Shown: positions 1-64,000, counted from the first letter of the stretch. The stretch is 64,000 bases of DNA from an uncultured Actinomycetes bacterium (GCA_903825765.1 CAIKBU010000091.1:1791-65790), one strand, 5' to 3'. Notes: a model not told the origin generated them from the letters alone. Translations and numbers: made by a program.

Positions 1-1
1 T

Positions 2-301
2 GACGAGCGCGCAGCCTTGGCTGATCTGGGCGTCGCCATATACGGGGTCTCCCCCGATGGTGCGGCGTCACACCAAGCGTTCCGCGCGGCCTATGGACTC
101 ACCTTCCCACTGTTGAGCGATCCCGAAAAGGGCGTTATGGCGGCGTATGGTGCGTACGGGGAAAAACTCAACTACGGCAAAACCATTATGGGGGTGATTC
201 GTTCGACCTTCGTGATTTCACCCGACGGTGTCATCGAACACGCCTGGTACGGCATCAAGACCGAGGGTCACGCCGCCCGTGTCCGCAAGGCGCTTTCCTA
301 G
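2..301 (+). CDS. bcp: Thioredoxin-dependent peroxiredoxin (Bcp/AhpC-TSA family), C-terminal part; 5' end lies outside the window
   Basis: The frame is open from the window edge. The segment GVSPDGAASHQAFRAAYGLTFPLLSDPEKGVMAAYG is typical of Bcp peroxiredoxins. Confidence 0.7.
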   Translation, partial: DERAALADLGVAIYGVSPDGAASHQAFRAAYGLTFPLLSDPEKGVMAAYGAYGEKLNYGKTIMGVIRSTFVISPDGVIEHAWYGIKTEGHAARVRKALS

Positions 302-305
302 TCAA

Positions 306-926
306 CTAGTGCTGGTTGCGCATTGAGCGCAGGCGGTGCCAAATGAAGGCACCGACGACCAGGACGCAGATGGCGAGAATCGGCAGTTGCGCCTTGTGGA
401 AGTCATTCGACACGTTGCGCCAGTTGGCGCCCGCCGCCTTACCGAGGAATGCCAAAATGGCCGTCCAGATGAAGCAACCCACCGTGGAAAGGACGATGAA
501 CGGTCCACGCTTCATTTCGGCCAGGCCAGCGGGCAGCGAGATGACGGCACGAATGACGGGGACCATGCGACCAAGGAAGACCGAGATGGTGCCGTACTTC
601 TTGAACCAGACTTCCGAGCGGTCGAGGTCCTTGTGGCTCAACAAAATCCACTTGCCGTAGCGGTCAACAATGGTGCGTCCCGCGGTGCGACCAACTTCGT
701 AGGTCAGGATTGATCCGGCCACCGAACCGAGGGTGCCAATAATGATGACCAGCCAGATGTTGAAGGGGTGGGCGCCCCCGACGGCCACGGTGCAGAAGGC
801 CCCGGCGTACCCAAAGAGCGCCTCCGAGGGCAGTGGGATGCAGGCCGAGGTGAGCAGGGCCGTGACGAAGAGAGCAAAGTAGCCATAGTGAGCGATAATT
901 GATTGCATCCGACCATTCTCACCCAT
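306..926 (-). CDS. DedA/SNARE-associated family membrane protein
   Basis: Multi-TM protein with DedA-like LPSEALFGYAGAF and GRMVPVIRAVISLPAG segments. The ORF as listed reaches 1076 but overlaps the fpg 3' end, so an internal ATG at 926 (or 908) was chosen. Confidence 0.75.
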   Translation of the reverse strand: MGENGRMQSIIAHYGYFALFVTALLTSACIPLPSEALFGYAGAFCTVAVGGAHPFNIWLVIIIGTLGSVAGSILTYEVGRTAGRTIVDRYGKWILLSHKDLDRSEVWFKKYGTISVFLGRMVPVIRAVISLPAGLAEMKRGPFIVLSTVGCFIWTAILAFLGKAAGANWRNVSNDFHKAQLPILAICVLVVGAFIWHRLRSMRNQH

Positions 927-960
927 GGCCGCCGAATAATTGTGGCGTTTTAACGGAAAC

Positions 961-1746
961 TTAGTGTTGGTGCAGGGAGCACCAGTACGTCGTGCGGCCC
1001 CCAATGGTGGCACTGCGCATCGCTCCGCCATCGCGCGGGCAGAGACCCCCCGGGGCGCGTCCGGGCATGTGGTCACCCAGGTGCGACCCCCCTCGGCGAA
1101 GCAACGTCTTCATGGTGGTTTTGAAGGCGGTGTACAGCGCGGCCTGCTGTTCGCCCGTCAGTCGCCCGGTCGGGGTGCGGGGGTCAATCCCGGCGCGGAA
1201 CAACATTTCGTCACCGAGCAGATTGCCCACCCCCGCAACGACCGACTGGTCCAGTAGACGTGCCTTGATGGCCGGACCCTCGCCGCGATTAATTGAGACG
1301 ATGCCGTTGAACTCCGGGCGCGTCAGGGACAACGCGTCGGGGCCGAGTTCGTCGAGGGACGGATCAATTTCCACCCGGGCCAGTCGGCGAGGGTCGTGCA
1401 GGAGTAGTTGACGACCGTCGTCAAAGGCCATCCCCGCTCGAATCCAGTCGGATCGGAAGGTGTGAGGACCGTAGAACAAACCCTCGATGCCGGCGGCGGC
1501 GTCAATGAGTAATACGCCGGTCATACCGAAGCGCATGCCCAGGGGCACGCCCGACGTCTCGAGCAGCATCAACTTGCCACGACGGCCCGTGCCGGTAATC
1601 GTGAGACCTCGAACGACTTTGGCCCACTGTGCGGTACTCGTGAGCTTCTTTGCGGCGTAGGGGTCGGCCCAGGCCTTCGTAACGGTGGCGCCCACGATCT
1701 GATCGGCGAGGCGACGATAGGACTCAACTTCGAGGACTTCTGGCAC
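961..1746 (-). CDS. Formamidopyrimidine-DNA glycosylase / Nei family DNA glycosylase-AP lyase
   Basis: N-terminal (M)PEVLEVE with the catalytic Pro after a GTG start. H2TH core. C-terminal zinc finger CPRDGG...WCSLHQ. Confidence 0.85.
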   Translation of the reverse strand: MPEVLEVESYRRLADQIVGATVTKAWADPYAAKKLTSTAQWAKVVRGLTITGTGRRGKLMLLETSGVPLGMRFGMTGVLLIDAAAGIEGLFYGPHTFRSDWIRAGMAFDDGRQLLLHDPRRLARVEIDPSLDELGPDALSLTRPEFNGIVSINRGEGPAIKARLLDQSVVAGVGNLLGDEMLFRAGIDPRTPTGRLTGEQQAALYTAFKTTMKTLLRRGGSHLGDHMPGRAPGGLCPRDGGAMRSATIGGRTTYWCSLHQH

Positions 1747-1791
1747 AGGGGCACCCTAGTGGCTTTCTCCAATGAAAGGTAGGGTTGATGC

Positions 1792-2916
1792 ATGGCTCTG
1801 GAAAAACCACACTGGAAAGAACTCTTCACCGAAGTGGTGACGTCGGGATTGTGCACTGGCTGCGCCGCGTGCGTGGTGGCCTGCCCCCACGACGTTCTCG
1901 ACTACAAGTCGACCGAGGGTGCCTACAAGCCCTTCCACCTCGACATCGACGGTGGCACGGCCGATTGCACCCACGGCGAGAAGGGCTGCACGATGTGCAC
2001 CCGCGCGTGCCCGCGCTTTCGAAACTGGGAGAGCGAGATCAATCAGCACAAGTTCGCCCGTGACCGCGAGGAAGAGGAAGTCTTCGGTATCGGTGACGTC
2101 TTCTTGGCCCGCTCGAGCGACCCCTCGCTCATCGAGAACGGACAAGACGGCGGCTTCATTTCGACTCTCCTGATTTACGCTCTCGAGAACGACCGTATCG
2201 ACGCCGCTCTGGTGAGTGGCCTCGAGGGCGATGGATCGACGTGGCGCGCCGAACCGCGCGTCGCGCGAACGCGTGAGGAAGTCCTCGACACCGCCAAGTC
2301 TCGCTACACCTACAGCCCGAACTTGCTCGCCTACCCGAAGGCTATCGAGGGTGGCGCCGAGCGCATCGCGCTCGTCGGTATGGGGTGCATGGCCTCGGCC
2401 CCTGGTGCCATGCAGAGTCGCAAGGCCGGCAAGATTGCCCGTCGTCTCGGCCTCACCATTGGACTCTTGTGCTCCAAGACCTTCGACGACCGAATCTTTG
2501 AAGACTTGTTCGAGGCCAAGTACGGCCTGCTCCGCGCGGACATCATCAAGATGAACATCAAGGGTGTTTTCCAGATTTGGACGCGCGACGGTGCGTTCCA
2601 CGAGGTCCCCTTGAAGGAGGCACACCCCTTCACCCGTGACGGTTGCAACGCCTGCCCCGACTTCGCCGCCGAACACGCCGATATCTCGGCCGGTGGTATC
2701 GGCGCCTTTGGCGACTGGACGCTCGTTATCGTCCGCACCGACCAGGGCCGCGAACTCGTGTCCGCCCTCGTCGACGCGGGCCTGATCGAAACTCGTCCCG
2801 GTGACGATGACCCGGGTGCCGTTGCGCTGCTGCACAAGCTCGCTCGACTTTCGCGAAAGCGCTGGCCCGAAACGGCCACGCCCGGCCCGCAGCGCGTGCC
2901 CGTCGTTCTCTCCTAG
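1792..2916 (+). CDS. FrhB/FdhB-family protein (coenzyme F420 hydrogenase/dehydrogenase beta-subunit-like) with N-terminal 2x[4Fe-4S] ferredoxin domain
   Basis: Cys clusters CTGCAACVVACP and CTMCTRACP are followed by FrhB-like N and C domains (GMGCM..., CNACPDFAAEHADISAGG). Confidence 0.7.
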   Translation: MALEKPHWKELFTEVVTSGLCTGCAACVVACPHDVLDYKSTEGAYKPFHLDIDGGTADCTHGEKGCTMCTRACPRFRNWESEINQHKFARDREEEEVFGIGDVFLARSSDPSLIENGQDGGFISTLLIYALENDRIDAALVSGLEGDGSTWRAEPRVARTREEVLDTAKSRYTYSPNLLAYPKAIEGGAERIALVGMGCMASAPGAMQSRKAGKIARRLGLTIGLLCSKTFDDRIFEDLFEAKYGLLRADIIKMNIKGVFQIWTRDGAFHEVPLKEAHPFTRDGCNACPDFAAEHADISAGGIGAFGDWTLVIVRTDQGRELVSALVDAGLIETRPGDDDPGAVALLHKLARLSRKRWPETATPGPQRVPVVLS

Positions 2917-2924
2917 ACGTCACG

Positions 2925-3563
2925 ATGGCCAAGCCCTCCACGACCACAACAATTCTTTTCGTCCGTCACGGCGTCACCGGCTCCACTGGCAAAGTGCTCC
3001 CGGGTCGCGCTGCGGGACTCCACCTTTCCGACGAAGGAAAACGTCAGGCCTCGGTGGTGGCGGAGCGCATCGGTTCGCTGAGTGCGCACCCAACGGCGCT
3101 CTACGTATCGCCACTCGAACGGACCCGAGAGACGGCCGCACCGATTGCCAGCGCACTGGGTCTCAAGGCCCTGGTCCACAAGGGACTGCTCGAGTGTGAC
3201 TTTGGCGACTGGACGGGTCAGTCACTCGCGGCGCTGTCGAAGCTGCCGGCCTGGAAGATCGTGCAGCAGGCCCCGAGTACCTTTCGCTTCCCCAACGGTG
3301 AGTCCTTCAACGAGATGCAGCAGCGTATCTGGGCCGCTCTCGAAGACATCACCGCCAAGCACCCTGGTGAACTCGTGGTCGCCGTCTCGCACGCCGACCC
3401 CATCAAGGCCGCCGTGACGTTCGCCCAAGGCGTGCCACTCGACCTCTTTCAGCGCACCGTCATCTCGACGTGCTCGGTAAGTGCCCTGCAACTCGGTGGC
3501 GGCACGCCCCTGGTGCTCAGTGTCAATAACACCGCTACCTTGAAGGAGCTGCGCCCCTCATGA
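2925..3563 (+). CDS. Histidine-phosphatase superfamily protein, MSMEG_4193-type putative phosphomutase
   Basis: Catalytic RHG motif (ILFVRHGVTGS) and second His (VAVSHADPIKA). Sits 8 nt after the upstream gene and overlaps the next by 4 nt. Confidence 0.8.
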   Translation: MAKPSTTTTILFVRHGVTGSTGKVLPGRAAGLHLSDEGKRQASVVAERIGSLSAHPTALYVSPLERTRETAAPIASALGLKALVHKGLLECDFGDWTGQSLAALSKLPAWKIVQQAPSTFRFPNGESFNEMQQRIWAALEDITAKHPGELVVAVSHADPIKAAVTFAQGVPLDLFQRTVISTCSVSALQLGGGTPLVLSVNNTATLKELRPS

Positions 3564-4039
3564 ACTACGTGTTCAATGCCCCCGACAAAGTCATGGTCGG
3601 CACTCGTGGAGAGGTCGGTAATCGACTCTTCCTCCTGCAGTTTCGCCAAGAACGTCGTCTCCTTATTCTGAAGCTCGAAAAGATGCAGGTCACGCAGATG
3701 GCGCAGTGGCTCGGACAAGTGATCGCGTCGCTTGGACGCCCCGGCCATTTGCCCGATGACTTCACGCTCGAGCCCGAATACGAGATCGACTTCGCCGTTG
3801 GTGACATTGCTCTGGCCATCGATGAGGAAGCCGGCGTTATTGACGCGACCTTCACCGACATGAACGACGAACACGAAGCAGTGGTCACGTTGACGAAGGA
3901 ATGGGCCGGCGGGTTAGCCATTGCCATGACGCGGCTCATTGACGCGGGTCGCCCGCCCTGCCCACTCTGCGCAGGCCCACTCGACCCCCGAGGTCACGAC
4001 TGCCCGCGGACGAACGGACACCGTCCGCCCATCCGGTAG
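3560..4039 (+). CDS. DUF3090-family protein (middle member of the actinobacterial three-gene system)
   Basis: Size and position fit the family. C-terminal Cys/His knuckle CPLCAGPLDPRGHDCPRTNGH. ATGA overlap with the upstream gene. Confidence 0.7.
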   Translation: MNYVFNAPDKVMVGTRGEVGNRLFLLQFRQERRLLILKLEKMQVTQMAQWLGQVIASLGRPGHLPDDFTLEPEYEIDFAVGDIALAIDEEAGVIDATFTDMNDEHEAVVTLTKEWAGGLAIAMTRLIDAGRPPCPLCAGPLDPRGHDCPRTNGHRPPIR

Positions 4040-4041
4040 CA

Positions 4042-4755
4042 GTGAGCACCCCCCGCGAGTTCCAGCGAGAAGTCCTCACCCATGGCACCATCGAAGTCGA
4101 AGGTCGCATCATGGCGTCGTCGAATCAAGCCCTCCTCGTGACGGTAACCCACGAGGGCACCACCGCACGGGCCTGTTACAAGGCGGAAGCTGGCGAACGA
4201 CCACTGTGGGATTTTCCCGACGGACTCTGGCGCCGTGAGGTGGCCGCCGGCGTTCTCGACGACCTCCTGGGTACCGACTTGGTGCCTACGACGATTGCCC
4301 GCGATGACTTGCCGTTCGGGCCCGGTTCACTGCAGTGGTGGATTGACGACGCCACCGACGACCACTACTTCACTCTGCGTGACAAGGAGGATCTCACCGC
4401 GTGGTTTGGCGACCTCGCCCTCTTTGACGTGTTGGCTAACAACACTGATCGCAAGGCCGGTCACGTTCTCTACGATGGCGAACGCTGCTGGGCTATCGAC
4501 AACGGCCTGACCTTCCACGAGGAGGACAAGCTGCGCACCGTGATCTGGGACTACGCCGGCCTTGACCTCCCCCAAGTGTGGACGGCTCGCCTCGAACGCT
4601 TGAGTCGAGGTGAGATGGGCACCCTGGGGTACTTCCTCACGGGCGAGGAAGTCACCAGCGTGAGCGACCGCGCCGCCTCGCTGCTGGTGCTCGAGTCCTA
4701 CCCTCTCCCTGATGAAGAGGGTGACTACCCTCCCTACCCCTGGCCCCTGATTTAG
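4042..4755 (+). CDS. SCO1664-family protein, PI3/PI4-kinase-like fold
   Basis: Kinase-like catalytic-loop segment NNTDRKAGHVLY and DFG-like AIDNGLTF. GTG start 2 nt after the DUF3090 stop. Confidence 0.7.
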   Translation: MSTPREFQREVLTHGTIEVEGRIMASSNQALLVTVTHEGTTARACYKAEAGERPLWDFPDGLWRREVAAGVLDDLLGTDLVPTTIARDDLPFGPGSLQWWIDDATDDHYFTLRDKEDLTAWFGDLALFDVLANNTDRKAGHVLYDGERCWAIDNGLTFHEEDKLRTVIWDYAGLDLPQVWTARLERLSRGEMGTLGYFLTGEEVTSVSDRAASLLVLESYPLPDEEGDYPPYPWPLI

Positions 4756-6188
4756 GCGTCTTGCCCTAATTCGTTGGCGCCGGTTTCTAAGAAGAAGAAC
4801 GAGACCACTGCGCCAACGCCGAAAAATCCGGCCGCCCACCAAAAGGCGACGGCGTCGCCGTGCAAGGTGCCCCGAAGCAGCACGTCAGTCGTGCTGCCAC
4901 CGTGCGTGCGTACGTAGCGCCCCGCCGTCGTCAGGGCAATGGTGTTGAGCAGGGCGGTACCAATGGAGGCACCAATTTGTTGCGCCGTAGTGACGAGACC
5001 CGACGCCGCCCCAACGACACTCGGCGTCGTGCCGGCGGTAACGCTCGCGATCGCTGGTGCGAGAATGAGGCCTAGTCCCAGACCCACGAGTACGAGTCCC
5101 GGCATGATGGCACTGGCGTAGCTGGCGGTCGGGCTGAGGCGCGTGAAGAGCACCATTCCCATCATCGACAGCACCATGCCGACCGGCACCAGCGGGCGAG
5201 GTCCGACAGACGACAGCAGCCGTGCACTGGCCACCGTCGCGCTCACGGCCAAGGCCACGACGAGCGGGACGAAATACAGTCCGGTCCGCATTGGCGTTTC
5301 GTGCAGCACGTTTTCGAAGTAGTACGTGAGTACCAGAACGACACCGTAAATGCCCATCGAGGTCGTCAACAGTGCGACTAACGATCCGGTCCGGGTCCGG
5401 TGACGCAGCATGCGGTGGGGCACGAGTGGCACGGCGGTGTCGGCTCTCCAACGCCAGAAGATCAGCCCCACGACACCACTCCCGACGAGCGAGCCCCAGG
5501 TGCCAACGTTGGTCCACCCATTCGACACTGCGTGGGCGAATCCGAATACCAGGCCAAAGAGACTGACGCTGGTCAATAACGCCCCGATACCGTCAATGCG
5601 AACGCCATGGTCGCCCTCGTCATGGGGCACGCTCACGATGACACCGAATAAGGCCATCATGGCCACGATGGCGCTCATGCCGAGACACCACCGCCAGGTC
5701 AACCATTGGGTGAGAACGCCGCCCACGACGAGTCCGACGGCGACACCGGATCCCCCAATAGCCCCGTAGAAGGAGAAGGCCTGCGCGCGAGCCCGCGGCT
5801 CTCGAAATGTCATCGCCAGGGCCGCCAGGGCCGCGGGCGCCACCAGGGCACCGAAGATCCCTTGCGCGGCCCGTGCGGAAACCAGGGTGACGTAGTTGGT
5901 CGCCACACCACAGCCCACCGAGGCCGCGGCGAAGCCGGTCAGACCAACGATCAGCGTTCGACGATGCCCCCAGTAGTCACTGAGGCGGCCGCCAAGGAGA
6001 AGCAGGGAGCCAAAGGCGAGGGCGTAGGCGGTAACGAGCCACTGGCGATCCCCATTGGAGAAGCCGAGCGTGGCCTGCACTTTGGGCAGCGCACTGTTGA
6101 CGATGGTCACGCCAAGGCTGACGATGAGCTGGGTCAGACTGAGTGCGCCGAGGGCCACCCATCGTGCGTTCGTCGTTTTGGCGTTCAT
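4752..6188 (-). CDS. MFS transporter, 14-TMS drug:H+ antiporter (DHA2/EmrB-QacA-like)
   Basis: 478 aa, about 14 hydrophobic spans, MFS motif [12 protein letters not shown]. Confidence 0.85.
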
Positions 6189-6234
6189 TGCCCTCCAGCC
6201 TAAAGAATTCTGGGCACCAGGCGAGGTTCTTGCG

Positions 6235-7197
6235 TCACGCAGTGCGCGACCGCACTAAAGCATTGAGCGCTGGAAGCACTGTGTTGACATCACCAACGAT
6301 GCCGAAGTCGGCGACACTGAAAATGGGCGCCGCGGCGTCTTTGTTGATGGCCACGATGTACTGCGCACCCTTCATACCAACCAAGTGCTGGGTTGCGCCA
6401 GAAATACCGCACGCGACGTAGAGGGTTGGCTTGACCGTCTGGCCGGTCTGACCGACCTGGTACGCGTACGGGACCCAACCCGCGTCAACGATGGCGCGAC
6501 TCGCGGCCGGTGCACCGCCGAGGAGTGTGGCCAGGGTGGCCACGTTCGCGAACGCCTCCACGCCACCGAGACCGCGACCACCGGCCACTACGACGTCGGC
6601 GTCACCGAGCGCCGGCCCCGTTCTCTCGTCAAGGTGCGACTCGGTAATCACCACTGGCGTCACTGGGGACGGAGCGGCGTCAATCCGTTCCAGCGTCACA
6701 TCGCGAGGCTCCTCGACGGCGGTGAATGACTTGGGCCGGACGACGATGAGGGCAACGCCGTCGGAGGTAATGCGGGCACTCGCAATCTTGGTGCCACCGA
6801 AAATCTGGTGCTGCGTCACCACGTCATCGTCCACCGAAAGAGCGGTGACGTTCGTGAGCACGGGCCGATCGAGTCGGGCTGACAGATGACCGGCAATATC
6901 GCGTCCGTCGTAGGAAGAGGGAAGGAGAATGACGTCGGGCGAGCGCGCCGCGCACAGTGCGGCCACTGCGGCCGCCACCGGTGCCCCAGGAACAAACCCC
7001 GTCGACACGTCGAGTTGGAGCACCGCCCGCGCGCCGTAGCGCCCCGCGCCGTCGACCAACTCGGCACTGGTGTCACCCCAGGTGACAACCGACACATCAC
7101 CGCCCTGACGGACGGCCTCGCTGATCAATTCTTTGGTTGCGTTCGTCATGCCGCTCGCGTTGGGCTCGGCGATGATCCACCACGTCAATGCACTCAT
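6235..7197 (-). CDS. etfA: Electron transfer flavoprotein alpha subunit
   Basis: C-terminal FAD-binding region [19 protein letters not shown] is typical of EtfA. Lies 8 nt downstream of etfB. Confidence 0.9.
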
Positions 7198-7205
7198 ACC
7201 AACTC

Positions 7206-7973
7206 CTACAAGACCTTGATTGACACGAAATAGTCGACGAGGGCCTGGGCGGCGGTCCCGTCATCAACGAGGGTGGCACCCGACTGGCGTTGCGGTGCAT
7301 CATCCAGCGACACCACACGCTGGGCCCAAGAGCCCGCGAGCGCACTGAGGCCGAGGTCGGTGAGGGTCAGAACGTCGATTCGCTTCGACTTTGCGGCCAT
7401 AATGCCCTTAAAGTTGGCGTACCGGGGTTCCACCGCGCCGGCGGTCACCGTCACGAGGGCGGGCAACGAACTGGTGACCACGTCGTACCCCGTGTCGGTT
7501 TGGCGATCAATCGAGACATTCGAGGCAGTAACTCGTACCGCCTTCGCAAACGTCAACGCGGGCAGGGATAGGAGCTCGGCTAACTGGGCGGGCATTGTGC
7601 CGGTGTACCCATCAGACGATTCGGTGGCCGCAATGACGAGATCGGGCTGCAAGTCGTTCGTGACCGCGGCCAGGACCTTGGCCGTGGTCAAGCTGTCGGC
7701 TCCGCTGAGCGCTGGGTCGCTGACGATAATCGCCGCGTCGGCCCCCATGGCGAGGGCGCTCCGCAGTCCGGACAGGTCGGTCGCGTCGCCCATGGAGATG
7801 AGGGTCACCCGACTTTCGCCGTGGGCTTCACCGACCTGGAGCGCGAGTTCAACGCCGTACGTATCGGCCTCATCGAGGAGTACCTTGCCGCTTCGATCGA
7901 GGCGCAGGTCGGCGTTGAGCGCCGCGGGGGCGGAGGGGTCAGGAATCTGTTTTACGCAGACGACAATGTGCAC
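7206..7973 (-). CDS. etfB: Electron transfer flavoprotein beta subunit
   Basis: N-terminal MHIVVCVKQIPD and overall EtfB architecture. Confidence 0.9.
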   Translation of the reverse strand: MHIVVCVKQIPDPSAPAALNADLRLDRSGKVLLDEADTYGVELALQVGEAHGESRVTLISMGDATDLSGLRSALAMGADAAIIVSDPALSGADSLTTAKVLAAVTNDLQPDLVIAATESSDGYTGTMPAQLAELLSLPALTFAKAVRVTASNVSIDRQTDTGYDVVTSSLPALVTVTAGAVEPRYANFKGIMAAKSKRIDVLTLTDLGLSALAGSWAQRVVSLDDAPQRQSGATLVDDGTAAQALVDYFVSIKVL

Positions 7974-8011
7974 CGACTCAATCTAGGGCTCGACAATCGC
8001 TATCACTGACA

Positions 8012-8031
8012 TTGATGTAGTTCAACATCAA
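8012..8031. promoter_or_regulatory. Perfect 7-N6-7 palindrome TTGATGT-AGTTCA-ACATCAA; candidate CRP/FNR-type operator in the etfB/whiB divergent region
   Basis: Read directly. The arms are exact reverse complements. Lies in a locally AT-rich spacer just upstream of a canonical promoter. Confidence 0.35.
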
Positions 8032-8039
8032 AAGTCCTC

Positions 8040-8068
8040 TTGATATTGAACGCGCCATTGTTTAGAAT
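8040..8068 (+). promoter_or_regulatory. Sigma-70/SigA-like promoter for whiB: -35 TTGATA, 17-nt spacer, -10 TAGAAT
   Basis: Both hexamers are near consensus with optimal spacing, about 70 nt upstream of the whiB start. Confidence 0.45.
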
Positions 8069-8137
8069 ATTTTTCCTGCCACTGGGTCATATGACTGTTC
8101 GTTGTATGAAAAATTTTCATTCTGAAGGACCTTGTTT

Positions 8138-8431
8138 ATGTCACTTATGTGGAACCGTACCCATGCCTGGGACGACTCCGACTGGCGCTCAGTGGCAGCC
8201 TGTCGCGACACCGAACCAGAGCTTTTCTTCCCAGTTGGCACAACTGGCATGGCGACGGACCAAATTGAGTCCGCCAAGCGCGTCTGCACCACCTGCGACG
8301 CCAAGAAGGCCTGCCTCGAATTCGCTCTGGCTACCAACCAGGAATCGGGCGTTTGGGGTGGTACGACCGAAGATGAGCGTCGCAAGCTGCGCAAGCAGTG
8401 GCTCGCCGCTCGCCGTCGCTCGCAGCTCTAA
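8138..8431 (+). CDS. whiB: WhiB-family redox-sensing transcription factor (WhiB1-like by synteny with pdtaS)
   Basis: Four Cys (AACRD...VCTTCDAKKAC), the GVWGG turn and a basic tail. ATG at 8138 is preceded by GAAGGA; the ORF could also start at 8132 (TTG). Confidence 0.9.
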   Translation: MSLMWNRTHAWDDSDWRSVAACRDTEPELFFPVGTTGMATDQIESAKRVCTTCDAKKACLEFALATNQESGVWGGTTEDERRKLRKQWLAARRRSQL

Positions 8432-9904
8432 CTAGCGATCGCGCCCCGTCGGGACGCGCACCAGTACCTCAGTGCCCCCACCATTGGCGTAGGGCACGGT
8501 TGTCATACTGATTGACCCACCTAATTGACTTCCCACGAGATCTCGGACAATAGAAAGTCCAAGGCTCGTGGCGGTCTCGAGGGAAAAGGTGGGGTCGAGG
8601 CCTCGGCCATTGTCTCGAATTTGAGCCACCGCGGTATCCTTCTCGAGCCAGAGATTGAGTGTCACCACACCGACGTGATCATTGGCCGCGCCGCCGAAGC
8701 CGATGAAGCCATGCTCCACCGCATTGGTGAGAAGTTCAGTAAGCGCGAGAGCGAACGGCGTCGCCAGTTCGCTCGACAACAGGCCGAGCCCGCCATTGAC
8801 GACAATTTCAATAGGGTGCAGCGCGAGGACGGTGTCCTCCACGAGCGCCACAATCGATTCCGTGATCTGATCGAAGTCAACCTCTTCACCCGGTTCGCGA
8901 GATAACACTTCGTGGACCACGGCAATCGAACGAACGCGCCGCTCCGCCTCTTGCAGAGCGATGCGGGTCTCAATCTCGTCAGTGCGACGGCCCTGTAAGC
9001 GGAGCAGTGAGGAAATCGTCTGCAGGTTGTTTTTCACCCGGTGGTGCACTTCACGAACTGCCGCTTCCTTGTTCAGCACCATGCGATTGAGCTGGCGCAC
9101 GTCGGACACGTCACGGAGCAAAATGACCACCCCCGTCACGAGGCCGTGGTTAAAGAGTGGGACGCAGTGAAAGGTGATGGCTACGTCGCGGCCGCCGTCG
9201 ACATCCTCCATAGCCGGTATGCCGTACTCGAGGGCCCGATCAACCACTCGAATACTGAGCCCGAGGTCACTGAAGGTCAATCCCTCAAACGAACTGTAGA
9301 GGCCGAGTCGGTGCAGAGCATTGGTCGCATTTGGCGTCGCAAATTCAATCTGACCAAGTCCATTGAGCAAAATGATGCCGTCACCGACTCGGGGCATCCC
9401 CGGGCCGGCCACCGTGTCTTCGCGAAAGGGAAACGTGGCGTCGGACACCATTGTGCACAGTCGATCAAAAATCGAGAGATAGACCTGCTCATAGAGCGAC
9501 GCTGGTCCGCGCAACTGCCCCTGCAGTCGCACCAGCACACCAATGACCTTGCCGTCGAAGCGGACGGGCAGACACCAGACAGCCATTTCGCCAGTTTCTT
9601 CGTCGAGGGTGACGCTTCCGATGACTCGCTGCTCTGAGAGGAGGGCCTCACGGGCAACTTGCCAGGTAGCCATCGGCTGGACCGTGCCGAGGACGTCCTG
9701 CGCAATCAGCGTGGAACGATTATTGGGCCGGACCTGACCAAGTACGACAAAGTGTTCTCGGTCTCGATCGGGCACGAGCAGCACCATGTCGGAGAACGAG
9801 AGGTCAGCCAGTAGCGACCACGACGCCGTTAGTCGCAGAATGTGGTCAATAGCGGGACCGGTGAGCGTCGTGCGCTGCTCGGCATTTTCAAGCACGGTGC
9901 TCAT
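8432..9904 (-). CDS. pdtaS: Sensor histidine kinase, GAF-PAS-HisKA_2-HATPase (PdtaS-like)
   Basis: H-box EVHHRVKNNLQTISSLLRLQ and C-terminal ATPase (DNGRGL..., SLGLSIV). Convergent and abutting whiB, as I recall for the mycobacterial whiB1/pdtaS pair. Confidence 0.8.
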   Translation of the reverse strand: MSTVLENAEQRTTLTGPAIDHILRLTASWSLLADLSFSDMVLLVPDRDREHFVVLGQVRPNNRSTLIAQDVLGTVQPMATWQVAREALLSEQRVIGSVTLDEETGEMAVWCLPVRFDGKVIGVLVRLQGQLRGPASLYEQVYLSIFDRLCTMVSDATFPFREDTVAGPGMPRVGDGIILLNGLGQIEFATPNATNALHRLGLYSSFEGLTFSDLGLSIRVVDRALEYGIPAMEDVDGGRDVAITFHCVPLFNHGLVTGVVILLRDVSDVRQLNRMVLNKEAAVREVHHRVKNNLQTISSLLRLQGRRTDEIETRIALQEAERRVRSIAVVHEVLSREPGEEVDFDQITESIVALVEDTVLALHPIEIVVNGGLGLLSSELATPFALALTELLTNAVEHGFIGFGGAANDHVGVVTLNLWLEKDTAVAQIRDNGRGLDPTFSLETATSLGLSIVRDLVGSQLGGSISMTTVPYANGGGTEVLVRVPTGRDR

Positions 9905-9934
9905 GCACCACCTCCATGGTCTACGCCACGAATG

Positions 9935-10501
9935 TTACGAGGTTGCCTCGCGACGTGGTGCACGATTGCGCCGAAGGAGCTCATCTTCCACGTCGGCGAT
10001 GTCGAGTCCACGGCTTCGTAGTACGAGGAGGAGATGAAACCACAGGTCCGCCGCCTCCGACACGAGGCGCTCGTCGGACTCGGCGAGGGCCGCCACGACC
10101 ACTTCGGTCGCTTCCTCCCCCACTTTTTGTGCCACGTAGGCGGTCCCGCGCTCGAGCGAGCGAGCCACGTACGACGCTGTATCACCGGCGGCCTGCCGCT
10201 GAAGTATCGTGCGCCAGAGCCACGGGGTGAAGCAGGTCGTCGATCCGTCGTGACAGGTTGGTCCGTCGGCGTGCGCACGAATCAAGAGGGCGTCATCATC
10301 ACAGTCGGGACGAATCTCAACGAGGTGAAGGAAGTTCCCAGACGACTCCCCCTTCGTCCACTGCTGCTGGCGTGACCGAGAGAAGAAGGTGACCAGACCG
10401 GTTTCCTTGGTTGTGGCGAGCGCCTCATCGTCCATCCAGCCCAGCATCAAGACACGATCGGTGGCGTCATCGACCACAATGGCGGCGCGAAGGTCACTCA
10501 T
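9935..10501 (-). CDS. hisIE: Bifunctional phosphoribosyl-AMP cyclohydrolase / phosphoribosyl-ATP pyrophosphatase
   Basis: HisI part FFSRSRQQQWTKGESSGNF...CHDGSTTCF. HisE part KVGEEATEVVVAA...EAADLWFHLLVL. Confidence 0.9.
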   Translation of the reverse strand: MSDLRAAIVVDDATDRVLMLGWMDDEALATTKETGLVTFFSRSRQQQWTKGESSGNFLHLVEIRPDCDDDALLIRAHADGPTCHDGSTTCFTPWLWRTILQRQAAGDTASYVARSLERGTAYVAQKVGEEATEVVVAALAESDERLVSEAADLWFHLLLVLRSRGLDIADVEDELLRRNRAPRREATS

Positions 10502-11247
10502 CGTTGCACCACCGAGCGCAGGGAAATCCCCGCCGCTTTGAGTTCCTCGCGCAAGCCAACGATGCTGGTCGGATCGTCGTGCACAATTGAGGCGATGAGG
10601 GCGGCGTCAGTGATGCGAAGCGCAGCAACGACGTCGGCGACGCTGCCCGCGCCTCCCGAAGCGATAACCGCAATGTCGACTGCGTCGCGCACCTGCTGCG
10701 TCAAGGTGAGGTCGTACCCCTGGCGTCCACCATCTCGGTTAATGCTGGTGAGCAGAATCTCCCCCGCGCCGCGAGCCGCGACCTCGACGGCCCAGGGTAC
10801 GGTGCGAAACGCCGTCGGCGTGCGACCACCGTGCGAGTAAACGACGTCATCCTTGGCGTCGATGGACACGACCACGGCCTGTGAACCAAATCGTGCGGCC
10901 ACCGCCGAAATGAGTTCGGGCGTGGCGAGTGCGGCCGAGTTCAGCGCCACGCGGTCGGCACCACTTTCGATGATGCGCGCCGCGTCCTCGACGCTACGAA
11001 TACCACCACCCACCGTGAACGGAATCGTGACCACGTCAGCCACTCGCCGCACTACCTCGACCATCGTGGCCGCGCCCGATGGCGTCGCCGTGATGTCGAG
11101 GAAGACGAGTTCGTCCGCACCGCCGTCACTGTACGCCTGGGCGAGTGCCACGGGGTCACCGACGTCACGGAGCTGCTCAAACTGGATGCCTTTGACCACG
11201 CGGCCATTGGCGACATCGAGGCAGGGAATTAGACGAGGGAGAGGCAT
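10498..11247 (-). CDS. hisF: Imidazole glycerol phosphate synthase, cyclase subunit
   Basis: N-terminus RLIPCLDVANGRVVKG and TIM-barrel HisF motifs (TVGGGIRS, ASGGAG). Confidence 0.95.
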   Translation of the reverse strand: MPLPRLIPCLDVANGRVVKGIQFEQLRDVGDPVALAQAYSDGGADELVFLDITATPSGAATMVEVVRRVADVVTIPFTVGGGIRSVEDAARIIESGADRVALNSAALATPELISAVAARFGSQAVVVSIDAKDDVVYSHGGRTPTAFRTVPWAVEVAARGAGEILLTSINRDGGRQGYDLTLTQQVRDAVDIAVIASGGAGSVADVVAALRITDAALIASIVHDDPTSIVGLREELKAAGISLRSVVQR

Positions 11248-11783
11248 CGTTCCAAAAACGCCAAACCGGCGCCTCCGCTTTTTTCAGGGTGAAATTGCAC
11301 GCCGAGGAAAGAACCTTTCTCAATGACTGCGCAGACGCCTTCCGACGTCGCCACGCTCCATGTCGATTCGGCCACGTAGGAGTGAGCGAAGTAGAACGAC
11401 TGACCCCACGGGTCCACGTCGGCCCAGCCGAGCCGGGGGATGCGCGGTGCGTCGAGGCGAACGACGAAGCCTTCGACAATACCGAGTCCCTTGACGCCAC
11501 CATCTTCTTGACTGGCTTCGAGCGCTAACTGCATACCGAGGCAGATACCGAGCACTGGTTTAGCGGCGGTCACGCGTTGGCGCAGGGCGTCGGCCGCGCC
11601 CGTCTCGTTCAAGTGTTCCATCGCCTGACGCGCCGCGCCGACGCCCGGCAGCACGACAAACGGCGCCTCACTAATCGCCGTCGGATCCGCACTGACCTCG
11701 CTGGTGTGGCCCAGCGTCGTCAAAGCGGCGCGCACGGAACGAGTGTTCCCCGCGCCGTAGTCCACGACAATGACGGTGGTCAC
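11229..11783 (-). CDS. hisH: Imidazole glycerol phosphate synthase, glutamine amidotransferase subunit
   Basis: VVDYGAGNTRSV, nucleophile elbow GICLGMQL, and C-terminal GVQFHPEKS. Confidence 0.9.
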   Translation of the reverse strand: MTTVIVVDYGAGNTRSVRAALTTLGHTSEVSADPTAISEAPFVVLPGVGAARQAMEHLNETGAADALRQRVTAAKPVLGICLGMQLALEASQEDGGVKGLGIVEGFVVRLDAPRIPRLGWADVDPWGQSFYFAHSYVAESTWSVATSEGVCAVIEKGSFLGVQFHPEKSGGAGLAFLERCLSLV

Positions 11784-13303
11784 AATGATCCCTTGGTCGA
11801 CTGCACCGTTGTTTCACTCTTCACCAAGGCCTGACGCATCGCCCGACCAACTGCCTTAAAGGCGGCTTCGGCCACGTGGTGGGCATTCTCGCCCGTCGCC
11901 GTCACGTGCAACGTGATGCGAGCAGTCTGCGCCAGCGACTCCAGCGCGTGGGCCGCCATGCCGGGGTCGGGTGAAATGTTGAGGGTGGCCTTGGCGCGAC
12001 CCGACAGGTCGACGACGGCATGCGCGAGCGCCTCATCCATGGGGACGCGAGACTCACCGTAACGGGCGAGACCCACCCGGGCGCCGAGGGTCTGATCGAG
12101 GGCCTCACCGAAGGTGCGGAAGGTGTCTTCGACGAGGTGGTGGTCACCCGTTTCGAGGTCACCGTGACCTTCCATACGCAGGTCGAGGCCACCGTGGAAT
12201 GCCAGTTGCTGCAGCATGTGATCGTAGAAACCCTCCCCCGTGTTGATGTACACGCGACCCTGACCGGGAATGCGCAGGCGACACGACAGTGTCGTTTCCG
12301 CGGTCGCACGACGGAACAGGCGATAGCCCGGGGAGAGTGGTTCACCAAAGAGTTCAGCGCGAAGACACTCGAGCATGCGGTCGTCGTCAACTTCGTCGCG
12401 GATCGATATCCGCAGTCCGGCGCGGTACGCGCGTAAGACAATGCCGTACGGCAACAGTCGATCGACGAGTGCCTGCGGATTGTCCATCGGAATGAAGAGG
12501 AAGTTGGCGTGCGACGCCAGTGGGGTGAGGTTCATCGCCGTTAGGGCCGCAGCCACTCGGTCACGCTCGGCGTTCTGAGCGGTGACATCAAGTGGCGTTG
12601 TCACGGCGGCGAGCGCCAGAGCGGCGGAGGGGCCCGACACCGACAGTGGCGCTTGGCGGGCGTGAATCAGCGCCGCCGTGTCCGTAGAGGCGAGGGCGTA
12701 GCCCACCCGAGCACCGGCGAGACCGTAGGCCTTCGAAAAGGTCCGCAGCACAATGGCGCCCTCGTTGATATAGGGCGTGCCATCGATCCCCGCGTACTGG
12801 GCGTAGGCCTCGTCAAGGACGAGCTGACCACGAATACCTTCGGGGATTTCGGGAAGTTCACCGGTGGGGTTATTGGGTCGACAGACAAAGACGAGGTCCG
12901 CACTGGCGACATCATCAGTGAGGGTGGCCCCCGCCATGCTGGCGGCGAAGCGATACATGGAATACGAGTCACTCGGCACGGTGGCGACAGTCCCGCCCGA
13001 GGCGTACATCGCTGCGAGGAGGACAATGAACTCGTCACTCCCAGCGCCGAGGCAGACCTGATCAATGGTGACGTCGTGCAGTGCGGCAATGGCCGCCCGC
13101 AGTGGTTCGTAGCGACCACGGTCATAGTCATTAATGTCGGCGAGGGCTTTCGCCACGGCCGCGGGCCGGGCGGTCACCGGTGGCTGCGCGGGGGTGTTGC
13201 CGTCAAAGCGCAGGATCTCGCTGACGTTAAGTCCGAGTCGCTCGGCCAAGTCGGGGGTCGACGTAGGCCACTGGTAGGCCTCGAGAGGTGTCGGCGTGCT
13301 CAT
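11780..13303 (-). CDS. hisCB: Fusion protein: histidinol-phosphate aminotransferase (N-terminal) + imidazoleglycerol-phosphate dehydratase (C-terminal)
   Basis: A single 507-aa ORF. The N-terminal part carries the PLP-lysine motif RTFSKAYGLAGARVGY. The C-terminal part has IGPD motifs GFYDHMLQQLAFHG and GDLETGDHHLVED. Confidence 0.85.
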   Translation of the reverse strand: MSTPTPLEAYQWPTSTPDLAERLGLNVSEILRFDGNTPAQPPVTARPAAVAKALADINDYDRGRYEPLRAAIAALHDVTIDQVCLGAGSDEFIVLLAAMYASGGTVATVPSDSYSMYRFAASMAGATLTDDVASADLVFVCRPNNPTGELPEIPEGIRGQLVLDEAYAQYAGIDGTPYINEGAIVLRTFSKAYGLAGARVGYALASTDTAALIHARQAPLSVSGPSAALALAAVTTPLDVTAQNAERDRVAAALTAMNLTPLASHANFLFIPMDNPQALVDRLLPYGIVLRAYRAGLRISIRDEVDDDRMLECLRAELFGEPLSPGYRLFRRATAETTLSCRLRIPGQGRVYINTGEGFYDHMLQQLAFHGGLDLRMEGHGDLETGDHHLVEDTFRTFGEALDQTLGARVGLARYGESRVPMDEALAHAVVDLSGRAKATLNISPDPGMAAHALESLAQTARITLHVTATGENAHHVAEAAFKAVGRAMRQALVKSETTVQSTKGSL

Positions 13304-14346
13304 CGGCGGGCCGTGGCCTTGTGCGCGGCCATACCTTCGATGTCGGCCAGGGCTTCGATTGTGGGCGCGAGTTGCTCGAGACCCTCCTTCGACACGCGCT
13401 GGACGGTGACGGTCTTCATAAAGCCCTCAAGGCCTAAACCACCCGTCGAACGCGACCAGCCGCCGGTGGGCAGGACGTGATTCCCACCCGTGGCGTAATC
13501 GCCGGCGGGCACTGGTGCATACGGGCCCACGAACACTGCGCCAGCGTTACGAATACGGGGCGCGAGGGACTCGGCCCGCTCGCCCAACAACGCGACGTGT
13601 TCGGCCGCGTACCCCTCGATTTCGGCGAGTGCGGCCTCGAGGTCGTCCCCGACGCGAACAACGAAGCCACGTGAGTCGGGGCCGTGTTCCATCTGGGCCG
13701 CAATCTCTTGCTGAATAATTGCTTCGTCAAAGCCCAGGTCGGCAGCCACGACAATTTCACTTGGACCGGCGGGGAGGTCAATTGCGACGTCGCGGCTCAC
13801 AATGAGCTTGGCGATGTTGACGGCGGCCGATCCCGGTCCGAAAATCTTGTCCACGGGCTTAATCGAGTCCGTGCCGTACGCCATGGCCGCGATCGCCTGT
13901 GCGCCACCAATGGCCCACACTTCGTCGATTCCGAGCAGTGCGGCGGCGGCGGCCACGAGACCCGCCCCGCTCGGTGGCGTACAAACGACAATGCGCTCGA
14001 CGCCGGCGACCTGCGCTGGAATGCCCGACATGATGAGTGATGAAACGAGATTCTTTGGTACGTAGAGACCAACGGAACGTAGCGGGGTCCAGCGACGCTC
14101 CAGGGTGACGCCCGGCGTGACCTCGAGCATGAGGTCGGCGGGTCGCTGCGCGGCGTGCCACGTTCGAACGTTTTCGGCGGCCGCCAAGATGGCTGCCGTT
14201 GGCACGTCACCGTAGGGCTGCGCCCGTTCCGGCAGATCACTGGTAGTGCCGTCGTAGCGACGCGACCACTCGGCAACGGCAACGTCACCGCGTTCACGCA
14301 CGTCGGCGATGATGTCCGCGATGGACTGTTCAAATTCATTTGTCAT
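13300..14346 (-). CDS. hisD: Histidinol dehydrogenase (compact form, about 348 aa)
   Basis: Motifs GLYVPKN, AQMEHG, AAEHV, GDYATGGNHVLPT and EGMAAH. Start set at the ATG forming an ATGA overlap with the hisG stop; the listed ORF extends to 14421. Confidence 0.85.
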   Translation of the reverse strand: MTNEFEQSIADIIADVRERGDVAVAEWSRRYDGTTSDLPERAQPYGDVPTAAILAAAENVRTWHAAQRPADLMLEVTPGVTLERRWTPLRSVGLYVPKNLVSSLIMSGIPAQVAGVERIVVCTPPSGAGLVAAAAALLGIDEVWAIGGAQAIAAMAYGTDSIKPVDKIFGPGSAAVNIAKLIVSRDVAIDLPAGPSEIVVAADLGFDEAIIQQEIAAQMEHGPDSRGFVVRVGDDLEAALAEIEGYAAEHVALLGERAESLAPRIRNAGAVFVGPYAPVPAGDYATGGNHVLPTGGWSRSTGGLGLEGFMKTVTVQRVSKEGLEQLAPTIEALADIEGMAAHKATARR

Positions 14347-15200
14347 GACAACAACCTTTCTACGGGCAAGGTCAAGATTGCGGTCGCGCCGCACGCTTGG
14401 AGTTTTGGCAGCAGCGACCACACGTCGCTGGCGGGGACGAGGGCGTGGATGGCCACGAGCCCCTCGGTCGCGAGTGGCACGATCGTCGGCGATCCGGCCG
14501 CGGGCAAAACGGCCAGCACGGCGTCCAGTTCACTGGTGCGCACGTTCATCAAGAGGTAGCGGCTCGACCGTGCCCGCAACACTGACCCGAGCAACGTCGT
14601 CAGCACTTCACGCGATTCACTCGCCTCGGCACCGCGACGCCCCACCAGCACCGCTTGGCTTTCGAAGAGCACCCCGAGCGAACGCAAACCATTGGTACGT
14701 AGGGTCGAGCCAGTCGACACCAAGTCAACAATGGCGTCGGCCAGACCGAGTCGGGGGGCAATTTCCACTGAGCCACTAATGCGCACGATGGAAGCGGTGA
14801 TGCCCTGGGCTTCGAGGAGTCGCTTGGTGAGATTCGGGTGCGACGTGGCAATGCGGCGACCATTGAGGTCGGCCAGGGTGGTGGCGGTGTCTTCCAGGGA
14901 TACCGCAGCCTGTAAGGAGCAACGACCGTACCCGAGCTCCAACAGCACGTCAACATCGAAGTTGTGCTCTTGGACCAAGTCAAGACCGGTAATCCCACAG
15001 TCCACGACGCCGTCTTGGACGTACTCAGGTACATCATCTGCGCGAAGAAACAGCAGATCAATGTCCGCGTTGCGACACGTCGACTGCAGGACCCGCTCGC
15101 CGGGAGCGAGTGGCTCAACACCAGTGGCTTCGAGCAGTGCCCACGATGGTTCGCGCAAACGACCCTTCGATGGCAATGCCATAGTCAGTCGTTGGGTCAT
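14343..15200 (-). CDS. hisG: ATP phosphoribosyltransferase, long form with C-terminal regulatory domain
   Basis: 285 aa with LALPSKGRL at the N-terminus and a C-terminal HisG_C-like domain. Confidence 0.9.
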   Translation of the reverse strand: MTQRLTMALPSKGRLREPSWALLEATGVEPLAPGERVLQSTCRNADIDLLFLRADDVPEYVQDGVVDCGITGLDLVQEHNFDVDVLLELGYGRCSLQAAVSLEDTATTLADLNGRRIATSHPNLTKRLLEAQGITASIVRISGSVEIAPRLGLADAIVDLVSTGSTLRTNGLRSLGVLFESQAVLVGRRGAEASESREVLTTLLGSVLRARSSRYLLMNVRTSELDAVLAVLPAAGSPTIVPLATEGLVAIHALVPASDVWSLLPKLQACGATAILTLPVERLLS

Positions 15201-15484
15201 TGGACCTCCTCCTTCAAGACGGTGCCGTAGCCACCCTCGCCGTATTTGAGTGCGTGAGCCACCCGAGTAACCGTGGCGGTCGACGCACCCGTGAGTCTTG
15301 AAATCTCCTGATACGAAAGACCCTCTCGTACCAGGCGGGCAACCTCAAATCGTTGCCCCATGGCACCGAGTTCAGCGGTGGTGCAGAGATCGTGGAGAAA
15401 GGCCACCATGGCGTCGGGCGACGTAATGGCCACGAAGGCGCTCACCAGCTCGGTGAACTGCTGATTGAAGCGCTCGCTGTTCAT
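15197..15484 (-). CDS. TrpR-like YerC/YecD-family DNA-binding protein; probable his operon regulator
   Basis: 95 aa. HTH YQEISRLTGASTATVTRVA, followed by LKYGEGGY, typical of YerC/YecD. ATGA overlap with the hisG start. Confidence 0.7.
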   Translation of the reverse strand: MNSERFNQQFTELVSAFVAITSPDAMVAFLHDLCTTAELGAMGQRFEVARLVREGLSYQEISRLTGASTATVTRVAHALKYGEGGYGTVLKEEVQ

Positions 15485-15514
15485 GTCACTATGCTAACGT
15501 ACTAACACGCTGCT

Positions 15515-16219
15515 ATGCAACTCATCCCCGCCCTCGACCTCCTCGGCCACGACGCTGTTCGCCTGCAACAAGGTGACTACGACCGCGTCCTCTTTCGCGA
15601 GAATATCGACACGTTTCTCGAGCACGTCTTGGCGACCGATCCCCCACTCGTTCACGTGGTTGACCTCGAAGCGGCCCGCTCGGGCACGGTGCGCCCCGAC
15701 ATGGCCCAGCGAGTCGTGGCTCGGGCCGGTACGACCCCCATCCAGTTTTCGGGTGGCATCCGCTCACTCGACGACGCGCACACCATCCTGAACAGCGGCG
15801 TTTCGCGCATCATTATGGGCACGGCCGTCTGGGCCACGGACAATTCCTTGGCGACCTTCAGTCAAGCCCTGGGTGAACAACTCGTGGTCGCCCTCGATGT
15901 GCGAGACGGCACCTTGGCCGTGCGGGGCTGGCGACACGACAGCGCCCTCACCGTTGATGAAGCCCTGCGGCGCTGCGTTGCCGTCGGTGTTCGCCGACTC
16001 CACGTCACCGCAATCGCGCGCGACGGCATGATGAAGGGTCCCGATCTCGACCTGTATCGCACGGTCTGTGCCAGTGGTATCGCAGTCGTCGCCGCCGGCG
16101 GGGTTCGCGACGAAGATGATCTCAGCGCACTCGAGGCGATTGGCTGTGAGGGCGCGGTGATGGGCATGGGTCTCTTGGCTCGACTCGGCATTTCAGTCGA
16201 GCTCGAAGCACCCCTTTAG
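15515..16219 (+). CDS. hisA: ProFAR isomerase HisA (possibly PriA-type dual-substrate)
   Basis: N-terminus LIPALDLLGHDAVRLQQGDY and (beta/alpha)8 HisA motifs (FSGGIRS, AAGGVR). Confidence 0.9.
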   Translation: MQLIPALDLLGHDAVRLQQGDYDRVLFRENIDTFLEHVLATDPPLVHVVDLEAARSGTVRPDMAQRVVARAGTTPIQFSGGIRSLDDAHTILNSGVSRIIMGTAVWATDNSLATFSQALGEQLVVALDVRDGTLAVRGWRHDSALTVDEALRRCVAVGVRRLHVTAIARDGMMKGPDLDLYRTVCASGIAVVAAGGVRDEDDLSALEAIGCEGAVMGMGLLARLGISVELEAPL

Positions 16220-17088
16220 TGAACGAGCGGCACCATGACGCGCTGACGCGCTTCAAAGCTCGCGAGTTCGCTCACCCCCCGTTGCAGAAGCAAAGCAACT
16301 AGATCGGCGTTGCGGGCGCCCACTCGTTCGTGACGATGGGCATCACTCGCCGTCGTAAAGGCGAGACCCGCGGCCACAAAACGATCGAGGAGCCCGCCTT
16401 CGGGATACTGCTCCCCCACCGGTTTAAACCAACCGGCGGACGAACACTCAACGGCCACGTTGGCGGTCGCGGCACTGGCGGCCATCGCATCCCAGTAGCC
16501 AGCAATAGCCGAAGGGCGGTGGCCCGCGACCTTGATGACATCAGGGTGGGCGACGACGTCAACCGCACCACTGCTCGTGAGTCCGTCGAACGCTTCGGCG
16601 TACGCCGCCCACACGTCGCTGACGTCTCGCGATTCCCATTGCGCCATCTGCTCGGCGTTGTCGAGATCGTCAAACTGCCATGAACCGAGCCAGTGCACCG
16701 AGCCAATTAAGACGTCGAAGGGGTACTGCGCGAGCAACGCCCCCACCGCATCCATTTGTCCGGGGTAGTAGTCAACTTCGAGTCCGACTTTCACGGGCAG
16801 ACCCGACGATTTGGCCGCCAGGGCGAAGTTCACGTACTCATCGAGGGCGTTTCGGGCGTGAAAATCAAAGTACGAGGCCATCAATGGACTCGTTGGTTCG
16901 TGCCCCCACTTATCCCAAAAGGAGCCGACCACGGCACGAACATCGCGGAAGCGAAAGGCGTGTTCGGTGAGAGCTAACTCGCTGACACCATTTCGTGCCG
17001 CTTCTTCACAGTACCTGGCGAGTTGGTCTAGACGATACGAGACCGACGACTCGTCGTGCGGCCAGAGGTGCAAGTGGTAATCGAGCAC
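16216..17088 (-). CDS. PHP-family histidinol-phosphate phosphatase (HisK/HisJ type)
   Basis: N-terminal DYHLHLW metal motif, an internal PHP His/Asp pattern (GSVHW, AHPD, SDAH), and histidine-cluster context. Confidence 0.75.
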   Translation of the reverse strand: MLDYHLHLWPHDESSVSYRLDQLARYCEEAARNGVSELALTEHAFRFRDVRAVVGSFWDKWGHEPTSPLMASYFDFHARNALDEYVNFALAAKSSGLPVKVGLEVDYYPGQMDAVGALLAQYPFDVLIGSVHWLGSWQFDDLDNAEQMAQWESRDVSDVWAAYAEAFDGLTSSGAVDVVAHPDVIKVAGHRPSAIAGYWDAMAASAATANVAVECSSAGWFKPVGEQYPEGGLLDRFVAAGLAFTTASDAHRHERVGARNADLVALLLQRGVSELASFEARQRVMVPLVH

Positions 17089-17094
17089 CGAACG

Positions 17095-17322
17095 TTAGGA
17101 GCCGAAACCGACTGATCGTTCGGTGGGTTTGGCCATTTCGACGTAGGAAATGCGCGCCGCCGGAACACCAACGGTGCGACCCTTTACGTCCGTGAGCCAC
17201 AGCACCGTGTCGTTTTCCAGAGCGGTAGCCACCTGCGCCTGGAGGTCGGCGGCGCTGGTACCAGCGGCGACTTCGAGTTCGAGGTCCTTCATGGACTGCA
17301 CAATGCCAATGCGAATCTGCAT
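17095..17322 (-). CDS. DUF3107-family small protein
   Basis: MQIRIGIVQSMKDLELE...VGVPAARISYVE resembles actinobacterial DUF3107. Lies 6 nt upstream of the histidinol phosphatase gene. Confidence 0.65.
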   Translation of the reverse strand: MQIRIGIVQSMKDLELEVAAGTSAADLQAQVATALENDTVLWLTDVKGRTVGVPAARISYVEMAKPTERSVGFGS

Positions 17323-17359
17323 ACTGCTCCTTAGTTCAACGTGCACTCATGTTACGGCG

Positions 17360-18523
17360 ATGGGGCAGACTAGTGACGTGACCAGCGACGACCACTCCGA
17401 ACGTAATCGTCAATGGGCCGCCACGATGGAGGGCTTCCTCGCCGACGATGTCGTGCGCGCCCACAAAAATTCCGTGGCCGCCATTGAGGTGTTGCCCGCC
17501 TCCGTGGCCGGCACCTTGCCCCGGGTAGCGAGAGAGGAACTCATCGACGCCTCACTCGCCGTCGGCGCTACCCCCTCCCACGCGGCGGGTTCTCGCGTGC
17601 GGGCCGAAGAGCCCGATCCGTATCGGACCTGCTTCGAACGAGACCGTGACCGCATCTTGCACTCCTCGTCCTTTCGTCGGCTGAGCGGGAAGACACAGGT
17701 CTTCGTCTTCCCAGAAGATCACATGCGCACGCGACTCACGCACGCTCTTGAGGTTGCCCAAGTGGCGGTGAGTGTCGCCCGGGCCGTTGGCCTCAATACC
17801 GCGCTGACGGAGGCCATCGCCCTCGGGCACGACTGTGGCCACGGACCCGGCGGCCACGCCAGCGAAGAGGCCCTGGACCCCTACGTCGATGGCGGATTCG
17901 ATCACGCCACCTGGGGCGCCAACGTGTCACTTCTGCATCTCAACCTGTGTGTCGAGACGCTCGACGGGATTCGTAATCACTCGTGGTCACGTCCGGCCCC
18001 CAGCACGCCCGAGGGCGAAGTTGTCTCGTGGGCCGACCGCATCGCGTACGTCTGCCACGACTTCGAAGACGCCGTGTCGGCCGGGCTCGTCGCAGCTGAC
18101 GACCTACCGGCGATTGTCCGTGACCGTTGCGGCAGTAGCCGCGGCGAGCAACTGGGCACGTTCATTCGGGCCATGATCACGACGACGCAGACCACGGGAC
18201 AAATTGGCATGGACCCCCGCACCGCCGAAGCACTGGCGAGCTTTCGCGCCTTCAACTACGCCGCCATCTACATGCGCGACGCCTCTCGACGACAGGCACA
18301 ACGAGTGGTGGGTATGTTGCGCGGACTGGTCGAGCACTACGGGGCACACCCGAATCTCTTGCCTGGGGACGGTGCATTCAGCGAGGACGTCGCCTCATCG
18401 TCGTCGGCGCTCGCCCAGAGCGTCGCCTACGTGGCGGGCATGACTGACCGCTTCGCGTGTCGCAGTGCCGTGACGTTGCTCGACTGGCCGATTGACCAAC
18501 TGCCGAACGGCATCGACCGCTAG
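17360..18523 (+). CDS. dGTP triphosphohydrolase-like HD-domain protein
   Basis: FERDRDRILHSSSFRRLSGKTQVF and HD motif GHDCGHGPGGH. The listed ORF start (17150) overlaps DUF3107 on the opposite strand, so ATG 17360 is preferred. Confidence 0.8.
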   Translation: MGQTSDVTSDDHSERNRQWAATMEGFLADDVVRAHKNSVAAIEVLPASVAGTLPRVAREELIDASLAVGATPSHAAGSRVRAEEPDPYRTCFERDRDRILHSSSFRRLSGKTQVFVFPEDHMRTRLTHALEVAQVAVSVARAVGLNTALTEAIALGHDCGHGPGGHASEEALDPYVDGGFDHATWGANVSLLHLNLCVETLDGIRNHSWSRPAPSTPEGEVVSWADRIAYVCHDFEDAVSAGLVAADDLPAIVRDRCGSSRGEQLGTFIRAMITTTQTTGQIGMDPRTAEALASFRAFNYAAIYMRDASRRQAQRVVGMLRGLVEHYGAHPNLLPGDGAFSEDVASSSSALAQSVAYVAGMTDRFACRSAVTLLDWPIDQLPNGIDR

Positions 18524-19596
18524 CGAATCGTCAATTCCTGCCGGTAGACCCGCGCCGGACCCTGAGCGGCGATCCGCGCAGCCAACGCGGTAATGGCCCG
18601 CGCCGCGGGGCTCGTCGGACTGCTCACCATAAGTGGCGTTCCCACGTCCCCACCCGCGCGCAACGCTGGTTCGAGGGGAATCTGACCGAGCAAGGTAATG
18701 CCGAGTTCACTGGCCAGCGTGGCGCCACCACCGGCACCAAAGAGTTCGTACCGCGTGCCGTCATCACCCATGAACCAACTCATGTTTTCAATTACGCCAC
18801 GGACCGACAACTTGAGTTTCTTCGCCGCGTAGGCCGAACGCTGTGCGACGCGCTGCGCAGCCGGTTGCGGCGTGGTCACCACGTACATCTCGATGCGGGG
18901 CACCACTTCAGAAAGGGTGAGCGCCACGTCACCGGTGCCCGGTGGCATGTCGATGAGGAGAAAGTCGGGCTCGTCCCACCATGCTTCAGTGACCAGTTGT
19001 TCGATGGCCTTGTGCAACATGGGGCCGCGCCAAATGACTGGCTGGTCGTCGGGAACGAAATAGCCCATCGAAATGCATCGAACCCCGTGCGCCAACGTCG
19101 GAATGACGAGATCGCCCAGGATGATTGGGTCGGTGGCCGCCCCCAGCATCTTGGGGAGCGAGAAGCCGTAGACGTCGGCGTCCAGCACGCCAACAGCGAA
19201 ACCAGCCTGGGCGAGGGCAATGGCGAGGTTGATGGTGACGCTCGATTTACCGACGCCCCCCTTTCCCGATGAGATACCCAATACCCGCGTCTTGGACCCG
19301 CGTTCCAAGAAGGCAGGCTTGGCGTCGCCACCCATTCCTCCGCGGAGATAGTTCCGAAGGGCAAAGCGTTCTTCCTCGCTCATCACGCGCACCGAGAGTG
19401 TCGCGTCGGGAGCCAGACGAGCGATTTCTGCCTCGAGGTACTCACGCTGTGGCCAGTTGAGCACTGGCAGGACCAGCGTGACACGGAGGAGGCTATCGGC
19501 ATTCACCGATTCTTCGAGAAACGAGAGCTCCCCCAATGTGCGCAGCAACTGCGGATCGCGAATATCGCTCAGTGGTGAAATGGGTGAAGACGACAT
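18520..19596 (-). CDS. Mrp/ApbC/NBP35-family Fe-S cluster carrier ATPase with N-terminal DUF59-like domain
   Basis: Deviant Walker A SGKGGVGKSS and the conserved Mrp core. Confidence 0.9.
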   Translation of the reverse strand: MSSSPISPLSDIRDPQLLRTLGELSFLEESVNADSLLRVTLVLPVLNWPQREYLEAEIARLAPDATLSVRVMSEEERFALRNYLRGGMGGDAKPAFLERGSKTRVLGISSGKGGVGKSSVTINLAIALAQAGFAVGVLDADVYGFSLPKMLGAATDPIILGDLVIPTLAHGVRCISMGYFVPDDQPVIWRGPMLHKAIEQLVTEAWWDEPDFLLIDMPPGTGDVALTLSEVVPRIEMYVVTTPQPAAQRVAQRSAYAAKKLKLSVRGVIENMSWFMGDDGTRYELFGAGGGATLASELGITLLGQIPLEPALRAGGDVGTPLMVSSPTSPAARAITALAARIAAQGPARVYRQELTIR

Positions 19597-19681
19597 GGGC
19601 TCAAATCTGTAGGGGACGCCAAAAGGCTACCGGCTCCCCCACACGGCCACACTCGCTCTTCTTGCCAATACACTCGTCTAC

Positions 19682-20392
19682 GTGGGAACAACTTCGAACG
19701 ATCGTGATCTCGACCCAGCCCTGTTCACCGCAACGGTGACCAGTCTGGCGCACTCGTTTGGCGACAACACTCGTCGCAAGATTTTTCTCTTCCTTCGAGA
19801 GAATCCCGGATCCACCGCATCGGCACTGGCGGAGCATTGTCACGTTCATCCCAACGTGGTCCGTCATCACCTCGAAAAATTGACCGCTGGTGGGTACGTC
19901 ACCTACCTCAGCGTCCACAAGACCACCGCCGGGCGGCCGGCCAAGGGCTACCGCGTCTCCGATACCAGCGCCACAATTGGAGGCTCACTACGACGCGACG
20001 CTCTCCTGGTGGCGCTGTTGGAGATGGCTCTCGAACGCCTGGGCCCCGACGCCGCCGAAGTGCTGGCGCACGACGTGGGCATTGAGTACGGTCGCAGCAT
20101 CGCGGTTGCTGGCACGGGAGCAGAGGGACCAACGGTGCGCACCGCCATGGCCTCAATCGCTGGCGTGCTGACGGCTCACGGGTTCGCCGCGCGAGCCGAA
20201 GAAGACAACGCCGGTCATTCGGTCGTCGCTGACAACTGCCCCTTCGGCGCCGCCGCACAAACACACCCAGTGCTCTGCGCCGTTGATCGCGGACTCATCA
20301 CCGGCATGCTTGAGGGCATGGGGGCACCGCGCACCAACGTGACGTTGACCTCCAAAGCGCGAGGTGACGACGACTGTCGGATCACGGCCTAA
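19682..20392 (+). CDS. Winged-helix (ArsR/COG2345, SufR-like) transcription regulator with C-terminal Cys motif
   Basis: wHTH NTRRKIFLFLRENPGSTASALAEHCHVHPNVVRHHLEKL. C-terminal CPFGAAAQTHPVLC (C-X12-C) plus a distal Cys. GTG start. Confidence 0.55.
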   Translation: MGTTSNDRDLDPALFTATVTSLAHSFGDNTRRKIFLFLRENPGSTASALAEHCHVHPNVVRHHLEKLTAGGYVTYLSVHKTTAGRPAKGYRVSDTSATIGGSLRRDALLVALLEMALERLGPDAAEVLAHDVGIEYGRSIAVAGTGAEGPTVRTAMASIAGVLTAHGFAARAEEDNAGHSVVADNCPFGAAAQTHPVLCAVDRGLITGMLEGMGAPRTNVTLTSKARGDDDCRITA

Positions 20393-20479
20393 GCGAGACG
20401 CCACACCGGTTGCGAAGATTTAACGTGTAACGGCGACGAATCGTCAACCTCGCCCGCAGGGTTCATCTAACGTACGGCG

Positions 20480-21622
20480 GTGCCCTCAAACGTGACCTTC
20501 GCGCAAATCTTCCGCCACTGGGGACGACTCGGCATCCTCGGATTTGGTGGCCCACCCGCGCACATCGCCATGCTGCGCACGCTCTGTGTGGTCGACCACC
20601 AATGGCTCTCGGCGGACGAATTCGAACACGCCATTGCGACCACGGGCATGTTGCCGGGGCCGGCATCGACGCAGCTCGCCATCTACTGCGCCTGGCGGTT
20701 ACGGGGCTGGCGTGGCGCCCTCCTTGGTGGCGTGTGCTTCATCGTTCCTGGTCTGATCATGATTGTTGCGCTCTCGGCCCTCTTCCTCGCCCATCACCCC
20801 TCGAAGTTTCTCCTTGGGGCGGCGCTCGGTTCAGGAGCAGTGGTGCCCGCAATTGCCCTCACCACTGCGGCACAGATGATGCCGGGAAGTGTGAAGCAGG
20901 TACGCGCGGACCGCGCCCGCCTGGCACGCTGGGGGTGTTACCTCGTCGCCGGTAGCGTCACGTCCATCGTCGCGGCCCAGTTCGTCGTCGTCACGTTGCT
21001 CGTCTGCGGACTTGTCGAAATCGTTAGTCGCCGGCCAGCCGCTCCTTCGGTGATGGCCGGAGGTCTCCTCGGCACGGCGCACGTTGCGGCTGTCGGTGGA
21101 CTCGGGGCCCTCGCGTTAGTCGCCTTCAAAGTTGGTGCCCTCTCCTACGGTGGGGGCTTCGTCATTATTCCGCTCATGCAACACGACGTGGTGTCGGTCT
21201 ACCACTGGATGACCGGCGTGCAGTTCTTGAACGTCGTGGCCCTCGGGCAAATTACCCCCGGACCCGTCGTGCTCACCACGGCCGCCGTTGGCTACGCCGT
21301 CCACGGCGTCGTGGGCAGCCTGATCGCCACGCTGGTGGCGTTCGGCCCCTCCTTCTTGTTCATCCTCGGAGGGGCACGTCACTTCGAAGCGCTACGCAAC
21401 AACCCGACTGCAAAAGCCTTTCTGGCGGGCGCCGGGCCCAGCGTCATCGGAGCCATTGCCGGTTCGGCGCTGCCATTGGGGCTCTTGCTCGCCCACCTGT
21501 GGCAACTGCCCCTCTTGCTTGCGGCGGCGCTCTGGTTGGGCTGGAAAAAGGGCTCGAGTGTGTACCCTCTCGTACTCGCCGCGGCCCTCGGGGCGCTCAG
21601 CGCCACGTTCCTGCCGGTCTAA
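20480..21622 (+). CDS. chrA: Chromate ion transporter (CHR family, duplicated domain)
   Basis: FGGPPAHIAMLR in the first half and GGGFVIIPLM in the second half; 380 aa and polytopic. Confidence 0.85.
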   Translation: MPSNVTFAQIFRHWGRLGILGFGGPPAHIAMLRTLCVVDHQWLSADEFEHAIATTGMLPGPASTQLAIYCAWRLRGWRGALLGGVCFIVPGLIMIVALSALFLAHHPSKFLLGAALGSGAVVPAIALTTAAQMMPGSVKQVRADRARLARWGCYLVAGSVTSIVAAQFVVVTLLVCGLVEIVSRRPAAPSVMAGGLLGTAHVAAVGGLGALALVAFKVGALSYGGGFVIIPLMQHDVVSVYHWMTGVQFLNVVALGQITPGPVVLTTAAVGYAVHGVVGSLIATLVAFGPSFLFILGGARHFEALRNNPTAKAFLAGAGPSVIGAIAGSALPLGLLLAHLWQLPLLLAAALWLGWKKGSSVYPLVLAAALGALSATFLPV

Positions 21623-22329
21623 CTCTTCACCCGCAGCGCACGAAGATAGGGTGCGGCAACGGCCCGTTGCACCTGACTCGGGTGCAAGGTCAAGAAAAGG
21701 CGAAACTGTTGTCGTGCGAGGGCCTCGTTGTGAGGAGTCACCGTCGCCACAATCGCGTAGTAGAGGTGGGTCGCCGGATCGTTCGGTCCGTAGTGCACGG
21801 CAGAGCGCAGGAGACTCAGGGCCTGGGCCACGACCGCCGACGAGCGTGACGCACTCCCCGCGGAGAAGTCCAGCCATCCCGTTTCGGTAAGGGCGACGGG
21901 GTTGTGAGGATCGAGCGTGAGCACCTTCGCGTAGGCGGCGAGGGCCGCGATGTCGTTCCCCGTTGACACGTCCGCTTGTCCTTCGTTCAACAGTTGCGAA
22001 ATCTGTTGCGCACGGTTCACCACGACCCCGCCGGTTTGCGACGTACCGGCTTGGCGCAGGGAAACATTGATCCAAACGAGCCCCACCGCCGCGAACGCGA
22101 AACAACTGAGTGCGACCACGAGCCGTGAGGTGCGACGACGACGGACCTTCGCCACCGGTTCGGCGACCTTGGGGAGCGCTTCTCGAGCCCGACGAAGCGC
22201 CGCCTCCTCACGAGCAACAATGGCATCGAAGGTGGCCTCATCGAGTTCCCCCGCGTCGAACTCTCGATGTGCATCGGTGAGCGAGGCCTCCCGGAGAGCG
22301 ATTTCGTCGCGCAGGCGTTGCGAGTTCAT
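21619..22329 (-). CDS. ccmI: CcmI/CycH-like TPR protein with one TM anchor
   Basis: The start ATG forms an ATGA overlap with the ccmH stop. TM segment LVVALSCFAFAAVGLVWI is followed by TPR-like repeats. The assignment rests mainly on context. Confidence 0.5.
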   Translation of the reverse strand: MNSQRLRDEIALREASLTDAHREFDAGELDEATFDAIVAREEAALRRAREALPKVAEPVAKVRRRRTSRLVVALSCFAFAAVGLVWINVSLRQAGTSQTGGVVVNRAQQISQLLNEGQADVSTGNDIAALAAYAKVLTLDPHNPVALTETGWLDFSAGSASRSSAVVAQALSLLRSAVHYGPNDPATHLYYAIVATVTPHNEALARQQFRLFLTLHPSQVQRAVAAPYLRALRVKS

Positions 22330-22706
22330 CGTCGCCTCAATCGAGCCACGATTGCCAAGGCGACAACCAGCAGTGCGAGGGGAGCTACCCACAACACAGT
22401 GGTCAGACCACCGTCGGGCGGCGTCAGGAGCACCGTTGGTCCATAGGCGCGCTCAATCGCGGTGAACACCTGGGTATCGGAGTCACCCGCACGCACCATG
22501 GCGGTAATTTGCGCCCGTACCGCCAATGAGCTCGCCGCGGTGCTCTGGGCCACGGAGAGATTGTCACAACTAGGGCACTTCACCAATGTCTCGAGGTGGG
22601 CCACTCGGGTCTGCCACGTGCTCGGCGCCGAGGGGGTCACGATGACCGAGCCAACGACCAGCACCAGGGCGAGACACCAGAAGCGAAACGACGAAAGCAA
22701 GGTCAT
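22326..22706 (-). CDS. ccmH: Cytochrome c-type biogenesis protein CcmH
   Basis: Signal/TM segment, then VKCPSCDNLSVAQS (CXXC), and a C-terminal TM. Confidence 0.75.
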   Translation of the reverse strand: MTLLSSFRFWCLALVLVVGSVIVTPSAPSTWQTRVAHLETLVKCPSCDNLSVAQSTAASSLAVRAQITAMVRAGDSDTQVFTAIERAYGPTVLLTPPDGGLTTVLWVAPLALLVVALAIVARLRRR

Positions 22707-23230
22707 GACACTCTCGAAACAATCGCGTTCAGTTGACCCTGCGAGGCTGGGCCCACCAGCGTCGCGACGACGCGTCCACTGCGGTCAATGACGAACGTGG
22801 TCGGCGGGGCGGTGACCCCGTAGTGGAAAGCAATGGCACCTTGTGGATCGGCGACGGAGGGGAACAGTGCGCCGTAGTAGCGGGCAAACGACCGTGCGGA
22901 GGCCACGGTGTCGTTGTAGACCACGCCAACAACCTTTACGTGCTGACCTCGATGCGCCCAGGCGAAGGAGGAGAGGTTCGGTGACTCCTGTTTGCACGGC
23001 GCACACCACGACGCCCAGAAATTGAGTACCACGATGTTTCCGCGCTCGTTGTGCAGCGAGACCCTCCCGCCGTCGATCGATGTCGCCGTGAAGTCAGGGG
23101 CCAGGGTGCCCAGCAGCGGCGAGTGCACCGCGGTGGCGTCAATGGGTGGTCGTGTCGCGAGGAGGAGCGTGAAGCCAATGACCAGCACGACGAGCACCAG
23201 CGCCACGAGGGCTATCGTCCGACGCCTCAC
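22703..23230 (-). CDS. ccmG: Thiol:disulfide oxidoreductase CcmG/DsbE (TlpA/ResA-like)
   Basis: N-terminal anchor and thioredoxin motif NFWASWCAPCKQE. Confidence 0.8.
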   Translation of the reverse strand: MRRRTIALVALVLVVLVIGFTLLLATRPPIDATAVHSPLLGTLAPDFTATSIDGGRVSLHNERGNIVVLNFWASWCAPCKQESPNLSSFAWAHRGQHVKVVGVVYNDTVASARSFARYYGALFPSVADPQGAIAFHYGVTAPPTTFVIDRSGRVVATLVGPASQGQLNAIVSRVS

Positions 23231-25185
23231 GTGGTGGCCTCATCGCTCGAGCGGCGACGCCCGAGTGTCAGTGCACTCCCCAACCCAATGATCAACCCAC
23301 CAATCCAGAGCCACGAGAGCAACGGTTCAACGGTGACGCCGAGTACGACCGCTCCCACCGGAACGTTGGTCTGCACTTGCGCTCCCGACGTCGAGCCTCC
23401 CTGCCCCACCGCGTCGAAGGTGATGTACACGTCGCGCAGAACGTTCGAAGAAATCGCGGGCGTCCCCACGGCCTGACTTCGTCCGTTGAACGTCGTAATA
23501 GCGGGTTGCAGGGGGGTGCCATCAACCGTTACGCGTACCAACGTTTGCTTCTCGAGAGCGGTTGTGCGCTGCGCAAAACCGCTGAAGCTGATCGTGTGAC
23601 CATCGACCACGGTGCGTTGATGTGGCGACAACGTGACCTCCGTGCGTGACGTGTAGGAGGTCGAAACAACGATGCCGACCGCGAGAATGACGACACCGAG
23701 GTGCACCACCATGCCGGCCGTCGAGGGTGAGCGAAGTACCGACCATACGTCACCCCGACGACGCGCTGCGGTCACGTTGTTGGTTAGGGTTCTAAGTGCT
23801 GCTCCGGCCGCCGCGACGGCCAGGAACACCACCGCTAACACCGCGTAGTGACGGATTCCAGCGAGTTCGAGCAACACCACACTGGCCACGCAGACCCAGG
23901 CCGTGACGCGCGCGCGACGCCACAAGGTCGGGGCGTCAAAGCGTCGCCAACTGACCAGCGGAGCAATCCCCATTAGGGCGAGCAGAGCAATGCTCCCCGG
24001 AGCGGCCACCGCGGCAAAATAGGGCGTTCCGACGGTGACTTGGACACCATTGATCGCTTGGTAGAGCAATGGAAATGCGGTCCCGAGCAGTACGACAAGG
24101 GCGAAACCCACGAACAAAATGTTGTTCATGACAAAGAGCCCTTCACGGGAGAAGGGGCTGTCGACCCCTACGGCGGTGCGTAGTTCGTCGCCCCGCCAGG
24201 CAATAAGCCCGAGTCCGCTGATCAAACTGAGGCCGAAGAACCCGATAAGGACGGGGCCGAGGGTCGACGACGAAAACGCGTGCACGCTTTGGAGGACGCC
24301 CGACCTCGTAAAGAACGTGCCCAGTACCGTGAGCGAGAAGGTGCCCACGGCCAACGAGAGATTCCACACTCGAAACAGCCCTCTGCGGTCTTGCACGACG
24401 ACGGAGTGAATGTAGGCCGTCGCCGTTAGCCACGGCAACAAGGCCGCGTTCTCCACGGGGTCCCACCCCCAAAAGCCGCCCCATCCGAGAACTTGGTAGC
24501 TCCACCACGACCCGAGCACGATACCCACACTGAGCGAACCCCAGGCCAGGACCGTCCATCGACGCTGCTCAATGGGCCACTGCTCGTGCACGCGACCGCT
24601 GAGCAGCATTGCCATCGCGAAGGCGAAGGGCACGGTGAATCCGACGAAGCCCGAATACAGCAGCGGTGGGTGAATGGCGACGAGGGGATTGTCTTGCAAC
24701 AGGGCATTCGGACCAGCGCCCTGCAAGACGTGGACCGGATTGAGCAGGAAGGGATCGGCGGGCCCGACCATCAGGAGCAAGAAGAATCCCGCGACAATGA
24801 AAAGGACCATCGTCGCGTAGGCGACAACCATATCGGTTCGCTGACGACGGTAGTAAAACACCACCGCCACGACCAGTAGGCCCAGAATCAGTGACCACAG
24901 CAGCAGTGATCCCTCGAGGGCTGACCACATGCCGGTAATTGAGTAGAGCAACGGGGTAAAGGTCGCGTTGTTCTCCGCGACGTACGCCAGCGAGAAGTTA
25001 TGACTAATCAGGGCGGTTTGCATGGCCCCTACGGCCACGACGATGCCAGCCAACGACACGAGCGCGGCGGGCATGGCGAAGGAACGACGTTGGCCTCGAG
25101 CGCACCGCAATTGATTAATTGCGCCTGCGACAGCCCCGACGAAGGCAATGTCGAGGCCGATTCGTCCAATCCAACTGAGTATCAC
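23227..25185 (-). CDS. ccmF: Cytochrome c heme lyase subunit CcmF
   Basis: 652 aa, polytopic, with the WWD motif WGGFWGWDPVENAALLPWL. Confidence 0.9.
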   Translation of the reverse strand: MILSWIGRIGLDIAFVGAVAGAINQLRCARGQRRSFAMPAALVSLAGIVVAVGAMQTALISHNFSLAYVAENNATFTPLLYSITGMWSALEGSLLLWSLILGLLVVAVVFYYRRQRTDMVVAYATMVLFIVAGFFLLLMVGPADPFLLNPVHVLQGAGPNALLQDNPLVAIHPPLLYSGFVGFTVPFAFAMAMLLSGRVHEQWPIEQRRWTVLAWGSLSVGIVLGSWWSYQVLGWGGFWGWDPVENAALLPWLTATAYIHSVVVQDRRGLFRVWNLSLAVGTFSLTVLGTFFTRSGVLQSVHAFSSSTLGPVLIGFFGLSLISGLGLIAWRGDELRTAVGVDSPFSREGLFVMNNILFVGFALVVLLGTAFPLLYQAINGVQVTVGTPYFAAVAAPGSIALLALMGIAPLVSWRRFDAPTLWRRARVTAWVCVASVVLLELAGIRHYAVLAVVFLAVAAAGAALRTLTNNVTAARRRGDVWSVLRSPSTAGMVVHLGVVILAVGIVVSTSYTSRTEVTLSPHQRTVVDGHTISFSGFAQRTTALEKQTLVRVTVDGTPLQPAITTFNGRSQAVGTPAISSNVLRDVYITFDAVGQGGSTSGAQVQTNVPVGAVVLGVTVEPLLSWLWIGGLIIGLGSALTLGRRRSSDEATT

Positions 25186-25664
25186 CGAACGCTGCCGTTC
25201 TTGGCCTTCACGCGATTGGGATGCGCGGCGATGTAATTGGCCGAGTGTTTCACCAGTATTTGAGTACCCGCAAAGTGCATCGACCGTGCCGACACAAAAT
25301 GACCAACGACGACGACCGGAATGTTGGCCTGAAACAACTGCGGCGGGGTGCCCGTCACGTTCACCGGCACGCGAGCCCCTTCGGATCCATCCATCACGAA
25401 CGACGTGCCCACCGCGGTACGAGTGATGGTGCCCTTTTGCACAATCCCTTCAAGACGCACGGTATCCGTGCCGTAGTGCTGCTTCTGCGCGAGCACCTCA
25501 TCGACGGTGACGAAGTAATTCAGATTGCGCAATAAACCCTGGCTGAGGAGGAGGCCGACGGCCCCGACGAGAACCACCAGAACGCCCACCGTTCGACCAT
25601 TGCTCGAACGCTTGCGCGGTGCGGGGACGACGGGCGTCAGATCAACGCGGTCACCCTCGTCCAC
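25182..25664 (-). CDS. ccmE: Heme chaperone CcmE
   Basis: N-terminal anchor, OB-fold, and heme-binding VKHSANY (HxxxY). GTG start. Confidence 0.85.
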   Translation of the reverse strand: MDEGDRVDLTPVVPAPRKRSSNGRTVGVLVVLVGAVGLLLSQGLLRNLNYFVTVDEVLAQKQHYGTDTVRLEGIVQKGTITRTAVGTSFVMDGSEGARVPVNVTGTPPQLFQANIPVVVVGHFVSARSMHFAGTQILVKHSANYIAAHPNRVKAKNGSVR

Positions 25665-25746
25665 TGCGCCCCTTCCACCAGAGGGAGAGGCCGTAGAGGG
25701 CCGGGGCCCCGAAGGCGAAGATGTAGCCAGCGATGACGTAGTGCAT
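25651..25746 (-). CDS. ccmD: Small membrane protein CcmD (31 aa; below the ORF-track size cutoff)
   Basis: Hand translation gives MHYVIAGYIFAFGAPALYGLSLWWKGRSGRG. There is a TAATG junction with the ccmC stop and a 14-nt overlap with ccmE. It occupies the canonical position between ccmC and ccmE. Confidence 0.5.
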   Translation of the reverse strand: MHYVIAGYIFAFGAPALYGLSLWWKGRSGRG

Positions 25747-26471
25747 TAGGCGCCTTCTCGTTGCCGCTCGACCACGGCCGCGGCGAGGTGCGATTGCATG
25801 GCTTGGTCACTGCGCACTTCGAGGCGATAGCGAGCTCGAAGGAGCCAGAAATACCAGAGGGTGAACGCGATGAAACTCAAGAGGAGTGTCCACAGCATCG
25901 AGCCGTGCACCGAGACCTTGCCCGATACCGTCAGGACCGTGGCGTTCTGGTGCAGGGACTTCCACCAGGTCACGGCGAAGTGGATAATTGGCACGTTCAA
26001 GGCGACCAAGATGCCGTACACGGCACTTCGGCGGGCCCGCGTCTGTGGATCATCGTTCGCCCGACGAAGCGCCAGATACCCGAGGGCCAAGACCAGCAAA
26101 ATCGCCGTCGAGGTCAATCGAGCATCCCAGGCCCACCACACCCCCCAGGTGGGGCGACCCCAGATAGAGCCAGTAATGAGCGTCAACGCAATGAAGAGAA
26201 CACTCACTTCCATCGCGCAGTAGGCCACTCGGTCCATGGTGTCGGAGCGCGTGCGCTTCCATAAGTACAGCGCGGAGGCAATGGTGGTCGTTCCAAATGA
26301 TACGTAGAGAGCCACCCAGGCCAAGGCGGGGTGGACGTAGAGCATGCGAACCAGGTCGCCACCGCCGTCATGCATGGTGGCCTTTGGCGTCACCCAGAGA
26401 CCGAGGATAACTGTCGCCACCAACGTCAAAAGAGTGAGCGGGCCGAGCAGCCGTTGCGTCACTTTATTCAC
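25746..26471 (-). CDS. ccmC: Heme exporter/handling protein CcmC
   Basis: Tryptophan-rich motif WGRPTWGVWWAWDARL. Confidence 0.9.
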   Translation of the reverse strand: MNKVTQRLLGPLTLLTLVATVILGLWVTPKATMHDGGGDLVRMLYVHPALAWVALYVSFGTTTIASALYLWKRTRSDTMDRVAYCAMEVSVLFIALTLITGSIWGRPTWGVWWAWDARLTSTAILLVLALGYLALRRANDDPQTRARRSAVYGILVALNVPIIHFAVTWWKSLHQNATVLTVSGKVSVHGSMLWTLLLSFIAFTLWYFWLLRARYRLEVRSDQAMQSHLAAAVVERQREGA

Positions 26472-27127
26472 TATTCCTCCAAGACCCCGTAGAGCAAAAC
26501 GCCGATGGCCACGTAGCCCGCGAGGGCGACGAGGTCAATGACCCACCACTCCCACAGTGCTCCCCCGTGTAGGGCAGCGCTGAAGGAACGCTCACCCGCC
26601 ACCAACAGTGGGGCAAAGGCCGGCAGGGCCAGGATGGGCAACAGCGTTGCCGGACCTTCGTTCCCTGCGGACAATGCTCCGTAGAGCGTACCAGCGCAGG
26701 CCATCGCACCAAGCGTGACGAGCACGCTCGGAACTGCGTGCACGGTCCCTATCAATGAGGTGTGCAAGACCACCACCGTGCCCGCAAGCAGCAGGGTCGC
26801 GCTAGCCCACAGTTCCAGGGTGAGGGCCATGGTTTTACCTAAAAAGACTCCCGCCGGATCGAGGCCGAGGGTGGCCACCGACTCGGCGGTGCCCACCGTT
26901 TGCTCCACCGCCTGAGAGCGATTGATCATCAAGAGTGCCACGAAGAGCGTGACGAGGTAGAAGAGCCCCGGCGCGGCTCGTGAGTGACCCGCGTCAGCGG
27001 GACCGAGGGCGAGGCCGCACAGCAGCAGGGCGAGCGCACCAAAGGGCACGACCTGCCACAACAGGACGCGACTGCGCATTTCAATGCGAAGGTCCTTACG
27101 AGTTACCAACCAGGCCGTGCGAATCAC
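26471..27127 (-). CDS. ccmB: Heme exporter permease CcmB
   Basis: 218 aa with 6 hydrophobic spans, located between ccmA and ccmC. Confidence 0.75.
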   Translation of the reverse strand: MIRTAWLVTRKDLRIEMRSRVLLWQVVPFGALALLLCGLALGPADAGHSRAAPGLFYLVTLFVALLMINRSQAVEQTVGTAESVATLGLDPAGVFLGKTMALTLELWASATLLLAGTVVVLHTSLIGTVHAVPSVLVTLGAMACAGTLYGALSAGNEGPATLLPILALPAFAPLLVAGERSFSAALHGGALWEWWVIDLVALAGYVAIGVLLYGVLEE

Positions 27128-27768
27128 GACGCCTCCACGATGCGGCCACCGGCCATCACGACAATGTCGGGCTCGAGGGACGTCGACCGAAGTACGTCGT
27201 GGGCACTCATGACCACCGTGCCCCCACCGCGCTGCACGTCATCGAGGAGTTCGTCGAAAAACCGTCGCCCCTCGTCATCCAGCGACGCGTACGGCTCATC
27301 GAGGAGCCAAAGTTCGGCGCGCCGCACCAACAGCCAGGCGAGGCTCAACCGGCGGCGCTGTCCGGCGGAGAGGTCTTTCGTGCGAACGTCACTGCGGTGA
27401 GCGAGTCCGACCCGTTCCAGCGCGGGAGCAATCTCGTCGAGTGGGCGCTGTAGCGCGGTGGCGGCGAAGACTAAATTCTCCCGCACGCTGAGGTCTTGAT
27501 AGAACGAACCGTCGTGCCCGAGCCAACCAACGCGGCGGCGAACCTCCGCATGTTGACTCACGAGGTCCACACCGAGCACCGTGGCGGCACCATGCGTTAC
27601 CGAAAGGACGCCCGCCAGGAGCCGGAGCAGACTCGTCTTTCCCGATCCGTTCGCCCCCGTGACCACCGTCAACGAGCCCGTGGCGAGCGACAAACTAACG
27701 CCGCTCAAGAGTGGAAACTGCTGCTGCACCGCGACGACGTCGCGCAGTTCGGCCGCTGAGGGGGACAT
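27124..27768 (-). CDS. ccmA: Heme exporter ATP-binding protein CcmA
   Basis: Walker A GANGSGKTS, signature LSAGQRRR, Walker B LWLLDEP; about 210 aa, as expected for CcmA. Confidence 0.8.
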   Translation of the reverse strand: MSPSAAELRDVVAVQQQFPLLSGVSLSLATGSLTVVTGANGSGKTSLLRLLAGVLSVTHGAATVLGVDLVSQHAEVRRRVGWLGHDGSFYQDLSVRENLVFAATALQRPLDEIAPALERVGLAHRSDVRTKDLSAGQRRRLSLAWLLVRRAELWLLDEPYASLDDEGRRFFDELLDDVQRGGGTVVMSAHDVLRSTSLEPDIVVMAGGRIVEAS

Positions 27769-27773
27769 CGTCG

Positions 27774-28787
<1,014 letters not shown>

Positions 28788-28826
28788 CTACTCGTGACGG
28801 GAAAAAGTCGTGAGTAGGGTGTCGTA

Positions 28827-29861
28827 ATGGCCACAATCGCCATTGTTAGTTTTCGCCTCGGCGGTGATGACGGTGTCTCAATTGAGGCGGCTAAATGGAT
28901 CGGCGCCTTGGCTCAACTCGGCCATTCCATTCGGACTATCGCTGGGGCCGGGCCGGTTGACGTCCTGCTGCCCGGGCTAGCCATTGACGCCGCCACGCCG
29001 CCCACACGTCACGATCTCAGCATGGCCCTCGAGGGCGTTGATCTCGTCATCGTCGAAAACCTCTTGTCGCTTCCCCTTAACGTGGCCGCTCGCGATGTGC
29101 TCGCCGCCGCGCTGCGCGGTCGTCCCGCCCTGCTCCACCATCACGACCTACCCTGGCAACGCGCCCACCTCGCCCACCTCGATGGTCCCTTCGACGACGA
29201 AGCGTGGACACACGTCACCATCAACGATCGCTCGCGACGGGAACTCGCCGAACGCGGCATTGTCGCGGAAGTACTACGCAACACCTTTGACTGTGATCCA
29301 CCCCCCGGTCGGCGCGAGCAAACCCGAGCAATTCTCGACGTCGGCGAACGCCCACTCGCCCTCTGTCCCGTTCGCGCCATCGCCCGAAAGAACTTGCCCG
29401 GTGCCCTGCACCTCGCTGAGCAGCTGGGAGTCGCGCTGTGGCTCCTCGGTGGGGCCGAGGACGGGTATGAGGAGGAACTGTCGAAGCTCGCTCAGCGGGC
29501 TACAGTGCCCCTGCTACAGGGCAAGCCCGACGAGGTCACCATCCACGACGCCTACGCGGCCTGCGACCTGGTCATCATGGCCTCAACGTGGGAAGGGTTT
29601 GGCAACCCCGTCATCGAGTCAGTGACCCATCGACGACCGCTGGCCCTCTATCGCTACCCCGTCGCCCTCGAACTACTGGCGTTCGGGTTTTCCTTTTCCT
29701 CTCTGGATGATGTCGACGAGTTGCGTCGTGAGCTCATCGTGCCTGATGAAGCCCGACGCGAGGCCAATCTCGCGGTGGCGCGTGCCCATTTCTCGCTCGC
29801 CGAACTCCCGTGGGCACTCGAGCGACTCCTCCAGTGTCACTTTGGCCAACTCGACCTATAA
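28827..29861 (+). CDS. GT-B fold glycosyltransferase (GT4-like)
   Basis: C-terminal donor-binding region ASTWEGFGNPVIES (EX7E-like). Divergent from gmd. Confidence 0.7.
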   Translation: MATIAIVSFRLGGDDGVSIEAAKWIGALAQLGHSIRTIAGAGPVDVLLPGLAIDAATPPTRHDLSMALEGVDLVIVENLLSLPLNVAARDVLAAALRGRPALLHHHDLPWQRAHLAHLDGPFDDEAWTHVTINDRSRRELAERGIVAEVLRNTFDCDPPPGRREQTRAILDVGERPLALCPVRAIARKNLPGALHLAEQLGVALWLLGGAEDGYEEELSKLAQRATVPLLQGKPDEVTIHDAYAACDLVIMASTWEGFGNPVIESVTHRRPLALYRYPVALELLAFGFSFSSLDDVDELRRELIVPDEARREANLAVARAHFSLAELPWALERLLQCHFGQLDL

Positions 29862-29871
29862 AGTTTCCCGA

Positions 29872-30483
29872 ATGGTTCTGCCCGACGAACGCCCAAACAC
29901 CGTCGAACGACGCCAATACTTCCTAGACACCGCCAAGCGCGTTTTTGCTTCGAGCGGTTTCCAGTCGACCACGATGGAAGACATCGCGCGTGAGGCGGGC
30001 TTCACCAAGCCGATTCTCTACCAGCACTTCACGTCCAAGGGCACGCTCTATCACGAGATTGTCGCGGCCACCGGTGCCACTCTTATCAACCGCATGATGG
30101 AGGCCGTCTCGGCCAAGGTCCTTCCTCGAGAGAAAATCCTGGCCGCGTTCCACGTGTACTTCGACATGGTCGTCCACGACTCGGACGCCTTCCGCATCCT
30201 TTTCATGCACGAGCACGACGGTGAGACAGCGGCCGAATTGCGTGAAGTGGAAATGAATTTCGTCTCCTTCATTGTCCCCTACATCGACTCGGGTATGGAC
30301 TACGAGCAACGTCGGCTCCTCGCGGCGGGCATCGTTGGCATGGCGGAAGGCTCCGCCATCTACTGGCTAATCCAGCAAGAACACCTCGGCTGGCCGACTC
30401 CACCGGAGGGCGAAGCCGAAACAATGGCGGCCCACTGCGCCACTTTGGCGTGGGGTGGACTGCGCGCCCTACTGCGCGACTAG
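29872..30483 (+). CDS. TetR-family transcription regulator
   Basis: HTH TTMEDIAREAGFTKPILYQHFTSK. The listed ORF start (29707) overlaps the glycosyltransferase, so ATG 29872 is preferred. Confidence 0.8.
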   Translation: MVLPDERPNTVERRQYFLDTAKRVFASSGFQSTTMEDIAREAGFTKPILYQHFTSKGTLYHEIVAATGATLINRMMEAVSAKVLPREKILAAFHVYFDMVVHDSDAFRILFMHEHDGETAAELREVEMNFVSFIVPYIDSGMDYEQRRLLAAGIVGMAEGSAIYWLIQQEHLGWPTPPEGEAETMAAHCATLAWGGLRALLRD

Positions 30484-31694
30484 CGAATCTTCAGGCCCGA
30501 AATACTTCGGGCGATGATGAGTCGCTGGATCTCACTCGTCCCCTCAAAGATGGTGTAAATCTTGGCGTCACGGTGCCACTGTTCCACGGGGCAGTCGCGG
30601 GTGTAGCCGAAGCCCCCGACAATCTGAATGGCCTTGTCAGTCACGCTGACGGCAGCCTCGCTCGCCGCCAGTTTCGCCATTGAGCCTTCGCCCTTGGTAA
30701 ACGGAAGTCGTTGCGCGGCCATCCACGCCGCTCGCCAGACGAGTAGCCGAGCGCTCTCAATAGAAATCGCCATATCGGCCAGGGCGAATGCGATGGACTG
30801 GTTCTCAATAATTGGCCGACCGAATTGGACGCGCTCCTTGGCGTGGTCCAACGCGTACTCGTACGCCGCGCGGGCAATACCGAGGGCCTGGGCGCCAACG
30901 GCGGGACGCGAGAGTTCAAACGTCGCCATGGCCGCTTGCTGGGAGGAGCGGACCCCCTCTCGAGCTCGCGCGAAGCGTTCGTCGAGTTGCTCTTTGCCGC
31001 CGAGCAGTAAGTGACCCGGCACCCGGCACCCCTCGAGCACGACCTCAGCGGTGTGACTTGCGCGAATGCCCATCTTTTGAAACTTCCTACCCATGCGGAG
31101 TCCGGGCGTACCCGCCGGAACGACGAAGGAGGCCTGCCCACGCGAACCCAACGACGGATCAACAGTGGCCACGACGACGTGGACGGCGGCGATACCACCG
31201 TTCGTGATCCACGTCTTGGTGCCATCGAGCACCCACTCGTCGGTCGCTTCGTCGTACCCGGCGCGCGTTCGTAGCGACGACACGTCGCTCCCGGCGTCCG
31301 CTTCGGAGACACAGAACGCCGCGACCTGCGGGTCACTCGGCGTGCCGAAGCAGGCGGGAATCCACTCCATTTGTTGTTCGGGGGTTCCCGCGGCCAGCAG
31401 TCCCGCAACGGCGAGCGTCGAGCCCATAATGCTCATACACAGACCGGCGTCACCCCACGCCAGTTCCTCGAGGGCAACCATGAGTGTCAGCCCCGTCGGG
31501 TCGGCGTAGGCGTTGGCGAAGAAATCAAAACTGTAAATACCAGTGTCGGCCGCGGCACGAATGAACGACCAGGGGGTTTCTTCTCGTTCATCCCATTCGT
31601 GCGCGATAGGTCGCATCGCCGACACGGCGAAGCCGTGGACCCACTCTTGGATGGTGCGCTGTTCGTCGTTCAGCGACATTGAAAATGATTCCAC
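30480..31694 (-). CDS. Acyl-CoA dehydrogenase
   Basis: 404 aa with ACAD N, middle and C domains (CVSEADAGSD, WITNGG, QIVGGFGY...EGTSEIQR). Confidence 0.9.
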   Translation of the reverse strand: MESFSMSLNDEQRTIQEWVHGFAVSAMRPIAHEWDEREETPWSFIRAAADTGIYSFDFFANAYADPTGLTLMVALEELAWGDAGLCMSIMGSTLAVAGLLAAGTPEQQMEWIPACFGTPSDPQVAAFCVSEADAGSDVSSLRTRAGYDEATDEWVLDGTKTWITNGGIAAVHVVVATVDPSLGSRGQASFVVPAGTPGLRMGRKFQKMGIRASHTAEVVLEGCRVPGHLLLGGKEQLDERFARAREGVRSSQQAAMATFELSRPAVGAQALGIARAAYEYALDHAKERVQFGRPIIENQSIAFALADMAISIESARLLVWRAAWMAAQRLPFTKGEGSMAKLAASEAAVSVTDKAIQIVGGFGYTRDCPVEQWHRDAKIYTIFEGTSEIQRLIIARSISGLKIR

Positions 31695-31745
31695 CGGTCC
31701 ACCTCACCTGTTCGTACTAGTGAACTTACAGCGTTGGAGAAATGG

Positions 31746-31778
31746 AAAGAGCCGCTGCCCGAAGGCAACGGCTCTTTT
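31746..31778 (-). terminator. Intrinsic terminator hairpin downstream of csp
   Basis: On the minus strand: AAGAGCCGUUGCC-UUCG-GGCAGCGGCUCUU, with one G-U pair and a UUCG loop, followed by a U-containing tail. Lies 18 nt after the csp stop. Confidence 0.6.
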
Positions 31779-31795
31779 CAAATTCGAATGAATGG

Positions 31796-31996
31796 TTAGT
31801 TCAGGACGACGCGCTTGGCGAGTGGGCCACGGTCACCGGGCTCCACATCAAACTCGACCGACTGACCCTCGACGAGTGTCTTGCGACCCTCACCCTGGAT
31901 CTCCGAGTAGTGAACAAAGACGTCTGGCTGGCCATCGCAAGCGATGAAGCCCCAACCCTTCTCGTCATTGAACCACTTAACGGTTCCTACAGCCAC
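31796..31996 (-). CDS. csp: Cold-shock protein (CspA family)
   Basis: [15 protein letters not shown] (RNP1) and VFVHYS (RNP2). GTG start preceded by AAGGAGG; the listed ORF extends artificially to 32059. Confidence 0.95.
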
Positions 31997-32105
31997 TGGG
32001 GCCTCCTTGTTTCTTTGCAACCGACAATTCGCCGGCTCCGGAGGGAACCACAACGGCAACCTCTCCCCTAACCATAGATGCTGGCGCTGAAATTACCAAA
32101 TCAAT

Positions 32106-33497
32106 TCACGGGCGTCGGATGAGGGTTCCCGTGGGACTGTCCTCCACAATCCAGCCCTCGGCGACCAAAACGTCTCGCAGTCGGTCCGCTTCAGCCCAAT
32201 TTTTGCTCCCACGAGCCTCATCACGGGCATCCACCAGGGCCTGCGTGTCGTCGTCACTAACGTCGGCGGCGCCGTCGACGGCGAGACCCAGGCTGGCGAA
32301 AAGTACAGCAATTGTCTGGGCGAGGGACTGCGCCGCATCGTCATCGCCCCCGTCCGCAAGGGCGTTGGCGATTGAGAGGGCCTCGAAGAGTTCCGCGACG
32401 GCCACGGGCGTATTGAGATCGTCGTCGAGCACGTCGGCGACGCGGTTCACCAGGTCCTGACTGGCCCCAGCGAAGGAAAACTCGTCACGTCGCACAAATG
32501 AAGATCCCGCCAAGGCGGGCAAGTTGAAGCGTCTCGCCAGCGCGTCGAGGCGAGCGAGGCCACGCTCGGCGTCGGCAATGGTCGTTGGCGACACTTCGAT
32601 TGGCGAGCGGTAGTGGGAGCGAAGAACGAGGAGGCGGTACGCGCGAGCGTCGGTGCGCTCGAGCATGTCAGTGAGCGAGGTGAAGTTCCCGAGGGACTTA
32701 CTCATTTTCTGGTCACCGACCATTACCCACCCATTGTGGCCCCAGTGTTGCGCGAACGGTCGATTCGCAGCAACCGCCTGAGCTCGCTCATTTTCGTGGT
32801 GGGGAAACTTAAGATCAAAGCCGCCGCAGTGCAGGTCGAAGCCGTCGCCGAGGAGATCGAGTGACATCACGACGCATTCGGTGTGCCAGCCCGGACGCCC
32901 ATCACCAAAGGGAGCGGGCCAGAAAGGTTCGTTGGGCTTGGCGAACTTCCACAGAGCAAAGTCGAGTGGCGAACGCTTTTCGTCATTCGTCTCAATGCGT
33001 GCACCGGCCCGCAGTGACTCGAGTGGCTGTCCGGCGAGGAGACCGTAGTCGGGCACCCGCCGCACGTCGAAGTAGAGACCGTCACTGGTGACGTAGGCAA
33101 CGTCATCGGCCAAGAACTGCGCAATGAGGGCCACCATACCCTCGACGTACGCGGTCGCGTGGGGCACGTCATCGGGACGGGCCACGCCAATGGCGGCCAT
33201 GGCCTTCCACCACTCGTCTTCGTAGGTCCCCGCCACCGCGGACTCCGTGGTGCCCTCTCGCGTCGCGCGGCCAATGATGTTGTCGTCAATGTCGGTGATG
33301 TTGGAGACAAAACGAACCGTCAGCCCCTGAAAGGTGAACCACCGTCGCGCCACGTCCCAGACGAGTGTGAAACGGCCGTGGCCGAGGTGCGGCAGATCGT
33401 AGACCGTGGGTCCGCACACGTACATCGAGAGGTGTCCTGGCTCGCGCAGAACGAGGGGGCGAATCTCACCGTGGACAGTGTCAAAGAGTCGTAGCAC
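32106..33497 (-). CDS. cysS: Cysteinyl-tRNA synthetase
   Basis: CGPTVYDLPHLGHGR (HIGH-type) and KMSKSLGN. 463 aa with the full C-terminal anticodon-binding tail, which favours CysS over MshC. Confidence 0.9.
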   Translation of the reverse strand: MLRLFDTVHGEIRPLVLREPGHLSMYVCGPTVYDLPHLGHGRFTLVWDVARRWFTFQGLTVRFVSNITDIDDNIIGRATREGTTESAVAGTYEDEWWKAMAAIGVARPDDVPHATAYVEGMVALIAQFLADDVAYVTSDGLYFDVRRVPDYGLLAGQPLESLRAGARIETNDEKRSPLDFALWKFAKPNEPFWPAPFGDGRPGWHTECVVMSLDLLGDGFDLHCGGFDLKFPHHENERAQAVAANRPFAQHWGHNGWVMVGDQKMSKSLGNFTSLTDMLERTDARAYRLLVLRSHYRSPIEVSPTTIADAERGLARLDALARRFNLPALAGSSFVRRDEFSFAGASQDLVNRVADVLDDDLNTPVAVAELFEALSIANALADGGDDDAAQSLAQTIAVLFASLGLAVDGAADVSDDDTQALVDARDEARGSKNWAEADRLRDVLVAEGWIVEDSPTGTLIRRP

Positions 33498-33550
33498 CCC
33501 TCAAACTTAGACAACGTGAGCCCCCCGCAATCGTCGTCGTTCTAAACTTC

Positions 33551-36121
33551 GTGACTATGACTGACACTGCCCCCCGCGCCATTCCCGACAAGCCGACGGT
33601 CGATGGCCTCGAGGCCGCTTGGATCGATCGTTGGGACGCCGAAGGCGTGTACACCTTTGATCGCACCGCCACTCGCGACCACGTCTTCTCCATCGACACG
33701 CCTCCGCCTACCGTGTCGGGTTCGCTGCACATCGGTCACGTCTTTAGTTACACTCACGCCGACGTGATTGCCCGCTACCAGCGCATGGCCGGCAAGCACG
33801 TGTTCTACCCGATGGGCTGGGACGACAACGGTCTCCCCACCGAACGTCGTGTCGAGAACTACTTCGGCGTCCGCTGCGACCCCTCGCTCCCCTACGACCC
33901 TGATTTCGTGGCCCCCGAGAAGCCCGCGGAGCAGAAGATTTCCATCTCACGGAAAAATTTCGTCGAGCTCTGTCACCAGTTGACGGCGGCCGACGAGGAG
34001 GTCTTCAAGGACCTCTGGCGCCACTTGGGCGTGTCCATTGACTGGTCACTCGAATACTCCACCATCTCCGCCCACGCGCAGGCCATTTCCCAGCGCGCCT
34101 TCCTTGACTTACTCGAGCGCGGCCAGGTCTACTCACAGGTAGCGCCGACGCTGTGGGACGTCGACTTCCGTACGGCGGTGTCCCAGGCCGAACTCGAAGA
34201 TCGTGAGCGGCCTGGCAACTACCACCGCGTTTCGTTCCCCCTCGCCGACGGCAACGGGGCGATTGACATTGAGACGACGCGTCCCGAGCTGCTTCCATCC
34301 TGCGTTGCTCTCGTCGCCCACCCCGACGACCCTCGCTATCAGCCCTACTTCGGTCGACAGGTCGTCACGCCACTGTTCCACGTGCCGGTGCCCGTGCTCG
34401 CCCACGAACTCGCCGACCCGGAGAAGGGTTCGGGTATTGCCATGATTTGCACCTTCGGTGACACCACCGACGTGACCTGGTGGCGCGAACTACACCTCCC
34501 CACGCGCGCACTCATCGGCCGCGACGGCCGGTACCTGCCCGCCGACTTTTCGAGCGATCAGTTCCCGAGTACCAACCCTCAGTCGGCGCAGGACTTTTAC
34601 GCGACGCTCGAGGGCAAAACCGTCAACCAGGTTCGCGCCGCGATTGTCGACTCCCTCCGCGACGCTGGATTCTTAATTGGTGAGTTGCGCCCCATTACGC
34701 ACCCCGTCAAGTTCTACGAAAAGGGTGAACGTCCACTCGAAATCGTGACGTCGCGTCAATGGTTCGTACGCACTCTGGAACACCGCGACGAACTCTTGGC
34801 CCGTGGCGAACAGCTGCATTGGCACCCTGACTTCATGAAGCACCGCTTTAGCTCCTGGGTTGAAGGTCTCAATGTTGACTGGAACATTTCACGTCAGCGT
34901 TTCTTCGGCGTCCCCTTCCCGGCCTGGTACCCGATGGACGAACACGGCGACATTGTCTTCGATACGCCGCTTTTGCCCCGCCTCGACGAGCTCCCGATCG
35001 ACCCCTCGAGCGACACTCCCGAGGGCTACCACGCCGATCAGCGCAATCAGCCCGGTGGTTTCGTGGGCGACCCCGACGTGATGGACACGTGGGCGACGAG
35101 TTCTCTCACGCCACAAATCGCCGGTCACTGGGGCACCGACCTCTTCGAGCGTGTCTTCCCAATGGACCTTCGCCCCCAGGCCCACGAAATTATTCGTACC
35201 TGGCTGTTCTCCACCGTCGTGCGGAGCCACTTCGCCCACGACTCGCTCCCCTTCACCAATGCGCTGATTTCGGGCTGGGTCCTCGACCCCGACCGCAAGA
35301 AAATGAGTAAGTCCGTTGGCAATGTCGTCACGCCAATGCCGTTGCTCCAGTCCCACGGGGCCGACGCCCTGCGCTACTGGGCCGCGTCGGGTCGCCCCGG
35401 CACCGACACCGCCATTGACGAAGCCCAGATGAAGAACGGTCGCCGTCTGGCCATCAAGATGCTGAACGCTTCCAAGTTTGCGCTGGGTCGGTTGGCCGAT
35501 CACTCGCCCACCTCGGTCGCGGACGTCACCGTCGCTCTTGACCGTGACCTCCTCGCCCAGCTCGCGGGCGTCATTAACGAGGCCTCGGCGGCCTTTGCTC
35601 GCTTCGACTATGCCCGCGCCCTCGAGCGAACCGAGAGCTTCTTCTGGTCCTTCTGTGACAATTACGTCGAACTAGTTAAGACTCGCGCGTACCGCGACGA
35701 GGATGCCGCCAGTCGTTCAGCTCGGGCCACGCTGTCACTGACGCTCTCCGCACTACAGCGCCTGCTCGCCCCAGTGTTGCCGTTTGTCACTGAAGAGGTG
35801 TGGCGCTGGTGGCACGACGAGTCGGTGCACCGCGCGGCCTGGCCGACCATCGCTGAATTGGGCGATGCCCCAGCGGCGACCGGCGTCTACGAAGCAGTCA
35901 ACGAGGTCATCGAGGCCGTGCGACGCGAGAAGAGCACCGCCAAGGTCTCGCAACGTCGGGCCGTGAGCGATCTCACGATTGCGGCACCGGCTGAATTCCT
36001 CGAGCGCGTTCGAAACGGCGCGGCGGACCTCATTGATGCCGGCGCAATTGAGGCAATCAACTACCACGAAGCGGAGTCGCTCAGCGTCACCGTAACCCTC
36101 GCCCCCGAGGCTGAGGCCTAA
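33551..36121 (+). CDS. valS: Valyl-tRNA synthetase (short form without the long C-terminal coiled coil)
   Basis: PPPTVSGSLHIGH and KMSKSVGN; CP1 editing domain present. GTG 33551 or ATG 33557. Confidence 0.95.
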   Translation: MTMTDTAPRAIPDKPTVDGLEAAWIDRWDAEGVYTFDRTATRDHVFSIDTPPPTVSGSLHIGHVFSYTHADVIARYQRMAGKHVFYPMGWDDNGLPTERRVENYFGVRCDPSLPYDPDFVAPEKPAEQKISISRKNFVELCHQLTAADEEVFKDLWRHLGVSIDWSLEYSTISAHAQAISQRAFLDLLERGQVYSQVAPTLWDVDFRTAVSQAELEDRERPGNYHRVSFPLADGNGAIDIETTRPELLPSCVALVAHPDDPRYQPYFGRQVVTPLFHVPVPVLAHELADPEKGSGIAMICTFGDTTDVTWWRELHLPTRALIGRDGRYLPADFSSDQFPSTNPQSAQDFYATLEGKTVNQVRAAIVDSLRDAGFLIGELRPITHPVKFYEKGERPLEIVTSRQWFVRTLEHRDELLARGEQLHWHPDFMKHRFSSWVEGLNVDWNISRQRFFGVPFPAWYPMDEHGDIVFDTPLLPRLDELPIDPSSDTPEGYHADQRNQPGGFVGDPDVMDTWATSSLTPQIAGHWGTDLFERVFPMDLRPQAHEIIRTWLFSTVVRSHFAHDSLPFTNALISGWVLDPDRKKMSKSVGNVVTPMPLLQSHGADALRYWAASGRPGTDTAIDEAQMKNGRRLAIKMLNASKFALGRLADHSPTSVADVTVALDRDLLAQLAGVINEASAAFARFDYARALERTESFFWSFCDNYVELVKTRAYRDEDAASRSARATLSLTLSALQRLLAPVLPFVTEEVWRWWHDESVHRAAWPTIAELGDAPAATGVYEAVNEVIEAVRREKSTAKVSQRRAVSDLTIAAPAEFLERVRNGAADLIDAGAIEAINYHEAESLSVTVTLAPEAEA

Positions 36122-37299
36122 CGCGTCAGTACCGACTGCGCGAAGGCCAGCGCCGCTCGCGTCGTCGCGGAGGTGCGCGGCGAGGCCGCGAAATCAAAGG
36201 CGTGCTGAGCGAGCGGCAGTTCGACGTAGTACAGCGGTGCCGTCGCGGTGGCTCGATACTTCTCAACGAAACTTCGAGCGACGTTGACATCGACCAACGT
36301 GTCGTTTCTGCCCTGGATGACGAGGAATGGCGGTGCGTCCGGATGGATCTGGTGCAGGGGAGAAATCGCTTCGAATCGTTCGGGGGTCTCGTCATACTGC
36401 GCGCCCAGCAGCCGTTGTTCGACCACGTACCGCAGCCCTTTGCCGCGTCCGCGCCAGTAGTACTCATCCCCGGTCATCTCGAGAACGCCGTAGAGGGAGA
36501 TGCACCCCCGCACCGTTGAATCGCCCTCAACTCGCAACGAAGTGAGGGCCGCTAAGTGGCCGCCCGCCGACGTCCCCGCAACAACGATCTGCTGCGGGTC
36601 TCCACCGTACGCTCGCACGTGACGCCGAACCCACGTCAGCGCGCTCTCGACGTCGTCACCTTGTGCCGGCCAGCGGTTCTGTGGCGCGAGCCGGTAGTTC
36701 ATCGTCACCACAATCCATCCCTGGGCGACGAACTCATGCAACATGGGTCGACTCTGGTCACGCTTGTTGCCAAATGCCCACGAGCCACCATGCACGTACA
36801 GCAGAACGGGGGCCCCGACGGGAGTGGTGGCCATGCGCCACACATCGAGTCGCTGTCGTGGATCCGGTCCGTAGACGACGTCATCACTACTGAGCAACCA
36901 TGACGGAGCGTACGGAATCTGAAGGAACGTCCGCCACCACGAGGAAAAAACGTCGTCGGACATTCGTCCGACCACCAGCGGCACACTGCTCGTGGCCATT
37001 GCTATGCGCACGAGACGTCGCACTCGCAACTGCGCCACGACCAACATCGCGTTGGCCACCACGACGACTACCGACAGACCGAGAATCAGTGCGCTGATCA
37101 TTGACCCACGTGGCCAACCCCACCACCACAAGAGGCCCAGACTCAGGCCCTGCACGACGATGGCGTGAAGTGGCAACTCACCCGCGGCCCATCCCACCGG
37201 AAACGCCACCAGCCGCAACGGCCAACGATTGGAGGGCCGTAACCCGGTCACCGCCGCAAGCAGTAACCACAAGGTCATCAGAACAATGACGTACTTCAT
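36118..37299 (-). CDS. Alpha/beta hydrolase (HSL-type esterase/lipase) with N-terminal membrane domain
   Basis: Oxyanion VHGGSWAFG and nucleophile elbow GTSAGGH. About 4 N-terminal TM spans. Confidence 0.7.
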   Translation of the reverse strand: MKYVIVLMTLWLLLAAVTGLRPSNRWPLRLVAFPVGWAAGELPLHAIVVQGLSLGLLWWWGWPRGSMISALILGLSVVVVVANAMLVVAQLRVRRLVRIAMATSSVPLVVGRMSDDVFSSWWRTFLQIPYAPSWLLSSDDVVYGPDPRQRLDVWRMATTPVGAPVLLYVHGGSWAFGNKRDQSRPMLHEFVAQGWIVVTMNYRLAPQNRWPAQGDDVESALTWVRRHVRAYGGDPQQIVVAGTSAGGHLAALTSLRVEGDSTVRGCISLYGVLEMTGDEYYWRGRGKGLRYVVEQRLLGAQYDETPERFEAISPLHQIHPDAPPFLVIQGRNDTLVDVNVARSFVEKYRATATAPLYYVELPLAQHAFDFAASPRTSATTRAALAFAQSVLTR

Positions 37300-37333
37300 G
37301 AGATGAGCGCCCCGAGGAAGTCAGCAACCACCA

Positions 37334-37795
37334 TTAGTGCGATGGCGGATCAATAATCACGAAGTCGACGTCGCGTGGGCGACCTTTCAGGGCGCGAACA
37401 ATCATGACCACCGTGATCAGGCCGAAAAATTCACAGGTGCCAATGACCAGCCAACCAATGGTGTCGAGGAAGACACCAACCACGAATCCATGAAGGATGC
37501 CGTGTCGCACCATCGACGCCACGAGGAGTGGAAGCCACGCGAATAGCCAACTGACGAATGGGGCAAAAAATACCACGCCCACGCGCCCACGCCACCCGAG
37601 CCAGAGACCAAAAACCGTCGTGGCGGCGAGAGCGAGCGCAAAACCATTGGCGTGCTGTGACCCACCGCTCTCGCACATCACGAGCGCAACCGCAACGGCG
37701 AGCGACCACACCACCATCGGCACGGTCACGCTCGCCTTCGCTCGCTGACCGACGTTGTCAAAGGTACCCATGCTCACAAAGTACCCGTTCCCCAC
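37334..37795 (-). CDS. Hypothetical integral membrane protein
   Basis: 153 aa with 4 hydrophobic spans and no recognisable family. Confidence 0.4.
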   Translation of the reverse strand: MGNGYFVSMGTFDNVGQRAKASVTVPMVVWSLAVAVALVMCESGGSQHANGFALALAATTVFGLWLGWRGRVGVVFFAPFVSWLFAWLPLLVASMVRHGILHGFVVGVFLDTIGWLVIGTCEFFGLITVVMIVRALKGRPRDVDFVIIDPPSH

Positions 37796-37807
37796 TACGC
37801 TCGCTAC

Positions 37808-38818
37808 GTGGCAAACGGCATACTTGCACTCTTAGGCTCGGGCGAAACTGGACCCGGAATGACGAAGGTGCACCGCGGACTCTTTCAGCGTCTTGACGAT
37901 GTTCGCGCAGTCAACCTCAATACCCCTTACGGTTTCCAGGAAAACGTTGCCCAGATGTCCGAGAAGCTCGTTAGTTACTTCGACACCTCGCTGCAGGTCG
38001 GTGTGAGTGATCTCAAGTTGGCTTCCTACGCCACCGCCACCGACGACGAGCGACGAGATTTCAAGCGGGCCGTCGCCGCCGCATCGTTTGTCTTCGCCGG
38101 TCCGGGCTCGCCGTCGTACGCGCTCAACCAGTGGAGCCCCCTCGAGCTTCGCGTCGATCTCACGACGACGCTGGCCAACGGTGGTGTGGTGTGTTTCAGT
38201 TCGGCCGCCGCTCTTACGTTGGGTGCCTTTACACCCCCCGTCTACGAAATCTATAAGGCCGGCACCGGCTTGGCCTGGCTACCTGGCATCGATCTCATGG
38301 CCACGATCGGACTTTCCTGTGTCGTGCTCCCGCACTACAACAACGCTGAAGGTGGCACCTACGACACCAGCCGTTGCTACATCGGTGAACGACGCCTACG
38401 GCTACTCGAGGCCACGTTGCCCCTCGGCGTCTCCATTCTCGGTATTGACGAACACACGGCGGCAATCATTGACCTAGAAGCCCAGACTCTCACGGTCCAG
38501 GGCAAAGGCGATGTCCATTGGCGGAGCAACGGTTCGGTAAGCGACTTCGCCACCGGCACCACCATTGCGTTGAGTGAACTCGGCGCCAACGCGCAGGCGC
38601 TTACCGCGCTCGCCCCGGTCCAGGTCACCGCACCGGTACAGCACAGTGCCGACGAGGAACACGCCCGCCAACAGCGCGATCAAGCATTGGTGGCCTCACT
38701 CGACAGCGTGCGGGCAAAGGCCCGCGCCGAGGGCCAGTACGACATCGCCGACGCCATTCGTGACGCGCTCGCCACCTTCGGCGTCACCGTGCGTGACGGC
38801 GCTGTTTCGAAGAACTAG
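37808..38818 (+). CDS. Conserved hypothetical protein. The N-terminal region weakly resembles the peptidase S51/class-I amidotransferase-like fold; the C-terminal tail resembles the CysRS C-terminus.
   Basis: LALLGSGETGPG at the N-terminus. The C-terminal ARAEGQYDIADAIRDALATFGVTVRDG aligns with the in-window CysS tail ARGSKNWAEADRLRDVLVAEGWIVED. Confidence 0.45.
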   Translation: MANGILALLGSGETGPGMTKVHRGLFQRLDDVRAVNLNTPYGFQENVAQMSEKLVSYFDTSLQVGVSDLKLASYATATDDERRDFKRAVAAASFVFAGPGSPSYALNQWSPLELRVDLTTTLANGGVVCFSSAAALTLGAFTPPVYEIYKAGTGLAWLPGIDLMATIGLSCVVLPHYNNAEGGTYDTSRCYIGERRLRLLEATLPLGVSILGIDEHTAAIIDLEAQTLTVQGKGDVHWRSNGSVSDFATGTTIALSELGANAQALTALAPVQVTAPVQHSADEEHARQQRDQALVASLDSVRAKARAEGQYDIADAIRDALATFGVTVRDGAVSKN

Positions 38819-39918
38819 GAAGCCACCGCACAGCGGTTCGGCCCCAGCTCCATTTCAGCTGCGTCGCTCGAGAGGTCCTCGTCACCCGCATTGATCCGCA
38901 CGATGCGCTGGTAGTTCGGCGGGCGGTCCTTTACATTCTTGAGCGCCCAGTCGATGAATGCCGTCTCGTCCAGGAACAGTGCGGGGAGTGTTGTCCGGAG
39001 TTCACCCAAGGTACGCGTGACCAACTCACCGGCACGTACTTGTACGACGGTGCCGTAATGCGCGGGGAAGACGAGTGCCTCCGACGACAGCGGCAAAATA
39101 CGCTCATGCAGACTTCGGTAGAGATTGTGCGCGAACGACTCGGCGTGATCAGCCAAGTCGGGTCGACCGACGCTCTCGAGGAAAAGGGTGTCGCCAGTGA
39201 AGATGGCTTCGTTGCCGAGTTGGTACATCGTCGATCCCTCGGTGTGACCAGGCACGCTCACCGCAGAGACGGTCAGACCGACGTTGTCGGTGAGGTCAAG
39301 GCGTTGACCATCTCGTAGTGGCGTGAAGGCAAAGCCGAACGGATCGGCGTCACTCAAGAGCAGCTCGCCACCCGCACGCTCGACGAGGGCCCGAGCTCCC
39401 GAGAGGTGGTCGGCGTGAAGATGGGTATCGAGGACGTAGGTAATCTGCCATCCGTGGTCGGCGGCGAGAGAGGCGTAGAGTTCAACGTTCAACGAAGGGT
39501 CGATAACGATCGCACGGTCACCGGCGCCAATCACGTAGGACAAGCACCCCTTACCCCGACGGCGAATCTGCAGCACCGTCGCGCCAGCGATGAGCCGCTC
39601 GACAACCTCGTAGGTCGAGGCCCACGCGCCCATGCCTCCGTCCAGCACCTCCGAGTCAATGCCCGCGGCCGCGAGAATTTCCGCGCCCGCTTGCGCCCGC
39701 ATGCCCTTGGCACAGATCACGACAATGCGCTGGTCCGTTGGCACCTTGCTCAGGTGTTCGCTCAGACCACCCAGTGGAATATTGACAACTCCTTCAATGG
39801 ACCAGTCCGCAACTTCGTCGGGCTCGCGCACGTCGAGCAAAAAGGGGCGCTCGGGTGAGTCAAGAAGGGGCACCAACTCGTTGGTCGAAAGATGGGAAAT
39901 CGTCCCTGTTGTGGTCAT
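38815..39918 (-). CDS. Rhodanese-domain / metallo-beta-lactamase-fold fusion protein (persulfide dioxygenase-like)
   Basis: N-terminal rhodanese with active-site loop CAKGMRA, then the MBL motif THLHADHLSG. Confidence 0.75.
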   Translation of the reverse strand: MTTTGTISHLSTNELVPLLDSPERPFLLDVREPDEVADWSIEGVVNIPLGGLSEHLSKVPTDQRIVVICAKGMRAQAGAEILAAAGIDSEVLDGGMGAWASTYEVVERLIAGATVLQIRRRGKGCLSYVIGAGDRAIVIDPSLNVELYASLAADHGWQITYVLDTHLHADHLSGARALVERAGGELLLSDADPFGFAFTPLRDGQRLDLTDNVGLTVSAVSVPGHTEGSTMYQLGNEAIFTGDTLFLESVGRPDLADHAESFAHNLYRSLHERILPLSSEALVFPAHYGTVVQVRAGELVTRTLGELRTTLPALFLDETAFIDWALKNVKDRPPNYQRIVRINAGDEDLSSDAAEMELGPNRCAVAS

Positions 39919-39981
39919 GAAAGTAGTCTAGGGCGATGGTTTGCGACACCCGCTGACCCTCTACACCGAAACGAGTTTCGC

Positions 39982-40302
39982 ATGGTTACTGCCCTCGACG
40001 CCCACCAACTCATCGCGAACGGGGCACTCCTTCTCGACGTCCGTGAGGACGACGAATTCGCGGCTGGCCGCAGCGCTGACGCACGTCAGATTGCGCTTGC
40101 CTCGTTACCCGACCACCTGTCGTCACTCGACGTGAATCGCCCAATCGTCTGCGTCTGCCGCTCGGGTGGCCGCTCGGCTCGTGCGACGGAGTTCCTCATC
40201 GAACACGGTTTTTCTGCCGTCAATCTTGAGGGTGGCATGACGGCGTGGCATGACGCCGGCCTCGAAATGATTGCTGACAACGGTGACCCAATCGTTGCCT
40301 AA
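39982..40302 (+). CDS. Single-domain rhodanese (sulfurtransferase)
   Basis: Active-site loop CVCRSGGRS. ATG 39982 is preferred over the listed 39892. Confidence 0.8.
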   Translation: MVTALDAHQLIANGALLLDVREDDEFAAGRSADARQIALASLPDHLSSLDVNRPIVCVCRSGGRSARATEFLIEHGFSAVNLEGGMTAWHDAGLEMIADNGDPIVA

Positions 40303-41722
40303 GGTCGGACGAACCGGTCCAGTAACGGCTATTGCGGCCGCCATTCGAACGAGGCGTTTGCTCGCCCGTGACGTCGTCACGCTCTCGCTCAGCGCCCTCG
40401 AGGCCAGTCGTGCGACACTGAACCCGTGGAGCGAACTCGATGCCACCCAGGCGCTCGCCGCGGCGGACGCCATTGACGAGCGCCGGGTACCGCTCGGCCC
40501 ATTGTCTGGTGCACCGCTGCTTATCAAAGACAGTGAGCACTGGGCGGGCCACGCCACCCGTCACGGATCACTCGTCACTTCCTCAAAAGCGGCCACTGAG
40601 ACCTCCCTCTCACCATCGCGTCTCATTGACGCGGGCGCCATCGCCGTTGGCAAATCGACGTTGCCCGAATTTGCGATCGAGGGCTTTACCGCGAATCGAC
40701 TGACCGGCGTTACTCGTAACCCGTGGGGCGTGGCGTACTCCCCCGGTGGTTCGAGTGGTGGCGCTGGTGCTGCGCTGGCCGCCGGTGCCGTGGCCATTGC
40801 CACCGCCACTGATGGAGGTGGTTCGGTGCGAATTCCTGCCGCTCTCTGCGGTCTGCTCGGGCTGAAACCAACCAATGGCAGCGTCGGGCGCTGGCCCGCG
40901 CACGACTGGATTGACTACTCCACCGACGGTGTCCTGGCGACGTCGAGCGACGACCTTCGCCTGCTCTACGAGATTCAACGTGGCCCCGTGGCCGGCGATC
41001 CAACGGCGCCGACAATCGCGATGCTCGACGCCGTGCGTCCACCCGATGCCCCAACTCGACTTTGCGCTGCGTACCGAACTTCCGACCTGGGTCCGCTCGC
41101 GACCTCCGTGGCGAGCGCCTTCGAAGACGCCGTTGCGGCCTTCGCCGATTTACTCAATCTTCCCGTTACCTGGGTAGAACCGGGCAGCCTCTTTGGCGAG
41201 GATGACCCAGACCTGGATTGGTTTACGGTGGCGACCGCTGAGCACGTGGCGTCGCTTGGACGCGACTTTGTCGACGAGCACTTTGACGACTTCGCCATTG
41301 CCACGCAGGCGTTCTTCGAGGTTGGTCGACGGGTCACCCTTGATGAGTACCTGGCAGCTCGCCGACGCCGATTCACCTACGTCCGCCAGTTCGACGAATT
41401 CCTCGGCGCCGACACCGTGTTACTCACTCCGACGGTGGCCAGCCCCGGGTGGCTGGCCGATGGTCGGCTCGATGAGTCAACCCCCCTCGGCGGATTACCG
41501 CCCGAGGTCTACTCGACGGCCCTCCAAAACGTCACGGGGAATCCAGCCCTGTCGGTACCCTTCGGCCACCTTGCCAATGGGCTGCCCTTCGGTCTCCAAA
41601 TAACGGCGCCGCGTTACTTCGACGCCCAACTCCTCACCCTGGCCGATCGGTGGCAGATCGCCTACCCGTGGCAACGGAGTGCGCCCGGCTTTACGTCCCT
41701 CGACGTGGCACTGGGCCTCTAG
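40271..41722 (+). CDS. Amidase-signature family amidase
   Basis: AS motif GGSSGGAGAALAAG and Ser-cisSer-Lys context. The start is uncertain (TTG 40271, GTG 40283 or TTG 40295). Confidence 0.85.
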   Translation: MLTTVTQSLPKVGRTGPVTAIAAAIRTRRLLARDVVTLSLSALEASRATLNPWSELDATQALAAADAIDERRVPLGPLSGAPLLIKDSEHWAGHATRHGSLVTSSKAATETSLSPSRLIDAGAIAVGKSTLPEFAIEGFTANRLTGVTRNPWGVAYSPGGSSGGAGAALAAGAVAIATATDGGGSVRIPAALCGLLGLKPTNGSVGRWPAHDWIDYSTDGVLATSSDDLRLLYEIQRGPVAGDPTAPTIAMLDAVRPPDAPTRLCAAYRTSDLGPLATSVASAFEDAVAAFADLLNLPVTWVEPGSLFGEDDPDLDWFTVATAEHVASLGRDFVDEHFDDFAIATQAFFEVGRRVTLDEYLAARRRRFTYVRQFDEFLGADTVLLTPTVASPGWLADGRLDESTPLGGLPPEVYSTALQNVTGNPALSVPFGHLANGLPFGLQITAPRYFDAQLLTLADRWQIAYPWQRSAPGFTSLDVALGL

Positions 41723-42174
41723 TTCGGCACGAAGCTGAACGTTGCGGCGAAGTTCTGGCCGCTCCCAATCTGCGTTTCGGTCACGAAGACCGTCGTGATA
41801 TTGATTGGTGGCTGGGTGCCACGGACGACCTGACAGGTGTACGACACGATCCCCTGCACGGTGGACGTCGCCACGCAGTGCGCGCTGTACTCACTCGCTT
41901 TCGCGCCGATCTGAAAGTTCGTAGTGAAGTACCGCATGGCACCCGACGCCACCGCCGACAGCGGTGGGGTCGCAACACTGCCGCGACCGGACGTCAGCAC
42001 CACCAGTCCCCCCGCAATAAGGAGCGCGGTGACGAACATGAAGAGACTGAAGAACAAGAAGGGTGAGCGGCGGCGAAGCGACGTCACTGAAGCACGAACG
42101 GAGGTTGAGGAGTCGGTTACAGATTCCAGTGTGCCACACAGTGTTTTGGGCCATGTCACACCGAGTGGACACAA
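41719..42174 (-). CDS. Hypothetical membrane-anchored protein
   Basis: One TM segment (FLFFSLFMFVTALLIAGGLVVL) followed by an extracytoplasmic domain of about 90 aa with two Cys. Start uncertain. Confidence 0.35.
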   Translation of the reverse strand: MCPLGVTWPKTLCGTLESVTDSSTSVRASVTSLRRRSPFLFFSLFMFVTALLIAGGLVVLTSGRGSVATPPLSAVASGAMRYFTTNFQIGAKASEYSAHCVATSTVQGIVSYTCQVVRGTQPPINITTVFVTETQIGSGQNFAATFSFVPN

Positions 42175-42382
42175 TAGAGTTCGTCGTCTCGCGATGGCAC
42201 CGTCGCTCGGTGGCTACCACGAGAAGTCGTTTTAGTGTTCTCGTTTAACGACAAGGAGGTTCTTTCGCTTCCCTCGAGTAACCGTCACCGCCGTTGACTG
42301 TTCGTAGTCATGGGGCGGAGTGGGACTCGACGTCCGTGAGGCGAAAATTCCGAGCAGTGCCCAACAAGAAGGGATCACAACT

Positions 42383-43045
42383 ATGACCACCCCCATTACC
42401 CACATCTATTTTCTCCTCGACCGTTCTGGTTCGATGGAGTCCATGCGCGACGACGTCATCGGCGGCTTCAACGCGTTTCTCCGAGAGCAGGTCGCCGATG
42501 GCCGTGACGCCGTGATGACGCTGGTGCAGTTCGACTCCGGTAACAGCCACGAAGTGCTTGTCGACGCTGCACCACTCGAAACGGTTTCCCCACTCACCAG
42601 GGGAACCTTCGAACCACGCGGCGGCACACCCCTGTTCGACGCCATGGGAACACTCATTATCGAAGCCTCCCGCCGCGCTGAAGTCGAGGATGGTCGCGAG
42701 ACTGTCATTTTCGTCACGTTCACCGACGGAGAGGAGAACGCCAGTAGCGAATTTTCGAAGGACAAGGTCTTCCTTCTCGTCGACGAGCGCACGAAGAAGG
42801 GGTGGACGTTCGTCTACCTCGGCGCGAACCAGGACTCCTATCGTGAGGGCGGTCGCGTTGGTTTCAGCGCCGACTCGATCCAAAACTTCGAGGCGTCAGC
42901 GGACGGAACCGCGATGGCCTTCATGTCGCTCAGTAAGGGCATGATGAAGGAACGTGGCAAGGTGCGCGCCATGATGGAGCGCGACGTGGCCAATTTCTTC
43001 GAAGGTGACAAGGAGGCCGAAACTGACCTCCGCGGCAAGCCCTAG
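42383..43045 (+). CDS. von Willebrand factor A (vWA) domain protein, cytoplasmic
   Basis: MIDAS motif LLDRSGSM plus TDGEEN. ATG 42383 is preceded by AAGAAGGGA. Confidence 0.7.
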   Translation: MTTPITHIYFLLDRSGSMESMRDDVIGGFNAFLREQVADGRDAVMTLVQFDSGNSHEVLVDAAPLETVSPLTRGTFEPRGGTPLFDAMGTLIIEASRRAEVEDGRETVIFVTFTDGEENASSEFSKDKVFLLVDERTKKGWTFVYLGANQDSYREGGRVGFSADSIQNFEASADGTAMAFMSLSKGMMKERGKVRAMMERDVANFFEGDKEAETDLRGKP

Positions 43046-43419
43046 TCCTCGCCTACCGACGTCGACCCACCCAGGACGACCTGGAGCCAGGGGCCAAGTG
43101 GCGTCAACGCGGCGAGACCACCGCGGACTTTGATTCGACCATCGCGCAAGGCAGTGGCGCTCTCGAGAGTGCCACTGCTGAGCGCGAGGGCATCCTCATA
43201 CGAGAGGAGCACGACGACTGACGCCTCATCTCGATGTGTCGCGTCAAGTGTCACGCCAGTCGGGGACACCGTCAACGTCAACGCTGATGCCATCGACGTT
43301 GGTACGTCGGTCATCGAAATCATTATCGTGCGTTCGACCGTCTCCGCGCCCGGTGGCGGACTTAGGGCCAGTTGCTCCCCCGCCTGACTGAACCACTCAG
43401 GTGAGAGGAATGACGCCAT
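43042..43419 (-). CDS. SCP2 (sterol carrier protein 2)-like domain protein
   Basis: N-terminal SPEWF and C-terminal ALRDGRIKVRGG...L pattern, typical of actinobacterial SCP2-like proteins. Starts immediately after the sdhB stop. Confidence 0.6.
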   Translation of the reverse strand: MASFLSPEWFSQAGEQLALSPPPGAETVERTIMISMTDVPTSMASALTLTVSPTGVTLDATHRDEASVVVLLSYEDALALSSGTLESATALRDGRIKVRGGLAALTPLGPWLQVVLGGSTSVGED

Positions 43420-44199
43420 TTAGGGTGCGGGTTGGACAGCGGCAGCCGCGGTCGACACTTTCGTCTTCCGACGAATCTTGCGACCCAGCCACGCCACGGG
43501 ATCGTAGTGAGCGTCCACCACTCGCTCCTTCAGCGGAATAATGGCGTTGTCCGTGATGTGGATACCCTCGGGACAGACTTCCGTGCAGCACTTGGTGATG
43601 TTGCAGTAGCCCAGTCCAGCGTCTTCACGAATGAAATCGCGACGGTCGTTGGTGTCGAGGGGGTGCATTTCCAGTTCGGCGTAGCGGATAAAGAAGCGTG
43701 GACCGGCGTAGTTCAGCTTGTTGTCCTCGTGGTCGCGAATGACGTGACAGACGTCCTGACACATGAAGCACTCAATGCACTTACGGAATTCCTGACCGCG
43801 CTCGACGTCCTCTTGGAACATGCGGTAGCCACCCTCGGGCATCGGTGGTGGTAACAGAGCGGGGACCTTTTCCGCCATCCGGTAGTTGAACGAGACGTCC
43901 GTCACCAGGTCGCGAATAATCGGGAACGTCTTCATTGGCGTCACGGTGACGGGGCCCTCGGGGAGTTGGTCCATACGCGTCATGCACATCAGACGAGGCT
44001 TCCCGTTGATTTCCGCGGCGCAGGATCCACACTTGCCCGCCTTACAGTTCCAGCGGCACGCTAAGTCGGGGGCTTCGGTCGCCTGGATACGGTGAATCAG
44101 GTCGAGGACCACTTCACCTTCGTTTTGCGTCGTGGTGTAGTTCTCGAAGTCCCCACCACTCGCATCACCTCGCCACACGCGCAGTGTTACGTCAGTCAT
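43420..44199 (-). CDS. sdhB: Succinate dehydrogenase/fumarate reductase iron-sulfur subunit
   Basis: 2Fe-2S CKAGKCGSC; 4Fe-4S/3Fe-4S CIECFMCQDVC and CTEVCP. Confidence 0.9.
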   Translation of the reverse strand: MTDVTLRVWRGDASGGDFENYTTTQNEGEVVLDLIHRIQATEAPDLACRWNCKAGKCGSCAAEINGKPRLMCMTRMDQLPEGPVTVTPMKTFPIIRDLVTDVSFNYRMAEKVPALLPPPMPEGGYRMFQEDVERGQEFRKCIECFMCQDVCHVIRDHEDNKLNYAGPRFFIRYAELEMHPLDTNDRRDFIREDAGLGYCNITKCCTEVCPEGIHITDNAIIPLKERVVDAHYDPVAWLGRKIRRKTKVSTAAAAVQPAP

Positions 44200-46013
44200 T
44201 ACTTTGCCTCCTCGAGCAGCGCCTTAAGTTCGGCAGGAATTGGAAGAAGGGGTGACTCGGCCGTGGTGATGGGGCTGTCCCAGTTGCCACCGTCACTCGA
44301 GTGCGCCAGGTTGAAGGTACCAAAGTGGTCATCGGCCTTCGGGAAGTCCTCACGAGTGTGTCCACCGCGAGATTCTTTGCGCAAGTTCGCACCGAGGGCC
44401 ACGCACTTCGACACCGTCAGCATTGCGGGCAGGTCTGTCGCCAGGTTCCAGCCCGGGTTGTACGCCCGTCCACCCTTGACCTTGATGTTCTTCACTCGCT
44501 CAGTGAAGACGTCGAGCTGGGCGATGGCGTCAACCAGTTCGCTCTCGGTGCGGATAATGCCGACGTTAGCCTGCATCATTTCCTGGAGGTCGCGCTGGAT
44601 GTCGTACGGGTTCTCACCGTCTTCCTTTTCGAACGGGGCCAGGGCCCCGGCAATGGCCTCTTCTACTTCGGCCATGTTCATCGTGTGGGCAACTGCGCCA
44701 GCCTCGATGTACTCCACCGCACCCATACCGGCACGGCGGCCGAAGACGATCAGGTCGGAAAGGGAGTTTCCACCCAAGCGGTTGGCGCCGTGCATACCAC
44801 CGGCGACTTCACCGGCGGCGAAGAGACCCGGTACTGACGTGGCGGCCGTTTCGGCATCGACCTTGACGCCACCCATGATGTAGTGGTTGGTCGGTCCGAT
44901 TTCCATCGATTCCTTCGTGATGTCCACACCGGCAAGTTCCATGAACTGGTGGTACATCGAAGGCAGACGGCGACGAATGAATTCCGCCGAGCGGCGCGAA
45001 CCGATGTCCAGATAGACACCACCGTGGGGGCTACCGCGACCGGCCTTGACTTCAGCGTTGATGGCGCGTGCGACTTCGTCACGAGGCAGCAACTCTGGCG
45101 GGCGGCGACCGGCGGTGTGGTCGTCGTACCACTTGTCGGCTTCTTCTTCCGACTCGGCCGTCTCGGCGCGGAACATCGGGGCGACGTAGTTGAACATGAA
45201 TCGTTCGCCGAGGCTGTTGCGCAACACACCACCGTCACCACGAACACCTTCGGTGACCAGGAGGCCGCGAACGGAGAGCGGCCACACCATACCCGTCGGG
45301 TGGAACTGAATGCACTCCATGTCGATCAGCTCAGCGCCGGCCCAGAGAGCCATCGCGTGACCGTCACCGGTACCTTCCCACGAGTTCGACGTGAACTTCC
45401 ACGACTTACCCGAACCTCCGGTCGCCAGAATGATGGCCTTCGCGCCAAACGTGAGGAACTCTCCCGTGGGACGGTCGTAGGCGACACAGCCCGCGATGCG
45501 GCCCTCGGTGTCGTGCACGAGCTTCAAGACCTTGCACTCCATGAAGACATCGGTCCCCATAGAGACCACCTTCTGCTGAAGGGTACGAATCAGTTCCAGA
45601 CCCGTACGGTCACCAACGTGCGCCAAACGGGCGTACTTGTGACCGCCGAAGTCACGCTGCAGGATCTTTCCATCCTTCGTGCGGTCGAACAAAGCGCCCC
45701 ACTGCTCAAGCTCGAGGACTCGCTGCGGCGCTTCCTTGGCGTGGAGTTCGGCCATGCGGTAGTTGTTGAGGTACTTACCACCACGCATGGTGTCGCGGAA
45801 GTGGACCATCCAGTTGTCCTCGGCGTAGACGTTGCCCAGGGCAGCGGCCATACCGCCTTCGGCCATCACGGTGTGTGCCTTACCGAGCAGTGACTTGGTG
45901 ATCAGGGCAACTCGCAGGCCCTTCTGCTTGGCCTCGATGGCGGCACGAAGCCCGGCGCCACCGGCGCCGATAATGAGTACGTCGTAATCGTGGTGCGCAT
46001 TCGTCACGGTCAT
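44199..46013 (-). CDS. sdhA: Succinate dehydrogenase/fumarate reductase flavoprotein subunit
   Basis: FAD-binding VLIIGAGGAGLRAA; covalent-FAD His region KAHTVMAEGG; 604 aa. Confidence 0.95.
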   Translation of the reverse strand: MTVTNAHHDYDVLIIGAGGAGLRAAIEAKQKGLRVALITKSLLGKAHTVMAEGGMAAALGNVYAEDNWMVHFRDTMRGGKYLNNYRMAELHAKEAPQRVLELEQWGALFDRTKDGKILQRDFGGHKYARLAHVGDRTGLELIRTLQQKVVSMGTDVFMECKVLKLVHDTEGRIAGCVAYDRPTGEFLTFGAKAIILATGGSGKSWKFTSNSWEGTGDGHAMALWAGAELIDMECIQFHPTGMVWPLSVRGLLVTEGVRGDGGVLRNSLGERFMFNYVAPMFRAETAESEEEADKWYDDHTAGRRPPELLPRDEVARAINAEVKAGRGSPHGGVYLDIGSRRSAEFIRRRLPSMYHQFMELAGVDITKESMEIGPTNHYIMGGVKVDAETAATSVPGLFAAGEVAGGMHGANRLGGNSLSDLIVFGRRAGMGAVEYIEAGAVAHTMNMAEVEEAIAGALAPFEKEDGENPYDIQRDLQEMMQANVGIIRTESELVDAIAQLDVFTERVKNIKVKGGRAYNPGWNLATDLPAMLTVSKCVALGANLRKESRGGHTREDFPKADDHFGTFNLAHSSDGGNWDSPITTAESPLLPIPAELKALLEEAK

Positions 46014-46016
46014 TCC

Positions 46017-46829
46017 TTAGAAGATGTGGTAGTTAGTGATGGCGCCGGAGGCGACGAGACGTACGTAGACGTCCGTCAACGCGACAAAGACAAGTGAGGC
46101 CCACGCGAAGTTCATGTGCTTCGCGTTCAATGGCGTCACGAACTTCCAGAGGCGGAAACGGATGGGGGCCTTCGAGAAGCTCTTCAGGTTGCCACCACAG
46201 AGGTGACGACAGGCGTGGCACGACAATGAATAGAGCCACAACAAGGTCGCGTTCACGCAGAGGACCACGGTACCGACCGTCACACCGAAGCCCGAACCAG
46301 GAAGATCAAAGGCACGGATAGCGTCGTAGGTAAGCAGCGCGTTGAAGACGAGACCAGCGTAAAAGAAGTAGCGGTGCGCGTTCTGCATCAGAAGTGGGAA
46401 TCGCGTCTCACCCGAGTAGCTCTCGTGCTTGTCCGACACGGCGCATGCGGGGGGTGACCACCAGAACGCGCGGTAGTAACTCCGGCGGTAGTAGTAGCAC
46501 GTCATCCGAAATCCCAGGGGGAAGATCAAGATCAAGAATGCTGGCGATAAGGCCCAGTGGCTCACCGTGAACGCACCGAACTTCGCGCCAGCCACGCAAC
46601 TGCTGGACAAGCAGGGAGAGTATAACGGGCTAATGAGACTGCCGGGTTCGTAGAAGTAGTTGTGCGGGTTGAAGGCCGACCAAGTCGCGTAGATAATGAA
46701 GGCCGTCAACACCGAAACGGTAATGACGGGCTGGAGCCACCACCGGTCCGTGCGCAAGGTGGCGACGTCGGGTCCACCGCGCGTCCCTCCCAGTACAACT
46801 TTGGCTGCATGTTCGGTTGTTGACACCAC
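46017..46829 (-). CDS. sdhC: Succinate dehydrogenase membrane anchor, single large cytochrome b subunit (mycobacterial Sdh1-type arrangement C-A-B)
   Basis: 270 aa with about 5 TM spans and conserved His residues. Lies directly upstream of sdhA (3-nt gap). GTG start after GGAGACA. Confidence 0.7.
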   Translation of the reverse strand: MVSTTEHAAKVVLGGTRGGPDVATLRTDRWWLQPVITVSVLTAFIIYATWSAFNPHNYFYEPGSLISPLYSPCLSSSCVAGAKFGAFTVSHWALSPAFLILIFPLGFRMTCYYYRRSYYRAFWWSPPACAVSDKHESYSGETRFPLLMQNAHRYFFYAGLVFNALLTYDAIRAFDLPGSGFGVTVGTVVLCVNATLLWLYSLSCHACRHLCGGNLKSFSKAPIRFRLWKFVTPLNAKHMNFAWASLVFVALTDVYVRLVASGAITNYHIF

Positions 46830-46951
46830 TGTCTCCTTCGTGCACCGCCGTCTCAGTCACGGCGATTTCGACGCTGTTCGATTCTATGGAACCCCTCCAA
46901 GGCCCGCCACGGCGGAGGCATGAAAATACTTTTACAACAACTTCCTCGTCG

Positions 46952-47344
46952 TTAGTGCGTGCCGCCTCGGCGACCCTCTCCAATACCACCGAGGAAGGCC
47001 CATCCGGCGAGAGCCAAGCCCGGTACCAGTAACCAGACACCAAACACCAACGCTAAGACGGTGAAGAAGGCACCCATTCCTAAGACGAAGGGAAAGATTG
47101 AGGAACCGGGGAAGGTGTCGATGACACCGGCGCCCTCGGCCTGCGTCGCGTTGGGATTGTCCTCCGGACGCTCCTTCATTCGACGGCTCCACCAGTAGTA
47201 GTAGCTACCGGGCAAGAAGCACAGCAACATACCCGCGAACATCATCACGCCACCGGCGTTTTCGAGGCTCCAGTTCCAATAGACCGCGCACATTGCTCCG
47301 AAAAACAAGCCGAGGAATAGCAGCATCTTGGCTTCTACCTTCAT
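46952..47344 (-). CDS. ctaF: Cytochrome c oxidase subunit IV (actinobacterial CtaF)
   Basis: 130 aa with 4 TM spans. ATGA overlap with the ctaD stop. The N-terminus MKVEAKMLLFLGLFF is typical of CtaF. Confidence 0.75.
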   Translation of the reverse strand: MKVEAKMLLFLGLFFGAMCAVYWNWSLENAGGVMMFAGMLLCFLPGSYYYWWSRRMKERPEDNPNATQAEGAGVIDTFPGSSIFPFVLGMGAFFTVLALVFGVWLLVPGLALAGWAFLGGIGEGRRGGTH

Positions 47345-49041
47345 GCGTGTGCCTCAGTCTCAGCACCTACCACGTGGTCAGTACCGTGTTCGAGCGAGCG
47401 GTGCTCGGGGTGGTTGTAGTCCCACGTCGGGCGCTCAGAACGAATTTGTGGCAAGCGGTAGAAGTTGTGGTGCGGAGGTGGCGAGGTGGTGAACCACTCC
47501 AACGTCTGCGCATCCCAGGGGTTGTCCCCCGCCGGATACTTCTTCCAGGAGTAGCCAATATTGATGACGAACAAGATTGTCGAAACACCAATCATCAAGG
47601 CACCGAGGGTCGAGAGCTCATTGAGGTGCTGCCACTGCGGCTGCTCAGGATAGACCGCCATGCGTCGCGACATACCGTAGAGACCGAGGAGGTACTGCGG
47701 GAAGGTGAACACCTGACTTCCGAGGAAAAGGAACCAGAACTGTGCCTTGCCGAGCCGTTCGTCGAGGATGTAGCCCGTGATCTTGGGGCCCCAGTAAAAG
47801 AGACCGGCCATGGCACCAAGGACGAGCGCCATAACGACGGAGTGGAAGTGTGCGACGACAAAGTAGGTGTCGTGGGTAAAGAAGTCGAGCGGAGGGCTGG
47901 CCAAGTAGATGCCCGTAAGGCCACCGATGAGGAACGTGAAGAGAAACCCGAGCGACATCAACATCGCCGTCGAGAACCAAATCTGTCCGCGCCACATCGT
48001 GCCAATCCAGTTGAACATTTTGATACCCGTCGGCACGGCAATGAGCAGACTCATGATTGAGAAGAAGGGCAGCAGCACGACCCCCGTCGTGAACATGTGG
48101 TGTGCCCACACGCCCAAAGACAAGGCGGCAATGGTCAACGTGGCGAAAATCATGCCCTTGTAGCCAAAGACGGGCTTCTTCGAGAACACGGCAATAACTT
48201 CAGTAACCATACCGAACATCGGCAGGGCCAAGATGTACACCTCGGGGTGGCCCCAGAACCAGAAAATATGCTGCCAAAGGACAGGGACACCGCCACCCGT
48301 ATTCGAGAAAATGTGCGTGCCGAAGTGTCGGTCGCAGTACAACATGATCAGACCGGCGGTCAGAACAGGGAATGCCAGGAGAATCAAAATACCGGTAACC
48401 AGCAAGTTCCAGGTGAAAATTGGCATACGGAACATCGTCATGCCCGGCGCGCGGAGGTAGAAAATCGTCGCGGTCAGATTCACGCCAGTGAAGATGGCCG
48501 AGAAACCGGTCAGCAACAGGCCACCAATCCAGAGGTCTGCGCCAGCACCCGGCGTGTTCAACGAGTTGGACAGCGGTGCGTAGCCCACCCAGCCGAAGTT
48601 GGCGGCGCCACCGGAGGTGAAGAAGCCCGACAGCATGGTAATTGAGCCGGTCAGGTAGAGCCAGTACGACAAGGCATTCAGTCGTGGAAAGGCCATGTCG
48701 GGGGCGCCAATCTGAATTGGCACGATGATGTTGGCCAGTGCACCGAACGCGAAAGGACCAACGAACAGGTAGATCATGACCGAGCCGTGCATAGTGAACA
48801 GTTCGTTGTACTGCGCGAGCGAGACCAGCGAACCGTTGGGTGAGGACAACTGGAGTCGGATGATTTCGGCGAAGAATCCACCGATTACCAGCATGAGCAC
48901 GGAAGTGACGGTGTAGGAGAGCCCGATGATCTTATGGTCCGTCGTCGTCAACCACTTGACGATGCCCGTCGGACCATGGTGCTCGTCGCCATGGTGATCG
49001 TCGTGGTGTTGGGTGGGCGTTGGTGCAAGAACGTCAGTCAT
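47341..49041 (-). CDS. ctaD: Cytochrome c oxidase (aa3) subunit I
   Basis: 566 aa. Canonical HCO motifs include WFWGHPEVYIL and the HHMF region. Confidence 0.97.
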   Translation of the reverse strand: MTDVLAPTPTQHHDDHHGDEHHGPTGIVKWLTTTDHKIIGLSYTVTSVLMLVIGGFFAEIIRLQLSSPNGSLVSLAQYNELFTMHGSVMIYLFVGPFAFGALANIIVPIQIGAPDMAFPRLNALSYWLYLTGSITMLSGFFTSGGAANFGWVGYAPLSNSLNTPGAGADLWIGGLLLTGFSAIFTGVNLTATIFYLRAPGMTMFRMPIFTWNLLVTGILILLAFPVLTAGLIMLYCDRHFGTHIFSNTGGGVPVLWQHIFWFWGHPEVYILALPMFGMVTEVIAVFSKKPVFGYKGMIFATLTIAALSLGVWAHHMFTTGVVLLPFFSIMSLLIAVPTGIKMFNWIGTMWRGQIWFSTAMLMSLGFLFTFLIGGLTGIYLASPPLDFFTHDTYFVVAHFHSVVMALVLGAMAGLFYWGPKITGYILDERLGKAQFWFLFLGSQVFTFPQYLLGLYGMSRRMAVYPEQPQWQHLNELSTLGALMIGVSTILFVINIGYSWKKYPAGDNPWDAQTLEWFTTSPPPHHNFYRLPQIRSERPTWDYNHPEHRSLEHGTDHVVGAETEAHA

Positions 49042-49044
49042 TTG

Positions 49045-49905
49045 TTACCTTCCGAACTTCGTATTTGCGGGCAGCGTGGGAACGCCGGTGGACAGCTGTT
49101 GCTGGAGCGACGCGGCGGCGGCCTTCGCCGCGGCCTCACCCTTCGGCGTATTGAACGTGGCCAGCCACTTTTGGTAGTCCGCTGGGCTCACCACCTTGAC
49201 GCGAAAGTACATGTAGGAGTGGTAGAGGCCACAGAGCTGTGTGCACTGTCCGAAGAACGTGCCGGTGTTGGTGGCGCGGAAGGTGAACTGATTGGTGACG
49301 CCGGGTAGCGCGTAGCGAGAGAAGTTGAAGGCGTGGACGTAAAAACCGTGAATAACGTCGGTTGACGTCAGATTGACGTGGACGTTCTCGTTGGCGGGGA
49401 TCACCATGACGGGTGACTGTGTGGTCTGTCCGTACACCACGGCATTGTGACCGGGGTACAGGAATTCCCAGCCCCACTGGAACGCGTTCACATTGACGAT
49501 GACGTCCGTCTTGGGGTTCGCAACGACCTTATTCTCCACCACCAGCGTCGCGGCGAACAGTCCAATCACAATGAGGATTGGAATCACGGTGTAGATGATT
49601 TCCAGTGGCACGTTGTACTGCGTCTGCTTGGGAATCGCGTCACCCTTTTGACGGTGCATGACGATGCTCCACAACATGAGTGCGAGGGTCAGCCCACCGA
49701 CAATCACGGCGCCAATAGAGAAACCTTGCCAGAGGTGGAATGTCGACTGCGACGACGTGGTGTCACCGGGTGAGGCGCCAAACCCGGGCACCGTGCAGCC
49801 CGAGAGAACGAGGGCGGCGAACGGAAGCGCGAGGACCCGTCGAGCGCGGCGAGACGCTCGCCCACGAGTACGGGCATCCCCAGAATTTCGGACTGATTTG
49901 AGCAC
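49045..49905 (-). CDS. ctaC: Cytochrome c oxidase subunit II
   Basis: Lipoprotein-like signal (LSGC), two TM spans, and CuA site HGFYVH...CTQLCGLYHSYM. No fused heme-c CXXCH. Confidence 0.9.
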   Translation of the reverse strand: MLKSVRNSGDARTRGRASRRARRVLALPFAALVLSGCTVPGFGASPGDTTSSQSTFHLWQGFSIGAVIVGGLTLALMLWSIVMHRQKGDAIPKQTQYNVPLEIIYTVIPILIVIGLFAATLVVENKVVANPKTDVIVNVNAFQWGWEFLYPGHNAVVYGQTTQSPVMVIPANENVHVNLTSTDVIHGFYVHAFNFSRYALPGVTNQFTFRATNTGTFFGQCTQLCGLYHSYMYFRVKVVSPADYQKWLATFNTPKGEAAAKAAAASLQQQLSTGVPTLPANTKFGR

Positions 49906-49996
49906 GGTCTCACCTTAGCGACGTTCGATTTCGCGACCCAACTTGGGGAGGCATTTCAGCACTGATACTCCCTATGCACGGGCGCAATAGGACGTT

Positions 49997-50170
49997 TTAG
50001 TTACCTTCGTGGGGTTCTTCTACCGACTTCGGGTCAGCCGGCTTAATGGACTTCTCGAATTCTTTCTTGGCCGCGCCAAGGTTGCGCGCGAGTTTCGGCG
50101 CAAAACCTAAGACCACGAGCACAATCGCAACGATAATGAGGTCAGATCCCTCGAATGCACCTAGCAACAT
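49997..50170 (-). CDS. tatA: Twin-arginine translocase protein TatA/E (57 aa; below the ORF-track cutoff)
   Basis: Hand translation gives MLLGAFEGSDLIIVAIVLVVLGFAPKLARNLGAAKKEFEKSIKPADPKSVEEPHEGN. It has a TM helix, hinge and amphipathic helix as in TatA. RBS AAGGGAGAG lies upstream. Confidence 0.7.
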   Translation of the reverse strand: MLLGAFEGSDLIIVAIVLVVLGFAPKLARNLGAAKKEFEKSIKPADPKSVEEPHEGN

Positions 50171-50252
50171 GACTGCTCTCCCTTGTCCATTAGAAATCTA
50201 CCCGACCGCACGAAAAAGCCAGCCGTATCGCGCTTGAGTACGATACCCACTC

Positions 50253-50921
50253 GTGCCCTCGCTCGCCACCGCCACTTTTCGCCAGTCCCTCAGTGTGTCG
50301 TTCACTGTCGGCCTCTACGGCATCGCCTGTGGGGCGGCAAGTGTTGCCGCGGGTCTCTCGGTGCTCCAAACCTGCGCATTGTCGCTTCTCACGTTCACGG
50401 GTGCGAGTCAGTTCGCGGCGGTCGGCGTGGTTGGCGCCGGCGGCGGTGCCGCGGCCGCCATCGCAACCGCTGGGCTGCTCGGCACACGAAACGCCCTCTA
50501 CGGACTACAGATGGCTCCTCGCCTGCAGCTCCGGGGGTGGCGTCGGATTCTGGCCGCCCACTGGACAATTGATGAATCGACCAACGTCGCGATCGCACAA
50601 GAGCCGGTGGGGCCAGCGGCCGTTACTGCCGGCTTCTGGCTCACCGGTGGTGGGGTCTACCTGTTCTGGAATATCTTCACGTTGGCGGGCGCTCTCGGTG
50701 CAAAATCGATTGGCTCGCCCTCAGCCTGGGGGCTCGACGCCGCAGTTCCGGCGGCCTTCCTCGGACTCCTATGGCCACGCCTCACCACTCGATCAACCCG
50801 CGGCATTGCCGTGGGCGCTGCTCTCTTCGCTCTCGGGGCCACGACCGCACTCCCCCCAGGTACGGCCATCATCGCGAGCGCCGTTGTTGCGGTGCTCGCC
50901 GGCTGGCGAGGTAACAAATGA
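50253..50921 (+). CDS. azlC: AzlC-family branched-chain amino acid exporter subunit
   Basis: LTFTGASQFAAVGV and a polytopic profile. GTG start. Confidence 0.8.
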   Translation: MPSLATATFRQSLSVSFTVGLYGIACGAASVAAGLSVLQTCALSLLTFTGASQFAAVGVVGAGGGAAAAIATAGLLGTRNALYGLQMAPRLQLRGWRRILAAHWTIDESTNVAIAQEPVGPAAVTAGFWLTGGGVYLFWNIFTLAGALGAKSIGSPSAWGLDAAVPAAFLGLLWPRLTTRSTRGIAVGAALFALGATTALPPGTAIIASAVVAVLAGWRGNK

Positions 50922-51223
50922 CACTTTGGATAGTGGTGCTTGGCACCAGTGCGGTCTGTTTCGCCACCAAAGTGGCGGGCTATCTGATTCCTGCGCGGTG
51001 GCTGCACCATGAACGGGTGCAGCGCATCAATGCCCTCATGCCCATCGTTCTACTCAGCGCCCTCGTCGCCGTGCAGAGCCTGACGTCGAAGACCCATCTG
51101 GTGATTGATCACCGCCTGGGCGGCATGGCCGTTGCCATCGGAGCCCTCATCGCCCGTGCGCCCTTTCCCGTCGTCGTGCTGAGTGCGGCGCTTACCTCGG
51201 CGCTTCTCGTTCACTGGCACTAA
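50918..51223 (+). CDS. azlD: AzlD-family small membrane protein
   Basis: 101 aa and hydrophobic, with an ATGA overlap with azlC. Confidence 0.7.
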   Translation: MTLWIVVLGTSAVCFATKVAGYLIPARWLHHERVQRINALMPIVLLSALVAVQSLTSKTHLVIDHRLGGMAVAIGALIARAPFPVVVLSAALTSALLVHWH

Positions 51224-51227
51224 GGCG

Positions 51228-51992
51228 TTAGCGCCCCCGCCAGAGGGGCGCTCGCTTTTGCGCAAATGCCACGGCCCCCTCAAGGGCGTCCTCACTCGCC
51301 GCAATGCGCTCGAAGGCCGCTTTTGAGAGACGCCACCCCTCCACCTCAGAAACATCCATTGTGTCGCGGAGCACTTCTTTGGTTGTGCGCACCGCGAGCG
51401 GGGCGTTGGACGCAATGCGCGTGGCCAACGTGAGTGCCGCGGTGAGCACCTCGGCGCTGGGCACCACGTCATTAACGAGACCGAGCTCGTAGGCGCGCTG
51501 GGCAGTGATGGGGTCGCCCGAGAACGCCATTTGAGCGGCCACGGCCCGCGGTATTCGTCGTGGTAGCCGAAGCAGTCCCCCGGCACCAGCGAAGAGTCCC
51601 CGCTGTACTTCGGGGATGCCAAAGAGGGCGTGGTCGGCCGCAATTATGAGGTCACAACTGAGAAGTACTTCAAAACCACCCGCCAAGGCGGCGCCATTGG
51701 CGGCCCCGATGAGCGGCTTAGCGAACGGATGTTCCACCACGCCCGCGAAGCCGTGGGCGGTGAAGGGCATCTCACCTTGTGCGAACGCCTTCAGGTCCAT
51801 GCCAGCCGAAAACGCCTTATCCTCGGCACCGGTGAGTACCGCGACACGGACCTGGTCGTCATTGTCCGCCGTCGTCAACGCCTCGTCGAGTCCCTGGGCA
51901 GTGGCCAGATTTATTGCGTTACGCGCCTGGGGACGATTTATCGTAATCACGGCGACGTGGCCGTGGGTCTCGTAAAGAACGGTCTCAGTCAT
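51228..51992 (-). CDS. Enoyl-CoA hydratase/isomerase (crotonase family)
   Basis: VAVITINRPQARNAIN, FSAGMDLK and AANGAALAGGFE. ATG 51992 is preceded by AAGGAGGAAC; the 479-aa listed ORF is an artificial upstream extension. Confidence 0.9.
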   Translation of the reverse strand: MTETVLYETHGHVAVITINRPQARNAINLATAQGLDEALTTADNDDQVRVAVLTGAEDKAFSAGMDLKAFAQGEMPFTAHGFAGVVEHPFAKPLIGAANGAALAGGFEVLLSCDLIIAADHALFGIPEVQRGLFAGAGGLLRLPRRIPRAVAAQMAFSGDPITAQRAYELGLVNDVVPSAEVLTAALTLATRIASNAPLAVRTTKEVLRDTMDVSEVEGWRLSKAAFERIAASEDALEGAVAFAQKRAPLWRGR

Positions 51993-52049
51993 GTTCCTCC
52001 TTAAGGCTCGTGGCGACAACCTACCCCAGCCACGTGGAAAACTCATGAC

Positions 52050-52763
52050 GTGCGCCCCACCCCCGATCTCGTCGCGTCGTTGTGCGCTTACGCCGTCGAG
52101 GGTGGGCTCGATGGTCGCTACCAGCCGGCCACCATATTCAATCCCCTCATCGCCCTTGGTCGCCTGACGCCGCCCAGCGAGGCACTGTCGCTCTGGGATA
52201 CCTACGAAGAAGTACTCACCGCCGCGGCAGCGGTCGGGGTTCGGAACATTCGACTCGAAGTTTCGTGGGCCCGCTTGGAACCTCATCGCGGTCAGATCAA
52301 CGAGGCTGCTTTCGCGCGCTACCGATCCGTCATCGACGCCGCCCGAGCCCGTGGACTGACCATTGAGATTGCCGCGTGCGACGGGGCGTGGCCTTCGTGG
52401 CTCGGGATGGAGCCGCTGCTGTGGCCATGGACCCATCCCGTGGCCACAGCGCACCTCGCTCGCGTGGCCGGCGAATGCGACCAGGCCGATGGTGTTATTT
52501 TTCTCGCGCGGCCGGACCAGTTGGCGCAGGGCTACACCGACTCCAGCGGACCACCCTGGCGACGACGGGCGCACGAAGACGCCCTCGAGGTCACAGCGTC
52601 GTACCAACGAATTGTCCTCGAAGCCACCGCCGCGGGGTGGCTTCGCCCACTCTTTTCGTCTGATCAACCGGAACGAGCGCTTCTTGGTGGCGTCGGACCA
52701 CTCGCTCGGTCCAACGCACTACTCCACCGAGTTAGTGGGGAGTGGCGTCCGACCGCTTCTTGA
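52050..52763 (+). CDS. Short glycoside hydrolase family 1-like protein (N-terminal half only; possibly degenerate)
   Basis: IRLEVSWARLEPHRGQINEAAFARYRSVIDAARARGLTIEIA resembles the GH1 beta-2/alpha-2 region. No NEP acid/base motif could be seen. Confidence 0.35.
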   Translation: MRPTPDLVASLCAYAVEGGLDGRYQPATIFNPLIALGRLTPPSEALSLWDTYEEVLTAAAAVGVRNIRLEVSWARLEPHRGQINEAAFARYRSVIDAARARGLTIEIAACDGAWPSWLGMEPLLWPWTHPVATAHLARVAGECDQADGVIFLARPDQLAQGYTDSSGPPWRRRAHEDALEVTASYQRIVLEATAAGWLRPLFSSDQPERALLGGVGPLARSNALLHRVSGEWRPTAS

Positions 52764-53370
52764 TCTGGTGTCGAACAATAAGCGTCGTGACCACGGTCAA
52801 AATAAGTCCGAGGATGCCGTAACTGAAGAAATTGGCGTATTTTTCAATACGTGGCAGTTGCTTCCCGCCGAGGTAGCCGAGCGCGGTAAAGCCAGCACCC
52901 CAGACGAAACCACCGACGCTGTTCGCGATGAGGAACCGCGTGTAGTGCATGCGACTCATGCCGGCGAGCCCCGGCATCACGGCACGCAAAAAAGCACTGA
53001 AGCGAGCGAGAAAGACGTACGTGGCGCCTCGGCGCTGCAGCGCCACCATCGCCGAGTCGAGCTTGTCACGGTGCGGTCGCACCATGCCAATGTCGAGCAG
53101 CCTCGGTCCGAATTCGCGACCGACCACGTAGCCCACTGTGTCACCGATGATTGCCGCGGCGACCACGAGACCACCGAGCGCCACAATATTGACCCCGCCC
53201 TGGCTCGCGATTACGCCCGCCACGAGAACAGTCGTCTCACCCGGCAACACGAATCCCACGAAGAGAGCCGCTTCACCAAAGACGAGGAGGCCGACGACCA
53301 CGTAGACCAAGGTCGCCGGGAGCTTATGTAATTCACCAATGAGGAATGAAACCAAGGAAGCATCAAGCAT
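52732..53370 (-). CDS. DedA-family membrane protein (second copy in the window)
   Basis: VVGLLVFGEAALFVGFVLPGETTVL and LARFSAFLRAVMPGLAG. Confidence 0.8.
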   Translation of the reverse strand: MLDASLVSFLIGELHKLPATLVYVVVGLLVFGEAALFVGFVLPGETTVLVAGVIASQGGVNIVALGGLVVAAAIIGDTVGYVVGREFGPRLLDIGMVRPHRDKLDSAMVALQRRGATYVFLARFSAFLRAVMPGLAGMSRMHYTRFLIANSVGGFVWGAGFTALGYLGGKQLPRIEKYANFFSYGILGLILTVVTTLIVRHQIKKRSDATPH

Positions 53371-53458
53371 GCCCCTATCTTTATCGCTGCACCGCTCGAC
53401 GACGGCATTCTTAGGAGCAATTCATTAAAAGCATGGGGGGCATCCTTAGAATGACGTC

Positions 53459-54640
53459 ATGTCCAACTCCATGCCGTGGTCCCCACGATTCCCGAAACTA
53501 TCGTGGACGCCCCCATTTCGCGCTTTCGCACTAAGTGAATGGGCCTTATTGCCACTGCGGGCATTCCTCGGTCTCACGTTCCTGTATGCGGGACTCCAGA
53601 AACTCGCGAACCCCAATTTCTTCAACGCGGCGTCCGGGATTTCGATTCAAAAGCAACTCAGTGGCGCAGCTCGCTTTAGCCCCATCCACGGTTTACTGCA
53701 CGCCATGTTGCCCTACGCCGGCACCATCGGCCTCGTTGTGGCGTACGCCGAAATCGCCATTGGACTCGGAACCATTCTCGGCCTCTACGCTCGGACCGCC
53801 GCCTTCGGTGGCGCCCTTTTGTCCTTCAACCTCTTCCTCGCCGTGAGCTTTCACTCGTCGCCGTATTACACCGGCGCCGATATTGTCTTCTTCTTCGCGT
53901 GGCTTCCGTTGATGCTGGCCGGGGCGGGGCAACAGCTCTCACTCGACGGTTACCTAACGCGCATCGTCCGCACGAATCATCGCGTGGCCGGCCCCGACCT
54001 CGTGGCAATCCCCTTCGCCCAGGTGCAGCAACTCTGTGGCAACTTGGCCGGCTCGACGTGCCGTGCACTCTCCGGTGCGGCGTGTCGAAGTGACGCCTGC
54101 CCCGTTCTGCTGGGAACGAGCGCTCCGATCGCCACGCCCGTCACACTCGCCACCGTCGAGCGTCGGCGCGTGGTCCTGGGCGGGGCCACCGCGATGGCCG
54201 CCGGTACGGTCGCCCTTATCGTCGGTGGAGCCACGGCGGGTCTGGGTAAATTAATCGGTGGCGCGCCTGCTCCGACCGCCGCTCCGCCCAGTGGGAATAC
54301 CACCACAACCACCACTGCGTCCGACACACCCGCTAAGGGCCACCTCATCGGTGCAGTTAGTGCCATCCCCGTCGGCGGGGCGGCGACGTTCACCATCCCC
54401 GCCACCGGCGATCCGGGCATTGTCTTTCACACGTCCCCCGGTATTTTTGTCGCGTACGACTCAGTATGTCCCCACGCTGGCTGTCAGGTTGGCTGGTCGA
54501 AGGGCGCTTCTCTCATGGTGTGCCCCTGCCACGGTTCGGCCTTCGAAGTCGCCACTGGCAACGTTGTAAACGGCCCGGCATCGCATGGACTCACTACCTT
54601 GACGGTTCTGGAGCACGCGGGCAACCTCTACTTGCAATAG
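53459..54640 (+). CDS. DoxX-like membrane domain fused to a C-terminal Rieske [2Fe-2S] domain
   Basis: N-terminal 4-TM DoxX-like region (LRAFLGLTFLYAGLQKL). Thr/Pro-rich linker. Rieske boxes CPHAGC and CPCHGS. Confidence 0.75.
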   Translation: MSNSMPWSPRFPKLSWTPPFRAFALSEWALLPLRAFLGLTFLYAGLQKLANPNFFNAASGISIQKQLSGAARFSPIHGLLHAMLPYAGTIGLVVAYAEIAIGLGTILGLYARTAAFGGALLSFNLFLAVSFHSSPYYTGADIVFFFAWLPLMLAGAGQQLSLDGYLTRIVRTNHRVAGPDLVAIPFAQVQQLCGNLAGSTCRALSGAACRSDACPVLLGTSAPIATPVTLATVERRRVVLGGATAMAAGTVALIVGGATAGLGKLIGGAPAPTAAPPSGNTTTTTTASDTPAKGHLIGAVSAIPVGGAATFTIPATGDPGIVFHTSPGIFVAYDSVCPHAGCQVGWSKGASLMVCPCHGSAFEVATGNVVNGPASHGLTTLTVLEHAGNLYLQ

Positions 54641-54695
54641 GCGCGCCTGAACCCATTCCTCCAATCTGAACAGTCAACGCCTAGCGTTTTTCGCA

Positions 54696-55100
54696 TTGGC
54701 CCATGAACGACGCCTTTTAGTAGTTGAAGGCGACGAAGCCAACGCGCAAGCGGTTTCGGATCAACTTCGTGACGCCGGGTTCCTCGTCGATATTCGCTGC
54801 GACGGACTCGCGGGCTTCGATGCCACGATGGACGGTAACTACGACGCCATCTTGCTCGACATCATGTTGCCCAAACGCAATGGTTTCTCGGTCCGCCTCG
54901 ATTTCGGCGTCGATATCGCCACCGCTCACAAGTACTTTGAACAGTTCGTCCGCGAGGACTCGTCGCGTACTCGCTCGTCGGGTGGCACGAGTCTCGGACT
55001 CACGATTGTTGCCGACATCACCAGTCGCCACGGTGGCTCGGCGGCGTTCATCCCTACCGAGAGTGGCTCAACGATTCATCTACGCGTGCGCCGCTATCGA
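54696..55100 (+). pseudogene. Remnant of a two-component system: receiver-domain N-terminus fused in frame to a histidine-kinase ATPase C-terminus
   Basis: Residues 1-66 (RRLLVVEGDE...AILLDIMLPKRNGFSV) look like the first half of an OmpR-type receiver. They are followed directly by FEQFVREDSSRTRSSGGTSLGLTIVADITSRHGG (HK G2 box). DNA-binding, HisKA and N/G1 boxes are absent. Confidence 0.55.
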
Positions 55101-55562
55101 GTTATGTTCGAGAGTGAGCAGAAACTCTTTCACGTCTATGCCACCGCCGTAGCCACCGAGACCCGTCGCTGCGACCACGCGGTGACAGGGCACCAGCAGT
55201 GGCCAAGGATTGGCGTGATTGGCATTGCCCACCGCGCGTGCCGCCCGTGGCCGACCAATCGAGGCGGCAAGATCGGCGTAGGTAACGACCTGTCCGTACG
55301 GAATCGCCTCGAGGGCCCGCCAGCAGTCCATTTGAAATGCCGTGGCGGCGGTAGTGACCCGCGTCGGCGTGAACTGACGACGTTTTGAGGCGAAGTAGTC
55401 CACGAGTTCATTCGCGGTCTCAATCACGCGAGGTGGTGCCATTCGGGAGATTCGGCGCCCCACCATTTCATGCGGCATCAGAATGCGGTGCACGCCATGA
55501 TCATCACCGAGGACACCCCAGCGGCCAACCGGCGAAGCAACGGCGAGCAAGGAAACCTCCAT
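55080..55562 (-). CDS. ogt: Methylated-DNA-protein-cysteine methyltransferase
   Basis: Active site LLVPCHRVV, preceded by IPYGQVVTYADLA. Confidence 0.9.
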   Translation of the reverse strand: MEVSLLAVASPVGRWGVLGDDHGVHRILMPHEMVGRRISRMAPPRVIETANELVDYFASKRRQFTPTRVTTAATAFQMDCWRALEAIPYGQVVTYADLAASIGRPRAARAVGNANHANPWPLLVPCHRVVAATGLGGYGGGIDVKEFLLTLEHNSIAAHA

Positions 55563-55678
55563 ACTCCTGTTCTAGTGCATCACTGCACAAGGCAGATGGG
55601 GGGCGTTGAACAAAATTCGCCGCCCCCCATCGGGCCTCCTGGGCCTAAAACCGGCGCAAAGACTGCTAGAAATACAGA

Positions 55679-56824
55679 ATGAAAATTGCATTGTTCAAAG
55701 AGTCGCGCCCCGGGGAAACTCGCGTCGCCTTGACTCCCGACGCAGTCAAGCTACTCGTCAAGGACGGTTGGACCGTTGACGTCGAGCACGGTGCTGGCGA
55801 GCGCGCGCACTACAGCGACGCACGGTACGTCGAGGCGGGGGCCACCATTGTTGAAGCCGCCGCCGGCGACATAAACGTGCGGGTTAATGCCCCCACTCTC
55901 GATGAGGTGGCACGACTTCCCGAAGGGTCGCTGCACCTCTCGTTCCTCTCACCACTGCTCGCGAGTGACATCGTGGCGGCCATGAATGAGCGACGCATCA
56001 CCATTTGCTCCTTCGACCTCCTTCCTCGCATTTCTCGGGCCCAGTACATGGACGCCCTATCGTCGCAGGCCACCGTGTCGGGCTACCGGGCGGCGTTGGC
56101 TGGCGCGCAACACTTCGACCGCTTCTTCCCACTTCTCACCACGGCCGCAGGAACCATTCGCCCGGCCAAGGTGCTCGTCATGGGTGTCGGGGTGGCCGGC
56201 CTCCAGGCCATCGCCACCGCCAAGCGACTCGGTGCCAAGGTGCGCGCCTACGACGTCCGCTCGGCCGCGAAGGAAGAAGCCGAGTCCGCTGGTGCGGTCT
56301 TCGTCAAACTTGGTGTCACCGCCGACGCCGCGGGTGGCTACGCCCGTGAACTCACCGACGAAGAAAAACTCGCGCAGCAGGCGGCGCTCTTGTCCGAGGT
56401 CGCGAGTGCCGACATCGTGATCACCACCGCGGCGGTACCGGGTCGCAAGGCGCCAATCTTGCTCACGCAAGCGATGGTCGAAGCCATGGGCGAAGGTTCA
56501 CTAGTCATCGACATGGCCGCTGATGGCGGCGGTAACTGCGAGCTCACCAAGGTGGGGGAGGTCGTTGAACACAACGGCGTTCGCGTCGTGGGCCTGGCCA
56601 ACCCACCCGCCCAGATGGGGGCCCACGCCAGTTTCATGTACGCCAACAATGTCATCAAGTTGCTCGGGCTCTTTGGAACCAAGGGCGAACTCGCACCCGA
56701 CTGGAACGACGAGGTCGTCCGCGGCGTCACCGTGGCGCGCAATGGTGCTATCGCCCACGCACCCACGGCCGAAAAACTCGGTCTGCCTCACGTTGCAATT
56801 ACTGAAGTAAAGGAAGAGAACTAA
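55679..56824 (+). CDS. pntAA: NAD(P) transhydrogenase subunit alpha part 1
   Basis: Alanine dehydrogenase-like dI domain with VLVMGVGVAGLQAIATAKRLGA. Confidence 0.9.
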   Translation: MKIALFKESRPGETRVALTPDAVKLLVKDGWTVDVEHGAGERAHYSDARYVEAGATIVEAAAGDINVRVNAPTLDEVARLPEGSLHLSFLSPLLASDIVAAMNERRITICSFDLLPRISRAQYMDALSSQATVSGYRAALAGAQHFDRFFPLLTTAAGTIRPAKVLVMGVGVAGLQAIATAKRLGAKVRAYDVRSAAKEEAESAGAVFVKLGVTADAAGGYARELTDEEKLAQQAALLSEVASADIVITTAAVPGRKAPILLTQAMVEAMGEGSLVIDMAADGGGNCELTKVGEVVEHNGVRVVGLANPPAQMGAHASFMYANNVIKLLGLFGTKGELAPDWNDEVVRGVTVARNGAIAHAPTAEKLGLPHVAITEVKEEN

Positions 56825-57141
56825 TGGGAAATGTCCTACTGCAGTACGCCACGGTGCTGATGCTCAGCATTTTCGTCGGTATTGAAATTATCGCCAAGGT
56901 GCCGAGCATCTTGCACACGCCGCTCATGAGTGGCTCCAACGCGATTCACGGGGTGATCTTGGTGGGGTCGATGCTCGTTCTCGGGTCAGCCACGACCAAC
57001 CTCGAAGAGGTGCTCGGCTTCCTCGCAGTTATTTTGGCCACGCTCAATGTCGTCGGCGGCTTCGTCGTCACTGACCGCATGCTCGAAATGTTCAAGGCCA
57101 AGCCCGCGAAGGCGGCGAAGAAGGATGAGGTGGCCTCATGA
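56824..57141 (+). CDS. pntAB: NAD(P) transhydrogenase subunit alpha part 2 (membrane)
   Basis: 105 aa with 3 TM spans and SGSNAIHGV. TAATG junction with pntAA. Confidence 0.85.
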   Translation: MGNVLLQYATVLMLSIFVGIEIIAKVPSILHTPLMSGSNAIHGVILVGSMLVLGSATTNLEEVLGFLAVILATLNVVGGFVVTDRMLEMFKAKPAKAAKKDEVAS

Positions 57142-58532
57142 GTCGCGAAACACTCATTGACCTGCTCTACCTGGTTGCCGCGACGACGTTTATCGTCGCG
57201 CTGAAGGGACTCGGCTCGCCGAAGCGCGCTCGTCAGGGCAACTTGCTGGCCGCCGTGGGCATGGTGATTGCCATCGTGGCCACGTTCTTCAAGCAGATTG
57301 ACGGACACCCGCTGCACCACGTGGGCCTGATTGTGCTGGGCATGGTGATTGGACTCGTCGTGGCAGTTCCCGCCGCCCGACTCGTGCAGATGACCGCTAT
57401 GCCCCAGCTCGTCGCCATTTTCAACGGTGTCGGTGGTGGCGCAGCCGCCCTGGTGTCCATCACTGAGTTCAGTCACATTCACGCCAGCCACCCCGCCACC
57501 TACGTGACACTCGAAGTGCTCCTGGGTGTCCTCATCGGTACCGTGTCGTTCTCGGGTTCGGCGATTGCCTACGCCAAGTTGCAAGAACTTATGACTGGTC
57601 GCCCCGTGACCTACCCCGGTCAGCAGATCCTGAACGCCATCTTTGGTCTCGGGGCCCTCGGGCTCATCGTGGCCATTTTGGTCTCGGGCGCCACCTCAGT
57701 ACTGTGGGTCCTCTTGGCGTTGTCTTTCGTCTTGGGCATCGCCTTCGTCCTGCCTATTGGTGGTGCCGACGTCCCCGTGCTCATCTCGCTCCTCAACTCC
57801 TTTACCGGTCTGGCCGTGGCGGCCTCGGGCTTTACCTTGGGTTCGAACCTGCTCATCGTGGCCGGTACGTTGGTTGGCGCTTCGGGCATCTTGCTCACCC
57901 GTTTGATGAGTAAGGCAATGGGTCGCTCACTGGCCAACGTCCTGTTCTCCGCATTCGGATCGGCGACGACGTCGTCATCAAGCGCAAGTGCTGACCAGCG
58001 CCCCGTGCGTTCGGGCAGTCCCGAGGACGCCGGTATCTTGATGGGCTTCGCCTCGCGCGTCGCCATCATCCCCGGCTACGGCCTCGCGGTGGCCCAGGCC
58101 CAGCACGTACTACGCGAGCTGGCCGAACAGCTTGAGGCCAAGGGGATTGAAGTCTTCTACGCCATTCACCCCGTGGCCGGTCGCATGCCCGGGCACATGA
58201 ACGTGCTTCTCGCCGAGGCCAACGTGCCCTACGAGCAGTTGCTCGAACTTGACGAGGCAAACTCCGAGCTCCAGACGGCCGACGTGGCCCTCGTCGTGGG
58301 CGCCAACGACACCGTCAATCCGGCCGCTTCGGATGACAAGAGCTCGCCCATTTACGGTATGCCGATTATTCACGCCGACTTGGCCGAAAACGTCATTTTC
58401 CTCAAGCGCTCCATGCGACCAGGATTTGCCGGCATCGAGAATGAATTGCTCTATAACCCGAAGACCACGCTGGTCTTCGGCGACGCCAAGGACACGCTGA
58501 CCAAGTTGGTCGCCGCCGTCAAGGCCAACTAG
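57138..58532 (+). CDS. pntB: NAD(P) transhydrogenase subunit beta
   Basis: Membrane dII plus the dIII NADP(H) domain (IIPGYGLAVAQAQH, GANDTVNP). Confidence 0.95.
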   Translation: MSRETLIDLLYLVAATTFIVALKGLGSPKRARQGNLLAAVGMVIAIVATFFKQIDGHPLHHVGLIVLGMVIGLVVAVPAARLVQMTAMPQLVAIFNGVGGGAAALVSITEFSHIHASHPATYVTLEVLLGVLIGTVSFSGSAIAYAKLQELMTGRPVTYPGQQILNAIFGLGALGLIVAILVSGATSVLWVLLALSFVLGIAFVLPIGGADVPVLISLLNSFTGLAVAASGFTLGSNLLIVAGTLVGASGILLTRLMSKAMGRSLANVLFSAFGSATTSSSSASADQRPVRSGSPEDAGILMGFASRVAIIPGYGLAVAQAQHVLRELAEQLEAKGIEVFYAIHPVAGRMPGHMNVLLAEANVPYEQLLELDEANSELQTADVALVVGANDTVNPAASDDKSSPIYGMPIIHADLAENVIFLKRSMRPGFAGIENELLYNPKTTLVFGDAKDTLTKLVAAVKAN

Positions 58533-58536
58533 CGTC

Positions 58537-58579
58537 AAAAATCCCCCTCGGGCCCCTTCGGGCTCGAGGGGGATTTTTT
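58537..58579. terminator. Bidirectional intrinsic terminator between pntB and the convergent aldo/keto reductase gene
   Basis: AAAAATCCCCCTCG ... CGAGGGGGATTTTT form a perfect 14-bp stem around a GC-rich loop, flanked by an A-tract and a T-tract. Confidence 0.75.
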
Positions 58580-58581
58580 AC

Positions 58582-59508
58582 TTAAGCGGTCAGCACGTTG
58601 AGCAGGGCAATCTGCTCGTTCGTCAGCGTCGTGACCGCAGCGACGTTCGCTACGACCTGCGTCGGGCTTGAGGCACCGGCAATCACCGATGACACTGACG
58701 AGTGCGATAACAGCCAGGAGAAGGCCAAGGTCAAGATCGGGATCTCAATTTCGTCGGCGTGGTTGAGCAAATCGCCGACGCGACCGAGCAGTACATCACT
58801 CGTCCAGTGCGCCGCGCGCTCCGGCGGCATGAGTGACAGGCGTGTTCCCTCGGGAATGGGCTGGCCCGGTTGCACCTTGCCGGTGAGCAGACCGTTGGCC
58901 AGCGGGTAGTACGGCAAGAAAGCCACGCCGTTGGCGTCACAGAAGTCGAGGACGCCATCGGTCTGAGGCAAACGATAGAGCAGTGAAAACTGACTCTGCA
59001 CTGACACGAAGCGTGGTCCCTCCCCCGCGGCGGCCTGCGCATCGGCGAGCTCCTGCGCCGAAAAGTTGGAACAACCGATTTCGCGCACCTTGCCCTCGGC
59101 GACGAGTTCTTGCAGGGCGCCGATTGTTTCGGCGATGGGGGCGCCGGTGGGGCCAACGGGATAGTGGAACTGGTAGAGATCGATGTAGTCGGTGCCGAGG
59201 CGGGTCAGTGACTGTTCACAGGCCCACTTGACGTACTCGGCCGAGCCATCAAATCCGGATTGGTCGTACTTGACACCGAATTTGGACGCAATAACGGCCT
59301 CGTGGCGGCGAGTGCCGAGGGCGCGGCCGAGGAACATCTCAGATTCGAGGCCACCGTAGATGTCGGCAGTATCAAAGAAATTCACGCCAGCGTCGAGCGC
59401 TCCCTGCACCACTGCCGTTGTCTGGTCTTGGTCGAGACGGGCGCCAAAGTTATTGCAGCCCACGCCGACTTCTGAAACAGTCAGTGAACCAATAGATCGG
59501 GTGTGCAT
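58582..59508 (-). CDS. Aldo/keto reductase
   Basis: GCNNFG, DTADIYG and SKFG motifs; 308 aa. Confidence 0.9.
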   Translation of the reverse strand: MHTRSIGSLTVSEVGVGCNNFGARLDQDQTTAVVQGALDAGVNFFDTADIYGGLESEMFLGRALGTRRHEAVIASKFGVKYDQSGFDGSAEYVKWACEQSLTRLGTDYIDLYQFHYPVGPTGAPIAETIGALQELVAEGKVREIGCSNFSAQELADAQAAAGEGPRFVSVQSQFSLLYRLPQTDGVLDFCDANGVAFLPYYPLANGLLTGKVQPGQPIPEGTRLSLMPPERAAHWTSDVLLGRVGDLLNHADEIEIPILTLAFSWLLSHSSVSSVIAGASSPTQVVANVAAVTTLTNEQIALLNVLTA

Positions 59509-59574
59509 AGAACTCCTTCGCGCTATTCGGCAGACTTCCTAACGAACAGGTACGACAAATACTAAGGTCGAGGC

Positions 59575-59766
59575 ATGAAAGTAAGTGTCAATTTCGACCG
59601 TTGCTCCTCAAACGCAGTGTGCATGGGCATCGCGCCCGAAGTCTTTGACGTCCGCGACGACGGGTACCTCTATCTCCTGACCGACGAACCCGGCGCCGAG
59701 CTTGAGCTTGCGGTACGCCAGGCGGCTGCCGTATGTCCCAACGGCGCCATCATCATCGAGGAATAG
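59575..59766 (+). CDS. fdx: Small single-cluster ferredoxin (CxxNxxC...CP, likely [3Fe-4S])
   Basis: 63 aa with CSSNAVCMGIAPEVF ... VCPNGAI. Lies 3 nt upstream of gltX. Confidence 0.8.
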   Translation: MKVSVNFDRCSSNAVCMGIAPEVFDVRDDGYLYLLTDEPGAELELAVRQAAAVCPNGAIIIEE

Positions 59767-59769
59767 ACC

Positions 59770-61221
59770 ATGAACGGACCTCGCGTCCGGTTCGCGCCAT
59801 CGCCCACGGGATACTTCCACGTCGGCTCGGCACGCTCCGCGCTCTTTAACTGGTTTATCGCCCGCCAGTCCCCCGACGGCGTTTTCATATTGCGCATCGA
59901 GGACACCGACACCGATCGCAATCGCGAGGAGTGGGTCGACGGTATCGTCAGCGCCATGGCCTGGCTCGGACTCGACCTCGACGCTGGCCCCTTTCGCCAG
60001 AGTGCTAATCACGTCGCGCACACCGACGCCACCCAACGCTTGCTCGACGGTGGCTACCTCTACTTCTGCGATTGCACTGGCGACGATGTCGCGGCGCGCA
60101 AGGGTGATAACAAAACCCCCGGCTACGACGGATTCTGTCGGGACCGAGGTCTGGCTCGTGGCGAGCGCACCGCATTGCGATTCGCGACACCGCGCACCGG
60201 CGCAACCGTCGTCCCTGACCTCATTCGTGGTGACGTGGAGTTCCAAAACATCGTCATTGACGACTTCGTGGTGGCGAAGTCATCCGGGGCCGTCCTCTAC
60301 GCCCTCGCCAACGTCACCGACGACCGTAACGACGCCATCACGCACGTCATCCGTGGTGAAGAGCACCTTCCTAATGCCCCGAAGCAGATGTTGTTATGGT
60401 CTGCACTCAACGCCGTAACCGGCGTCGACGTGCCGTTGCCGGCCTACGCCCACCTGCCGTTGCTCGTCAACGAGCAACGAAAGAAGCTCTCCAAGCGCAA
60501 GGATCCCGTCGCGACCGAGTCGTACCGCGATGAAGGGTACTTGCCCGAAGCCTTCGTCAACTACCTCGCCCTCCTCGGCTGGAGTCCGCGCGGTGATGAG
60601 GAAATCGTGCCGCGACAGACGTTGATTAATGAGTTCCGACTCGAGGACGTCTCCCACTCCCCCGCCTTCTTCGACGTGAAGAAAATGCGCTCCTTTAACG
60701 GTGAGTACATCCGTCGACTTTCCCTCGACGAGTTCCTGGCCGCGGTGGCTCCGTGGGTGCGACCATGGGCCACCAACTGGCAGCCCACCGACCGCACGGT
60801 GCCTTGGACGAAGGAGCAGTTCGACGAAGCACTCTTCACTCGCGTGGCCCCACTCGTGCAAGAGCGCGTGGCCGTACTGAGCGAAGTCCCCTCGATGGTC
60901 GCCTTCTTCTTTCTCGACACCGCCCCCTATGACGACGCCGACTTCGCCAAGACCATCGCCAACGATCCGCTCAATCAGGCCCTCCTCGCCGCCGCGATTG
61001 AACGATTTGCCTCAGAGGAATGGAACGCGACGTCGTTGCACGCATCGGTCGTTGAGCTCGGCGAAGCCATGGGACTAAATCTTCGCAAGGCGCAGGCCCC
61101 TATTCGCTGCGCCGTGACCGGTTCACTCGTCGGACCGCCACTCTTTGAGTCACTCGAGTTTCTGGGTCGGGAGCGGACGCTGACCCGTCTGCGCGAGGCG
61201 CTCGAGCGTTGTTCGGCCTAG
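59770..61221 (+). CDS. gltX: Glutamyl-tRNA synthetase
   Basis: RFAPSPTGYFHVGSARSALFNW (HIGH-type) and KLSKRK (KMSKS). Confidence 0.95.
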   Translation: MNGPRVRFAPSPTGYFHVGSARSALFNWFIARQSPDGVFILRIEDTDTDRNREEWVDGIVSAMAWLGLDLDAGPFRQSANHVAHTDATQRLLDGGYLYFCDCTGDDVAARKGDNKTPGYDGFCRDRGLARGERTALRFATPRTGATVVPDLIRGDVEFQNIVIDDFVVAKSSGAVLYALANVTDDRNDAITHVIRGEEHLPNAPKQMLLWSALNAVTGVDVPLPAYAHLPLLVNEQRKKLSKRKDPVATESYRDEGYLPEAFVNYLALLGWSPRGDEEIVPRQTLINEFRLEDVSHSPAFFDVKKMRSFNGEYIRRLSLDEFLAAVAPWVRPWATNWQPTDRTVPWTKEQFDEALFTRVAPLVQERVAVLSEVPSMVAFFFLDTAPYDDADFAKTIANDPLNQALLAAAIERFASEEWNATSLHASVVELGEAMGLNLRKAQAPIRCAVTGSLVGPPLFESLEFLGRERTLTRLREALERCSA

Positions 61222-61847
61222 TTTTCGGCCCACTGCGTTTGTTGGTGCGCGTAGTAAGCGCCCTCTTCTCGCTCGTGGTCGTGTACCTGGGCGTGACCTT
61301 CACGCAAATATGGCTCACGTCGCATACGCACTCGACGGGGGCCGCTCAGGCCATTCTCGTGTTCGGGTGCGAGGAGAGTAACGGCGTACCGTCGAAGGAC
61401 CTTGCGGCACGACTCGACGAGGCGCTCGTCGTCTACCGCGCCCATCGCGCTCCGTGGGTTGTCGTGACGGGCGGGAATCTACCCGGTGACGCTTACACCG
61501 AAGCGGGCGTCTCAGCGACGTATCTCGAGCAGCGTGGCGTGCCGGCGTCACGCATCATTATTGGCAGTGGGAACGATACGTGGCAGAACGTCAGCAGTGT
61601 CATCATTCGCATGAAGCAACGGAGTCTTCACATCGTCATTACCGTGACTGATCCCTTTCACGAATACCGAGCTATGGCCATCGCGTCAGCGCAGGGTCTC
61701 TCACCCGAGCCCTCGCCAGTGCCGGCGAATCAGTATGAGAAATCGCATCTCTGGAGTTTCTACGCGAAGGAGACACTGGCGGTTAGCCTTGGTCGCCTCG
61801 TCGGGTACGACACCCTCAGTCAGTTGACGACCCGCCACGGTCTGTAG
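61209..61847 (+). CDS. DUF218 (YdcF/ElyC/SanA-like) domain protein
   Basis: N-terminal TM. ILVFGCEE...LDEALVVYRAHRAPWVVVTGG is typical of DUF218. Confidence 0.7.
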   Translation: MFGLVFGPLRLLVRVVSALFSLVVVYLGVTFTQIWLTSHTHSTGAAQAILVFGCEESNGVPSKDLAARLDEALVVYRAHRAPWVVVTGGNLPGDAYTEAGVSATYLEQRGVPASRIIIGSGNDTWQNVSSVIIRMKQRSLHIVITVTDPFHEYRAMAIASAQGLSPEPSPVPANQYEKSHLWSFYAKETLAVSLGRLVGYDTLSQLTTRHGL

Positions 61848-61894
61848 GTCGTCTGGCGAGCGGGTGCCCCACTCGGGTAAGATTGCCAAGCCCT

Positions 61895-61966
61895 TCGGGG
61901 GTGGTGTAATTGGCAACACAACTGGTTCTGGTCCAGTTATTCAGGGTTCGAGTCCTTGCCCCCGAG
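61895..61966 (+). tRNA. tRNA-Gln (anticodon CTG)
   Basis: Hand-folded cloverleaf. Acceptor TCGGGGG/CCCCCGA, D stem GTGT/ACAC, anticodon stem ACTGG/CCAGT with loop TTCTGGT, T arm CAGGG-TTCGAGT-CCTTG. 72 nt; CCA not encoded. Confidence 0.9.
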
Positions 61967-62003
61967 CGAAGTGAGAGGTTGATTCCACAACCTCTCACCT
62001 CAT

Positions 62004-62076
62004 GGTCCCATCGTCTAGTGGCCTAGGACAATACCCTCTCAAGGTATAGGCACGGGTTCGAATCCCGTTGGGACTG
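62004..62076 (+). tRNA. tRNA-Glu (anticodon CTC)
   Basis: Hand-folded cloverleaf. Acceptor GGTCCCA/TGGGACT (G1-U72 wobble), D arm GTCT-AGTGGCCTA-GGAC, anticodon stem ATACC/GGTAT with loop CTCTCAA, T arm ACGGG-TTCGAAT-CCCGT. 73 nt. Confidence 0.9.
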
Positions 62077-62130
62077 CGATTTTCAGGTTTTCGCAGGAGT
62101 GTCATCTCCTTGTCGTACGATGAGTGAACG

Positions 62131-62523
62131 ATGTGGCAGGCTCCCGATATCCAAGATGTGGCGATTGAGGTCAGCCAATGCCTGATAAAGGGCGACACCA
62201 GTTCCGCATTTCGCGTGATTGCTCGGTTTCTTGAGTTCTACGATAAGGCCGACTGGCCGAACCGGGAGCGCATGGTTCTGCCTCGTCCAGACTTCACTGG
62301 CAGCAAACACTATGACGCGATGTTGGCTGGCATCGTCGAGTATGCCTGTGCGACCCACCAGGTCCTCGCGCCCGCATGGGTCAATGATCCCCAATTCTTC
62401 CTCGATGAGTTCTGGTTCGTGTCCGGAATGAAGTCGCTTCACGCTGACGCCATTGCGCACAGCCCGATCTCTTTCAAGCGACGAGGCGTTTTTTTGACGC
62501 AGGGTGCCTTGACCTACGCATGA
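62131..62523 (+). CDS. Hypothetical protein, upstream partner of the nucleotidyltransferase gene (possible antitoxin-like component lacking an obvious HTH)
   Basis: 130 aa in the lower-GC region. ATGA overlap with the downstream gene. No recognisable motif. Confidence 0.4.
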   Translation: MWQAPDIQDVAIEVSQCLIKGDTSSAFRVIARFLEFYDKADWPNRERMVLPRPDFTGSKHYDAMLAGIVEYACATHQVLAPAWVNDPQFFLDEFWFVSGMKSLHADAIAHSPISFKRRGVFLTQGALTYA

Positions 62524-63074
62524 TGACCTTCCTCGGACGCAATGAACTTTTGAATGCCTTCGAGTTGTTAGATAACGAGTTGGGCACGATGGGTGTCGAA
62601 GCCGATCTGTTCGTTGTCGGAGGAGCTGCCATGGCTGTGGCCTATGACGCCCGCCGGGCGACCACCGACGTCGATGCCATATTCGTACCTTCGAAGGAAG
62701 TACGCACGGCCGCTCTGAGGGTGGCTGAAGTATTGGGCCTCGAAGAAGACTGGCTCAATGACGGTGTGAAGGGATTCTTGCCTGGTGAAGACGTAGAGCA
62801 GATAGGTGTCTATGAGGGGAAGAACCTGCACGTGGCTGCGGCCTCACCCAAGTTTCTGTTGGCAATGAAGTTAATGGCTTCTCGAACCGAACGTGATACC
62901 GATGACATCAAGACTCTTTACGAAATTTGCGGATTGACAACTGCGGAAGAGGGACTGGCGGTTCTGGAGTCCTTCTACCCCCAAGATCTCATTCTTCCTC
63001 GGGTCCAGTTCTTGTTACAAGAGATGTTTCCCGGACCTCCTCGCCTTGATAGAGGTAATGGGCTGTCTCTCTGA
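62520..63074 (+). CDS. Minimal nucleotidyltransferase-fold protein (AbiEii/DUF6036-like)
   Basis: NTase signature VVGGAAMAVAYDARRATTDVDAIF (GG-X15-DVD); 184 aa. Confidence 0.55.
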   Translation: MMTFLGRNELLNAFELLDNELGTMGVEADLFVVGGAAMAVAYDARRATTDVDAIFVPSKEVRTAALRVAEVLGLEEDWLNDGVKGFLPGEDVEQIGVYEGKNLHVAAASPKFLLAMKLMASRTERDTDDIKTLYEICGLTTAEEGLAVLESFYPQDLILPRVQFLLQEMFPGPPRLDRGNGLSL

Positions 63075-63168
63075 AGTGCGGCCGCTGCATCGAGGATGTA
63101 TAGCGATATTTATGACGCACCTTAGGGAGAGAACCGCTTCAGTCCCGTCGCATCAATGCAAGTAATGT

Positions 63169-64000
63169 GGCTCTTCGGATTTCAGCGGGGGATTGACCTC
63201 GGGGGCCATCATCGTGAAGTAGACGAAGGTGCTTCAAGATTGAGTTGTGAGACTTAAAACTGAAAACACCTTCGTCCTCGTCAACCATACCGAGATTCTG
63301 GAGGCGCTCGTTGGGCTCAAGGACGTTCAGGTCCTGGCTTACGAGCGCCGCGGACCCAAGGTGACTCTGGTGATCGAACAGACCCCCGGTGAGGTGCTCT
63401 GCCCCTCGTGCGAGGCCCGCGCGCACGTCAAGGAGCGCCCCGTCGTCTCCTACGTGGATCTGCCCGTCTACGGATCAGCGATGACACTTTCGTGGAAGAA
63501 GCACCGATATTGCTGCGTCAACCCCGCGTGCTCGACGGGCTCGTGGGTGCTCAGTGATCACCGGATCGCCGCCAAGAACTGCTTGCTCACCACGAGAGCG
63601 GCCAAGTGGGCCACACGCCAGGTGGGCGATGGACGCACGGTCTCTGAAGTCGCCGCCGAGCTCAGCTGCGACTGGCACACCGTCAATGACGCCGTCCTCA
63701 CCTACGGCGAGGCCCTGCTCGCGGCCGCCCGCAAGCGCCTCTCTATCACCTCGGCCATTGGCCTCGATGAGACCTCCTTCGTCAAACACTCCGGTCACGC
63801 GCATCCGCACTACGCCACCACCGTCGCGGACGTTCAGAACCATCAGATCATCGAGATCCTGCCCTCACGCAACTACGTCGACGTCGCCAAATGGGTGAAT
63901 AACCAGTCCGATTCCTGGAAGGAGCGCATTGTCTACGGGGCCCTCGACATGTCCCCCGCCTACGCCGCCGTCTACTCAGTGGCCCTACCCCGGGCGGCCC
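63169..64000 (+). mobile_element. ISL3-family insertion sequence, left end (continues beyond the window)
   Basis: The terminal sequence GGCTCTTCGGATTTC matches the GGCTCTTC-type inverted-repeat start that I recall for ISL3-family elements. The transposase ORF begins 77 nt inside. Confidence 0.75.
63246..64000 (+). CDS. ISL3-family transposase, N-terminal 251 aa (open to the window end; not in the ORF track)
   Basis: Hand translation from GTG 63246 gives VRLKTENTFVLVNHTEILEALVGLKDVQVLAYER...CPSCEARAHVKERPVVSYVDLPVYGSAMTLSWKKHRYCCVNPAC...IGLDETSF. These are the zf-ISL3, HTH and start of the DDE domain. Confidence 0.85.

Follow-up and report, generated by a model that had tools for sequence, protein, structure and literature searches.

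The minus strand of the window, by which we mean the whole 64-kb stretch of DNA analysed here, carries nine translationally coupled genes between positions 21619 and 27768 (ORF listing), namely ccmA to ccmH and a gene for a TPR membrane protein. We are confident that these genes form a functional, canonical System I operon for cytochrome c maturation, which is a native part of the chromosome in an uncultured member of the Acidimicrobiales and typical of that lineage. The source organism belongs to the order Acidimicrobiales (class Acidimicrobiia, phylum Actinomycetota) and is not a relative of Mycobacterium or Streptomyces.

Layout of the operon

A complete colinear System I operon had been proposed for this region in the initial annotation, and nine open reading frames were recovered at exactly the claimed span. 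The motifs quoted there for the Ccm proteins were all found in the translations. In the order of transcription the genes are:

ccmA, 27124–27768, minus strand: 214 aa, ATPase of the heme-release ABC complex
ccmB, 26471–27127, minus strand: 218 aa, permease subunit
ccmC, 25746–26471, minus strand: 241 aa, WWD-domain protein presenting heme to CcmE
ccmD, 25651–25746, minus strand: 31 aa, single-pass membrane peptide
ccmE, 25182–25664, minus strand: 160 aa, membrane-anchored heme chaperone
ccmF, 23227–25185, minus strand: 652 aa, holocytochrome c synthase core
ccmG, 22703–23230, minus strand: 175 aa, membrane-anchored thioredoxin-like thiol reductase
ccmH, 22326–22706, minus strand: 126 aa, CxxC synthase subunit, without a fused CcmI part
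ninth gene, 21619–22329, minus strand: 236 aa from the ATG at 22329, CcmI-like by position

Overlaps of 4 nt join ccmA/ccmB (the start of ccmB overlapping the stop of ccmA), ccmE/ccmF, ccmF/ccmG, and ccmG/ccmH, and 1-nt overlaps join ccmB/ccmC and ccmC/ccmD. The overlap of ccmD and ccmE amounts to 14 nt on the assumption that ccmE begins with the GTG at 25664; this start is uncertain, the other candidate being a codon a few positions downstream.

Identity of the Ccm proteins

Seven of the nine proteins had family matches far above chance when compared with the Pfam and NCBIfam profiles, and CcmD and the ninth protein matched none of the ccm family models in these two collections. The strict NCBIfam equivalog or subfamily cut-offs were not reached by CcmB, CcmC, CcmE, CcmF, CcmG, and CcmH, so that a formal equivalog assignment is absent for these proteins; such scores are to be expected because the lineage is divergent. 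The catalytic histidine, tryptophan, tyrosine, and cysteine residues all align with those of E. coli K-12 and are invariant or nearly so in 68–80 species-level relatives. An alignment of the conserved residues of CcmC, CcmE, and CcmF had been suggested as a check on the initial annotation, and the outcome bears it out.

CcmA exceeds the cut-off of TIGR01189 (167.9 bits, cut-off 131.6) and matches PF00005 (4.9e-28). Its translation contains GANGSGKTS as Walker A motif and LSAGQRRR as ABC signature, and the Walker A residues G41, G43, K44, and T45 are kept in 67 of 68 relatives. CcmB is recognised by PF03379 (2.4e-17; 63.5 bits, cut-off 24.9), scores 30.1 against TIGR01190 (cut-off 156.2), and is 27% identical to the E. 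coli protein. CcmC matches PF01578 (2.1e-26), TIGR01191 (2.3e-46), and the E. coli CcmC of PDB entry 7F02 (4e-26). In the alignment its residues H47 and H174 and the segment W109–R118 correspond to H60, H184, and the WWD motif of E. coli; no variation was seen among 73 relatives at the two histidines and at the four WWD tryptophans that were checked.

The short putative CcmD fits this role in its one hydrophobic helix, its basic tail, and its position between ccmC and ccmE, and it shares 33% identity with E. coli CcmD across 21 aligned residues. In 77 of 79 related loci, a homologous mini-ORF (M-x-YV-x-AGY ... WWRGRR) begins at most 4 nt from the stop codon of ccmC. CcmE matches PF03100 (4.5e-19), and H140 and Y144 of its HxxxY motif, which align with H130 and Y134 of E. 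coli, are invariant in all 80 sequences.

For CcmF, matches were obtained with PF16327 (9.6e-47), PF01578 (7.2e-32), and TIGR00353 (1.2e-116), and the best relative of solved structure is Thermus thermophilus CcmF (PDB 6ZMQ; 1.1e-101, residues 9–641). The histidines H172, H260, H302, and H495 align with E. coli H173, H261, H303, and H491, as does the WWD motif, and these four histidines and the motif are invariant in 77 relatives. CcmG matches the AhpC-TSA (8.7e-27) and Redoxin (2.2e-22) families; its best NCBIfam matches, ResA (2.9e-29) and DsbE (1.2e-23), both lie under the cut-offs. C76 and C79 of its WCAPC motif correspond to E. coli C80 and C83 and are invariant (77 of 77 relatives). CcmH matches PF03918 (4.4e-22), and its CPSC cysteines C44 and C47, the counterparts of E. 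coli C43 and C46, are kept in 76 of 77.

The ninth gene

The last open reading frame was listed as 21619–22392 with a GTG start at 22392. Most likely, translation starts instead from an ATG at position 22329; with this start the gene shares 4 nt with the stop end of ccmH, an arrangement that recurs in 63 of 67 related loci. The protein has an N-terminal segment of about 65 residues, one hydrophobic helix (RLVVALSCFAFAAVGLVWINV), and then an extracytoplasmic TPR-like domain. The Pfam matches are weak, generic TPR matches throughout, and the PDB profile matches are generic TPR proteins as well. With hhalign, residues 121–234 aligned to residues 233–342 of E. coli CcmH, its CcmI-like TPR part, with a probability of 27.6% (E = 6.5e-4). 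The ccmI model TIGR03142 gave no match at E ≤ 0.01 with the protein itself and was weakly matched by two of 35 orthologues, the better one at E = 0.0011. Homologues are named 'hypothetical protein' at NCBI and 'TPR repeat protein', 'hypothetical protein', or 'CcmH/NrfG' at JGI. Thus, of the 'TPR CcmI-like gene' of the initial annotation, the membrane-anchored TPR protein directly after ccmH stands, and the likeness to CcmI is one of position and of a generic TPR match, by which the protein may be called putatively CcmI-like.

Genomic context

The following features outside the operon are relevant here:

WhiB ORF, ending at 8435
pdtaS, 8432–9904
gmd, 27774–28763, minus strand: GDP-mannose 4,6-dehydratase (PF16363, 1.1e-132)
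ctaF, 46952–47344: actinobacterial type (PF12270)
ctaC-ctaD-ctaF, 46952–49905, minus strand: aa3-type cytochrome c oxidase, matching COX2, COX1, and Cyt_c_ox_IV (PF12270)

The actinobacterial context noted earlier is thereby borne out by whiB, pdtaS, and the actinobacterial-type ctaF. The surroundings of the operon consist of housekeeping genes (his operon, cysS, gltX, sdhAB, ctaCDF). The GC content of the operon is 0.61–0.64, with a range of 0.57–0.65 over the whole window, and its GC3 of 0.72–0.77 is similar to that of other genes in the window.

The co-oriented gmd gene lies 5 nt upstream of ccmA, and a terminator-like site was looked for in the interval and none was found. A gmd homologue precedes ccmA in 65 of 80 related loci. 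gmd is probably the first gene of the ccm transcript.

Distribution in related species

An identical CcmF is present in the JGI data under the name 'cytochrome c-type biogenesis protein CcmF'. Among the matches listed there are about 120 CcmF homologues with identities of 69% or more; many are named CcmF/NrfE, and some are labelled Acidimicrobiales. Of 600 candidate stretches in the GTDB species collection, 577 code for a relative. The related loci referred to in this work are those of the best 80 GTDB species, 74 of which are labelled as Actinomycetota lineages. Wherever the contig is long enough, these loci have the same ccmA–I order; CcmF is present in 80, CcmC and CcmE in 79 each, CcmG and CcmH in 76 each, the ninth gene in 75, CcmB in 73, and CcmA in 70. 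The CcmF proteins of these operon-bearing species are just 53–75% identical to that of the window.

Beyond this clade the nearest CcmF clusters show 42–46% identity, and the named ones are metagenome-assembled genomes of Actinomycetota/Acidimicrobiaceae and of Chloroflexota (Limnocylindria). The identity is 41% for Deinococcus and 32–38% for E. coli. CcmF was also placed in a neighbour-joining tree, which is without support values and has few labelled tips.

Alternative explanations

We considered whether System I is an anomaly in this organism, having either replaced the System II usual in Actinobacteria (ResB/CcsB, ResC/CcsA, CcdA) or come to coexist with it. Reviews assign System I to Gram-negative bacteria, archaea, and the mitochondria of plants, and they have Gram-positive bacteria and mycobacteria use System II (PMC3601427, PMC13170271, PMC9145763). 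In the literature searched, System I in Acidimicrobiia was found solely as a mention of CcmABC in Actinospongicola (PMC12263773). A Pfam scan of the approximately 60 proteins of the 64-kb window detected no ResB (PF05140), CcsA-type WWD protein, or CcdA, which is compatible with a replacement, the window being a small fraction of the genome. However, the operon is the rule in the organism's own order and is already annotated there, as seen from the JGI names and the best 80 GTDB species. Ccm genes have also been annotated in other Gram-positive bacteria, among them Sulfobacillus thermosulfidooxidans with CcmE and CcmB (PMC6315122). An old difference at the level of the class would fit the data, yet it concerns taxonomy rather than the ccm locus. 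We therefore regard an anomaly as possible and on balance doubtful. Since many related species have this same operon, already annotated, it is ordinary for the lineage, and the view of the initial annotation that System I is unusual here fails by that annotation's own yardstick.

A recent horizontal acquisition, for instance from Proteobacteria, is so improbable that it can practically be set aside. General background alone speaks for it: Goldman and Kranz reportedly proposed in 1998 that whole ccm clusters were transferred horizontally in Deinococcus and archaea. The present locus contradicts it in composition, neighbours, synteny, and CcmF outgroups. GC and GC3 are indistinguishable from those of the flanks, the housekeeping neighbours are tightly packed, mobile-element genes are absent within 35 kb, and the operon, with gmd in most loci, is kept across species whose CcmF proteins have diverged as far as described above. 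That the CcmF outgroups are other Actinomycetota and Chloroflexota, closer than E. coli, likewise speaks against Proteobacteria as a recent source. The earlier view that the operon is native and not a recent insertion is thus upheld by base composition and by the conserved synteny.

It is also very unlikely that the cluster has no general role in c-type cytochrome maturation and acts as a heme exporter for detoxification or as an NrfEFG-type lyase for a special cytochrome. CcmABC has been read as an exporter protecting against heme toxicity in the Actinospongicola genome paper (PMC12263773), and in the window CcmF matches the NrfE model TIGR03145 (1.2e-110) and CcmH the NrfF model TIGR03147 (2.7e-16). 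Yet CcmE with its HxxxY motif, the four-histidine CcmF, CcmG, and CcmH are all present, coupled, and strongly conserved, and they would be purposeless in a pure exporter. Against a dedicated lyase, there is a single CcmF/CcmH set, encoded in the same operon as ccmABCDE, and an nrfA-like CXXCH/CXXCK gene is absent nearby, here as in the 80 related loci. Both functions are further opposed by the CuA-bearing cytochrome c oxidase encoded in the same window.

Proposed maturation pathway

As a System I operon, the cluster would make holocytochrome c from CXXCH apoproteins; the scheme for the individual steps is taken over from the E. coli/Rhodobacter paradigm. CcmE, CcmG, CcmH, and the ninth protein each have a hydrophobic anchor segment, and since the cell is of the Gram-positive type, all steps should take place on the outer face of the cytoplasmic membrane. 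There, CcmC (WWD, H47/H174) and CcmD would present heme to the anchored CcmE, which would hold it covalently at H140, and the CcmAB ATPase/permease would free holo-CcmE. The WWD site of CcmF would then receive the heme from holo-CcmE, with H172 and H302 as outer ligands, while H260 and H495 may bind a b-heme to keep the arriving heme in the reduced state. The anchored CcmG (C76/C79) and CcmH (C44/C47) would keep the CXXCH thiols of the apocytochrome reduced, the apocytochrome probably being held by the ninth protein in the manner of CcmI, and formation of the thioether bonds would be the last step.

The likely substrate is a c-type cytochrome feeding the aa3 oxidase, a CuA-containing enzyme whose genes lie 19 kb away. 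CtaC has the CuA-type motif CTQLCGLYHSYM and lacks CXXCH, and the oxidase, encoded outside the operon, probably makes use of the matured cytochrome further downstream. As no CXXCH protein and no CcdA/DsbD gene were found within the 64-kb window, we infer that the substrate gene and a CcdA/DsbD-type supplier of reductant lie beyond it.

Comparison with known systems

A close parallel is ccmABCDEFGH of E. coli K-12 (b2201–b2194), which has the same A-B-C-D-E-F-G-H order, translational coupling, and aligned catalytic residues, at pairwise protein identities of 27–38%. There are several differences. E. coli CcmH is a 350-aa fusion with a CcmI-like TPR part, whereas here a CcmH of 126 aa is accompanied by the separate ninth gene; CcmD has 31 aa instead of 69 aa; and the operon is preceded by gmd and not by nap genes. 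In addition, the host is a Gram-positive-type actinobacterium, which in contrast to E. coli has no periplasm bounded by an outer membrane.

A small separate CcmH followed by a membrane-anchored TPR protein is likewise found in System I of the Rhodobacter/Pseudomonas type. In canonical CcmI a cytoplasmic loop connects two membrane helices, whereas the ninth protein has one hydrophobic helix and did not reach the score of a CcmI model. The CcmF proteins of Thermus thermophilus and Deinococcus (41% identity for D. radiodurans) are similar cases in that they also occur outside the Proteobacteria, where System I has mostly been studied, but they belong to a phylum different from that of the host.

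System II of Mycobacterium, Corynebacterium, and Bacillus does the same job, the attachment of heme to CXXCH outside the cytoplasmic membrane, and is found in the host's phylum. Its CcsA component has the WWD domain in common with CcmC and CcmF (weak TIGR03144 matches, 1.4e-09 and 3.5e-06), and CcmG scores best against the ResA model. The machinery nevertheless differs, as both WWD proteins are clearly of the CcmC and CcmF types and are accompanied by CcmABDEH, in a window without ResB and CcdA. Finally, System I* of archaea and Desulfovibrio resembles the operon in being a Ccm system beyond the classical Proteobacteria. This variant has a CcmE with CxxxY and lacks CcmH (PMC3601427), and it was rejected for the window; with a canonical HxxxY in CcmE and a CxxC-containing CcmH, the operon belongs to the standard System I.

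Organization of the operon

The region 21619-27768 is filled exactly by nine consecutive minus-strand ORFs of the ORF list. The initial annotation had described a complete colinear ccm operon here, and this description holds: all nine ORFs lie at the expected span, and seven of the nine proteins could be assigned to families with Pfam and NCBIfam. The 31-aa peptide and the ninth protein did not match any ccm model of these two collections.

Open reading frames of the ccm operon
27124-27768, minus strand: ccmA (TIGR01189, 167.9 bits, above its cut-off)
26471-27127, minus strand: ccmB (PF03379, 2.4e-17)
25746-26471, minus strand: ccmC (PF01578, 2.1e-26; TIGR01191, 2.3e-46)
25651-25746, minus strand: 31-aa ORF, ccmD (matches no ccm model)
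25182-25664, minus strand: ccmE (PF03100, 4.5e-19)
23227-25185, minus strand: ccmF (PF16327, 9.6e-47; TIGR00353, 1.2e-116)
22703-23230, minus strand: ccmG (Redoxin/AhpC-TSA family; top named matches ResA and DsbE)
22326-22706, minus strand: ccmH (PF03918, 4.4e-22)
21619 (end) to 22329 (ATG) or 22392 (GTG), minus strand: ninth ORF (matches no ccm model)

Adjoining genes share 4 nt between stop and start codon at the A/B, E/F, F/G, and G/H junctions; at B/C and C/D the overlap is 1 nt. The locus is a textbook System I operon whose genes already bear names in public annotation.

Catalytic residues

Each protein of the operon was aligned pairwise with its counterpart from the ccm operon of E. coli K-12. 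Misalignment of the His and Trp residues of CcmC, CcmE, and CcmF had been considered as a possible weakness of the initial annotation; all of them align with E. coli.

Catalytic residues and their E. coli counterparts
CcmC: H47, H174, W109-R118; E. coli H60, H184, WWD motif
CcmE: H140, Y144; E. coli H130, Y134
CcmF: H172, H260, H302, H495, WWD; E. coli H173, H261, H303, H491, WWD
CcmG: C76, C79; E. coli C80, C83
CcmH: C44, C47; E. coli C43, C46

These residues are invariant or nearly so among 68-80 orthologues from related genomes. Four of 73 relatives have Thr in place of the WWD-motif Asp of CcmC (D116). The best matches to solved structures were Thermus thermophilus CcmF (6ZMQ, 1.1e-101) and E. 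coli CcmC (7F02, 4e-26).

Distribution among relatives

An identical CcmF is present in the JGI data under the name 'cytochrome c-type biogenesis protein CcmF'. The 120 homologues listed are all at least 69% identical to it and, where labelled, usually come from Acidimicrobiales, Acidimicrobiaceae, or Actinomycetota, with a few Acidobacteria among the matches listed. In the GTDB species-representative collection at least 577 of 600 candidate stretches encode a relative. For the best 80 of these, referred to below as the related loci (L001-L080), CcmF is 53-75% identical to that of the window; 74 of the 80 species are labelled as Acidimicrobiales, Acidimicrobiaceae, Ferrimicrobium, or more generally as actinobacteria, and many stem from peat and bog metagenomes. 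In a tblastn synteny table all 80 loci keep the genes ccmA-I in colinear order over the length that their contigs cover (CcmF in 80 loci, CcmC and CcmE in 79 each, CcmG and CcmH in 76 each, the ninth gene in 75, CcmB in 73, and CcmA in 70).

The operon is therefore the norm in the organism's order. The initial annotation had regarded it as unusual, a claim which has to be abandoned for this lineage, since System I is common and already annotated in close relatives. There is a real contrast to Mycobacterium, Corynebacterium, and Streptomyces, which reflects a class-level difference within the phylum and not a peculiarity of this locus.

Six related loci (L001, L027, L047, L065, and also L040 and L043) bear other labels, namely Acidobacteria/Acidobacteriota, 'Candidatus Saccharibacteria', or 'uncultured bacterium'. 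Their ccm operon is of the Acidimicrobiales type and, on contigs that extend far enough, is accompanied by gmd; the identity of their CcmF to that of the window is 63-75%. Because the ccm gene order is shared at comparable identity, these are probably mislabelled bins with a wrong taxonomy.

Native or acquired origin

We considered whether the operon could have been acquired recently. The GC content over the operon is 0.61-0.64 (whole-window range 0.57-0.65) and the GC3 of the ccm genes, 0.72-0.77, resembles that of other genes. The neighbours are housekeeping genes (his operon, cysS, a class I tRNA synthetase, gltX, sdhAB, ctaCDF, and pntAB), and the sole mobile-element gene found in the window is an ISL3 transposase at its far right end. 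The actinobacterial context named in the initial annotation was likewise found, with a WhiB ORF ending at 8435, a PdtaS kinase, and the actinobacterial cytochrome oxidase subunit IV CtaF. CcmF was also searched against 1.84 billion cluster representatives, in which the whole clade collapses; outside it, the most similar full-length CcmF clusters share 42-46% identity and, where named, belong to Actinomycetota or Acidimicrobiaceae MAGs and to Chloroflexota (Limnocylindria). CcmF of Deinococcus is 41% and that of E. coli 32-38% identical. In a neighbor-joining tree calculated without support values the window's clade grouped among Actinomycetota-labelled clusters.

Recent horizontal transfer was rejected on the basis of composition and conserved synteny, and the proposed native status is borne out by a GC and GC3 like those of the flanks. 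Composition, housekeeping neighbours, and the Actinomycetota/Chloroflexota affiliation of the nearest named CcmF clusters outside the clade together argue for a long residence in the lineage and speak against a recent proteobacterial donor.

Serinicoccus belongs to the class Actinomycetes, order Micrococcales. A CcmF recorded for Serinicoccus sp. CUA-874 (cluster P0141, members P0342 and P0343), 42% identical to that of the window, lies on a contig of 13 kb. Either the class Actinomycetes, too, has System I in sporadic cases, or this contig is a contaminant.

The gmd gene and the ninth gene

The gene upstream of ccmA ends only 5 nt before the ccmA start.

27774-28763, minus strand: gmd (GDP-mannose 4,6-dehydratase)

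No terminator-like site was seen between gmd and ccmA, and a promoter and terminator scan gave counts at background level. As a gmd homologue is located upstream of ccmA in 65 of the 80 related loci, gmd and the ccm genes may form one ten-gene transcript. The sole sizeable gap upstream of gmd is a 63-bp divergent region before a glycosyltransferase gene at 28827. A functional reason for the gmd-ccm linkage is not obvious.

Of 79 related loci, 77 contain the CcmD mini-ORF (M-x-YV-x-AGY ... WWRGRR). It comprises 27-31 aa in the closer subclade (L001-L048 and the window); in the distant one (L049-L080) most of the peptides have 49-68 aa and an additional Pro/Glu/Ala-rich tail.

The ninth gene most plausibly starts with the ATG at 22329 and not with the upstream GTG at 22392; the ATG gives a 4-nt overlap with the ccmH stop codon that recurs in 63 of 67 related loci. 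In its product, about 65 N-terminal residues precede a single hydrophobic helix, and the C-terminal domain behind the helix matched only generic TPR proteins, also in a PDB profile search. With hhalign this TPR domain aligned to residues 233-342 of E. coli CcmH, the CcmI-like TPR part, at 27.6% probability, and two of 35 orthologues weakly matched the NCBIfam ccmI model. The family is small (437 proteins at E <= 1e-5), named 'hypothetical protein' at NCBI and 'TPR repeat protein', 'hypothetical protein', or 'CcmH/NrfG' at JGI. The protein has 236-254 aa in most closer-subclade loci and 263-328 aa in most distant ones; it has 321 aa in L016 and L020 and 415 aa in L080. Its CcmI-like designation rests on the conserved, translationally coupled position and the architecture, not on demonstrated family membership. 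Given a tabulation of the systems across the classes of Actinomycetota, this conserved gene could be named as a component of the Ccm machinery and no longer as a 'hypothetical protein'.

Other genes of the window

Several further genes deserve mention.

8130-8435, plus strand: whiB-like gene
8432-9904, minus strand: pdtaS
11780-13303, minus strand: 507-aa his-operon ORF, aminotransferase class I/II (HisC-like, residues 135-310) and imidazoleglycerol-phosphate dehydratase (HisB, residues 355-489)
15197-15484, minus strand: 95-aa Trp-repressor-family protein (PF01371, 9.4e-23)
46017-46829, minus strand: 270-aa ORF between sdhA (44199-46013) and ctaF
53459-54640, plus strand: 393-aa protein with N-terminal DoxX/DoxD membrane-domain matches and a C-terminal Rieske [2Fe-2S] domain (residues 310-380)
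62520-63074: DUF6036/AbiEii-like nucleotidyltransferase gene
63247 onward: ISL3-family transposase

The whiB-like gene and pdtaS converge, their 3' ends overlapping by 4 nt. The 507-aa ORF resembles a HisC-HisB fusion or is possibly a start-codon or frameshift artefact. The Trp-repressor-family gene, directly upstream of hisG with a 4-nt overlap, appears to open the his operon. The 270-aa ORF resembles membrane proteins in composition (GC1 0.49), matches nothing in Pfam, and is possibly the succinate dehydrogenase membrane anchor. No cytochrome b or c gene is situated beside the DoxX/Rieske gene. Between 61000 and 64000, where the GC content falls to about 0.575, the last two listed genes and two small ORFs without assignment are located. 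An ENA contig with the same sequence (L082) ends about 3 kb past the window, at an ISL3 transposase. Probably, the assembly breaks here at a small region that is mobile or variable.

Substrates and function

A search of all six frames of the window revealed no CXXCH substrate in a real gene, and no c-type cytochrome gene adjoins the operon in the 80 related loci; of 11 CXXCH matches there, about four coincide with the ccmH position and the others are single motifs. The window encodes an aa3 oxidase whose CtaC carries the CuA-type motif CTQLCGLYHSYM, which points to a c-type cytochrome donor encoded elsewhere. This donor would be of the QcrC type, by analogy with other Actinomycetota.

The operon most likely serves standard System I cytochrome c maturation. 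CcmC and CcmD would load heme onto CcmE, CcmAB would release holo-CcmE, and CcmF, CcmH, and the TPR protein would attach the heme to reduced CXXCH, with CcmG supplying the reductant. All steps are predicted at the outer face of the cytoplasmic membrane; the translations of CcmE, CcmG, CcmH, and the ninth protein contain a hydrophobic anchor segment.

Comparison of about 60 proteins of the 64-kb window with Pfam yielded no System II gene and no CcdA/DsbD. We give somewhat less than an even chance to the wider proposal that the Acidimicrobiia as a class rely on System I alone, without System II, and with a minimal CcmD of 29-31 aa and, in place of the canonical CcmI, a ninth TPR subunit that has a single helix and is restricted to the lineage. 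If true, the Actinomycetota would be deeply divided at class level in their cytochrome c maturation, and a Gram-positive-type cell would offer a natural case of System I.

Comparison with known maturation systems

System I is commonly attributed to Gram-negative bacteria, archaea, and plant mitochondria, and System II to Gram-positive bacteria and mycobacteria (PMC3601427, PMC13170271, PMC9145763). CcmE and CcmB genes have been annotated in the Gram-positive Sulfobacillus thermosulfidooxidans (PMC6315122). In a full-text literature search no paper on System I in Acidimicrobiia was found beyond a mention of CcmABC in the isolate Actinospongicola (PMC12263773). The locus itself matters little, being ordinary for its order. 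Complete System I operons are nevertheless present in many Acidimicrobiales species, and a systematic tabulation across the classes of Actinomycetota would correct the Gram-based split of the reviews.

A variant, System I*, in which CcmE carries a CxxxY motif and CcmH is missing, has been described (PMC3601427). In contrast to this variant, the CcmE of the window has the HxxxY motif and CcmH is present; consequently, the operon represents standard System I and not System I*.
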